A stretch of 64,000 nt of DNA, from positions 52,514,001-52,578,000 of the forward strand of contig OZ320323.1 in assembly GCA_976226885.1 (NCBI GenBank), given 5' to 3'. The stretch comes from Iphione sp. A-MEVVRFRX5. Lineage: Eukaryota. Position 1 is the stretch's first letter. Every line of letters starts with the position of its first letter. A model generated the notes under the pieces. It saw nothing but the letters and a program-made list of their open reading frames with translations, had not been told where the DNA came from and searched no databases. Positions 1-64,000 of the stretch are shown here, piece after piece. A program made the position numbers and the translations under genes.

Positions 1-863
1 CAATTTTAATTAGATTGCATGAACTTAGCGGTGAAATGGGATATTTTACTGTTGTACACTGGTGTCTAGCATAGATATGTGCATAAGTAATCTTACATAT
101 CCCATTCAGCAATCAGTTTTAAAAGCAGAGCAGATTAAAATCAACAGGATGTGGAAGAAGAATTTAGAGCCTAGTAGAACCCCAAACCACAACCGCGGGA
201 AGGAGAGGAGGGCAGCTAGACTCCAGTCTCCACCGACCAACCAAGGACGATGGTGATGAACCCGACAGCGCTTTCAGCGGTCTTTCAGAAAACATATTTT
301 TCAAATAAGATGGCATTTCCACAAAAGATCAAGTATGGCAATATATGGAAAACCGCAAGCTTGAAGAGAGCATAGATACCCAAGTAAATATGCAAAGGAA
401 GTCCTCTATTCTTAAATAGGTCAAGTTCTTTCTTTGTACAGTGACCAAAATGCCAAGGCATTTGTTCTGTTTTTGTTTTCTATTCAGGACAGCTGTTTGT
501 AAACAATGAGAGGGTTATCCGACCCTGTTGTGAATGTAAACCAGTATTGTTCAATTTACCCTTTTATAATAATGCAAGTGGTATGGTTGGAGGTGCAGTA
601 CATGTATGTGAAAAATATATACAGTACATATAATTATACAAGTATGATGTTTACAATGAGAAGTGTGAGGTGTATAAGTAAATTGACCTGTCCTATGGGC
701 ATCAAAAGTACACATTTTCATTTGTTCGATATACCAAAGTCGCACACCTTTCTGAGTCTGACTCAAGCAACTCTGTAGTTCTCCTGAGCATATTTCTACA
801 GTGTTTTATTTCAACCTGCTTTTTTAACTTTGTGGCCAAGCAGGATGCCTAGTCGGTTCTTAC

Positions 864-1814
864 CTGAACTGAGGCACATACAACGACGACGCCTGAATTC
901 TTGATGAGCGTCAGCACCTCCGACTTGTATTCCTGAAAAAAAAACAACTGGCATATTCACTGCCTCAGTTAAAACATATTTCTATTCTTCCTTTCCTGCA
1001 TATGCACTGCGGAAATAAAACATGCTTGGTTTGCTTAAAGCTTTTTGTTTACCTTTTTGACGCGTCTCATTGAAGAACATGTACATGTATCATTTTTTTG
1101 CCTTATCGACAAATACACTGTGTATCACGTGCATCAATTTCAGCCTGTTTTCCTTTTTAGCACTGCTGGTTGCACTTACCGTACCACCCTTTTTTTCTTT
1201 ATCAGTCCAAGTTGTTTTCTTTGATGAAACTTCGTCTTTTAAAAACTCGTAGACGTTCAGAGGATCAACTGCGAGGTCTAATGTCTCGTCGTTCCTCTCT
1301 GTCTCCGAGTCCATGAAGTGGTAGCTGACGTAGCAATGCTGCTTGTCATGTAGCTAAAAGTGGGTAACCGAGAAAGAAAATCAGTTCTGAAAATTTTCAA
1401 ATACAGTGGAAGGTCTGCAATCAGGACACCCTTTGCTCTTTCCCATACTCTCCCTAAAACGCAACGTATCCACATCAGAGACTTCTTTTAGTATATAGAT
1501 AAGACAATCTAATCTTCTTAAAATCGAATTCTGAAACGACCAGGTTATGTTAACAAAAATTCAATTAGCAATCTATTTTTTTAGAGTTGGACAGCATCAA
1601 CGCTAAGAAATCTAGCACCTGGGATCACCTTTCAACAGAAATACATTGAAACAGGCACACTGAACATTTACAAAGGTTCACTACCAGCCAACTTACATGC
1701 GGATTGACAGCGACAAATAAGTTGTGGTCCTCGTCCGTGAGGAAGGGATGTTTCTCCATGTCATCACTTTTCTCGATACCATATCTAATGATATCACCAG
1801 TCTGGCAGGTTACA
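864..1814 (-). CDS. TIR-like domain exons of the minus-strand gene
   Basis: Exons 1697-1814, 1180-1353 and 864-932 have strong sites (gtaagt/gtaaga donors, pyrimidine-tract acceptors). They give HCYVSYHF...VYEFLKDEVSSKKTTWTDKEKKGGT|EYKSEVLTLIKNSGVVVVCASVQ, which follows the TIR pattern FISY...L...W.D...G...I..S..vivv.S. Confidence 0.65.
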
Positions 1815-4800
1815 CTGCAGAAGAAAGAGGATTACCTTATCACGTGCCTAGCCCAGTAGGGTAGCCATACGGAACAAGGACCGTCATTCCTCCAGAAATT
1901 ATCACATCCACCATCATTTGAAGACCGAATTAGGGCGAGACTCTTTGACTCTTACAAAAGCTGTTAATTGTTTTTCACTTACAGTAGCTGATTACACCAA
2001 AACGCCTGCTTCACACATAGATACTATCCCAAAGATGTGCCTAGCTTATCATGTGCACTTGCGTAATTAACAAACACCACTGAGATTTACCAACACTGAA
2101 TACAAACAATGAAACACTGAAAAGCATACAAAACATATCTGATGGTGGTTTTATAATCTGGATCATTGTCTTCTTGGTTGCGGCTGGTGAAGGTACGAGT
2201 GCTGCAGTCCAATCTTCGGACTTTCTACTCCGAAAATAGAGATCTATGGTTGCCCCCCCCCAAACTGAGAAAAACTGATGGTCTAGGTTCCCTCAACGGC
2301 AGTCAAGTCATATTTCAGTGGTCTCAATGTAAGACTATCAACATGGAAATTCACTTAATCTTAATTGTTTCTTCAGCTACAATCGTCATAGTTATAGAGT
2401 GTCAACTGTCCCTGGTACGTGATAGCTCGACCCAAAGAAATAATATATTATTGCAGTCCGGGAGCCAAGTGAGGGGCACAGGGTTGAGGGGCGGTGGAAC
2501 GGTGTTGTTGTGTGGAGTGGTTCTTGGTGTTGTATATAAGTTGCGTTTTGTAGTGGAGTCGCCCGTTGCCAATTGTACTTGTTTCAGCAATAAATCTCTC
2601 GTCTTGAACTCAGCCTGGTCTGGAGTTTTCAATGACAGAGGCTAACAATAGATTTGATTTGAAGACAGGGCCAAATTCCTGTCTCTTTTGTGTGAAAAAG
2701 AAAATATGTGACAGCAGCATTCCTAAAGGCCCTTTTGTCACTAGAAAGACCAATGAGTGAATGATGTAGGAGCCACTCACCTGGTTTCTCCTTCTCCAGA
2801 TTCCATACGCACAAGCCCCATTTTAAGTTGATATTTTACACCAGGCACACCCTCCAACTCAAATTCCACATAAGGATTTGCTGCACTGAATGGAAAGTTG
2901 AACAGAGCAACTGCAATGTTTAGCTCGTCGTCTGAGCTCTCACCGAGCAGTGCCTGAAAACTCGATAAGATGTCGACGAATCTGCAAAGAAAAATTAATC
3001 CTTAACATGGCTGGCATATGTGCAAATATTATCAAAAGATTATTAAAATAAGTAGATTACATGAATTTACCAGTGAAATGTGGTCATGACAATGTTCCAG
3101 AGGGCAGACACAGGTGTCTCAGCAATTGTCTGCGGTATGTACAGGAAAAGAGAAACCTAGGAGACTGATGGAAACTAATCACCCAAAGGGAAGAAAAGGC
3201 AGATAGTTAGACACTTGTGTCTGCCCTCTGGTACAAAGTCATAATCACATTTCACTGGTTAGTTCGTGTAATCAATCTACTAAATTTAGTACCAGAGGCA
3301 GATACCAGGTGTCTGGAGGTAGATCTAGTTGATGAACAGAAAAGACACAATGCCAACCAGAAAATGAAATAAACACAGCATCGTCTTGATTACCTCTCAG
3401 AGGTGCAGTCCTAGCAATGTATTCCTTCATACATTTGACCACACAAATATGTGATTGAGCTTCTAAAAAAAAAAGTTTGCATCCTATTTACAGCCAAAAG
3501 AAAAAAACATATTGCACATCAATGTCAACTTCTTAAGAGACAAGGGTGATAAAGGCATCTAAAGCGTAAGGAAACCTGATACCTTAAAGACATTCCAGGT
3601 ATAGTCAACCCTAGCTACAGGAGGTCTAATGTTGAAAAAACCAGCAAGCAACCTAACAACATCTGGATGCTTACTAAATGCAAGTCCTCCTGATAAAGGA
3701 AGGACATCAGATGAAGCATCTCTAACAGTGTTCTGAGCACTGTATCTAATTCTATTATTAGACAAATTTGTAACGAAGTGCATGCTGTCTCCACAGAAAG
3801 GGTCCATCATAAATCATGAATCATGAATCATAAATCAACCTTGTCTTACACCTCCAGAAGCACAATATATTGACTTTCCCAAAGTAGACAAAACAATTAT
3901 CAATGAAAACTGCATTCAATAAAGGAGGGCCATAAACTTTATAGCTCCTGGGTTTGAGGGACTGTCGAGATGATTTACGATGTTGTACTAAGACTTTTTG
4001 AACTTTGACTTTTTGAACATGAGAGGGACTGAGAGGCTATCTACAGCAGTCTGCTGAACCAGGCCCTGTGAGGCCAGGCAGGAACTATACCAGAGCTAAC
4101 TGCAGTTTGTACTGGACCTGGGAATCAGACAAAACTGGTGCACAAATGTAAGGACACTGAAAACTTCACCAGTCCTGAGCATCTACAAAGATATCTTTAC
4201 GACCTGGACACCAACTGGAAAACCTAGGGACCTTACAATTAAACCTAGAAGCACACAAATCACATCAAGAGGTATCCCAAGAGTCCACCACTGCCCTGAA
4301 AATAAATGCTTAATATTATCTTGAAAATGTCTTGAAGCAAAATCAGCTTGCATCTTTAAGACCCTAAAAAATGATAAGTTGAAATGAAAACATTCCTGAA
4401 TTTAAAAAAAAAAACTCGTTAACAAAGCATATGGCAGTGGTGTTGTCATACAGCAGCTTAATGTGAAATCTGTTCTTACCAGCAAATGCCTCAGGGCATC
4501 TTCAGGCCCACCGTCCCATGGGGAGTGCGTTCAGGCATCTCCAGTCTTTACTGGCTTAAATCCCGATCCCAAACAGATGCCATAAAACACTCCTCAGAAC
4601 AGAGAGAGAGAACAGTTTCCACAGTTTCAATCAGAAAATACTGAATAACTTTCTTCAGTTACGAAAGACCTAATATTTTTTGGAAAGACACATTGAAAAT
4701 AGACCTCAAAAACATATTGGCACTGAGAATTAAGCAATAAAAGATACCTTGTGAGACCTCAACATCAGAGGTTAAAGTAGTCCATTACTTTCTAAACTAG

Positions 4801-7800
4801 ACTAGATTTCCAGCCGAAGAATTACTTGGACCTGACGCTGAGAACTCTTCTGATGAAGCTTCTATTGAACAACCATCACGTCAGGATGCTGACACTGCTG
4901 GAAAGGTATCTGATAATGATTCTATCTCTGAAGAGCTACTCTGGATTGATATTGGAACCTTTTGTTCATTGTGGGGTTTTATGAACTTGAAGATGACTGC
5001 CACTTCATAAATTCCATCTGGCTTTGGAGACATGAGTTATCGTGCAAAACACTGCTTATGGTGATGATAAAATGCATCATTAGTAATAATATTCTTAAAG
5101 AGGCTGTGTATTGTAAAGTGTACAGATATAAGTACCTATATAAAAGTCGTGTACAATGTACTCAACCGAAACAAAAACAAAATTTTCACAAGTACTTGTG
5201 TATATGGTAAACAGCATCTACATGATTTCCACTTGGTAAAACAACTTGTTTCTTGGTATTGTGACTAGTTCTCACATTGTACAACTAAGTATGTTTATCA
5301 TCTGAATCTAATGAGGTACCCTGGATATGTAGTGCTGTGACATCACCAGATACAAAACCAACAGATGACTACTGTTTGAATATTTGTAATTAATTACTGT
5401 TTTCCAAACTGCCTGATGTTGCAAAGTTGAGTATTTAAATGAGTTGTTTTGATGCTCATACTATTGGACTTGCCACTGCTGACCAATAACGTGCTGTACT
5501 CATTTTAAGAATAAAGGCTGAAGAATCAAACCTACTGGAGTGGTATGCACTTTGTTGTTACAAACTTTTATAATCTCTTTACCTACTTTCAACAAATTAT
5601 TACTTAATAATGTCATCTGACACAAGCTTCCTGAAGTGCAAAGCCGATACAACCTCTTCCCTCCTGATCTTGATGAGGGATTGGATAGCTCCCCCATTCA
5701 AGGCTACTATGTCCGACTGCTTCCGCTAACTAGACTCACAGGGCTCACTTGCACATGCCACTTGAAAAGACACAGGACCTGCCACCTTCAAAGTCAAAGT
5801 GGCAATCAAAGCAACCTTAATGTCATGGCAGACCTCTCCTTCCCTGGCTACTTTCTTTCATGAGAGACCTCCTATACCAATATTGAAAGCTTCAGAGTTA
5901 GATGCCTCCTGTGGATCTGCACAAGAAAGTCAGCCTGTAATGGCTGCAGAACGTTTGCAGCTGAATAAATCACTCCTTTGGTTAATTGAAGCCTGACCTT
6001 GCTATCCACGTCTATGGAGAAACCTAACGAACTGGCTCCAACGACGTTGAAACTGGCCAACAAATTTGACAGCATATTTTGCAGTAGGGAAGTGAAACCT
6101 TCTTTCAGGTTTTGAGAAAGCACTAGCATAAATTGTTGCTGCAAGTTCAATTGTTCCGTATTTAAATCATAAGCTGCAAAAAAAATATAAAGATCCCTTA
6201 CAGGGACGTTCATGAAAGCTGATAAAACAGCAAAAAGGTGTCAACAACTTTGATTGGCAAAATAAGTACGAGTTAACATAATGACACTACGGAAACATTC
6301 CAACATCAGTATAACTAACAACACTGCAGGCATAACAACCGCACTGGTCAATACAGTTGCACTATCAGGAGGTGATCTAATACGCTCTGATTACACCAGG
6401 GAGAAACACTGCTACTGTCCAAGAGGAGCTAAGCCCAGGCGTCAATCATCTTAATGAGTCTGCTACTGAACAATTAGAAAACAGCTTAGTTTTCTCCTAT
6501 CACACCAGGGAGAAACAACTCGCTGAATGAGCTCAATTGGTTAATGCTATGGGTTGATGCACTGATCCAAATATAGTCCTTAGCCTCCTTTACAGCGTGG
6601 TGCTTGCACCCCCAGGGATTCAACAGGTACCAACAACTCTGCAGGCTACACAGCAGGGCCCTCCAAAGAGGTTCACTCCTCGCCAGCCTAAATTGCCTCA
6701 ATGACGACCTTTTAGCAGGGCTCCACAGAGGGCAGTTGCAAGTCATCCTGGAAGAGATAATCTGTTAGAGGAAGCGATGAGCATATCATCTCCTGGGTCT
6801 CTCACTGAATCAACCTGACGAAAACATTTGTCTATGAGACGACCGGTTAGAGGACATGGTGGCATTTGTCTATGAGATGACCGGTTAGAGGACATGGTGA
6901 CATTTGTCTATGAGACGACCGGTTAAAGGACATGGCGACATTTGTCTATGAGATGACCAGATAGAGGACATGGTGACATTTGTCTATGAGACGACCGGTT
7001 AGAGGACATGGTGACATTTGTCTATGAGATGACCAGATAGAGGACATGGTGACATTTGTCTATGAGATGACCAGATAGAGGACATGGTGACATTTGTCTA
7101 TGAGACGACCGGTTAGAGGACATGGTGACATTTGTATATGAGACGACCGGTTAGAGGACATGGTGACATTTGTATATGAGACGACCGGTTAGAGGACATG
7201 GTGGCATTTGTCTATGAGATGATCAGATAGAGGTACATGGTGACGTTATTGCCTCTGGCACCTACTCTCCCAGTCGTTCAAGTACATGCCCGATATTAGA
7301 GGAACGCTACAAAAAGAAAATCCAAAGAAATGCAATACAATCACCCTATTCCAAGAAATATCCAATAGCATCGGAATATGGTGGCTTTGGTACAAGCCTT
7401 GCCACCGAAACAGCTGAACTGAAAGTGAAGTCCTATGTCTATAGTAATCTGCATCTCTATTCATAATGAAAAAATGATGAGAAAATTACAAAATCCAAAA
7501 TGACAAAGTTATAAAACTTCTGAGGCAGTTGCCTCTGACTACACGTTCTTTGAGGATGTTAGAACGTCTGTATATAGATTGGCTCTGGAAGAACAAGAAA
7601 CAACGAAGAAACGATACTCACAGCAGTCTTCCTTCTGAGGCATCCCAGAACGAACTCATCAGTAACATTGGTTGATAGTTTACACCGATACTGGCAGACG
7701 GCTGCAGAAACTCGTCAGTCTGACATTGAAACAAGTAACGATGCATGAGAAACATGGAGCAGCAACTGGTTTGCTGACACATGACATTAGAAATAACAAA

Positions 7801-10800
7801 TGAATACACGTACTGGTTGTATAATATCTAGAGCTTTACTTGACAGTACACACCCACACTGGCAGAAGGCTGCAGCAAACTGTGAGTCTGAATCATTGAC
7901 GCAAGTAATGATGAATGAGAAATATGGAGCAGCAACTGGTTCTTCTCTGTCCATACAACCATCGGAGTTATTACACTGTGTCTCAATAACCTGTGGTGTA
8001 TACACATAGCATACACAGCTCTATACGTTTCATCCACAGTGGTTAATTCCGTATTTACGTAGGAACACCAGAGCTGTTATCCATTTTGACCGTGATACAA
8101 AGACAGCAGTCGATTTGTACTATAACTGTGGTTTCCCTAATCAAGGTGTGGTGGTAAAATACGTTACTGAAGTGATACTGTATGGTGTGCAGCATAATAC
8201 TTACATTACTGAGGTGATACTGCATGGTGTGCAGTATGTGCTCCACATTCTTCTCCTTCTGATACTCAAGGTTGACAGGAATGAGCACTTGTTGAGCCTC
8301 CGCTGGTTTAAGGATCGTGTTCACTGGCTGTAAAAATCGTTAAAAAAACTCCCAGAATAAACAGATGCCGGTAACATGTCGCATCAATGTAACTCTAGAT
8401 CACCAATGCAACATTGATCAGAAAATCTGGTGGTGAAATAAAGAGGGGAATACTGTTAAAGGTGGTCTAGATGTGAGTACTCAGCACGAGTACTCTATGT
8501 GGACCACTCAGGGAAAGTACTCTAGATGGACACCTAAGGGTGAGTACTCTAGAGATTTTAGTCTAGATGTGAGTACTCAGCATGAGTACTCTAGATGGAC
8601 TACTCAGGGCGAGTACTCTAGTTAGACCACTCAAGGTGAGTACTCTAGTTGGATCACTCAGGGTGACTATATTTAGCAGGGACTCTTTCATCAACATCGA
8701 TGGATATGACCCTCAGCATGGGCAAAATATTGTTGTATTATGCTTCATACAGACTAGACTGTTTTTTTTTTCATTTCAGAGGGGATTTATTCTCATTTCA
8801 TTGTAGTCTGTAGAGACTCGTGTTCAAGAGGGACCGAATCTGTTACTATGTTCCATCGAGACTTGTCTTCAAGGACGGATGCCTCTTTAAGTACGGTCTG
8901 TACAGGCTAAGTTAAGAAGATGCAGAGTCTTTTGTTATAGTCGGTAAGGGCTATCTTCAGGTAGAGTTGCCGCTTTTCTTATGGGCCCTGTCTGTAGGAG
9001 GGGTCTAGCTGTTATTTATTATAAGACTCCCCTCAGCATAGCATAGTTAATTAGATTACTAAACTTACTAGTGAGATGTAGTCATAGCGTTGCACCAGGG
9101 TGTGGACATAGATGTCTGAGATACAGTACAGGTGGCACCACTGCAGCTCACTTTCAGTTCAGCAGTCACTGTATAGGACCATACTGTATCTCAGGTAGAC
9201 ACCTGGTGTCCACCCCTGTTACTAAAGATCGAACTACATTTATTATCATATCCAACTAGTACGCGTGGTAAATTACACTAAAGGATCATTTTGTACCATA
9301 TTATTTTTAGAGCTGCTTAAAGGCATTCATGATCATTAAATTATGCTTCATGAAAAAGGCAACTTATACAATGTTATAAAATCCAAACTTCTCTAAATGC
9401 CTAAAAACGTCCATTGGGCCCTCACTGACTTAACATTTATGATGCAAAGAACTCCAATCTGCCTTACATGATCTACCGGAGCTTCATAGAGACCAAAGTC
9501 GATGAATTCGTTTTTCCATGACGTCACGTGAGAAATACCCCCACTGTCTTCCTTGATGTTCTTGGTGAGCAGTGACGTCATGCTATATTTGACGTCAGGG
9601 CTCCGATGAATTGCAACACGCGCCAGAACCCCATCTATTCGCCCTTGATCTGAAAAGTTTGGAAAGAAATGGATAAGTCCAGATGGCAATCCTGTATGGT
9701 AAAAAAAAACGAAACGACACAAAAAATAGGCTGATTTAGAAGAAAACTGTGTTAGCTAGATGACACAAGGCGCACCCAAGAGGTACTATAAGCATGCCCC
9801 CCGCCCCACTTCATGCTTAATTGCACCTTCCTTGGTCAACCTTGTGTGATTGTGTGTGTGAGTAAGTGCATTGTCACACCTAGAAATCTGCAAAGAAGAT
9901 ATATGTGTTTGTGGGTGTGTTAGCAGGAGAGTGAATTGACATAATTTCACCTATAGAATCCTTAAATTACTACTAAAATTACCCGGCCAGTTCCATGAGT
10001 CCATATACATCATTATCATATATCAAAATCAGTCCATTTGACTAATGTGTTAGAGAATTAGAAAAACCCACCAGAATATGATGGAAGGTTGGATAGTCAG
10101 CAGTATTCTCAATGTCCCCCCACCTCTGTATAAGGGAGAGTACAATAATATTGTTTTGCGGAGCAGTAACATACTCTGCACTGAGTTTCTCAGCATGCTC
10201 AGCATGTAAGTTTACTCCTCAAATTAGCTCCACACATTATGACTGTATGTATAAAAGCAAGTGTGTACGGAGTTAAGTTCAGTTGTGTTCTTACCTCTCA
10301 GGAATAAACATCTAAACTTTACGTGGGAGTTTGCCTCCAGTATGTTAAGGTCTGGCCATAACAATATTATGAACAAGCACGGCACCGAGGAATAGACAGA
10401 ATAATACAATCAATGATGAGTACAAGGGCAAAAGCCAAAGGGTTTGAAACCAGTCAATGGTCAGCACAGGGCACACACACCGACCATTGTCTGGCATTGT
10501 TCTTAGAGCAACCAGCACAGACAGGGAAGTCTTGGCATTGGTACCAAGTTTACACTACTGGATGCCTCAATTAGGCGCTTTTTGCAGATCATAAGGCCTA
10601 GAAAAGGAATATGTTTCCAGTAACCCGATCGACCCTATATTTTAGCCATTTGTAACTTTTTATTTTTTTTATTGTTTTGTTTATAACTTAACAATGAATG
10701 ATGGTAGAGACATATGCAATTTACCATTTTGTTGCTTACATTACTAGCTTTATTTGCTAAATTCATTCAAATCTAGGCAGTAGAAATTATGATACCATGT

Positions 10801-13656
10801 ACATTTGTTTCTTTGAGTATGAACTATCATAGAAAAAAAACCTCCAATTTTTCAGCATATTGCTGGAAACACAGAACTATTTTCTAGGCCTAAAGCATAA
10901 GGCATATGAACCGTTGTTTATTAATTTATGAATTCTACCGATAAGCGAACACATACGCTGCCGTTTTGGGCAACCTGTTGTGAAAAAAATCCATTCTGGC
11001 AGTTTTCACAGTGTTTCCTTGCCTCAAGGATGGTTACCAATTGACAGCAGAAGACAGTTTAAAAGAGCTGGCCCAGGAGAGGCTGAATCGATTCTTGGTG
11101 ACAGTTTCTGTGGAAAACATCTTTATCCCCTCTTTTAATGGACTGGGATTACTCGCGCCCACTTTCCAGGAACCTACATAGACACCAGTGTCAATCATTT
11201 TATTTCACTCAGTATATTACATGAACGTACCAGTGAAATGTGAGCATGACTTTGTACCAGAAGGTGGACACAGGTGTCGAACTGAGAAGGTCCAGGTGGC
11301 GCAGCAGTCGTCCATACCACGGGCACTCACTTGCCTTCTCGGGAAGACACCTGCTGTCCACCTCTGGTATTAAAATCTGCGCATCTTAACATCTTAGCTT
11401 TGTAGGTAGACTCGATACTCTAGGATTTGTGAGACTTTATTCGCCTGATGGCGTTGATCACCTCAGTCAGTGTAATGGACGGATGCTGAACTAGAAGTAG
11501 CTGTGGGTATTGCTGTCTGCAGGGGCGTCACCTGGACTGGGTCTCAGGTAGACACCTGGTGTCTGTAACCAGTACTGAAGTTTCAGGCAAAGTTTCTAAT
11601 ATAATCGGCCGATAATGCGAGTTCACATCCTGTGTGGCCCAGCTCCCTCTGCGTATCAAGGGCTCCCCCTACTAGCCGAAGGCCCGGAGCCCCTCTGACC
11701 ACGATCAAGTCAGATGCCACCACACCAACCCATAAAAATACCCTCAGCACAGGAGGCCGAGCCCTGAACTGGCCTGCCTGATCCATGAAGGCCAGTGCTC
11801 ATCAAAACCACAACTTACCTCTAAAAAAAGTTTCTAATACCATGATTGGGGTAGATGACGGTGTCGAGCTCCTTGGTCGGGGCTGATACCCCCGGTCTGA
11901 AAAATCTTTATCGACTGCAGACAAACCTTGTGAGGGAGTGGCCACCCAGTCAAGGGCATTCCCCTCGGTAGCTAAATGAAGATGGGAGATGAGAGGCTGT
12001 CAGGCAGGTTTCCCACCAGGAGCACCCCACTGGTATAATTAGTGGCTTACATGAACTTACCAGTGAAATGAGACTTTGACTTTGTACCAGGATAAGGACC
12101 CAGGTGTCTAACTCAGATATAGCCCAGTGGCGCCAACACAGTCAGCCATCTAGCAGCACCTCGTGTAGTTCAGGGAGACACCTTGTGTCCGTTCCTGGTA
12201 CTAAAGCTGTAATGTTTAGGGGTTCTCTTATCTTGTCTATGTGCAGTTGTCTGTTGTTTCAAATCTTTTTCCGTGTCAAATCCATTGCGTTACTGAGTGG
12301 CCGGAAAAAAAGTGATTGAAAATTTTTGATTATTTCCAGGCAGAAATGCCGAGAATATTCTCCAGATGGAACATACAGGTTAGTGCAATGTACAGTCCTA
12401 CGCCTCATATGGGACACGTCTAGGATTGGGACATGCCTGAAAACGAGACACTTTTCAACAGAACTAAATTATTTCCTATGCAATTTAGTTAAGTGTGACG
12501 TTGTAATGTCGTTGTCCGGTACCTCCCACCTCATGCATATTAATTGGGGAGCTATACCAGAAAAAAAACATCCAATATGGCTACCACCAGCATGCAGGAA
12601 ATAAACACCACCTCTTTGCAACTATGTTTCTCAAGTCTTCATTCAATACACACAACACAACAGAGGTCTCTAGAGGAGACATTAGATTTAGGAAAGTGCC
12701 TGAAAAAGGACACCCAAATCAGTGGGTTTCCACAACGAATCGGCAGGTTTACACTACCAGAGGTGTTAGTGGAAGGGATATTGAAGGAATATTCATGGTC
12801 TAACCTGCTGGTAGAGGTGTTAGCGTGACCACTCACAAATCCATGCTCAAAGCGTTGGGAGGATGGAAGGACATAATTACCAACATAAGTACACGGTGGC
12901 CTTAGGCCACAATGTCTCATAGTAGAACGCGCCACTAAACGGGAGAGTTTGGCTGAGAACAGAGCGTGTTCTACTGTATATAGACGACTATGTTCCATCG
13001 TCCAACCCCAAACCAGGATAACAGGAAGATATGAAATCAATACAGTACCTTTCTGTGAATACCTGGCCAACAGAGGGCAGCCTTGTACTTCCGGAGATGC
13101 ATTCCAGAGGGCATCGGGAAGGGCAGACACACTGGTACCAAGGAGGAACAGGCGAGGCAGACTTGACATCTGCTGAAACGAGGCCGCTCCCAGGTCCGTC
13201 ACCTGAACGCAACCACTGAGGTGGATCTGAAACAGGGCGTCAGCTCACGGTTATAAGATCTCAATGGACTGAAGATATATCTTAACAGTCTGCAAGAGTT
13301 GCGAGAGAGAAGAAGCTGAGTTGATAAACTATGCAAATATAGTGAGAGAAGGGACCGAGCCCACCAGCATTATCCATCTAGATATACTGAAGAGTGTCTC
13401 TTAACGTATAGACAAGAACAGAGACAGAAACAGAGAGACAGATATGGAGAGACAGATAGGTGACAAAACGGACAGAAAGATGTATGAACGGACCGATCAC
13501 TAGATTACGTCATTATGACGTAAGATTACATTTGTCTGTGGGTAACAGGCAAGTAACCAGCGAGTAACCAGCAAAAGTTGACATGGCTATAACTTCCTTA
13601 TTACTTAAGCTAGCAAGACATGCTATGACACATCCTCTTTGTGGGTCGTCAGCTTT

Positions 13657-13698
<42 letters not shown>

Positions 13699-16600
13699 CA
13701 TTAAATTCTGGCCATTAGAAGGCAATCTTGGCCCGAGAGGACACCTCTATCGTGCTCTTCACCAGCAGCATGAGGATAGTTGTAGTTGTACTTTGACCTA
13801 AGGTGTTGTAGGCTATCATTATGAGGATTTTTATGTGTGAGGTGATCTGTCCACTGATTTTTACCTGACGTAAGTGACCGCAGTCTTTCAGCCACTCAGC
13901 AAGCCAGGACACGCCGAGGTCAGTTAAACTGCTGCATCCGCTGAAGTCCACCAATTCCACATTGGACACGACCTTTGCAGAAAATGTAATATTTACTGAC
14001 TGAACAAAATATACACGAGACTGAAATTTCGACTGGTTGAATGTGCACCTTTCATTAGAATGTATGATTTTATCTATTTAATGTCTTATAATTCATTGAT
14101 CACTTTTTTTTGATTGACAGTTGAGTGTTAGCCAGTCACAGGGCATCCTGCAAAAAGTGTGGGAATTTGCACCATATACAAAGCTGTATAGCATTGAAGT
14201 CAATAAGAAGATTACATATTTCTGTCAATATTACAGACAGAATTTGTTCCTTTTAGGAAAATAAAGGAGACATATTAACAATGATTCACAGTTACTATTG
14301 TATTTTTGGTCGAATAATTCCTAAGTTTCAAGGGCTCAAATTGAGTCTTTTAAAAAACCTAGGGAGGCAGCTGGATGTCTATGCTGGAAGCATATAGCTA
14401 TGACACTTGGCAGTGGGAGAAGTTATCACCCGGAAAGCAATCAGTGAATTAAAAATATTCATCTCAATGTAAAGAAGAGTTGTCTAGTTATACGATGGGT
14501 CTCTAGTTTTGAGACACGATAAAGAACTAACTGGTTGTATTAGAAAACTAAATCCAAAATTAGAGGAAGAAGCCCTCTCAGCTAACTGATCATCTAACCT
14601 ATATTCACATATATGCCAAACAAGGAGTTACATTGGCTCCTGATCTCGGTACAGGCATGCTGCACCTCTGGTCACCCAGTCAACATAACAGAAGTGGGGG
14701 ACAACAGGGTGACGTTTCCCTATAATGGGATATATCTGCTGTCAACTGTCATTCACATTGTAAAATTTTTGCTTTATTTGTCTCTTCTGAATAAAGACTC
14801 AAAATGTGTATAATCACAAACCTATGTGTTTGATGTCATCCCTTCAATATACATATATCTGAATGGGTTCGTTTGATGAAATTTTGTCCGCACAGTCAGT
14901 GAACTAAAATATTAATCTATATATCCTTTGCAAAGTATTTCCTTAGAAAAACAGCCGTATCAATAAAATCTGTGTACAAATCACATTTTTACGAATTTAC
15001 TCTGGAGAAATCGAGTCCAGACTACTTATTACATAAACAATATTTTAACTACTAGAATAGACATCTTTATTGTGAGGAAATCCTCTAGGCTAACTTACCA
15101 GGTACTTATTCGTCATGAGGAATTGGATGAAATTGTCATCAACAAATCCGTCATTGTGAAAATCAATTTTACGGACTTCTGGAGGAAACTTGGCAGTCGC
15201 CTACATACAGCAATATAAAAAGAAGACCTTCAGATATAACAGTGTGGAGCTGCGGGGTCAATTCCTCTTCATCCCCCCCCCCCATCTAGTGACAATCAAT
15301 CAACACACCAGGCTGGAGGTGGGGAAGGGGGGGGAGGAGGGAATCTCTAACTTGAATGCACCTTCCTTGGTCAGACTGCTATAAGATGGTACTGGCAGAA
15401 GGGAGGTATCAGTGAGTGTGCATGTGTACATGCGAGTGCATTATCAGACAGAGAAATCCCCAAACCAGGTATGTATGTTTGTGGATATGTTAGCAAAGGA
15501 GTAAATTGGTATAATTCCACCTTTAGAATACTTGAATTACTATTCAAATTACCAAGTGCCACTGGTCCATATACGTAAGTATCATATATCAAAATGAGTA
15601 TATTTGACTGACTGGTTTCTGAGTTATTAGGCTCACAAGAGTGTGACAGAAGGTTGCACAGTCAGCTGGCAGCATTCCTATAGTCTCCCTCTAGGAGGCA
15701 GGGGACAAAACAACTGCTTCTATGGACTGCAAGGTGTATAAGGTGCCACCCAGGACTTGTCCTGGTCCTGGAGGGGCCAAGTGAAATCATCAACACATCC
15801 GTCACTGAGAAAATCTACTTTACGAAGCTCTTCAGGAAACCTGGCAGCCGCCTACATAGATCGATATAAAGGCCTTTCAGACGAAAACTACCTACACATG
15901 TACATGTATATGAGCTTAACGGTGTGTAAGGCGGCACCGTGGACTTGTACAGGTCTTCAAGTGGGCGAGTGAACCCTAATCAGTGCAAGCTTCTCCATAT
16001 ACCGAATATTCTGAAGTCATATTTTATTATGATGTGTTACGGGAAAAGAATGGTTCCAAGAATAATGAAGGAATCAATCCTAAATGAAGTCAATGCTTAG
16101 CACGCACCTGGAGAAGTAGAATTAATGGCCCTAGGCCACATAGTGCAAGAGGAGATGATCAACACACAGTGGTCTAAAACGGACCTGGCACTGACTCAGA
16201 GTAACGCAGAGTGGCTCAAATGAGCTAGTTTAAATGGTAGTATTAGGTACTGACGATGACAGCGACATTAACAACAAAGGCAGACTTAAATCGGTGTAAA
16301 ATGGGAGCGCACCCAGGATCGACTGGAATAACAACCATCCTCGATGACCCGCTTGCGGTTAAAATTGTCCGGTCCAAGTGTTACTGGAAAACATGAGAAA
16401 CGTATTTCTTACCGGTTGCAATCAGGACTGCCCCCCCCCCAAAAAAATACAATTCTATCACATACTTCGACTACTGAAACAATAGTTTCTTATTAGAATC
16501 CAAATAAACATTAAAAACTGATAAAATATATTTTTAAAAAACATGATTAATCGCATTAAGGACAAATATGTCAAAGGGTATAGCGCAAATCACTTCCTGT

Positions 16601-19600
16601 CTTGAAGTAGTTTTTCTCACATGGCAATTAAACTCTGCCATGTAAAATACATCATTACTAGGCACCCTTTTAATCATGCAACATCACTAGGCACCCTTTT
16701 AATCATGCAACATTACTAGGCACCCTTTTGATAATACAACATTACTAGGCACCGTTTTAATGAGTCTACCTTCAGCAGAATATGCAGCTTGGTCGTCAGC
16801 AGATTCTTCTTCTTCTTTCTTTGGCAGCACCAACTTTCCACCATTGAAGAACTTCACCACAATGTCATTTCCTGCTCATGTTTGGCAGGGAAAACATGTA
16901 AAATACTTCAAGATATATCAATATTAAGGATGATATACTTTAAGAAAATTGAGAACGCTGCTATCGTTTAAATGTACAAGTACATATTAAATTGATTCTG
17001 TCTTGCTGATGATATTCTACAGCTTTAATCACTTTTATACATCTTTTATATAATTTTTATACATCTTGTTAAGCAGATGATTTCATTACAAAACTCTACA
17101 ATTTCCTGGGTGGTTTGCTCGTGTAAGACGAAGTACATGCTGCAGTCTAAAACCTCTTACCTGGGCGCTGCTCTTTAGCTGGCTGGTTTGCTGTATATTT
17201 GAAACGAGAATAACAGTTTTTTATGGTCTAAGAGAGACATAAACTGCAGAATGTGGGCTAGTGATTTCCTGAATTAGCGGATCACAAGTAAAAGCCGGAA
17301 TCACGAAATTGCCGATAAACTGCCGACTTATCATACGAATGTGTTTTAAACGTTAGAATGTGCCCTCTTCTTCCCGGAGAATACTCCCGGTACACTTTAT
17401 TAACGCTTGTCATCTTACACCAAGGCAAACAAGAAGGTGTACAATTTATGTTAAGCAAGGATGTTATTATTAAAAAGCAAAAGAAACGACGGTTTCTACC
17501 AAGATATGGATATACTCACATGGAGCCTGTCCTGGTGTTGCTGCCTGATTTGTCTCTACAATTAATCAAAACATCCATATTACACGCGATGTAAATGCAC
17601 GTGTGCGCCGCATGTAACTTTACTATGAGCGATGTAGCACAGAGATCAATTACCTTATTTTCATTTTGGAAAGGAACGACAAAAACGCTGAGTTTTGACG
17701 AGTTACCACTTTCTTTGTTACAACAGCTAGAGCTTCCAGTCCTCTGCCAGTTGTCTTGTCACAACATGTTTTTTTTCTTTCAACTCCAAGTTGTGCTAAA
17801 TTGTCGAGGATCCACCTACTGGTGCCCAAACTGCGACTTGTCACCAACATGCCATCTCATCACTGTGGGCTGGGTTATACTTACGTCCCGCTTGCAGTTG
17901 CTGGGCCAGAAGTTCACCGAATGGGTTATTCTCTCCTGCAGGTAAAGTGCCTATAAGTTAGTTGTGTAAGTATACGTATTGCATAAATCATATGCAAATC
18001 AGGGTATGATTCATTTTAATAGTATATAATGCGATTATTTGTACAATGCTCCATAACAGTGAATTGATTGACAGTTATTATTTCCACATCTGATTAAACA
18101 AGAATGTGGACCTGCCAGGTTTATGGTCCTCTGCTGTCAAGTGGCGATCAAAGAGACATGACTGGGCAGAGGGGTTGTTCGGGGGGGGGACTGGTATGCA
18201 GTATTGGTTGGGATGAGAATCTAGACTGCAACTTCCTTAGCCAAACTGCTACAAGGTGGTACTGGCAGGAGGGACGTACTGGTGAGTGTGTGTGCATATG
18301 AGTGTATTGTCAGACCTAGAAATCATCAAACTAAGTATGTATATTTGTGGGTTTGTTAGTACAAGAGTAAATTGGTATAATTTCACCTTGAAAATACTTG
18401 AATTTATACTAAAATTACCCAGTGCTATGAGTTTATGTACATAAGTATCATATATCAAAATTAGTTCATTTGATTGAAGGGTTTGAGAGATATAAGGCCC
18501 ACAAGAGTGTGATAGAAAGTCAGACACTCAGCATTCCTTAGCCCCCCCACCCCTTCTCTCTATGAGGTGGGGAACAACAAGGGCCTATGATATCTATCGT
18601 CTCCCGCTTGCTGCTCAATCAAGTGGAACTAAAAGTTACTGCTTGGGTGAGCATATATACAGCTGAACATTCTCTTTTATACTCATGTGTGTATGTGTGT
18701 CAGTGGATTGGCAGACCCATATATCCCCAAGCTAGGTATGTATGCTTGTAGGTGTGTTAGTAAAAAAGTAAAATGACCTAATTTTAAACTTAGAATACTT
18801 TATTACCAAAATTACCCAGTTCCATAAGTTTATATACATGAGTATCATATACCAAAATTAGTTGATTTGACTGAAGTATTTTAGAGTTATGAGACCCACA
18901 AGACTGTGATAAAAGGTTGGATGGTCGGACAGCAGTATTCAAAAGGTCTCCCTGTCTCTATGAGGAGGGAACAACAAGGTACAGTTGAACCTCGTATAGA
19001 AGACTACCATTGGGACTGGAGCATTCTGTCTCTGCCAGTGGTTAGGTCTTCCCTGGACTAGAGGGTTTGGGTATCTCCCAATGGTTGGTCTCCCTTGGGG
19101 TGGGGTGGGGGTTTAGAACCATGAAATTCCATTGTCCAACTATAACCAACCATCGTCTACTATAAATGATGCATTCCTTTCTCAGTAAAGATGACAAAAC
19201 CGTTGTCAATGAGGAAAGGAACAAGATTCTGCACCAGTAACTAGGCCGGCATCGTCAGTATTGGTGAAGGATGAGAAAGCCTAGACATGTTCATTTTAAG
19301 GTTATGATTGAAACATTTGACAACGAAGTAAATCTCAGTTACCCCATAGTTGCATATTAAAGCTATTTAATTTTACCTCCTAGTTGCATAATGTAGCTCA
19401 AGTAAGTTCTACCCTAGCTGGCCCCACCATCTCATGTCCTCTGATTTATGTCAAATCCATGGAGGCTAAACCATAGTATGTGAGTATCACCCCTACATTA
19501 GACTTTCTTACCCCTTACTGCACAAGCTGCACAGGAGAGAACCCACATACAACACCAACAACACTCGCTACCACTGAAAGAGTCTACCCTACAGTCAAAG

Positions 19601-19923
19601 CTTTGGGCCCTACATGGAACAAAGCAAAGCACGATCTACACAACCTGGTCTCCAAGGAATTTTGGTGTACCTGACTCCCCAATACTGAAAATAGTTAAAA
19701 GTGACGAGGCAGAGTGAAAAGGTGAAGAACAATATGCATACTGTGCTAACGGACCAGAAGTAAGTGACATTTGAGGAATGATGCCTATCTGCAACTGTTC
19801 TTTTTCTGTATGATAATTATGTTGACATTCACACTCACCTTGAACAAGTCCACCCAACATACCACCGAACATATTCCCAATGCTCTGCCCAAAGCTTGTC
19901 ATGGGGTTATTGTTGTTAGCCAT
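864..19923 (-). CDS. Multi-exon gene: LRR + degenerate Roc/COR-like region + C-terminal TIR-like domain (3' end unresolved)
   Basis: A GT-AG exon chain is phase-consistent and stop-free from ATG 19923 (aagATGg): 19839-19923, 17885-17935, 17161-17190, 16770-16871, 15938-15975, 15750-15851, 15099-15200, 13865-13972, 13063-13226, 11462-11516, 11038-11107, 9468-9649, 8205-8327, 7622-7773, 7266-7306, 5998-6173. It is unresolved from 5997 to 2982 (candidate exon 3675-3745). It resumes phase-consistently at 2781-2981, 1697-1814, 1180-1353, 864-932. Some splice sites are weak, so individual exons may be wrong. Confidence 0.7.
3051..3281. mobile_element. Fold-back MITE-like element with ~70-bp inverted arms
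   Basis: 3051-3120 (agtagattacatgaatttaccagtgaaatgtgg...agacacaggtgtct) is the near reverse complement of ~3208-3281. Related arms occur at ~9070-9230, 11213-11375, 11545-11580 and 12045-12205. Confidence 0.7.
6824..7244. repeat. Minisatellite, ~11 x 38 bp
   Basis: The unit acatttgtctatgagacgaccggttagaggacatggtg is repeated head-to-tail with two variants (acgaccggtt / atgaccagat) and no spacers. Confidence 0.95.
8471..8670. repeat. Degenerate ~28-bp tandem repeat built on palindromic AGTACT
   Basis: Recurrent gagtactctagatggaccactcagggt-like units, about 7 copies. Confidence 0.75.
9820..10140. repeat. Dispersed ~320-350-bp repeat family (SINE/MITE-like), copy 1 of 4
   Basis: Shares the blocks tgcaccttccttggtca...tgttagca...ataatttcacct.tagaatacttgaatt...atcatatatcaaaat with ~15350-15700, ~18225-18580 and ~18690-18980. 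Confidence 0.75.
10595..10890. mobile_element. PIF/Harbinger-like MITE
   Basis: TIRs ggcctagaaaa...ttttctaggcc (extending to the ...gtttccag / ctggaaac... arms), flanked on both sides by TAA (10592-10594, 10891-10893). Confidence 0.75.
13063..13972 (-). CDS. LRR-encoding exons (cysteine-containing/F-box-type LRR) of the minus-strand gene
   Basis: Exons 13865-13972 and 13063-13226 join in phase 0 to give VELVDFSGCSSLTDLGVSWLAEWLKDCGHLRQ|IHLSGCVQVTDLGAASFQQMSSLPRLFLLGTSVSALPDALW. This repeats the LxxLxLSGCxxLTDxG pattern. Confidence 0.85.
13662..13696. repeat. (TA)n microsatellite
   Basis: About 17 uninterrupted TA units. Confidence 0.95.
15350..15700. repeat. Dispersed repeat family, copy 2 (in the intron between the duplicated exons)
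   Basis: Aligns by eye with 9820-10140 and 18225-18580. Confidence 0.75.
16650..16760. repeat. ~29-bp tandem repeat x4
   Basis: cattactaggcacccttttaatcatgcaa repeated four times with decay. Confidence 0.85.
18225..18980. repeat. Dispersed repeat family, copies 3 and 4 in tandem
   Basis: Two successive copies (~18225-18580 and ~18690-18980) of the same motif blocks. Confidence 0.7.
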
Positions 19924-22900
19924 CTTGATCCTGCTGTCTTTGGGCTGCCGGGAGAACCCCGCAGCCAACCGGAATAGTGGAGGGATCTAACTGCAAGAAT
20001 GTAAAAGAAAGATTATAAATTCAAGATACAACTCACCAAGATATGACACATGCATGTATAAGGCTGTATTTAAACACTGCTCAAACTGAACAATTATGGT
20101 CACTATAAACATTTTTGTTGCCTACACTGAGAGGTTATTTTGGGATAGTTTTAATTCTCTGCGTGTGTAGGGTTCTCTCTCTCCCTCCTCCCACTCTTGT
20201 ACATGTACATATTGTAACGACTGCCACAATCATGTATTCTCATTTTCGGCACAGATGATCATTTCATCTTCAATGACTATGGTGTTGTTCCCTGTATCAT
20301 CTAGTTCAAGACAAATGAGTTTATAAAAAAGAATAAAGTATTTATCGCTTAAAATGGAGTCATTCTTGTGCTAAAATATATGCGCGTGGTAAATTTAATC
20401 ACTTTTGTCTTTTATACTATCATAAGCCCACTATTATTCACATATTTTAGTATTTACAGTGAATGGTTCTATTTAAATACACAACTAGAGAACAATGGGC
20501 ACAGTGATCGAAGCATGGTGACACCGGTCCGAACAAGCCCATAGTGGTCCGCAGAACATGTTGTTTGGACCATCTAATGCCCATACAGAACACGGTTATT
20601 ATCCTAGCATAAGAGTATAATAAATATATAATCAATATGTCTTTGAGAAATTGGTAATAAAGATCAGTAAACAGAAACAACTTATTAAGAGATGACGTGT
20701 AAAAGACTGTGGTGAGACGTGGCTGGGTCTTTCCTGTGTGACGCTGCCATGAAAAATGAGGCTTGAAACATCAAACCTTCCATTCATAACGGGTTGTAAT
20801 AGGGCACCTGCTCCTCTGATTGTAACTTGGGACATCATAGGAACTGTTCCTAGGTTTTGATGAACAGTCATATTATTTAGCTCACAGCACAGAATATCAA
20901 TATACAAAATGACATTTATCAGACGGCTTTGAAAACATCTTTTCAAGCATTACCTTTCTAAACAGTTTATATACAGTACATGTACTAATTTCCCCATGAT
21001 TACTAATGAGGATGATGCCCACCCCGCCACTATTTCTTCACAGTATGGCCTCAATTTGGCTTCACGCCAACTTGACATGTGGGTTAATATCGTTGTTATG
21101 CCCTTATTTTGATATGACTGACAAATGCATCATTATTGTCCACAGAGACTTTTTAAGATTTTGATGAGGCAAAAGACCGAACAAGAAGACATCTTAAACC
21201 ATATGTGGCAGCCATTATAATCAGCCCTGTATTGGACAGTAGTTTGGAGCTATTGGATCCAATTGAACTCAATCCACCTCTCAGGTATTTGGCTCTAGTG
21301 CTTTCGGGTTGCCCATGTATGAAATCTAGTGTATCTCCACAACCTGGATCCCGGTGTGATGGTGGCTCAGAAAGCGCTGTGTTACCATGGATCCTTTTAA
21401 GGGTCCCCACTCTAATTTCATTTTAAATTTTCCTGTGTTTTCCTTGTGCCATGGCAGTTTTCCCTGTATTGTTTTCCATACAACTTTACATAACAGGGCT
21501 TTGATTTATCAAATTATAATCAAAGTTCTCTGTATGTAATATGTATCTTTTTTGTATTATATGTTGTATCTTGTGTCAGGTACAGGACTGTGACAATTAA
21601 ACTCTAAATTCTTTCATACCCTCAGTTTCATTATTTAGGCTCACTCCAGTATAAACAGATAATTATGCTGTTATAAAGCCAAAGTTACTAACTCTGATTG
21701 GATTATAATATGTGACTGATGGAAGTTTTGCACTTTAATATGAATTTTGGGGCATGTATTCAATCCTCAGATGTAAAGTATGGCCTCAACCCTCACATTA
21801 TAGCCATCCTCAGTCCACCGTTCATATCAGGGTTAGTATAGATTAAGGAAATATCAAAGAATTTTTATTGTTATTTGACTTCTCTTTATTGTAGAATTTA
21901 TATCAAAGTCACAATTATTTGAGAGTTTATACTCCAACAGATTAAAGGTATCTTCAATATTTTAATACAGTATGGATCAAGTACCTGCCATCATTTGATC
22001 ATACTTAACCTAGTATTTACCTCTTTATCTCCAGCACTTAAGTATGTCAAGAAAGAGGCTGACTTGAAGCTAACTTCAGCTAGAGAACTATGCAATATTC
22101 TCAAGCCTTGTCTTTGGTTTGGCTTACACATACAGTGGAATGCCAGTTTGTGACCACCCCTCCATTCCAATTTCAAGTGATGACATTAGTGGTTTTGGTC
22201 ACATACAGGTCTAAGCTCAAGTATCCCTTGAATAATGTACCGAAGACATGCTGTATGAAGATATTGAAATATCTATTCATTTGTTATAGCTTTTTGGCCA
22301 AATTTGCATGAATTTTGCTGTTTTTGGCTAAATTTGTATGAACTTCACAGTTGTGGTAACACCTATACTCGCACACAAAAAACAAAAATTCCCTTGAACT
22401 CTTTGTGCTTGGACATCGGAAGGGTCCCACTAACACCCCTGATCAAATTATGATATTGAAATAGTATGAAAAAGACCCTTATATGTGTGGCTGCAAGCTG
22501 GTTTGGTTGTAAATCAGTCTATCCAGAAAGTGATAGACACTGCCATCAACATGTAATACACACTGAAAATGTATTAGAACTCCTCCTCTCCCTTGATGCA
22601 TACATAATTAATAGAAGGCCAATAGCTATGAACACATGAAAAGGTTTCTGTAATTCCAGTAAACACCTAGTAGCCAAAATGCCTTTCCAAAGGTAAGTTT
22701 ACTTCAGTTTAAATTCAAAGTTTCACTAATAAAAGCATCACAATATCAATATTGCAAGTGGTGATTCTTCCTCAGTTACCATAGCTTCCATCTACACAAT
22801 TGTTTATGAACTTGTCTTTAATTTTGTCTTCCTGAATATCAGGTTGGTTCCAAATATAAATTGTAGAAAATTCATATCTTGCCCTCTACAGTGACTAGAA

Positions 22901-25189
22901 ACAGAAACTGGTCTGAGCTGGTATTACTGGTCTCATATACCAACCTGTCTCTGTATGTAGATGGTGACTGCTAATGCTCAATCTCACAAAGAAACACTTT
23001 ACAGAAGTTACCTGTTTTTCAAAGGTTGGGTGCTTTTTTATGTAACATGTATACACTCACAGCTTCTTGTAATTAGACCTGGCAAGAATGGATGTACACT
23101 AGTGACCAGTTGCTGTTTATTATGTGTACAACGGGGATCACTTTGACCCACCATGAATCGAGCTATTGACCGTAATTTTGCTTAACCTGAAAGGGATGGT
23201 TCCATCCGTTTCTCCAGGTATTCTATGTACAGCGTGTTCAAGTGTATTTGTATTGTGTCAATACCCAAAGTGAGACTGACTATTTAATGTGAGACGAACA
23301 CCTTCGGCACATGCGGTGTATGCATGCTTGGGGGAGCGGGGGATTAGAGATGGGGGGAGCACGTGCACATACACACACACACACAAACACTCAATCTTTC
23401 CAACCCTGCCGCCCACTCTCCAGCAGGGTTTAGTTTGCATGTACCAGAGTTCTGAAATAGTATTTCTACTCAGTGTTTAGAAAGTAGGGCCACACATGCC
23501 ATATGCTTTTTAAGATTGAGCATTTTGCATAAAAATTGATGAATAACCATCCTTCTTTTGCCTTATAATATCCTTATGGTTCAATCACTACAAAAAATAA
23601 TGTACCTTTCTAAAATAACATCACTGTGAGGTGAGAAATCCGTGCCAGACCTATTTTCGGGCAAGGTTTTATATAGGTAGTGTAATTAGCGAGCAGGTTT
23701 GAGGGGAAAAGGCTCAAATGCAAGTTGCAGTTGAGTTGGCTGCCCTACATGACACTGATAAAAATATTCCTCCTTATAGTTGCATGTACGCCCCTCAAGC
23801 CTGCAAACTAGTCTCGCTGTGAGATACTCACATATCAACTTTTGTGATTGAAAGTTAACAACAATGAAGTCTCTACGCTGTGAATGTAAACATGGATCAG
23901 TGCCACTGTCAGTACTTTTATCCAGTACTTCCATGCATGCAGGCTAGGTATGGAGCCACATACAAATCCAGATTGACCACATTACCATTCTGTCCAGAAC
24001 CACATGCACATCCAGAGTGCCCATATACATTGTACATTACCATTTTGTCCGGACCCATGTGCAGATCCATACAACCTATGTACATGGGTATACCCATGTA
24101 CATATTGAGATTGTATTAACCACATGTGTACATCCCACGTATATTTACCCCTTATTTACATGCATGTCATACTCGAGATCAGCACATTTGCACAGATTCC
24201 TATGAGTGCAACTCCAGAACTGGCACATTTCTGGAATGGCACTGCAGTATTTAGGAATGGTACTGCATGTTTGAAGAATTTGTATGCCACTGGGCCCTTC
24301 CAGAATCGCACACACTGCTGAGCTTGCATAATTCCAGAATTGTGCTGCCCTATCTGGAGGACAGGATGTGGGGGGGTAAAGTCACAAAAATTTGTAAGGA
24401 AAGTCCCAAAAATTGCTTAGATTTAGTTTTGATAGATTGGATAATTGGATAATTGGCAAAAATCAAGTGTACAGAGCAACACATCTAAATCTGTAAGGAA
24501 GGATGTGTGTGTCTGTATGTGGATATCATGTCAAAATTCTACCTCATTTCATATTGAGTACAAAATGTCAAAAAAATCCAATTCAAAAACTTTGCAAAAA
24601 AAATTAAAACTTTCACACATTGGTCTCATATCCAACTATGACCTGTCTCACACACAAGGCCCTACCCCTGCCTCCTTGTCTGCCTCTGTAGCCTGCTCCT
24701 ATCTATTTTTGTTCTATCCTACATACAGTTGGTTTGATGTTTTGCCCTGTTATACAAGTCCAGAATAGTTGTGCAAACAAGGGGTCAATAAAAAGCCCAA
24801 CGCATTCCACGAATCACACTTAGTCATGTAGATGGTAAGGCATATTGTAGAAATTTAAAGTGCTTTATTACTAAAAGATGGTAGGCATTTGGGCAAACAG
24901 TACATGTTGGCATAGTAGGTTATGCTAAATCTCCACTTAAAAGTGAGATACCGATAACATGAGTAATTTTTAAGTCTTTAATATTTGGTTCATGACTTAG
25001 ACTCTGCAAGAATTTCTTTTTAGGATTTAGAATCTGTATATTCTCTTTCTTATCAAATGATGACTTGTATGATAAACAGATTGTGGACATTTTTGACTAA
25101 GTAATACAGCTACAGATCTAGTCCTCTTGGAGCTTTTATGGATGTGTATGTGCATACAGTGTTTACACCAACCAGAGTGACACTGATGG

Positions 25190-25610
25190 GCACATCCTTA
25201 GATCTACTAACACTGAGGAAGCTGTGAGGGATAGGCTGGCAGAGGTTGGGAGGTCCAGCACGACAATGCTATGCATATCCTTACATCTACCAACACCTGA
25301 GGAAGGTGTGAGGGATAGGCTGGCAGAGGTTGGGAGGTCCAGCACGACAATGCTGTGCACATCCTTACATCTACCAACACCTGAGGAATGTATGAGGGAT
25401 GGACTGTCAGAGGTTGGGAGGTCCAGCACAACAATGCTATACACATCCTTACATCTACCATTACCTGAGGAAGGTGTGAGGAATAGGCTGGCAGAGGTTA
25501 GGAGGTGCAGCATGACAATGCCACGCACATCTTTACATCTACCAACACCTGAGGAATGTATGAGGGATAGGCTGGCAGAGGTGGTGAGGACCAGCACAAC
25601 AGTACCAACA
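25190..25610. repeat. 84-bp tandem repeat x5
   Basis: Unit gggataggctggcagaggttgggaggtccagcacgacaatgct...acacctgaggaaggtgtga. It translates as a 28-aa repeat (RDRLAEVGRSSTTMLCISLHLPTPEEGV) on the + strand. Confidence 0.9.
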
Positions 25611-26379
25611 TAAACATTGAGCTACCATCATATGAGGGAGGTGTATACTGCTGGGTGTGTTAACACTAAACCCAGCAGTGTATAGACTTTCGTGTGAGAG
25701 AGGGAGCAGGGGATATCATTTCCAAGTTTAATCCCCCTACTTTCTGAACTTCAGTGAGAGAGAGTGAGAAGGGGTAATTCGACTACCGATTACATCCCAT
25801 ACAGTGGACACTTTGAGGCCAGTCCCTCTGGTGCAATAAGTAGTTAATGATGACAAGGCAGCTGGTAATAACTTTTATTTCTATCAAGTCCCTTGAAGTC
25901 TTTCCGAGGGTCTTGTCGAGGGTCTCAGTTTGAGTGGGCTTTTCCTTGTTGTATGCACCAATAAGAACACCAGATATGCAAGTAGGATACAAAGCCTGGC
26001 AACCAAATTCAACACTATATTTATTTTGGAGTAAGAAAAATAGTAGAAAACGGATAGATACTCATGCATAGGCCATGGGATCTGCCAACCCTCTGTTCTC
26101 AGTGTTTCCTTTTTCACAGAAATTTAAGGCAAATCCTTCTGTCAAGTGTTTTTTACTGGAATATATTTAATGAGTTCTGACACAGATGAGGAATGTACCT
26201 TCGCTATAAATTATAGAAATCACACTTCCTGTAACCATCCAGTCATATATGGGACTTCATGACAGTAGGCATTAGAGCAAACAGCACATGTTGGAATGAC
26301 AGTGGCAAGAGGGGGCAAGAGAGTGAGGTTGATACTGTGCAATTCACCCTCACTTTAATCAAAAGTCACCTCTCACCTA

Positions 26380-29300
26380 CCTTCACCATCCTACTCCAAA
26401 AGTCCTGTGGCAATAGGTGTATGGCAAAGCAGCAGGTGTGGATACACTGGAAGCTGTAGTTAGAAACCTACACACAGGCAGCTCAGACCATATACTCACT
26501 TCTCTCTGACTCACACAAGCAGTAGCATTTGACAGCCATCTGAGTGACTGAGCATCCCTCCTTAGGAATGCACTGCTCACCTCCCTAGAATGAGGAAGGG
26601 GCTAGGAAAGGTGTCCTAAAAAATTATCTGTTTCACTCAAACTGGCCAGCTTACCACAGCTAGAGAGGATCCAAGATTAGCGGTAGAAAAAACAAGAAAC
26701 CTATCAGGACTACAAACCTGGTCTTTGGGACCTGGAATGTATGTACACTAATGGACAACATCAATTCCAAGAGACCTGAGAAGCACACTGCCCTTGTTGC
26801 ATGTAAACTCTCATGATACAAGATAGACATTGCTGTCCTTTGTGAAACATGCTTTGCTGAGGAGGGCCACCTTACATAGTCTGGCACTGAGTACACCTTC
26901 TTCTGGAGTGGACAACCTAAAGAAGAAAGGAGGGAGGCTGGTGTTGGCTTTGCAGGAAAGACCTACCCTGTCACAAAGCTTACAAGCTTTCCCAAGGGTG
27001 TAAATGACCACACTATGACTCTATCTCTACCACAAAGTCAGAGCAAGCAAGCTACTATCATCAGTTGCTTTGCACCCATAGTGACAAACTCAGATGAGGT
27101 GAAAGTTTTATGATGACCTTTACAATTTTGTCAAATCTGTTCACAGATCACATAAGCTTGTCATCCTCAGGGACTTCAATGCCAGAGTAGAGGCTTACCA
27201 CACCACATAGAAAGGCATAATTGGAAAGCATGGAGTTGGGAAATGCAACAGCAATGGCTCTCTGCTACTGCAATTGTGCTCTGAATATCAACTTGTCATG
27301 ACGAATACAACTTTTACACTCCCCGTACAGAACAAAACATTATGGATGCACCCAAGATCAAAGCACTGGCATCTCATTGACTATATCACTGTTTCATAAG
27401 TAGATCAGAAAGATGTTTGTGTGTCCAAGAGCATGTATGGAACTGAGTGTTGGACAGAGCATAGACTCATTCGCTCAAAACTAAAGATGAAAATAAAACC
27501 CAAAAGATGTCCTCAAAGGTCTGTAACCTATAAAAGACTGAACATCACAAAGCTAAAGAACAAAGAAACAAAGCAAGCATTCTAAGAGGAAGTTGGTATT
27601 ACACTGAATGAACTTTAACCATCAGAAGATGTTGAGAAACATCGGACACCACTTTGCAGTGCTGTCTTTGATGCATCTTCTAAAATCCTTGGACATCCAG
27701 TCCACAAACATCAAGACTGGTTTGATGAAAATGACTCAAAGATCAACAAAAGAGGCATCTTCAAAGAACAAGCAACAACAACCCAACAGAAACAAACAAG
27801 TCAGTCTATAGACATTTCTCTAACACCATCCAGCATGAACTTAGACTTATGCAAAATCAGTGGTTATGTAATAAGGCCCAGGAGATTCAAGGATCTGCTG
27901 ATAGACAGGAAATGAAAAACTTCAGTGTTCTAAACTGACCCTCCCAGATTAACAATGAAGCTATTGAGCATCTACCTCAGGTACCAATCAATGAAGACCT
28001 TGATATGGTTTCCTCTCCAACAGAAAAAGAAAAGACTATTAAGCAGCTATCAAGCAGAAAGGCATCAGGAGGGGATGCCATACTACCTGAAGTCTATAAG
28101 CATGGAGGTCCAATACTACTGGAGAAGCCAACATCACTCTTACAAAACATCTGGGACAAGGCTAACCTACCCCAAGAGTTCAATGATGCTAACATGATTC
28201 ACCTTTATGGAAGGAAAGGGAACCATCAATCTTGTGACAACCACAGAGGCATGTCACTTCTGTCAATTACATGGAAAATTCTTACAAGAGTCATCCTCAA
28301 TCACCTTATCATGCATCTTGAACAAGGCCTCCTACTGCAAAGTCAGTGTGACTTCTGAAAGGATAGAGGTACCACATACATGATCTTTGCAGCTAGATAA
28401 CTACAGGAAAAATGTCACAAACAAAATGTTGAGCTGTTCACCACCTTCACTGACCAAAGTTCATAAGCACCTATGGAAAATCATGGCCAAGTTTAGATAT
28501 CCAGAGAAATTTATGATTGTGATGAGAGAATTCCATGATGGCATGCAAGCCCAGTTACTTGACAATTGGGAATTTTCTAAGCCATTTTCTGTCACAAATT
28601 GTGTTAAACAGGGATGTGTCCTTGGACCAAACTTATTCAGCATCATGCTCACTGCAAAGCTACATAATGCATTCAAGCCAGAAGAGCCAGAGTTTGAAGT
28701 GAGATTCAGAACTACTGGAAAGCTCTTCAACCTCACTCACTTGAGAGCCAAGACAAAAACCAACACTACCATTCTCAGAGACTTCATTTGCTGATGACTG
28801 TGCCTTGAATGCAAGAAATGAAAGAGATATGCAACACAGTATGGATCCTTTCTCTGCTGCTTACCTTAATATTGGACTTACTATCAGTACCTAGAACACA
28901 GAAGACCTTTTCCAGCCAGCTCCAGGTCAGCCATATGTCAAACCCCAAATCACTGTTGGACATGAACCACTAAAATGTATAGACAAATTCACCTACCTTG
29001 GCAGCACACTATCCCATCAAGTTAACATTGACAATGAGACAGATGCTTACACATCTATAGCAAGCTGTGCCTTTGGGTGACTATGTGCATTAGTGTGGGA
29101 ATGAAGAGATATCCTTGAAGAGATATCCTTTTGAAAATGAAACTCCAAGTATAGCAAGCAGTCGTCCTTACCACCTTACTCATTGGTGTAGTACTTGGAC
29201 AGTATACCAGAATCATACTAAGAATCTGAACCACTTTCAAGAAAACTCAGCTACCCTGGGCTAGTCATGTCCATCGAATGCCAGACATATGACTCCCCCA

Positions 29301-29690
29301 AATACTACTCTATAGGGAGCTGACCACTGGAGCAAGAACAATGCGGTGGTCAAAAGAAATATTACAAAAACTCCCTAAAAGACTTCAACATTGATATATC
29401 AACTGAGAATCCAACACCATAGATTGTGCTATGTGGAAGAGCACTATTCACAAGGGAGCAGAGAATTTTGAGAAGAAAAGGATTTTCCTTGCACAGTCTT
29501 CTTGAGCTGCTTGGAAATTCCACCAAAGTCAAAGAGACACACTCCCTTCCATAAATGTTCTCACTTTGACAGGTCATTTCATACACAAATTGGCCTCACA
29601 AGTCATATGAGAACTCACAAAGGATGAGGAAAAGGAAACTGAGAGCATGGTCATCTTCAATGACAGAGGATGAAGAAGAGAGACAGACAT
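26380..29690 (+). mobile_element. RTE-clade non-LTR retrotransposon, near full length, decayed
   Basis: APE start LVFGTWNVCTLMD...RPEKHTALVA...DIAVLCET...YTFFWSG at ~26720. RT blocks GKASGGDAIL, DNHRGMSLLSITWKIL, VKQGCVLGPNLF, D(F)ICADDC. Terminal GLTSHMRTH at ~29590. Many stops and frameshifts. The 5' boundary is approximate. Confidence 0.92.
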
Positions 29691-29989
29691 GTTGGAATGG
29701 ACCAATTCTCTAAGCCCAGTACAGTGATGCATATTTCACCAGATAGGGCATGGTCTATTTCTCTGTAGACAGCCACTCAGTGCACAGGGTTGGAAAACGC
29801 CCCTCAACAAACAACCAGCATGTGGAGGATATATCAAACAGTCATATAGCATCTTCTTTCTCGAGCTACTAGTTTGGCCACTGCAAGTGCTGCAGTTGCG
29901 GATTATTGCTAGGGAGTGGCGCCCTCTGATGTCTGTTGTGTATTATAGCCTTCGCAGGCCAGTATACTCAGTTGGTGTTTGAATTTAAT

Positions 29990-32870
29990 GCAGTGCAGAT
30001 GCTATCAGCTCCCTGGCTATTGAGAAAAAGCTATGCCGGATACATTGGGAAAAGAACCATCAGATCAGGATAGCTTTATGGAGACTATCATGTACAAGCA
30101 CCTTACTAAAATCCAGGAGCTGGAGAACAGATTTAATAAGCTTGCCATGTCACAACAACACAAATCTAAGGCAAGGCCCAGGCAAGCCACCTCAATGGTC
30201 GTTACGAGATCAGCAGTGGCCAAGGCCCAGACTATACTCCACCAGACGAGCAGCCCTCACCAGGCACTTCTCAGGAAGCAGATACCCAGGAAGCAAGGCC
30301 TTCAACACAGAGCACAGATGCTCCACCGCCACCTACAATCAAGGCTGAGGAAGCCTGATGCATCCAAGAAATCTTCACCACGATATACCCAAAGGCACCT
30401 AAAACTGTGGGTAAGCAGCTATCCAAACCTACTCCAGCCAATTACAGTACATTGAAAGACCAATCCCACACCGACATCAGAAAAGCTACATTCCCACAGT
30501 TCTTAGCAGGGACTATGTCATTGAGGCTTGATCAGTCTGTTGATTATCCAGCAGACTAGGTGCACCAACACATTCAGACACTCAAAAAGAGGGATATATC
30601 CATTCATAATAAGGAGGTTCAAAACAGGTTCACCCCCCCCCCCCCAAACGAAGGAGAACATCGTACCCTGCCCAAAATGGAATTACTCCAAATCCACAGA
30701 TCATTCCCCTCATCTCTACAATGACTATTAATTTTATCATATATGCCCATATTGTTTTAGTTTCCAATAAACAGATGGGCCACAAGGTGGACCAGTGTCG
30801 CATGAGATGCCGCAGTCAGCCGCAGACCACCCCAGCTACCAAGCACAACCAACCCCAGCAAGAATTCCACTGACAGTGACAGGACCCAGAGTGGTAAACT
30901 CACCTCAGCAGAATGAGTCTCCACCAACCGATGACAATAATCCTTTACAACCATGCCTTGACTCTGTACTTGATTGTTGTGTTTGTATAAACCCAGAACC
31001 TACCATTACAACCCCTGTCATACACTTTAATATCCTAACAGCTTGACTGTTCCACTGGCCAACACCCTCCCCTTGTCCCGCCCCCCCCAACACCTTGCCC
31101 ACGCATATTAATTTTATCCGTTTGTGCCTCCAGACTCCCCAATCACCTGGAAGCCCGCATACCCCTCTATTTTCTCCTTAATATTCCCAATTGGGAACAA
31201 TTCCTAGATCTCCAAGATCCCGCAGAGTATGTCATCTTCTAATTTTTGAAATACGGTTTTCTCTTAGGATTTACAGGCACACCGATACTCACTAACAAGC
31301 GATCCCAGTACCCACTTCCCACTGCAGACATACCTCATGTTACCAAATATGTAGGCCCCTATGTGTAGAGCTAGGACCATAGTGCTCTCACAGGCCCATC
31401 TGACGAAGACCCTTTCTCCCCCCATTCAATTACCAGGCCCATTATGAGCAGGTCCAAAAAGAGTTCCACAAAAAAGAGAATAATCGTCGATCTTTGCACC
31501 AGTGTAGATAATGCCCAGATACTTAACGACAACTACTACTCAATCCCTGCCAGGGTACTGCTTCCATTAACATCCGACCTTTTCCATCTTATCATGACTA
31601 ACCCTCGCCAGCTGTATCTAGCAACATTAGACTTAAAACGTGCCTATCACCATTTTCCAGTAGATCCCCTGGATTGGCCACTACTAACATTCTAAGCTAA
31701 CCAGAAATTATTTACTTATCTAGTCTTCCACTTTAGCGCCAGATATTCCTCTCTCTTCCTGCAGTCCGTATCAGAAACAATAATTAAAAAGATAACAGCC
31801 TCAAACCCAACAATCCACGCCTATGCTTACCTTGACGAATACATTTTCATACATCATAACAAAAACTATTTGTCTGAGGCCTTCACTCGAGCAAAAATAA
31901 GTATATCCTGCCTCAGCTTATGCTAGCACATGATAAGTGTATTGCTCCAAGGATGTTGTCTGGTTAGGCGTAAGATTTCAAACAGATTCACGCATCATGC
32001 CCATTGCCATTGACAAGATTAATGGGTTGCATGCACTGCTACAGTATGCCCTTTCATCCCAAACTATGACCCTCAAGCAGGTCCAGTCATTATTAGGACT
32101 CATTAATTTTATAGGAAAATGCTCCCCGCATGCCCGATTGTTCATAACTTCCATCCTTGATCAGCACAGAACCGCAGCTCGCGAAGGATCTAAATCCCTG
32201 GAGCTATCGACTCAGTCTACGAAGGACTTGCAATGATTCAACGAATTCTTGCCTTGGTATAACAGTATCACTATCGCCCCCCCCCCCCCCCATCCACCCC
32301 GGTTGACATAATCCACTGCAACGCTTCATTCACTGGAATGGGTTTCTATTCTAACAACCACCACTACATAGCCCCAGTCCCCAAACTAATTAGCTCCCTT
32401 CCCATCACTCAATTGGAAGCATTCAATACTGCCATAGCGGTGTACATCGAACACCTAATCACGCTGACAAAAGGGTTGAAGTGGTCTGTGACAACTCTGC
32501 AATGGTGCTTCAGGCAGAACAAAGCAATCTCATCTAGCCATGATCGCTAGAGCAGTTTGGAAGATGGCTGCTGAAAACGGTATCCTACTGTTATTCACCC
32601 ACAAGCCAGGCCACACTATGATGTATGCAGACGCCCTTTCATGCCTCCCAATATCCCCGACGTATAAAGCCATTTACTGGTCCTTTGAAGAGAAATTCTC
32701 CAACAATATGAGAATTTTTCCATCCCATACAGTCATTTCCACCGGCCTTTCCTTTTAATTCCATACCCCAGACTTACAACCCTGGCCAAGTATGCGATAA
32801 GTAGGCAGCAACAGGCAGATAACTCTTTCCACCATGACCTCCTAGGCAAACTCATCTCATTTTTATCCCT
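29990..32870 (+). mobile_element. DIRS/Ngaro-like (tyrosine-recombinase class) retroelement fragment, decayed
   Basis: FLKYGFLLGFTG (~31250), LATLDLKRAYHHFPVDPLDWPLL, AYLDE, VWLGVRFQT, LKQVQSLLGLINF and an RNase H end LFTHKPGHTMMYADALS. These are the RT/RH style of DIRS-group elements. No recombinase ORF was seen. Confidence 0.75.
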
Positions 32871-35440
32871 CTTCTTCTACAAGCTGTATGTTTGTGATAA
32901 TTATTATTCACTTGATAATATATAGTGTTTTAATTACTAAAATTGAAGAGAGTTTTATCTATAAGTATAAACAAGTAATTTCTTCATTAAAAGAATTTGG
33001 AGTTATGTGATTGGTTGAAAAGTTGAGACAAAACTAATAAAGAATTTCTACCTTTAATTCTGTTTTAGAAAATCCTACAGAGCCAAAGACAGCAGGACGA
33101 AGTGAGAGAAGCTGCTGTCATAACAGAATTGTGCCAGTATTAATGTTCTAATCTAATGATTTGTATTTATCTATATTTTTAATAAAAATGTTTTTGTAAC
33201 AATAAAAATTTGCTGATAGTAAAAAAAATTAAATACATATTTCTGGAATTGTTTCTTATTCCTATTACTGAAAATGAAATGCTAATAAAATATTAAATAG
33301 TTTAGATAGTTTTTAAATTGGAAATAGTTCTAATAATATTAAATAACAATAGATTTAAAAGTATAGTAGAAGTAAACCATATTGAGAGAGAAAAAAATAA
33401 TATAGTCTTAAGATGTTGAAATGTGGTGGAATAAAAATTTCTAAAGTAGAATTTAGGTGGAAAAGTCGTGGAACTACAATGTAGAAATTCAACATGGAAT
33501 CCACATGATTTCAATTCTACACATTAACGTAGAATCCATGTGCCATTTCCACGTTCCTGCCACCTAACTTCCATGTGGATTCCACATGGTTTCCACCAGA
33601 ATCTGTTACTTGGGAGCAGGCAGAACTAGCAGTAGCATTCATCATCCACTATGGATTCAGTATTGAGCACCTACAAGTGTAGGTAATATAAGTGATATAA
33701 CAGGGTTATATTCTTTAACTTTGAGACTTGTGAGGAAATGACAAAACTACAACAATGGAAAGATAAGGCTTTTTATGTAGGATTTAAGCCGGAGTGGTAG
33801 TCCAACGTTGAGGGTGCTCATAACTAGGTCATACTATTCGCCGACGCCACCTAGGGCTAAGCGAATGATACATAGTAGGCACCTAACATACTGCAGTCAG
33901 TGCAGAGCTGCATGACCAGCAGTGGTGCAGGGTGTAGATTATAGGGTCTAGGAGTAAACAAATTGAGTCGTTCGATCCTAAATACACGTTCATGTGGAGT
34001 GAGGAGTGCTTATAGCATTCTGTATAAAAATAGGGGCTTCCTGGTGGCCTCGATGTCAGTTGTCTCACTGTTTGTCTTTGAATAAACGTCTAACACAATG
34101 AAAAGAGTCCTGTCAGTGTCCGTCGCGGAGCGTACGGTGGTGCAGTTAAGCCGACACGTTTCGCGCGCCATAGCATGAGGGAGCCATAACAAATCGGTAA
34201 ACTGTCAAACTGCCAAAGATGGCCGATCTATCTTTCTACATTGAAATTAGATGATTATTAAGTGCACATTATCTTTTTGGACAGGTACAAATCGATTCTT
34301 TAAAAATGAAAACTGTCCTTTACGTACCCGTTGACAATGAGTAAATGAGCGTCGGTTGCTATGTTATCCACAATAGGTTACGCGCTTCCAGATGCGAGTG
34401 TCAGCGTTTAGTTTCGCATTTTCTCGTCAAGCGTCAAATAAGAATGTACCAGTTATATGTTTTATTATTGGATGCGTTATCATAATAATTATTCGTTTTA
34501 TGTTGTGGTTCAAAGCTATTAATGTTTCCCTTCAAGTTTCGTCTACGGTTTCCCAGGGCTCCTTGCAAGTTGACCGGTTGCGGGTGAGGTTCCTGTTTGA
34601 CCGTGGACTCGGATGACGAGCTGTTAGGTCTACGATTCCACTTGAGACTTTCCAGCTGGGAACTGGTCGGCATTTAACAGAATAACTCACGTGAACATTT
34701 CTACAGAACCATACTCAGATGTTTTGCGTAATTCGGAAGTCTGTGTGGATAGCAGGCACTGCCTAGGTGTCTCAATGCTCCCTGTCAGTTACCAGCTAGC
34801 GCTGGAACTGCTCGTTGAGCACTACTAGTGTTGCTCCTGGTCTTAGTTCAGTCGAGCACATCAACAGCGGGAAGGAGCTAGCAGGAGAAATGAATTAACA
34901 TTGTCCCCAAGTTAGAGATATGTTATTTTATACTCATGTGTGAACTACCGGAGCCTAGAGGCAGCTGAACCTTTTGCCACGTAATACCCAACCTAAATTA
35001 TTACAAGTTATTTTCTCCTACGTGATTAATGCGTTCATGTATTGTTTCTATTTTATATTTCTCACATACCAGTAGTTATTGTTAAAATATTGGAGAAAAT
35101 ACTTGGAAGGAAGCGAAAAGATCTGAGGGATTTCCAGGCGCTGCCTGGCCACATACGACCGTGAGGATGAAGCTGTTGGAGGGAAGCTGTTGAGAGTAAA
35201 TCCAGATCCGGTGCTAAGGATTAAGCCAACAAACCGGGTGCTGAAGTCACTGTCTGCTGTCAATATTTCATCTGCTCTGAGATGTCGACACAAAATGGCA
35301 AGAAATGATCGCTTTTTAACTTCATTTAATTCTGATAATATTCTAGGATATAAACAACGATGTCTTGATTCATAGCAGGTAAGCTGAACACAGAAAACCC
35401 GGTATCACTATCAGCAGTACTTAGGCTTATCTTACGCTCC

Positions 35441-35881
35441 ACCTGGGGGTAATTTTTGCCCCTTTCACACTTCACGTCATTCCCCCAAATAAAGACTTGC
35501 TGTTTATCAGAAACGAAGACTTGTCAATCAGAAACAAGGACTTGCCGTTATTTGAAAAAAAAAACAGACTTGTTGTCATTCAGAAATGAGGACTTCTCGT
35601 TATTCGAAAAACAAAGATGTGTCATTGTTCAGAAAAATGAGGACTTGTCATTATTCAGAAATAATTGAGTTGTTGTTATTGTCCTCCCAACATCCTAATC
35701 ATAAAAAAAACATCCTGATCAGCTGACCAATGTGTACCTAAAAGCATTTCCTGTTCATATTTCTTATCTAACACACTCCCTTGTCATGTTATCAGTTTGT
35801 TTACATCCTTATCGAGGTCAACACTGATAAAAGTGAATCGACTGATCTTTGGACTCGGGGGGCAAAAGTTACCCCTGGGTG
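35441..35881. repeat. Inverted-repeat-bounded element containing ~7 degenerate 22-25-bp repeats
   Basis: acctgggggtaatttttgcccc (35441) vs ggggcaaaagttacccctgggt (~35860). Internal gacttgtcattattcagaaa-like units at 35490-35665. Confidence 0.55.
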
Positions 35882-36079
35882 GGGTTATGGTGTGTCCCTT
35901 GCTTGGAATCAGAGCTGGGCACCCAAGGAAATTTAGTCGCATTTCTTGATGTCCATGTCACAAATTAATATATTATTTCAACACTGAGTAGGTGAATAGT
36001 AAAAGAAAGTTGTCACATTTTTTAATCCCTGTGTCGCACATTTTTTGCGAAATGTGACAGGTTGCCCAGCCTTGTGGAA

Positions 36080-37400
36080 TATTATCCAACATGGAATTTT
36101 AGTGTATGTTGATAGATTACTGCCTGTAATTATGAAACACAAGAGAAGTCAATGTATGTCTTGATACAGTGAGGAAATTAAAGCTGCAATTAAAAGGAGA
36201 AACAAGGTGAAATTCAAGTACAAAAAATAAAATGGAGGGTAAGATACTACGTTATACGGACTGCAAAGAAAAACTACCCGAAAGACAAATTGACTGCATA
36301 GGCTAATAACCCTACCAGGTTCTGGAAACTTTAAAAACTGAATTGGGTTATGTTGAGCCTAGAAACAAAATTAAAATTAATGACCAAAAGTTGGAACATT
36401 GTAGTGTGTATGCATCTTTGTATGATTCCATTAGATTTGGAGGAGCTAGTGAGGCGTGTAGAACAAATTTGTGACTGCAAAAGTACAAAAATAAGTGATA
36501 TTCCAGGTAGGATATTAAAAACTTTCTTCCCAGACAACATCTTTTATTAGTCGAGACAAATTTTATATGCGTGTTTGACAACTGCTATCATACCTCTGGA
36601 AAGGAAATGTGTGGATGTCATACACATATTCAAAAGTGGTGACCAACATCTACCACTATTTATAGACCCATACGTACCTTAATGTCTATAGGAAAATTGA
36701 TGGAACATATCAATAATAGGGTTCATTGTTACGTGGAAAATAAAAAGTTGGTAGCCTCTTGCCAGTATAAATTTAGAAGAAATTTAGGTACTGACGTTGC
36801 GGTCATTGACTTGGTCCATTACTTTAACTTAGAATTAAATAATAATCAAAAAGTAATAGCTGCATTCATTGACGTTTCTAAAGCCTTTGATTCCATATCT
36901 CACAAAATGATATTAAATAGGTTGCAATACGTTGGATTTGAAATCTAATTCAGCATTGGAAAGGTATAATGTATACTGATGATATCTTAGTTTTTGTATC
37001 TTTCCTTTTCTCACAACAACAGTTAAAACATGATTTGTACAATCTTGAGAAATGGTCTCAGGAGAGCCGACTCAAGATCAATGTGCTACAAACTACATGC
37101 CTGAATTTACATACAAAACGAATAAATATATCCCCAGGCTACATCCTTTCGGGGGGGTTATGTTGAAACTCACACTAAGTCCCACTTTCCATGTGTACGG
37201 GTTTTCCCATACTCTGTGTACCTCTGTACAGGACAAAAACAACCTTAGGCTTTCTAAATGGTGCCTTTCCATGTAGCCATAGTCTGTAGTCTGGAGCCAT
37301 CTTTAGGCCCAAAACAGCCTGGGCCATAATTTTTTTTCTGACTCTGGACTCCAGATAGCCACACGGACCAGTTGGATAGACAAATGAGAATTTGATCCAG
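36080..37400 (+). mobile_element. L2/CR1-group LINE RT fragment, decayed
   Basis: YRPIRTL, GKLMEHI, QYKFRRNLGTDVAV, AFIDVSKAFDSISHKMIL and YTDDIL motifs, with deletions and stops. Confidence 0.85.
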
Positions 37401-38828
37401 GAAAAACATTATGTAACATATGATAGATGATGTAAGATATTTTCTAATTTGCATTCAAAGTCTTGCCATTTACACAGATTTGGTTTGATTTCCTTCCAAT
37501 CAGCAAAAAAAATGTCGACTTACACAGAAGGATTTTCTTCTGGTCAGCACACAAAAAAAATTGCCATTTACACAGATTTCAGTAGAATTCCTTCTGATCA
37601 GCACAGAGAGAGACAAGTAAAGAGAGAGACAAAGGGAGGAGATTGTGTGTCTGTACACGTGGAAAGCACCTATTCATGCCAGTCTGGAAAATTGGCTGAT
37701 TTCCCGGACTGTTACAGAGTACGGAAAAAAAATTGTACACATGGGAAGTGAGCCTTACCCTGGGTCCCTCACTGTAAACAATTACTTAGCAAAGGGGCTG
37801 AGAAGTTGCATTACTATAGATTAATTAGACAAAATATGCACTTTACCATTAGTTATGGTATTGCTACTATTACAACTCTTGGAATGAGATTCCAAACTGC
37901 GAAGTCTTTAACGCTCATAATCATCATTTAATGAGAAAAGAATGGACGTCATATCTGCTTATAGTGCTGTACAACATTGCAGTGATATAACCTCCACTAC
38001 TAGAAGGACTAGCAAGTCTGTTAAGTTGTTAGGACCAACCCTTTGTTGTGTGAGTCAGCACTGACGTCAGTTATGCAATGCGCTGCTTGCTTGGGTCTGG
38101 ATGGGAGCAGTGTCAGAGCGGAGGTTTTTGGTTTTGCTACAGTGGGAGCATTTAACAATGTCCACATGCTGGTGAGCGATGTATGTAGGAATTAATTGCA
38201 GCCACAGGCAGCATGCACTGCAGCTCTCTTGTTTTAGAATATTAATGGGCACCAGTGTGTTATGTCCACCAAATCTCTTCTAAGTAAGACTATACACTGC
38301 ATAACAGACCATGCAACCCCTACAGTGGTATTGATGTAATATCTTTAGCATATTAAGTTATATTGTAATAAGTTACTTTAACCTCACTGCTTTGTTACAC
38401 ATAACCTGGATGTGATCCAGTAATTACTAATATTGTGTTTGCACAATATCGTTCTGACCATCACTGGATGAAAATACATTGTATATTTCCAGTATAAATA
38501 ACCCTGTCAAAAATTGTTTGCAATGCAGACGAATCCTCTCCCTCGTTTCATTCCTCCACACCTGGAGCTGTTCTTTACTACATTTCCAGATGGTATTCAG
38601 TGCTCAGCTTTTAATATGAACTCTCATTCCAGGTTGTCTGGATATATTCTACGTGAGGCCTTTAGTGCTGGTAGTGAGTGCCAACTTATGATTTTACTAT
38701 TTTTCTTTCAGGCATTGGACAGTCAGAGAACCCAGGACCGAGACAAAACAAAGTCCTGTATCGGTGTCATCAACTTCTCCATTCTGTGGTAATTCTTCAC
38801 CTCAGTGTTGCCACCAGACACAGGCACC

Positions 38829-41800
38829 ATGAACTGCCACATGGTTCTGGTGTCGTTTGTTATTGTCTACTTTATAGACAGGCGATTAAATGCCGCCAGC
38901 GGCAGTGGCGCCACCAAGAAGGACAGCACGAATGAGATGACATCTGCTCAGCTTATGCAGTACAATGACGTCACAGGACAAGTGGTACTCAACCACAAAC
39001 TACTCGAGAGTTTGTCAGCACTTGAAGGTCCACTGCATGTTGTCACAGCAATTGGCGATGCTCGCATTGGCAAGTCAACGGCTCTCAACGTCATGGCAGC
39101 TATCTTATCATCCAGTGATAAGAAGGGTCGTGTGCACACTGTACCACGTGTCTTCAGTGTCTGCCAGAGTCTTGAAACCTGCACTAAAGGCATTTGGGTA
39201 GGAAATTATTTGTAAAGGATTTCTACCTTCCCTACAAGTCAGCTTCTTAGATATTTATGGACAGATCATAAAATGATTTTGAAACTTACCAAAAAGCAGT
39301 GCTTGTTAATTCTGTGACTACATCTTAGCACGTCTGCAGTGCTATAGACAGGGTAATGTGGGCCTACTATTAGTGTATTAGTTTACAGACCACATCAGGA
39401 AATAGTCTTCCTAAAAAACTTCAATGGTAGAATTTTTTGGCATTAATGAGTCAGAAATGTCACAAAAACCACACAGATTATTATAGAGCTGATGTCTTGT
39501 AGATTCAATGGCAGCATATGGCTATATGTAGGGTTTGACTCAAACTTTTTTTGACATTAACCATCTGGGCCAATTACATTGGAATTCTCTTGACATACCA
39601 TTATTTGTTAACCATAAAGCCCAGTTTCAGTATAAGGATAACTTGACCCTAGGCCAAATCCGACTTTGTTATGCAGTTAAGTAGCTTTTTATGATGTAGA
39701 GGGTGTTATGAAATGAGGTGGATGAAACAATCCCGCACCTTCCTCCCCCATTTCTGTCACAGACCCACAGACTCACACACTGTGTCCCACTAACCACTCA
39801 TATTGGCGCAAGGTTGGATCCATAGGGAACGGCTGCTACCACATTAGCAACTTCCAAATGCCTCCAGAAAACTTGACCTTGTCCCATTGTCTAATCTTAT
39901 ATCAAAGTCTCATTGAATGCAGATGTAGACATTCTTCATATAATATATATGTACATGTATAGAACTTTACATATATACTTGGCATGTCTTTAAAGTATGT
40001 GTTCCTAATACAGTAAGAACTACGATCCCATCCACCGCAGTGTGGGCAGAGGGAGGATCCTTCCCAGAGGTACATTCTTGCTGAACACCAGCTAAATGTG
40101 CTTCAAGATAAGACCCCAGCCATGTTTCCAACCTCATCAGTTCATTTCTAAGTATGGTTCATTTCTAAGTATGGGTTTGATACGTGTAGCAGAGTACTCA
40201 TTGGCTTGAGCTCCTTCGCATGAAGGATGGTCCAGCTTTTCGGCAGTCAGTCTTATCCATGAGATATTAAACCACAGACTAGACAGGGTACTCTTCTCTG
40301 GAAGTCAAGGCTTATTGAAAGCGCAGTTTCCTGTTATAGAAAGTCTTGTTATAGAAGGTCCGTCTTGTTGCAATCATGGCCCCCTGAACAAAGTTTCCCC
40401 AACATTTCCTGACCAGGACCTTATTGGTCTATATAAATGATAAACTACCTCTCGTTTTATCAATTATCTCTTGACATCTTTCACATAACATGGGAGGGCA
40501 TAAATTCACTCTGTGTAAGAGAATTTATTCAGAAAAAAATTCAATCATGATTGTTTAAAAGATTTGGACTGTAGTAGGTAGTATCCAAATGAAATGGAAA
40601 TTTCACGTTTCGTGCTTATCCTAAAAGTGCATATAGACATTCCTTGCGAAGAAAACATATACAGAAATAACATGGTGTACACCTTTGGCTGGAACCAGTT
40701 TTCTGGGAGCCAAGGCTGTTATCTATATTGTATATTTGGATACACACCCTAAATTGGATGACATTCTCTGTGAACCAGGGGTGTCCCCAGTTCTAAGGGT
40801 CTTGTGTATAATATATGTGTATGGAGGCCTCAAAAGGAATCTCTGTTTGCAGTACCAGCCTGAAAAAAGATGGTAGGGGGATGTTTTTAGGTTTTTTTTC
40901 AAGATGCACAGTGCTTGCCGAGACTTCTAAGGACTGCATCTTTGGTTTCTACTGCTTAGATTTGAATGCAACAAAGTTCACAGAGGTAGACAATGAGCGA
41001 TAGTATGTCTTTCTAGGTAATTGATGAAGATACTCCTGTTTAAAAATAAAACATTTCAATTATGACAGAAATCAGGGTTGCTTCGGTTACTGGAAACAGA
41101 TATACGTGTTTAGTCCTCATGCAGATTTACACTCATGTACTGTGATGAGTATTTTCTCTCTTGGTTTCAGGTGTATACATTGCCATTTGGGCAAGGTGGT
41201 CACATTCTGCTCATTGATGTGGAGGGAACCGACCTTGGCGGAGACTTGGTGACAACTCAGTTCAGCCTGCTGACGTCATATCTGTCTTCGGATGTACTGC
41301 TCTTTCTCAAGGAATCAGTCCCAAAGCGGACTGCGATCTTCCTCCATGAGTTAGCGAGACTGAAGGAACGCCTCAAATCCCATAATAGTCACTCACCAGA
41401 TGCCAGTCAGATAGCTCAGATGCTTTATGTCATTATTCGTGACCCACTCAAGCCACCTGAAGACATGTCACTCAAGAGTTACGTCTCACAGGCACTAACC
41501 AACCCCAGTTATTGCCTCAATACCCCTGAAGAATGTCGTCTGCTGGGTAAGCATTTCCCACTCGCAAATGTCAATGTCTATTCTCTACCCTATGTGAGCA
41601 GGCGCCATCAAAAGTCCCTAGATTGGACCCTAAAGGACAAGAGCTACTCACGTACAATTGCTTCCATCACCTCTGACTTGAAGTCTTCCATGGAGAAGAC
41701 CAACGGGGGTCAGAGTTCACCAAGCAGCTCAACATCAGGTCAGGTGTTCTCTGGGGTGGTTCAAACATTCTTGAGGACTTTGCAGTCCCACTCAGACCTG

Positions 41801-42349
41801 GGGCTGTCTAGGGCTCCTCCTGCAGTTACCGAAGGCTCTGGCAGTAGTGCTGTATGTCAGACCGCTGACTGTACAAAGGGGCCATTCATTGATACAACAG
41901 ACATGTTAGAGCCAGAGAATGGCAGAATGGGAGAACTTCTTCCAGAAGAGAGTGGTACTACTACTGCTCATCCTCCTCCTCCTGCCGACCCAACCGTTCC
42001 AGAGGGACCCCAGTCAGTGGGTGAAATAGACATAGAGAAGATCATTACTTCACCGTTTGAAACTATGGGACCAGGTGTGTACAGCTTTGTCATGGATAAC
42101 ATCAAGCGTCTTCAGCCAAGCTCTAGTGAAGCCTCACATCGAAGTACAGGATCACTTGATGATGATGATGAAGATGAAGAGAGTGATAATGATGATGAAG
42201 AGAAATGCAGTGAGAGAGAGGGACCCAGTTGCATGCAGGGAAAACCCAAGAAGGACACGTTAACCAAATGGGGCAAAGCTGTGCGTGACTTCATTGATGA
42301 CATAGCTGATGCCCTTGATGACTTCTTCAGCAGTGTTATGTATGAATGA
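38829..42349 (+). CDS. GBP/atlastin-family (GB1/RHD3) large GTPase, 515 aa; coding exons 38829-39197 and 41171-42349
   Basis: G1 GDARIGKS, switch I TCTKGIW|, G3 DVEG and G4 IIRD are all present. Phase-0 intron (tgg|gtagga ... ttggtttcag|gtg). Kozak-like gcaccATG with an in-frame stop upstream. No stops in 515 codons. Confidence 0.88.
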
Positions 42350-43379
42350 ATGCTTCCAACTCAGTTAGGTTCAACTCTCTTTTCATTTGGGTTCTGGTAG
42401 TAGTATTTTCTGGGATGGGGGAGGGGCAGTGGTGCTGCAAGAAGGGGAGGGGCAACGATGAAAAGGAGATAATAGGCATATGTGTTCACTTAACTTTACA
42501 TATATTTTTGGTCAACTTTCTATGAGCACCGGACCAGAGCCCATTCCATTTCGTGTGTGCAAGTACTTTGGTTTGATCTACCTTAATAATTTCCAGTACA
42601 CATTCAAGAAAGTACATGCAAGCTCTTTTCTCCACCAACACGTCATAGTTACTACTCTGCCATACTGAATCAATGAAAAGCAATTTGTGCAGATCTATGT
42701 AGATATAAATACAGTCGAAACCCTATTTATGACCACCCTTCTGTTTCAAGCTTAAGTGATCGTACCAACGATTCTGGTCACAAATTGATCAAAGTTCCTA
42801 TAAGAATGAGCACTTCTGTGCCAAACTCAATTTAGTCATATTAGCAAGAATGGTCGCAAATTGTAGATGATTTGTATGAAATCAACAATGCTGTGTGCAT
42901 TTTGCATTAATGCCCCGGTATGTCTTTCCCATCACAGGGAACTTTCAGTCAATGTTTAAAATCACAAGCCTACATTTTGTTTAGTCCACAAGTGCGTTAC
43001 ATGAAGGAACATAATTGTGTACACTGCCAGTCTCAATGTAAGACTTGTAGGAATATATCTTCCAGTCTCAAGTCAAATAATGACAACATCATAATGAATG
43101 ATACCTGTTTACAGGTCATTCAGTTAGGAAAGTGAACTAACTGCAGAATGCAGCACCAAAGAAGATTTTTTATGGAGCATCGTGTGAGTGTGTTTTCTGT
43201 TGGCGGACAAGCCTGTTGGTATTTAAATAAACAAAATTGGCAGTGCTTGGTACCGATTCTGTAATTTACTTCCATGCCGAAATAAAAAATGTTGGTTATC
43301 AAAAAGACATTTGATTCATTCACAAATGTTTTATTTATTTTTCCCCCACCAAAGACCTGTGGCGGAAAGTGAGAAACCA

Positions 43380-46300
43380 ACTGGTACAATGCAAAACTGA
43401 AGCTCGTGCCAAATGGCTCCAGGCAACATACGAGATGGGGATACTAACCCCATCGAGTTGGGGAGCAAAGGAGCTACCTGCATTTGCCAAGCATTAACAA
43501 GATGGTCGTGATGATATAAACAATATTAGGCACACAAAGCAGCTCTAGAAATCCAGAGCAGTGTCTCCCAATGCTTATTTAGGCGAGCCTATAGTGATAG
43601 GGAACATGCCTACAGAGTCTTGGAGACTAAAGGACATACCAGAGGATAGTGGATCTCCAAACTATGATCGGTGCATAGCTAAGATTCAGGAAGTGATTGA
43701 CAAGGATCAAGTGTCACTCAAACACCAACTCGAGAAGCACATAGAGTACCTAAAAGACAATCAACCCCCAAAAGAGTCCCTATACACCCTACTATCCTAT
43801 CTGCCCATAGTGGAGGAGAGTGAGGATGCAGAGACCATACCAACCCCCAACCCCAAACCGGAACAGCCCAAGCAGGGGAAAGAACCACGAGGGAAGGGCC
43901 CCAACCCACCTAAAAATTCCCGAAAGAGGGATTTTCAGGCACCCCAAACCGGTGGGAACCCACAGTCCTAGCCTGGGGAGGGATCATGGCAGCCTGTGAA
44001 CTGAAAAAAATCACGGAAAGCAAAACCCTAAAACCAGACTCGAAAGGGACACAAAGACCAAGAGCGTTGGATACATGTACTAAACAAGCGGGAGAAGGAG
44101 CTAGTGAAATATTTTCGCAAGCAGGAGAAGAAGGGGAAACGGTAGCCTCCCTTCCGAACTGTCCGGCAGGTCCCAGCCCCTCGAGAGGGACACTTGATCC
44201 TGGTAACGTTAATGACCACAACAGCATTAGTTGTGATACAAACTTGTTACTATTTCTGATTTTATTAATAGAATTCGCGAGAACCGTTCTCATGTCTCTT
44301 CTGTTCTAAACTTGTCAGACAGACCACTAACTACTGATGAAGAATCGTTACTTAATGGAGGGTTGAAATTTTGCCCCACGCCAGGTGAGGCATGATGGGT
44401 GATATAAAACATGACCTAGACACGTTTTGTTGAAAATTAAGAATTTAGCAGTTTTTCGAGGGCAACCAGGGAAATGGTGAAGCTGAGGACAACACCGACC
44501 CCAGCACCAACAAGGCTGAAGCAACATCTGGGATTCCAAGGAAAGAAACCAACAGGTTTTCAAATCCTCCAAGCAGTGGACCCCTCCAGCGGGAGCCCAC
44601 ACACTGGAAGCCTTTATATCCAGTGCAGAAGCAATCCTTAACCACATTTCTGTAATGGCACCTCGTGACCACAACCTAAGCTGACATGAGAAAAATGCTC
44701 TAAAGAGTTGAAAGTGTAACACAGTAGTGTTACGTTGCAGACATTCTATTGTGGACATCGTATTGCGGACATAGTATGGACACTGCGGACATTCTAATCT
44801 TGCGGACAATAAACTTCATATAGCTTACAGACATACATAATGTGTACATGTAAGGTATCTAATAAGAACGTTTTCCTAATAAAGAGAGTTCCAAGTACAA
44901 TGTACAGATATAAGGTTATAAGCGCGGATCCTCGTCTCAGACAACAGATGTGTCATGTTACGACGAGGCACCTCTGACAGTCTGGACATCGACATCCCAC
45001 ACACCAGTAGATACTCATAAACTATGTAAAAGTGACAGGTTAGCCTAAACAAACGCTACATTGGAATGGGGATTTCGAGGCACTTCCAGGGAGGGTGTTG
45101 ACAGCTTTCACATCCATCACTGAAGAGTGCTAGACTGGGACCGAAGGTTAATGTAATTCTTGACCGGTCGTGACCCAGGGCATGCATCCAGGTTGGAGGT
45201 CAGGCAAACTATGACCTAAGGTATGACAGGTTACGAACTTTATACCTAAGGTTATGAACCTTGTGCCTAAGGTTGCAGACCTCTGACATGGGGTCGTGAA
45301 CTGTCTGTATATAATGTCCCGATTTCCTCACACTTTTCAGAGAGCTCTGTGGCTACCACCTGTATGAGTCTACTGTCTGTAATAAAAAAGATCAACCAAC
45401 TTGGAAACCTGTGTTGTCTTGAGTTGTGTTACAAAAGGCAACGCTAGTATAGTCATCAAACCAGCCAACCAAGGGGGAAAAGTAGTAATCTTAAACAGAC
45501 AGGACTACATAACAAAAGGACTATGAAAACTCAGATAAGAAATTCTATAAGGCAATGGACCGCGACCTGACTGGGGACCACAGCCATAGAATAAATCTAT
45601 TTCTAGAGAACCTATGTAAGTCAGGGAAAATCAGAGAGAAGCTACTAAAGCGCCTCATCACAGATGAACCACGAACAGCAGAAATATATTTTCTGCCAAA
45701 GATACATAAAGGGAAATTGCCACCACCGGACAGGCTCATAGTATCAGCCAACAGCTGCCCAATGAAGAAAATATCAACATTGGTTGATATATTCCTTAGG
45801 CCGCTGGTACCAAAAGGAAAATCGTAGGTAAAGGACACAACAGATTTCCTGTTAAAATTGGCTGACATAGGAAAAGTCCCAGAGGGGACCTTACTATGCA
45901 GCTTGGATGTGAGTTCTCTATACACTAACATCCCACATATGAGAGGGTTACAGGTGGTAGGGAGGGCCCTATTATCATATAGGGCCAGACCAAAAGAAGG
46001 ACCCTCCAACACCACACTGTGTCAGCTAATAAAAGTGGTCCTGGAAATGAACAACTTCAGGTTCAATGATGACCACATCGACGGGAGGAATTTAATAATT
46101 TCCTAGTCCACTTACAATTGCAATGACTGTATAAAGTTCACCCCTGAACATTCGTGCAGTGAGATATCGTTTCTTGACACTGTAGTGAGCGTCACAGAAT
46201 CAGGAGACTTGGTCATATAGGTCTACTGCAAACCAACAGATGCCTCTAGCTCCTTACATTACAGTTCCAGCCATCCATGTCATTGTAAACGAGGTATTCC

Positions 46301-46540
46301 GTATGGGCAATTCCTTAGGGTCCGATGGATCTGCACTCACAACACAGACTTTTCCTTGTCATGCGTGGAAATAGGCAGAAGTCTTGTAGAAAAGGGGTAC
46401 CCTATGAGGGATATAACCACAGCCTACAAGAAAGCAAGACCGAATCACCCTACTAAAGGCCATGAAAACCAAGGACCGCGAAAGCAAGATGATTGCCGTC
46501 ACAACATATAACCTTTGCTATAATGGCCTACGTGATCTTT
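43380..46540 (+). mobile_element. Penelope-like element (RT), decayed, interrupted by a solo LTR
   Basis: NLSDRPLTTDEESLLNGGLKFCPTP (~44310), IVIKPANQGGKVVIL (~45450), YFLPKIHK, LCSLDVSSLYTNIPH, LEMNNFRFN, FLDTVV and YLH-like SSLHYSSSHP...IPYGQFLR. No GIY-YIG domain was seen. Confidence 0.88.
44715..45433 (+). mobile_element. Solo LTR (719 bp) with 4-bp TSD
   Basis: Termini TGTAACAC...GTGTTACA form a perfect 8-bp inverted repeat. AAAG is duplicated at 44711-44714 and 45434-45437. TATATAA at ~45308 and AATAAA at 45381. Removing it rejoins the Penelope coding sequence (ELK/GNASIVIKP). Confidence 0.9.
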
Positions 46541-46902
46541 TTGGCTTTGATCGGACCTCCCGCTGTATACGCAAAGGGTGGCGGGTGCAGAAGGTTCACG
46601 TCCATGGGATAGTGTTAAGAGGCATGTACAGGAGAGCCCCCTCCGACTCCTTGTGCTGAGACACGGTGAGTAACAGCAGTGGCAACGGGGGCCAGCTTCG
46701 TGGGTGACCGGGGAGCTGGGAAGGGATGAGTCCACTTCGTTTTGCAGCAGTTTGGTTACCTTAAATATAATAATAAGTAAATAATAAAAGGTAGTACAAG
46801 GCCCTAGCCAACATCAACTAACAAGACCACATGAATTAATAACAGCTTGTTGACTAGCAAACGGTTACTAGATAAAGTAACACACTGGGTTGAAAATATA
46901 TA

Positions 46903-47682
46903 CAGTAGACTCCCTCGATTCCGGACACCCTTCGTTCTGCTTCAAATCGTCCGCATTTGAGACGCGGCCGCATTGGAGACGTGGGGTACATACAGACCGG
47001 GGGTCAAACTAGAAAATGAACTCCCTTTCTCCCTCTCTCTCTACAAATGATATACACACAGAATTGGAGATCGCTACAGGGGGGTCAAACTAGAAAATGA
47101 AATCCCTTTCTCCCTCTCTCTCTATAAATTAATCCAACAAGTTAAGGTCCAAAAAGTACTGAATTTGACCAGTTAAAGTCCTAAAAGTCCTGAATTTGAC
47201 CAGTTAAAGTCCAAAAAGTACTGAATTTGACCAGTAAAAGTCCTAAAAGTCCTGAATTTGACCAGTAAAGTCCAAAAAGTACTGACTTCTGTCCACAGGG
47301 TTTATTCATGTCTACCTTTGAAAATGACTCCTGGAGCCTCTCTAGGGCCCCAAATTCGCGCGACAACACCTCGTCCACAGGGGTTATTCATATCTACCTT
47401 TGAAAAATGACTTCTTAGGCCTCCCTGGAGCCCCAAATTTGCGCGACAACACCTCGTCCACAGGGCTTACTCATATCTACCTTTGAAAAATGACTTCTTA
47501 GGCCTCCCTGGAGCCTCTCTAGGGCCCCGTCCGCAGGGAGGCGCCCCCCGATTTTTAGCGTCCGCATTGGAGACGTCAGCTCATAATGGTTAACTATGGG
47601 AACGCAGTTCGTTCTTCGTCAAATCGTCCGGAATTGAGACGCGTCCGCATTGGAGACGCGTCCGCGGGGAGGGAGTCCCCTG
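46903..47682. mobile_element. Tc1/mariner (pogo/Tigger-like) non-autonomous element with internal tandem arrays
   Basis: ta|cagtagactccctc ... gagggagtcccctg|ta (TIR 12/14 match, TA TSD). Internal arrays: 2 x ~80 bp, ~6 x ~21 bp (aaagtcctgaatttgaccagt) and ~3 x ~85 bp. Confidence 0.8.
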
Positions 47683-48146
47683 TAGATCGATGGAACAAGT
47701 CCTACACTGCACTGCTTGTACATTATTTTTGGTTGTGCATGGTGCAGGAAGAAAGAAATAGTGCCTATCTGCATTTACATGTCCACTTCATGTACCCCGC
47801 GATATTCATACCCTATTCTACTCGACAAGGACTGGCCAACCTGTCGCATTTTGCAAAAAAATGTGCGACAGGCACTACAAAATGTGACTACTTTCTTTTG
47901 CTTTTTTCAGTGCTGAAATAATTCTCTTTAAGGCTTTAAAAAATGTGACTTTCCCGGATGCCGATACATATTCGCTGTTGCCTCGTTGGCTGCCTCATTA
48001 TTCCATCGGCATTGTACATATCATCGGGGAAGAACCGTACCCAGTCCAGATGGGACAAATTTATACTTTGTGTAAGCGCTTCCAATGTAAATAAAATGGT
48101 TTGAGAACAATGATTCAAAGCCAGTTGACAATGCTCAAAAAAGTTG

Positions 48147-48809
48147 TCAATACTCAAAAAAGTAATAAAGCCAAATAGTTGGGATCTTTACTTCCAAAAC
48201 CATTAAAAAGGAAGTACAGTTTAAATCCTGTGTCACAGCTTACAACACTGCCCGGGGCCTCTTATAGACACCAACCGCCCCCCCCCCCAAAAAAAAAAAA
48301 ATCTAGCCAGGGTTTTCAGCATAAGGACCGCATTTCTCTTCTCTTTTATATATGGTCAGACCCATTAAACCAAACCTCTTGCATTTTTTGTCAAAATGTT
48401 CAGTCATACTAAACATGAAATAGAAAACTAGTTTCTTTTATCAGATCAAATGGTCTCTATAGGTGGGAGGTGACTATACTCAATACTCAAAAAAGTAATA
48501 AAGCCAAATAGTTGGGATCTTTACTTCCAAAACCATTAAAAAGGAAGTACAGTTTAAATCCTGTGTCACAGCTTACAACACTGCCCGGGGCCTCTTATAG
48601 ACACCAACCGCCCCCCCCAAAAAAAAAAAAAATCTAGCCAGGGTTTTCAGCATAAGGACCGCATTTCTCTTCTCTTTTATATATGGTCAGACCCATTAAA
48701 CCAAACCTCTTGCATTTTTTGTCAAAATGTTCAGTCATACTAAACATGAAATAGAAAACTAGTTTCTTTTATCAGATCAAATGGTCTCTATAGGTGGGAG
48801 GTGACTATA
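48147..48809. repeat. Near-perfect tandem duplication, period 333 bp
   Basis: 48147-48478 equals 48480-48809 apart from the length of the poly-C/poly-A tract. Confidence 0.95.
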
Positions 48810-49828
48810 TATTACCAAACATCCCCCGTTTCTGCTGAATTCCTGGGAATATTCGGATAAGGCAAGCATGAATGTACCAGCAATTGATACATGGGTCTCC
48901 AGAAAAATCGTGATTGTCATTACATATGATAAAAGTACACCTTAGCGTATGTTAATTCTTTAAAATCAATGTCAGAGAATAGAATAGAACCTTTTTGGTG
49001 AAACTGAGGCATATCAGTGGAAATTTTGGGTCTTTTTATGTAAAGGAATGCAAGTTTGGTAACAAATCTTAAAGAAATAACATATTAAATACCTTTTTGC
49101 AGCCTGCACGAGGTGGTGGGGTCAGGGTAGACCGGATCATCTCCAATCAGGTAGCCCAGACCCAGGGGTGGGTTCGGGTGGTCCACATACATAGGGACAG
49201 CCCTATTGAAATACCCTAGATCAGTCCTCCCATGGTCAACACCACCAGGGGCAGGTCAGGACAACCCACACACATGGGGATAGTGCCTAAGGTTTGAATG
49301 CATTTGAATTCAGTGGTGCAATAGAAGAAATATAGGAATGCAACTGTATTGCTGTGCTTGTTATTAATATATTCATATTGAAGTGTCCCTTCCACATTGT
49401 TAGATGTATTGTGATGTTGACGTCCACTATGTTGCTTTGGAGCTCTTAAAGGTAAAGGTACAATAAACTACCTCCTCCACAATGGCCTTCCTGTCCTGAT
49501 TACACATAACATGGTGTCAGAAGAAACCAGCAATATCTCCGGTATCGGGTCCCATCCTCCCTCCTATTAAGGCAAGAAGGAAAAGGAGATCCCAGAAATG
49601 ATAAGCAGGTAGGAGAGAAGTCACTCCTGTGCCAATTGTTGCCATTAGAGCCTGTAAAAAGGGGATGGATGTACCATCCTTTGTTCTGGCCATGTGCTCC
49701 TGTCTTTTGCAGTGAATTTTATCATTGTGTATGCCTTCCCCTGTGTCTAAATAACTCTGAGTTCACCACATTGTGAACATACTGTGCCAACATGAGCATT
49801 TACTATGCTTCAGTTTTAGCCCAGCATT

Positions 49829-52017
49829 TCATAATTGATCGAACACCATCTGCAGGTGGCAGAGGTGAGTGGCTTGGTCTGGCGACCATGCCAAAATGTC
49901 GTTGATGTACGCAGTGGTAAACATGCCATTAATCCTGTCTAGTATGGTCTTTGGCTGGGAGGCCTCATCCATCGGGACCTGATGATAACCGCTACAAAGA
50001 TCAAGGGTAGAAAAACAGGTGCTACCTCCCAGCTTGGCTAAAATGTCATCAATGCGAGGCAGTGGCCAATTGAACTTGACAGTGACATCATTGACGTGGC
50101 GATAATCAACACAGAATCGCATGGTTCCATCCTTTTTCTCTACCAATACTATTGGCGATGCCCACGGACTGCGACTCGTGTGGATTATTCCAGCATCCAA
50201 CATACCCTGAATCTTTTCCTCCACAACGGACTGGACAACAGAGTGTGATATGGTTTTGGAGCAATGGGTTTGTGGTCTCCGGTGACAATTTCTATCATGA
50301 CGAGGTGTGTACAACCCAACTCCTTGTCAGAGCTGCAAACAGATCCTCATTATTGGCAAGCAACTCCTCCAAGGAGGATACCGCCATTTTTAGGTGACGT
50401 GGACTAGGGGGTGAGTCACTTCCAAGAAGTCCTAACTCAACACAGGTCTCGTCCACTACTGGCTCGATTTCGGCAATAACGTTCCCCGCTCTCAGCATCA
50501 CGGTACACGTGGTGGTATTCACTATAAGTACTGGTACCTTTTCTGATTTCACCTTCGTTAAGCAATTCATCACCATGACTCCAGGTTCCTCGATTAAAAA
50601 CTCTGCCTGGAACCCTTCACTATAATAGTGGTGTGCATGTTTTCCTCTGGAGCCTCCTTTTTCCGTCTCTTGCCATATGCTACAACAGCTATATTCGGGG
50701 GTAGCACGGTGTCTGCTTCAGTGCGCACAATGGCATCAATCTGCTGCTCCCCAATCATGGGAACCAACAGTGACCCACATCGCACCATGCCCTCCTCAGG
50801 CAACAGCTGCATGGGATGCTGGCTTAACCAGTCCCATCCAAGGATGAACATAGGTCGGGGACGACTCATAATACGCAACTCCATGGAAAACCTCTTTCCC
50901 AATACTGAAAATTCAATAATTGTAATACCTGACTGCTGCAATTCTCCACCATCCACCCCCCATATTGCGGTGGGTGATGGACCCACCTTGGTAGCAAAGC
51001 TTCTTCTCTCCAGACTCCGATAAATATCTTCCCTTACTACTGATATGTCTGCCCCCGTATCTAGCAGAGTGCAGAAGCCATATGGGCCTACCTTAATCTT
51101 GATCATCGGCCTATTCGTCATCCTGTAAAAATTCGTCGGTTTTTCTAACTGGTCGGACTCTTATTCGGGCACTGGGACTGGTAGTGACCGAATTTTTTAC
51201 AACTGTAACATTGGATCTTCTTGATCACCTTCTGCAGTGGCTGTTGGGGAGCACCCTCTTTTTGCCCCCTCAACTTTGTCTTGGCCACGTAGCAGTTCTT
51301 TGCTACGTGCCCCTGTTTACCGCAGCAGTGGCAATTGCCCTGAAACCACTTACGTCCGCTGTCAATGGCATCCACTTCCATAGGCGTATGTTCATCCCTT
51401 CCCCTCAATGAGATGTGGAGGAGAACTTCCGTCTCACCTCCTGCACACACCACTGCAGCTACGAAATCCTCTGGACCCTCCCGGATAATCTTCCTAGCTA
51501 CCTTAGGGTTCTTTACTCCATCGGTGAAGAATTCTACCAACTGTTGCTGCACAGCTGCCTGTCACATTTCTTGAACCGAGAAAGCATCTCGAGCCAAATC
51601 GAGTAACCTCTCTGAATACACATAAATAGTCTCGTTAGATTTTTGCTTGTACTTCCGTAGAAGTCCCTTCACATGCACTGGGTCTATCACCTCCCCAAAT
51701 CTGTGGGACAATTGTTCCTTGAACCTATCCCACTCAACCGTCCTCAGCACAGGCTCAATCAGTTGAGGATCATTTCCCCATAACCGGTTGTCCTGTTCTT
51801 CAATGAGCGGATAATATAATCCGCTACTGGACCCTCAGCCGTTAGTTGGGCCAAGCGCTGCTTAAAACGCACGGCTCCGTCAGGCTGTACAACATACCCA
51901 ATGGTAGTGTGTTCGATAGCCTTCATCCATGGTTTAAAGCTTTTAGGTTTTCCGTCGAAACTTGGGACTGACTGTTTAGCTCTCTGTATGCTCAGATTCT
52001 TGGTTACCTTGGCCAAG
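49829..52017 (-). mobile_element. Older Gypsy copy: 3' part of gag, protease and partial RT, truncated and frameshifted
   Basis: ORFs 51145-51552 (PMEVD, two CCHC knuckles), 50594-51121 (LLDTGAD) and 49829-50314 (WASPIVLV, STLDLCSGYHQ, YIND). These are paralogous to 59456-62447. About 30 codons of RT (AF...FNVMPFGL) are deleted. Confidence 0.92.
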
Positions 52018-52845
52018 TGTAGCACTAAAGCAACACCACGAGTCAGGTTCGATGTCAGCCTTTTATTCTTCAGCTTCGTAGCACAGTTACAATCGTCATC
52101 AGCAGCAACCCGGGCGAGTCCGACTAACTCTTCAGACCGCCAACCTTATATACCGGACGAGCCGGATACGGTCTTCCATCAAATGTCAAACACATCTTGT
52201 TCAGACAAAGCGTCATTAAAGTTTTACCCTCTGACGTCAATAGCACCTTGTATCCAGGGTAGCAGCAAAGCATTACCTTACACGCTATCTTGTTGTTGCA
52301 CCCGGACACCGTGTGAACAATCGTTACTTTAACGACAAGGCTCTGGTTACTGATAAGCAAAGAATTGTGAAGCGGGCGAAAGACAGACTACATCCTGTGT
52401 AGTGCAAGCGAAAATTTTCTCAGTAAACATTAACATACTTCGCACAAGGCTTTACTTGTAATTCATCTATCTATACTTTAAGATTGAAGACTCCCTGGGG
52501 GACTTATTTGGGTGGAGTGTCCTTGTAAGTGGGAGTCCTCAGATCTTGCCCGGGATCGATGATGTGGGAGCTCCTGGTTTCCTTCTCTCAGTCGTTTATG
52601 TATATTCAAAGTCTCTGCACTATATCTCTATAACCTTGTATATGTAGATGGAGTTTTTATAGGAGTAGTATACAGAGTCTGTGTCCTTTTATATTTTGCA
52701 TATATAAATATATATAGTTTGCTCTGGTAGATGTAAATATTCAAACTAGTCTTGATATATTCTTAAAAGGACTTCTGTTTGTGCCAATAAAGTATATGAA
52801 ATATAAATGACTGAGGTGGAACAACTGAATAAAGGTATATGTAGT

Positions 52846-52851
52846 TTTATT
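52846..52851 (-). terminator. LTR polyadenylation signal
   Basis: AATAAA on the minus strand about 330 nt downstream of the TATA box, followed by AT-rich sequence. Confidence 0.55.
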
Positions 52852-53194
52852 GGAAACAACACCAGAGGGATGATTGTCTCCGCCTGACAGCGGCTAAGTG
52901 TTGAATAAAGGCAAGAATTGCCCTAACAGTGTGATATGGCAGAATACCAAATAAAATGAGTGGCACAATATAAATGGAGGGAGAGGAGTCAGACCAGAAA
53001 GTTCTGTGCAGAATGAGTTCCCTTACAGTTTCTGTGAATGTCCAAAGGCAGTGACAGTAAAGTGTAGTACAGCAAGGCCTACAAAACAATACGTTCAATA
53101 TGGCCAATCCTGATATAGACACTGCTTTGGTATATGTAGATCTGCACTGGTCTGCTCCCTCCTCCAGAATGTCTTCCCTGTGGCTGGGAGCTGG

Positions 53195-53228
53195 CTGCTT
53201 ATATAGGCAGCTGCCTTCTGATTGGCCC
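53195..53228 (-). promoter_or_regulatory. LTR promoter: CCAAT box and TATA box
   Basis: The minus strand reads ggCCAATc at ~53221-53226 and ccTATATAAgc at ~53198-53204, spaced as in a retroviral U3. Confidence 0.7.
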
Positions 53229-53237
53229 AAACCCAGT

Positions 53238-53405
53238 CCATACATTTCCTATATAGGGTGAGGGTCACCCTGACCCTCTGTAGCCAAAACCTTAGTCCAT
53301 ACATTTCCTATATGAGGGTGAGGGTCACCCTGACCCTCCATGACCAAAGCCTTACTCCCTACATTTCCTATATGAGGGTGAGGGTCACCCTAACCCTCCA
53401 TGACC
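53238..53405. promoter_or_regulatory. U3 enhancer: 3 x 59-60-bp repeats, each with a GGTCAnnnTGACC (IR3) palindrome
   Basis: GGTCAcccTGACC at 53263-53275 and 53323-53335, and GGTCAcccTAACC at 53383-53395, directly upstream of the CCAAT/TATA boxes. Confidence 0.65.
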
Positions 53406-53853
53406 AAATTCATTCTATAATTATTTCAACTTCTCAAATACACATAACTACATACTTTTAAATTTGTTGATATGAATTTTGTCCACAGTATAGATATTAC
53501 TGAGTTGATAGAAATTTTATCCAAAGTTTGTGAGCCTTACATATGTCTATATAGAGAGGTAGGATCACCCAATCTAACCTATCCCAATACTTCAAATACA
53601 TTCTTTATACAATCAAACTTGTAGTCAAATGCTATTTCAATACTTAGAATACATACCACTACACATGTATGGATCTATGGTTAGGAAACACATACATTGT
53701 TTTAATATTTGAGGGATTTGATAACTTAACAATACACTGTACAGACATTGTACTTTATTTCACAATATACATTCTGCAGAATACAATGTAACTCCCTTTT
53801 ACTTATCCACTCATTAAGGATCACACAAGACGTTCTATAGAAACTGTGTTACA

Positions 53854-53865
53854 TCCCTCCCCTCC
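53854..53865 (-). other. Polypurine tract (PPT)
   Basis: Minus strand GGAGGGGAGGGA abuts TGTAACAC. Confidence 0.85.
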
Positions 53866-55014
53866 TTTGGAAACAATGCGCAGCATTGTTGAGCCGCTTG
53901 TCTGGGCTTCCCAAACAAAATCCATACGTGCATCCCAATACGAGGGTTCTTATCACACTGAAAAGATATTCAGTATGACAAGTTCAACAGGAATATGCTA
54001 ATACCTTCACATCACTACTAGTACTACCAACCACCACTTTCAAGGTACCGTCGCATATAGAAAACCCGTTCCTGGCACATTGAAATATATAACTGTGGTT
54101 AACGACTCTGAGGACAAGATAATCCTCCAATCAATCAGGGGGAATTAGACCAGAGTGATCAGGCAAACGCGGAAATTTGCCTCTCCTTCACAAAGGATTT
54201 AGCACCTTTGTGGACAAGTGCCTGTATTCTCATCCCGCTTCCCGTTACAAGCGTTATTTTACAGCATCCCCTTAGGATCAGCTTTCTTACGAACTTACTC
54301 GGCCATCAACAGCTCTCCAGTGGAATCTGGAACTGGGGGACTCGGGTGGTCCTATTACTACAGCTTTATGGCTACACTTGCCAGGGCCGCCAGTTCGCTC
54401 AACCTCAAGGGACGACCTTTAAACCAGGGAGAATGGTCTCTCTGGATGGCCTTGACTCTACCTTCTAGGTTAACGAGCACACACCAGACTTCCTGGTTCC
54501 TTAAGAAGAAAATTTGTCTTTTTTGTAATTTCCCTTTTTTTTGTTTGAACAAGGGAAAGAAATAGAAGAAGAAAAAGAAAGATCCATGACAAATTTCATG
54601 AGGTGCTCTTCCAAGCAAAAGAGAGATTTGCCCGTGGAGGGTCACCTCACGGCCCGAAGGCTACCATGAGGACACTTCCTTGAACGAACATTTACAACCG
54701 AAGATTCCTCATGGACACCATTCGTGCCGGAGTCTGAACCAGTTATGGTGGGTCGCGAACCGCAGATAGACACTCACTCTTCCAGCTGATCACAAATACT
54801 ATTTACATTTTATTGAGGTACCTGTAGCTGAACTTGATGGATTACACACATTGAACAATCAACATATAACAGTATGCATACATTATTGGTACCATTCCAA
54901 TTCCTGCAGGTTGTACATCAATTACACAGCACATATGTATATGCATTTCCTATCACAGTGTGAGCAAGAGTTCCTATCTTTTCTGCCAAGACTGCGATCG
55001 ATAGTATTCCTCCC

Positions 55015-57206
55015 TTACCGGAACACAGAAAAAGGGTGCTCAGCAGGAGCATACAGCTCAGTGGGGACTTTTGAGTTAGTAGGGCGATATATCTCAAATT
55101 CTTTGGGACCTTGTTTAAACTTCATCGCACATTCGGGCACAATGCGCGCGGGCTCAGGGGCACTGGGCAGAGGCAGGGCCCGAAGGGAGAGAGTCTCCCC
55201 GGCACTAGCCACTGATGGGTCAGGGGAATGAGTTCCATTTCCCAGATTGATGGTAATTGGGGAGGACCCTTGGGATCCCACGCCTTCGTTGGATCTACGG
55301 CTATTCGTGGACCGACTGGGCATAAACCTCCTCCAGCGTCCCTTGCTACACAAGCAACAGTAGCAACATCTGCACACCGTGAGGGCCGAACTCAGCCCTC
55401 CAATAACCCACATTATGGTTGACAAAGGAGAAGTACCTGGCATCAACGGGTTACGAGCAACCTTATCATGGAGTGTATTAATTCTTTGTACTATTCCCTC
55501 AATATCAGTCTCAGAGAAATCCGGTAACGGTTGCAATGGTCCGGTCCGATTTGGAGCCGGAGGGAGCTCCGCTGACCAGACCAACAATTCAGTCACCAAC
55601 AACTTAGCTGGAAGTTCAATAGGGTCTCGTTCAACTTCGTATTCATTACGCTGATAATAATATGTGGGCAGAGACATCTCATCCCTGACAGTTCCACATC
55701 CGTTGGAAAGTTTCACTAAGGCAAAGGGAGCTGGAACGTTATGACGGTATGTGCTGCCGTTAACACACTGTATTCTCATGCCCAACATAACCGGAGTGGT
55801 CACCACCCAATTACCTTGATCTAGGTACTTGGCTTGGGGCATGGTTAGCCCACTCATGATGGTACGCGTACAGAGGGAGGACACCCATTTGACCTCTTGC
55901 CGGTAGATAGCGAGAACGCAATATGAATGCAGATTGAGTTCATACACAGGAGATGACACCAAGCAGGAGTCTTCCTGTAGTCGACAGTGAACAAGTTCCT
56001 CTGGCGTGACAATGGCATAACGACGTCGGTCGCTGGTTATGCCAAAATACTTGAACTCAAAGTCAAATTGAATGGCACGTCCGTCAGCCATCGGGATGGG
56101 AATGTTCACTGCTTCATAGATAGTGTACGAAGCTACTGGGTCTGTCAATGGTATAGTGATGGAGGTTATGATGCGTCCCTCGAAAATAACCGTGGTGGCC
56201 GACAGAGCACTACAGTAGCTCCACATGTCAGTCACCTGATAGGGCAAATGCAGTTGAGATGGCAATTGATGTTCAATAGTCATGAGGATACCCCTGAGTT
56301 CATTAGCTGGGAGGACCTCGGGAGTCAACCGTCCGCCTAAAAGATGGTTGATACGGGCCTCTAACTTGGACACCGAAGTTTCCCACGCATCCAACCGGTA
56401 CTCGTATCGCAAGTAAAACCGCTCGGCGTTGAGGATGTCATGAATATGGCGTATTTCCCGAGTAGTGATATTGCTCATGACATGTACAGCCTCCCACAAG
56501 TCAATTTCTACCTCTTTCAGAGTTTTTAACACGTCATTGATGTGTTGGCAGTTCTGGCGGGCGTCCACACGTGTCTGATTCATCACCGTCATCATATCCC
56601 TCATAATCATCAGGGTCTCCAACTGTTGCGATTCCAGTTGGTACATACGTTGCTTAATAATGTGTATTTCATTTCCCACTACACCAAACCCAGCGGCCGT
56701 CCCTGCCACCATCACCACACCGCCTAGGGCTGCGAGGGCTACGGCGGGACTGCACCGTGGCCTGGTACCATTATACCGTCCGAAGATATCCACTCGTTCC
56801 ATACGTCCTTCCTGGAAGCGTCGCATTCGTTCTTCCGTAAGCAACTTAGCGATATTGTCCAGCTGGGCTATTCCCTGTTTTATTTGTGCCTGCAAAATCT
56901 TGGCACGATCCAATTGGGATCTCATAATTATTCTCGCAACAGGTTCCGCTCAGGGTCGATTGCCGTAAATTTGCCAAGGGGGAATGAGGCTATAGGTTGT
57001 CTTCAACAATCCATATCGTGTGTGATTAAGTTCGCCCGCCAAGTCATTCCCTACTTGTTTATAGCGATCGTACTCGGAAACCAAGTCCAGTCACCAGGAG
57101 GATAGGACAGACCTTACGTCTAGACGTTTCTTGAAAATAACATTCTCAAGCGTCCCTCCGACGACAGGTTGGATGACGATCAATCCCCATAGGACCCACA
57201 CGCAAC
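55015..57206 (-). pseudogene. env: env: class I (F-like) fusion glycoprotein, expressed from a splice acceptor at 57206; two in-frame TGA stops
   Basis: Acceptor cttttctctgttgtag| lies just after the pol stop. It is followed by a signal-like CVWVLWGLIVIQPVVG in frame (93 codons) with the 636-aa ORF 55015-56925. TGA codons at 57091-57093 and 56950-56952. RPRC is followed by hydrophobic SPAVALAALGGVVMVAGTAAGFG, a heptad region, a Cys-rich core, N-glycan sequons, and TM IMWVIGGLSSALTVC plus a Cys cluster. Confidence 0.88.
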
Positions 57207-57225
57207 CTACAACAGAGAAAAGGCG

Positions 57226-60200
57226 TTAGTTAGTCTCAGGCACACTCTTCTCTGCGACTACGAGATCTCGCAAAATCGATGTTACTGTTTGCAAAGTCTT
57301 AAGAGCTTTCGTTAAATGCTCAGCTGGGTTATCATTAATTAACTCCACTTGTTTAGTTTTCTTAGAAATCGATTGCTCACCTGGTTCAGTATGTTCTCTC
57401 TTATACCAGGGACCACGCGTCCAAAACTGGCGCGGGCGTTTATACATCGGTGGCAATTCAGTAGGCAAGGTCTGTTCTCTTTTTACTGCAGCTCGGGTGC
57501 GATAACGGTGGGGTGCCGGTTGGTCCCCCCTCCCCTCTGTCAGGTGACCGTCGGTCTCAGGTGCCCGTGGCGGGGTCGGATCCCGACCTCCCACGGCACC
57601 TCCATCCCCATTTTCCGTGTTCTCAGGGGGAGTTCTCGGCAGGTTGACCGGAGCGATGGCCTGCTCCCCGGCCTCGTGTTGCCGTTCTGCACGGGCGGGC
57701 TGCTGGTCGCGCAACACATCTAACCCTTCACCATGATCCTTGGCTGCTGGGTCGGGTCTATTTTCCTCAGGTCCGTGCACCTGATCCGGTGGATCAATGT
57801 TTTCCGCAACAGGGCCCTCCACCCCGACCCGTCCCTCTTCCGGTTGAAGATCAGGGTCGTTCTGCAGATCACGAAGTTCGTGCTGCTGTTCTCTTCCGTA
57901 CAATTGGGCCAAGGGGATATCATCCGCGGAAGAGAACCCATCGGAGCCATCCAATGGTGATGACGAACTACCGCCCGAATCAGTAGACGTCTCATCTCCG
58001 GCTAAAGCAACACGCCGGCACAGTCGCCCATCACTTGCCCTAGGCATCCTCCAGTCCAGGTTTGCCATTCGCAAGTGATCACTGTGAACCTTTGCAAGCT
58101 TCCCCATCACCTGATCCTTCACAATGAAGTTGACTGGAGTAAGCTTTTCTACGATACGGCCATAAGGCTGCCACCTCACATCTACCTTGTGGCGCTTTAA
58201 GGGGTTCTGTACATATACAGGATCCCCGACTTCGAATGACACCTCCGTAGCCCGTTGGTCATGATACTTTTTCATGCGCTGTCGCGCCGTGGCGACATTC
58301 CGGCGGACTATGGTCATGGCCTGATGATGTCGCTGCAAGGCCAGTTTATGATGCTCTTCCCCGTAGTACCTTACTCAGGTTGGAGCAAGGTGTCCAATGG
58401 CAATATTGGATCTCTTGCCTGAAGGAGATAGAAAGGGGTATACTTGGTTGACTCATTAGTACTCATTCGCAGAGCCAACAAAGCAGAGGGTATTACCTTT
58501 TCCCAACATGCCATATCTCTCTGAGTTAACTTTGCTACAACGTCATTCCATACCCGGTGCATTCGCTCAACCTTACCATTACCAGCTGGGTGATATGGAC
58601 TGGTGGTGATGCGAGCTACAACGAGCTTCCGACAAATCTCCTTTATAACTTCATTCACGAATTCAGTCCTGTTGTCGGATAACGGATAACTACGGGACAT
58701 CCGTGCCTTGGTATGACTTCCTCAAGGAAGATTGTCGCGACTGTCTGAGCCTGCTTATTTTTCATGGGGAACATTTCAGGCCATCCTGAATAGACGTCGA
58801 TTAAGGTCAGGAGATACACGTACCCGGCTTTGGATTCCCGGTACGGTCCACAGGTAACGACTGCTAATTTTTGAAACGGAAACGTAATACTTTCTATTTC
58901 TTGAAGTGGCCTTAATTGCCTCTTCAAATTCAGTGTGTTACACAACACACATGCCCGAATGTGAGCGACGACATCTCGAAATAAATTCTTCCAGTAGTAC
59001 AGTGCGCGTACGCAGTCGTACGTTTTATCAATCCCCATATGCACCATTTGATCATGTTACTGATCCAGCACTGCACTACGGTACGCTTTTGGCACTACTA
59101 GCCGCAAGCAAGCTTCTCGGAGTCTCTGACACTCCAGATCGGTGGTTTGCGCTGCCTCTATGCCTTCCAGATAATCATGTTCCTGAGTTTGTAGTACTCT
59201 TGCTTCCTCCGAGTCGGTGCTGGAAGCATTATTGTCCGTACTCTGTACATGCGGTTCGGCTGCGGAATCCTCAAGGGGCCCTGATCCCGCATCCGAATCG
59301 GTCTGGTCGAGCGGAGCCAGTTCTTCTCCGGAATTGGAGCTTCCTACCTACGGATCCTCTCGACCTGACCAAAGCCTACTTAAAGCATCGGCGGGAACAT
59401 TATCCCTACCAGGGATGTATTGAATTTCACAGTCATACTCAGAAAGCTGCATGGCCTAACGCTGGACCTTAGCATTCTTCTGCTCTGATTTGAACAAGAA
59501 TTTCAAGGGTTTATGGTCCATACGGACAATGAATTTATGTCCGTACAGAAAAGCGCGGAACTTCCGGATTGCAGAGACAATAGCAAACCCTTCCTTTTCA
59601 ATAACGGGCCACCTCTGTTGAGTTTCACTTAGGTGGTGCGACATATACTGGATCGGTCTTTCTCCGTCGTCGAACTCCTGAATGAGCACAGCTCCGATGC
59701 ACGCATCACTCGCATCGGTATACAAGATGAACTCCCGGTCAAACACCAGAAAGGCCAAAAGTGGAGGATTGATAAGCTTCTCCTTCAACGTGTCGAAGGC
59801 GATCTGACACTCAGGAGTCCACTTAAACTCTGGATGCTTTCGGGTCATGGCAATCAATGGTTCGGCAATCTGGGTGAATGCTGGCACATATCTTCCGTAG
59901 AAACTAGCCATCCCTATAAAGGATCGGACACCCTTTACGTCGACTGGAGGTTCCAGGTCAGAGATGCTAGCTACTTTTCCATCATCAGGCCGTACTCCAT
60001 CAGGCGTGATGATATGCCCCAGATATTGCAAGCAAGGACAGAAGAAGTCACACTTGCTTCGTTTCAACTTCAGCCCTGCACTTCTTAATCGATCGAACAC
60101 CATTTGCAGATGGCAAAGGTGAGTAGCATGGTCCGGCAACCATACTAAGATATCATCGATATAAGCTGTGGTGAACGTGCCATTGATTCCGTCCAGAACC

Positions 60201-61471
60201 TTAGCCATAAGTTCGCAAAAAACACTAGGTGCATTACACAACCCAAACGGCATGACATTAAATTCGAATAACCCTGCGTGACAAGCAAATGCAGTCTTAG
60301 GTCTGGAGTCTTCGTCCATTGGGACTTGATGATAACCGCTACGAAGATCTAAAGTAGAAAAACAGGTACTGCCTCCCAACTTAGCCAAGATATCATCGAT
60401 TCGAGGCAATGGCCAATTGAATTTGACAGTAACATCATTGACGCGGCGATAATCGACACAGAATCGCATCATGCCATTTTTCTTCTCCACCAGCACAATC
60501 GGTGAAGCCCCCGGGCTGCGACTAGTGCGGATAATGCCAGCGTCCATCATACCCTGTATTTTCTCCTCTACCACAGTTTGTCAGGACAGTGGTGTATGAT
60601 AAGGCTTCTGAGCAATGGGCTCGTGATCTCCCGTATCGATCTCCATGGTAACCAGATGGCTGCAACCCAACTCCATATCCGAGGCTGCAAACAAATCCTC
60701 GTTATTCACCAGCAGCTCCTCTAACGTAGAGACTGCTATATTTAACTGGCAAGGAGTCGGCGTTGAGTTCGTACCAATCAGTCCCAACTTGTGGCAAGTT
60801 TCGTCTCAGACGGGTTCAACTTCCACGATCACGTTCCCTGCTATCAGCATAAGGGTGCGCGTAGTTGTGTTGACAATTAATACTGGAATTTTGTCGGAGC
60901 ACACAGTCGTAAGAGAGTTGGCGACTATGACTCCAGGTTCCTCAATTAGGTAACTCTGTTTGGAACCCTTCACTATCATAGCCTGGGTGTCCCCTACCGG
61001 AGTATCCTTCCGTCTCCGTTTTCCACATGCTATAACTGCCGTATTCGGGGGCAGGACGGTATCGGATTCCACCCGCACGATTGCCTCAACCTGTTGTTCG
61101 GCAATCATGGGAACCAACAAGGACCTGCAACGTACCATCCCCTCCTCTGGCAGCAACTGCATTGGGTGCTGGCTTAACCAGTCCCAACCTAGGATAAACG
61201 TGTGTCGAGGACGACTCATGACTCGGAACTCCACAGAGAAACTAATTCCCTGGACTGAGAATTCGATATAAGTCACACCCGATTGCTGTAATTCTCCACC
61301 ATCCACTCCTCGTATAGTGGTGGGTGGCGTGTCCAGCACTGTAGCCAGCCTTCGCTTTTCCAGACTCTTATAGATATCCTCCCTCACAACAGACACGTCT
61401 GCCCCAGTATCTAGCAGAGCGCGGAAGCCATAAGGGCCTACTTTAATTTTAATAGTCGGCCTATCAGTCAT
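57226..61471 (-). pseudogene. pol: pol (PR-RT-RH-IN, Ty3/Gypsy order) with nonsense and frameshift lesions
   Basis: LLDTGAD (protease). RT with FSTLDLRSGYHQ, FNVMPFGLCNAP and YIDD. RH with LYTDAS, EKEGFAI and DHKPL. IN with HMGIDKT...C..C, LIDVYSGW, DNRTEF, YHPAGNGKVERMH and WQPY. In-frame stops at 60806, 60581 and 59456, plus frameshifts in the integrase. Confidence 0.95.
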
Positions 61472-61493
61472 CTTGTATCAGGTGTCGGTCTTC

Positions 61494-62447
61494 CTAATTT
61501 GTTAAATTTTTATTCGGGCACTGGGACTGGTAGTGTCCGAACTTTTTGCATCCATAACATTGAACCTTCTTAACCACCTTTGACAACGGTTGCTGGGGAA
61601 CACCTTCCTTCTGTCCCCTTAACTTGGCCTTCGCGGCGTAGCAATTCTTTGCCACGTGACCCTGCTTGCCACAGCAGTGACAATTGCCCTGAAACCATTT
61701 TTTCCCGATATCAATGGCATCTACTTCCATGGGGGTATGTTCATCTCTCCCTCTTAATGATATATGGCGGAGGACTTCCGTCTCACCTCCTGCACAGGCG
61801 ACAGCGGCCACAAAATCTTCAGGTCCCTCCTGTATTATTTTCCTAGCCACCTTGGGGTTCTTCACCCCGTCTGTGAAGAATTCAACTAACTGTTGTTGCA
61901 CCTCTGCTTGGCGCATTTCTTCATCCGAAAAGGCATCTCAGGCTAGATCAAGTAACCTTTCAGAGTATATGTATATGGTCTCGTCGGATTTTTGTTTACA
62001 TTTTCGCAAGAACCCCTTCGCATGGACAGGGTCTATTACTTCCCCAAATTTGCGGGAGAGTTGCTCCTTAAACCTGCCCCACTCAACCTGGGTCAAGACT
62101 GGTTCAAGCACTTGAGGATCACCTCCTTGAAGTCTATTATCTTGCTCTTCAACATAACGGATGATATAATCAGCCACCGGCCCTTCTGCTGTTAGCTGGG
62201 TTAGCTGTTGCTTAAATCGCATGGCTCCTTCAGGCCGCACCACGTACCCAATGGTAGCGTGTTCGATTGCTTTCATCCATGGCTTGACTCCCTTTGGCTT
62301 TCCATCAAAACTGGGAACTGATTGTTTAGCTCCCTGTATACTCAAATTTTCTGTCACCTTAGCTAAGTGCTGATCTATTCCTTGAAAGCATTGCTGGAGA
62401 TTAGGACCTCCTCCCTCCGCTCCCTGGGGCGCCTCGGGCACCTCCAT
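61494..62447 (-). pseudogene. gag: gag with two CCHC zinc knuckles; one premature stop
   Basis: ORFs 61938-62447 and 61494-61916 are in one frame. TGA at 61938-61940 aligns with CGA (Arg) in the older copy. PMEVD, CHCCGKQGHVAKNC and CYGCKKFGHYQSQC motifs. Confidence 0.92.
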
Positions 62448-62466
62448 AGGCCCACTTACCCAACTT

Positions 62467-62643
62467 CTAGGGAAGGGCGTGGGGTTCCCCGTCTCCCACT
62501 AACACGAGTCCTGGGGCCCCACAACCCAGAGTTAGTTTACATGCCAAATATCCTATTGCTCCCATTAGCATGGCCACAATTAGGAGCATTACAACAATAT
62601 ACCCCACCGAACGGGAATCAAATTCCAAAGTGGTCAAATCCAT
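62467..62643 (-). CDS. 58-aa leader ORF with one predicted transmembrane helix (missed by the 60-aa ORF track)
   Basis: MDLTTLEFDSRSVGYIVVMLLIVAMLMGAIGYLACKLTLGCGAPGLVLVGDGEPHALP*, followed by a GTAAGT donor at 62454-62459. Confidence 0.5.
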   Translation of the reverse strand: MDLTTLEFDSRSVGYIVVMLLIVAMLMGAIGYLACKLTLGCGAPGLVLVGDGEPHALP

Positions 62644-62778
62644 CCCTATTTTGGACCCTTAAACCCTACCCACTAGGTTCATTGGTCTTGGCAGAACATC
62701 CCAGAAACTCTCGCTCACCTTTCAATTTCATGGCTGCACAGTCCATTATTCTGGGTTTTCTGTTGTTAGTTCTGTCTC

Positions 62779-63355
62779 TTAGCCAGTTACGGGTGACTCA
62801 AGCGGCAACAGTGCTCGCGGCGGTGACGACTGGCTCCTCCCTCTCCTGACTCCAACACACCACACCAGGTACGCCTCACGACGGGTGATCGCTCCCCTCT
62901 GGACCGCTTGTAGGAGCTGCTGCATCTGCTCGTCGTTGTCTGCTGCCCCTCTCGCCTCGCGATGTCTCACGATGGCATGCCGTAGGTCCTCAGGACCCAG
63001 CTCGTTCAGTGGACTCGTCATCCTACCCGGTTGGGCAGGGGATAGCTGATTGCAGTCCACTTCCTCGACCGGCGCCTCTAACCGGCCCCACTGAGGGTCG
63101 GGGGACTCTCGCCTAATGCTCTCTGGTGCAACTGGTTTTGTCTGTGACAACGTCCGCCTTCCAGGCTTCACTGGTTCCATCAGCGACAGCCCCGTCAGCG
63201 ACAGGTTCAAAGGCTGTTCTCCCTACGTGAGTCGCACGCCTCTCGGAAGTTTGCGTTCGGTAACCTGTCGTGGTAGTTGATGTTCCCGGCGTACTGTTAG
63301 CGAGTACGCGGGGCGTCCTAACACTCTGGTGATGTACCTCGGTTGATTCCGTCAT
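62779..63355 (-). CDS. Leader ORF(s) of unknown function upstream of gag (80 aa + 143 aa overlapping, possibly one frameshifted ORF)
   Basis: ORFs 63113-63355 (ATG preceded by acceptor-like ttctcacattttcgag) and 62779-63210, which contains helical-looking EDLRHAIVRHREARGAADNDEQMQQLLQAVQRGAITRREAY. Confidence 0.4.
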
Positions 63356-63530
63356 CCTCGAAAATGTGAGAACAGCGGGCTTCGTCCTTGGACAAAGTAT
63401 GATGAGTACACCACGTGTCAGTTAGCTGCTTCCACTACCTCACTGACGAATGGTTGTCTCGGCGGCGAAGATGCCCACATGGGTGCTTTGGCATCACTTT
63501 GTTGATACGTCTGGCGAAGCTCAGCGGCTG

Positions 63531-63548
63531 ATCCTGGTCACGGCACCA
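63531..63548 (-). other. Primer-binding site, tRNA-His-like
   Basis: Minus strand TGGTGCCGTGACCAGGAT. The plus strand ATCCTGGTCACGGCACCA matches my recollection of the 3' end (with CCA) of invertebrate tRNA-His(GUG). It lies 11 nt from the LTR end. Confidence 0.75.
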
Positions 63549-63559
63549 AAAGAGATGGG

Positions 63560-64000
63560 TGTAGCACTAAAGCAACACCACGAGTCAGGTTCAATGTCAG
63601 CTTTTTATTCTTCAGCTTCGTAGCACAGGTACAATCATCAGCAGCAGCAACCCGGGCGAGTCCAACTAACTTTTTGGACCGGCAACCTTATATACCGGAC
63701 GAGCTGGATACGGTTGTCCGTCAAATGTCAAACACATCTTGTTCAGACAAAGCGTCATTAAAGTTTTACTCTCTGACGTCAATAGCACCTCGTATCCAGG
63801 GTAGCAGCAAAGCATTACCTTACACGCTATCTTGTTGTTGCGCCCGGACACCGTGTGAACAATCGTTACTTTAATGACAAGGCTCTGGTTACTGATAAGC
63901 GAAGAATTGCGAAGCGGGCGAAAAACAGACTACATCCTGTGTAGTGCAAGTGAAAATTTTCTCAGTAAACATTAACATACTTCGCACAAGGCTTTACTTG
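63560..64000 (-). mobile_element. 5' LTR (U5 part; runs off the window)
   Basis: Gapless match to 52018-52458 with about 22 substitutions in 441 nt by hand count. Confidence 0.92.

Follow-up and report, generated by a model that had tools for sequence, protein, structure and literature searches.

A decayed Ty3/gypsy element with an F-type envelope gene, a predicted spliced env mRNA and a small membrane ORF upstream of gag

The window, i.e. the complete stretch of 64,000 nucleotides of Iphione sp. contig OZ320323.1 that was analysed, contains on its minus strand a decayed envelope-carrying Ty3/gypsy element, an errantivirus in the broad sense with an F-type env gene (Table 1). The Pfam domains follow each other in the order PR-RT-RNase H-IN along the minus strand, which assigns the element to Ty3/gypsy (Metaviridae). 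Two LTRs, a primer-binding site (PBS) and a polypurine tract (PPT), as expected for Metaviridae, were all found; of the 5′ LTR, the window includes no more than 440 nt. These 440 nt align to the 3′ LTR with 95% identity, 22 mismatches and no gaps. The PBS, which we take to be of the tRNA-His type, has a near-identical counterpart in the related locus L092, and L017 carries a similar site. Downstream of pol, the env gene matches the Pfam family Baculo_F (E 6.6e-08; 32 bits compared to a cut-off of 24.1), which identifies it as F-type, and the Env profile matches the solved 'fusion protein' entries 9w4d (1.8e-19) and 9w4c (6.3e-18). The closest Env, P0271, is 34% identical, and the residues aligned to its furin site are basic without forming a canonical R-x-x-R in this copy.

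Table 1 Features of the element in window coordinates, listed in the direction of its transcription.
Feature	Position	Strand	Basis or remarks
5′ LTR, 3′ end	63560..64000	-	runs off the window; ends CA
Primer-binding site	63531..63548	-	18-mer starting with TGG, 11 nt past the LTR end
ORF0, broken candidate accessory ORF	62779..63494	-	weak; 147-codon stop-free part at 63222-62782
Donor A with end of short coding exon (Met-Lys-Leu-Lys plus one base)	62719..62731	-	ATG 62731, donor 62719/62718
TM ORF, single-span membrane ORF	62467..62643	-	58 aa, ends CCC-TAG; hydropathy, shuffles
Donor B	62454..62462	-	TGG/GTAAGT at 62460/62459, just before the gag ATG
gag	61494..62447	-	zf-CCHC (Pfam); tblastn to P0283
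pol (PR-RT-RNase H-IN)	57226..61477	-	Pfam; tblastn
Predicted env splice acceptor	57207..57235	-	branch-point-like motif, pyrimidine tract, TAG
F-type env exon	55015..57206	-	signal hydrophobic core at the very start; C-terminal membrane span
Polypurine tract	53854..53868	-	purine run, then TG
3′ LTR, ~1.84 kb	52018..53853	-	start placed from PPT and TG only

With a single premature stop in gag (at 61940), at least five stops and two frame breaks in pol and two stops in env, the three genes are not intact. Altogether, we counted 8 stops in 2463 codons. The gag start matches the position at which the Gag proteins of relatives begin, and it is preceded by a leader of about 1.1 kb (1083 nt) bearing candidate accessory ORFs. 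A relic copy downstream begins inside gag, so the leader cannot be tested from it. An Rfam scan of positions 52000-64000 gave no match, and a search for tRNA genes found none.

Judging from the sequence, env expression very probably relies on a subgenomic RNA that is spliced at the acceptor whose first exon base is 57206, in phase 1 and 20 nt past the pol stop (57228-57226). This acceptor has 13 pyrimidines in a tract of 15 and a branch-point-like motif about 24 nt upstream, and it ranks second among the 287 YAG sites of the element, in agreement with the original prediction, which had called it strong. Between 57225 and 57140 no in-frame ATG for env was found. The first codon past the acceptor already belongs to the hydrophobic core of Env and, hence, the n-region of the signal must derive from upstream.

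Two splice donors in the leader could supply it. The original prediction had chosen donor B (62460/62459) and described it as perfect; its coordinates and those of the acceptor hold, and the gag ATG at 62447 does lie 13 nt from its last exon base. The intron side of the donor is indeed perfect, but its exon side is not, and it ranks fifth of the 620 GT sites in the element. All nine phase-1 ATGs upstream of donor B run into a stop. Donor A (AAG/GTGAGC) ranks second of the 620 sites with 6.4 bits compared to 5.3 bits for donor B, as scored with a matrix of approximate frequencies. It is in phase 1 and has two open ATGs upstream (62731 and 62746), of which the former has a good context and reaches the donor after 13 nt without crossing a stop. 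Ahead of gag, the leader thus contains a short exon that begins with an ATG and matches the env acceptor in phase, the arrangement of the ZAM and Beagle type, as far as the DNA can tell. Donor A was identified after the fact; a donor of at least its strength with an open phase-1 ATG arose in 5.3% of 2000 shuffles, and one whose exon was also short and carried a purine at −3 in 1.9%.

The position of the mature-Env anchor was compared with Env homologues. It falls at residue 26 with the exon of donor A and at residue 83 if the TM ORF is fused to env. In the 111 alignable rows of 151 Env homologues (40 without anchor were left out), the anchor lies at residue 35 or earlier in 97, at 36-60 in 12 and beyond 60 in two; a motif-based method gave a median of 24. 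The two exceptions are P0262, a gag-env gene model that has a Met of its own 22 residues ahead of the anchor, and P0245, which has two hydrophobic stretches. The starts of these homologues stem from gene callers run on unspliced DNA and, consequently, spliced leaders are invisible in them.

We favour, at roughly even confidence, the reading that Env is an ordinary spliced product made via donor A and that the 58-aa membrane ORF is a separate gene with a genuine stop. The env mRNA would join donor A to the acceptor at 57206. The four-codon exon would provide the n-region with its Met and two lysines, and the hydrophobic core would come from the env exon; together they would form an ordinary cleaved signal peptide on Env, as in ZAM and Beagle. 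The TM ORF would lie inside the env intron, and its translation could use either unspliced RNA or transcripts spliced at donor B, which would be retained as the presumed ancestral donor of the clade.

Comparison with related elements bears on this reading, since the positionally conserved donor is B and not A. A GTRAGT motif was present within 60 nt of the gag ATG in all six loci with an RT identity of at least 51% and in none of 28 others. This comparison covers the 34 of 92 loci that passed our filters (RT match, gag-sized ORF and at least 150 nt upstream). In a quick tree, the RT of the window falls inside a clade of 24 rows (SH-aLRT 96) together with all five donor-bearing loci in the tree. 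By these sequence comparisons, the position of donor B is a feature of the clade, and its recurrence 14-53 nt before the gag ATG across a whole non-insect clade, which is less ordinary, predicts the structure of the env mRNA for elements whose splicing was not found to be covered in the literature consulted. The acceptor was found at the matching place in L017/L022, L018, L005/L006 and L004. These are the independent relatives whose env start could be seen, and in all four, env has its own ATG 2-23 nt past the acceptor. P0271 likewise starts on its own Met. A peptide exon would therefore be a derived state. An HMMER search returned 1001 relatives, the best with 42% identity over 225 aa, so no sister family was reached. 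A word-index search with env gave no match, and viral contigs yielded neither an RT match nor a match to P0271, but three distant loci with a pol alignment.

The element may instead have used the ancestral mode, in which donor B is joined to 57206 as a non-coding exon for Env, the start codon within the env exon was lost by decay and donor A is incidental, the TM ORF again being a gene of its own. This is the arrangement of all four relatives examined, including L004 with its ATG only 2 nt past the acceptor; donor B is kept in 6/6 close loci, and the copy is decayed, with differences at 22 of 440 LTR sites besides the stops in its coding regions. We nevertheless regard it as rather unlikely, because it requires a lesion with a target of three bases in addition to a chance exon at donor A (1.9-5.3%), and a core at the first exon codon leaves little room for an n-region.

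The original prediction had also proposed that, if the TAG at 62469-62467 is a post-insertion lesion, Env carries a long membrane-spanning leader. In this model the leader would have 61 residues, with a membrane span of its own ahead of the signal core. The TM ORF from ATG 62643 and its TAG are present as described, and the phases were calculated correctly, with 184 nt from this ATG to the donor (phase 1) and an acceptor in phase 1. Such a leader would employ the clade-conserved donor B, the distance from the end of the TM ORF to this donor is two codons, and a topology with a span oriented N-out by charge, a cytoplasmic loop and an internal signal seems feasible. At the decay rate of this copy, any stretch of 61 codons has a chance of about 18% of containing a stop. 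The phase match alone, however, is a 1-in-3 event, among the 111 homologues only P0262 and P0245 place the anchor beyond residue 60, and the intact exon at donor A would be left unexplained. Furthermore, the join does not read openly into env, where additional in-frame stops follow the acceptor at 57093 and 56952. Besides the lesion it needs, the fusion would place the anchor at residue 83, and we consider it improbable. The alternative offered by the original prediction, a separate accessory peptide, agrees with our best reading. The 7 nt that separate the TAG from donor B were also considered as a micro-exon of env, but they would throw env out of frame.

The TM ORF itself is not a chance product. 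Its best 19-residue window has a hydropathy of 2.65 (residues 16-34), no comparable ORF arose when the dinucleotides of the 1083-nt leader were shuffled 2000 times, and its ATG has a good context. Flanking charges of −2 and +1 favour an N-out/C-in orientation, which is probably that of the encoded protein. The second residue is Asp, so an N-myristoylation motif (MG) is lacking, and with one Lys after residue 34 there is no polybasic patch past the span. Searches gave no match in Pfam and no usable one in the ESM Atlas, and none was found in the best 80 of 426 metagenome loci and nine genome loci that were scanned. A membrane uORF was likewise absent from 34 related leaders, many of which are short or cut. 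The missing homologue speaks against the donor-A reading, and it is also what would be expected if the TM ORF were a non-functional piece of leader; the shuffles and the ATG context make this very unlikely. How enveloped gypsy capsids reach the membrane in the absence of a matrix domain is, to our knowledge, poorly understood. From the analogy in position with sORF2 of MDG1 elements, the role we would consider likeliest is that the small protein helps capsids reach or remodel the membrane, which is the weakest step of the proposed mechanism.

The end of the TM ORF has two further characteristics. Its TAG sits in an acceptor-like context with 12 pyrimidines in 15 positions, and it is preceded by CCC. 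Under the donor-A reading, the shift-like CCC-stop and the acceptor-like context would be features of a TAG that is in use. The gag gene lies in the +1 frame and is open from 62498 to its ATG. A +1 shift by some ribosomes at CCC-UAG could thus tether a minor share of Gag to the membrane, its capsid part being in the cytoplasm, where the charge pattern of the TM ORF would place it. CCC-stop is a natural +1 site of fungal antizymes, and in COS-7 cells CCC-UGA shifts efficiently without a 3′ stimulator, UAG being nearly as good as UGA (PMC1874602); the antizyme 5′ element was, however, present in this cell-culture result. The element shares with the antizyme type the CCC before a stop and the next ORF in the +1 frame, but differs in its UAG stop and a downstream ORF with its own ATG, and no stimulator was found, with z-scores of −0.85, 0.33 and 0.11 for structure in three downstream segments. 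Chance would give CCC in 0.4% of cases and any of eight antizyme-type codons in 2.8%, for a pattern spotted after the fact as one of several tried there. None of the loci examined carries a TM extension on Gag, and a single-base indel lesion would look similar. Taken together, we consider such a shift quite improbable. If true, the tethered Gag would connect capsid and membrane of an enveloped Ty3/gypsy element in a matrix-like manner. It would be compatible with the short-exon explanation for env. A canonical −1 slippery heptamer near the stop was not seen by eye.

Further upstream, ORF0 is a broken candidate. The length of its 147-codon stop-free part, which includes a PLNLS motif that we presume to be CtBP-like, was reached in 95 of 2000 shuffles. 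No homologues were found in Pfam or by homologue search, ESM Atlas scores all stayed under 0.85, and the only match in the best 80 of 426 metagenome loci and the nine genome loci had an E-value of 0.30. ORF0 and the TM ORF share a frame, but five stops within about 46 codons argue against a single gene.

Betaretroviral Env proteins have long signal peptides, and the original prediction had likened the fused product to these and to foamy Env. The foamy leader peptide (PMC7828637) comprises 120-130 aa in type II orientation, its single span following about 60 residues in the cytoplasm. In contrast, the hypothetical fusion would have its span at residues 16-34, a second hydrophobic core and an in-frame stop. 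This topology does not match the foamy leader, and even under the fusion model the likeness to both groups would not go beyond the concept of a long leader that spans the membrane.

Ty3/gypsy elements with F-type env are known across animals as 'ancient errantiviruses' (PMC13524379). The element described here resembles them in the order LTR-gag-pol-env, the PR-RT-RH-IN domains and a Baculo_F-type env with signal and C-terminal span, and differs in being a non-intact copy and in its 1.1-kb leader with accessory ORFs. The main text of that paper contains no word for splicing and no phrase 'upstream of gag', and its 1512 tabled elements may include the present family. In the Drosophila iERV subclades ZAM and Beagle, a short peptide exon located ahead of gag is spliced to env (PMC12992720). 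The likeness to the present element concerns the arrangement only and implies no kinship with insect lineages; here the junction is predicted, and the interval between exon and gag contains a membrane ORF and a second donor. As both the F-type env and short upstream exons in flies are already known, our main result is an ordinary one. MDG1 elements, which lack env, carry two accessory ORFs upstream of gag on the sense strand, sORF1 and sORF2, the second encoding a small single-span membrane protein (PMC11952523). The present element shares this layout with its candidate ORF0 and the TM ORF, the latter occupying the place of sORF2. Compared to sORF2 with its 63-107 aa, the TM ORF is shorter (58 aa), has no N-terminal Gly and no polybasic patch, and has about 15 residues on the N-side of the span instead of the ectodomain of about 30 residues of sORF2/FAST-like proteins. 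In drosophilids, sORF2 and ENV were not found together (PMC13486581). The presence of both env and a small membrane ORF ahead of gag is an unusual pairing, known from one broken copy, which, if real, suggests that proteins of this kind can help in assembly or in targeting to the membrane rather than replacing Env.

The likeliest reading of this one decayed copy would be an ordinary spliced F-type env accompanied by a small membrane ORF. By its sequence organisation, the element is a minus-strand Ty3/gypsy LTR element, and Pfam places its domains in the order zinc knuckle, protease, RT, RNase H, integrase and Baculo_F envelope, the last with a match that exceeds the cut-off (E 6.6e-08). Gypsy elements with an F-type env are common across invertebrates (PMC13524379). 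Over its final 440 nt, the 5' LTR is 95% identical to the 3' LTR. Decay is evident from the lesions: gag carries a single stop, pol no fewer than five as well as two frame breaks, and env two. The env frame is that of pol, with a single stop separating them.

Features of the element and its surroundings (window positions)
Feature	Position	Strand	Remark
Ty3/gypsy element	52018-64000	-	
PBS	from 63548	-	after 5' LTR
ORF0 open stretch	62782-63222	-	147 codons
ATG of donor A exon	62731		good context
Donor A	62719/62718		
TM ORF	62643-62467	-	58 aa
TAG ending TM ORF	62469-62467		preceded by CCC
Donor B	62460/62459		
pol-env stop interval	57228-57204	-	
env acceptor	57206		first exon base
env stops	57093; 56952		
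env-PPT interval	53870-55015	-	~1.1 kb
Open stretch in this interval	54660-54358	-	100 codons
PPT	just before 53853	-	53853, inferred 3' LTR start
Decayed relative	49790-52017	-	gag-protease-RT
Host gene fragments	38793-42349	+	Pfam match in 38793-39212
Reverse-transcriptase relic	27939-28794	+	probably non-LTR
Tandem arrays	6748-7317; 25122-25632; 47137-47291		units 38, 84 and 31 nt

The open stretch between env and the PPT contains a Phe-rich run and, behind it, a basic patch, lacks an ATG and gave no Pfam match; it is possibly another broken accessory ORF. The decayed relative, which aligns in blocks at 71-81% nucleotide identity, begins within gag and directly adjoins the end of the 3' LTR. 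Either the element is nested within a sister family of greater age, or the relative is a recombination product. The host gene fragments belong to the guanylate-binding protein family (E 3.1e-05).

In this copy, the interval from the pol stop to the start of mature Env (the anchor) holds no in-frame ATG, and the signal hydrophobic core starts at the first codon past the acceptor. This strong acceptor ranks second among 287 YAG sites by pyrimidine tract and has a branch-point-like motif ~24 nt upstream. The env RNA is predicted to be spliced, with a choice between donors. The donor, acceptor, ATGs, phases and TAG of the original prediction were all confirmed in place; it overlooked a further donor, donor A, and both stops in env. 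Scored with approximate matrix frequencies, donor A reaches 6.4 bits and the originally predicted donor B 5.3 (ranks 2 and 5 among 620 GT sites). Donor A is in phase 1 from its ATG with no stop between; shuffled sequences yielded a donor of that strength with an open ATG in 5.3% of cases, and in 1.9% when the exon was also required to be short, with position -3 a purine. The donor A exon would contribute Met-Lys-Leu-Lys, a typical charged n-region, and place the anchor at residue 26. We give about an even chance to this exon supplying the env start, a weight that, like those of the two alternatives below, is a judgement and not computed. It requires no lesion and has a precedent in ZAM and Beagle, where a short exon encoding a peptide and lying ahead of gag is spliced to env (PMC12992720), but it would be a derived state within this clade and was recognised only after the fact.

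Homologues show short signal peptides: among 111 alignable rows of 151 Env homologues, the anchor lies at residue 35 or below in 97, at 36-60 in 12 and beyond 60 in two. In P0271, the Env most similar to this one (34% identity), a Met stands 22 residues ahead of the anchor. As these starts are gene-caller calls on unspliced DNA, relatives need no leader, although they could still have spliced ones. One homologue, a limpet gene model (P0262), has gag fused to an F-type env, and another (P0245) carries two hydrophobic stretches ahead of the mature start.

Donor B is, by its distribution, a clade feature. Of 92 related loci, 34 were retained on three grounds: an RT match, an ORF of gag size and no less than 150 nt upstream. 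GTRAGT occurs 14-53 nt upstream of the gag ATG in all six loci with RT identity of at least 51% (L004, L006, L014, L017, L019, L092) and in 0/28 of the remainder, against a background of at most 0.08 per 60 nt within the gag-pol bodies of these loci. In a quick ML tree of 48 RT rows, the window's RT falls within a 24-row clade (SH-aLRT 96) that also holds the five donor-bearing loci included in the tree. Four independent relatives with a visible env start (L017/L022, L018, L005/L006, L004) have an acceptor 2-23 nt ahead of env's own ATG. Because donor B recurs and these acceptors precede the ATG, the ancestral design was probably a non-coding leader exon spliced to an env exon with its own start. 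That this element once had such a local start and lost it in this copy we rate as rather unlikely. Among the loci, L014 has an acceptor after pol yet no env match, which suggests that env was lost and the splice sites retained. Five loci (L084, L085, L086, L088, L092) are gypsy pol sequences in contigs labelled bacterial MAGs, probably host DNA in MAG bins.

The original prediction joined the TM ORF to env through donor B, with the TAG as a post-insertion lesion. This fusion, which would need the lesion and move the anchor to residue 83, is probably wrong; we regard it as improbable. With 8 stops counted in 2463 codons of this copy, any 61 codons have a ~18% chance of a stop, so a lesion is possible, and flank charges of -2 and +1 suggest N-out, a feasible topology. 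However, the lesion must land immediately past the span, the phase match has a one-in-three chance, and the donor A exon is left as a coincidence. The prediction also likened the leader to those of foamy or betaretroviral Env. The likeness to foamy virus would not hold, the foamy Env leader being type II with ~60 cytoplasmic residues and one span (PMC7828637).

The TAG may itself be in use. It lies in an acceptor-like context (12/15 pyrimidines, only two T), so that gag RNA could also lose the TM ORF through a splice from donor A. It also follows CCC, and gag is in the +1 frame, open to its ATG. Fungal antizymes naturally shift +1 at CCC-stop; in COS-7 cells the shift involved a 5' element and no 3' stimulator, with UAG almost equal to UGA (PMC1874602). 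The chance of CCC before the stop is 0.4%, and of any antizyme-type codon 2.8%; this signal and the acceptor-like context are not independent, because both stem from C-rich codons. A shift at CCC-UAG would yield a membrane-tethered Gag facing the cytoplasm, which we think improbable; the pattern was noticed late, and no stimulator was found.

The TM ORF is non-random: it has a clear membrane span (residues 16-34, hydropathy 2.65) and was matched by 0/2000 shuffles. Its translation, topology and role are predicted from sequence. A TM ORF was seen in 0/34 related leaders, many of them short, and a limited look at titles and abstract openings found no description of a small TM ORF paired with env outside insects. 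The broken ORF0 upstream, whose open stretch was reached by 95/2000 shuffles and gave no match in homologue searches, has a likely helical C-terminal part and a PLNLS motif, which we take to resemble a CtBP-binding site. The layout of both ORFs parallels sORF1/sORF2 of MDG1 elements (PMC11952523). In drosophilids, no co-occurrence of sORF2 and ENV is reported (PMC13486581). Unlike MDG1 sORF2 (PMC11952523), the TM ORF lacks an N-terminal Gly, has a short N-side and one basic residue past the span, and measures 58 aa; since these hallmarks differ, it was not filed as sORF2/FAST. By analogy, it may nevertheless act as a membrane helper much like sORF2.
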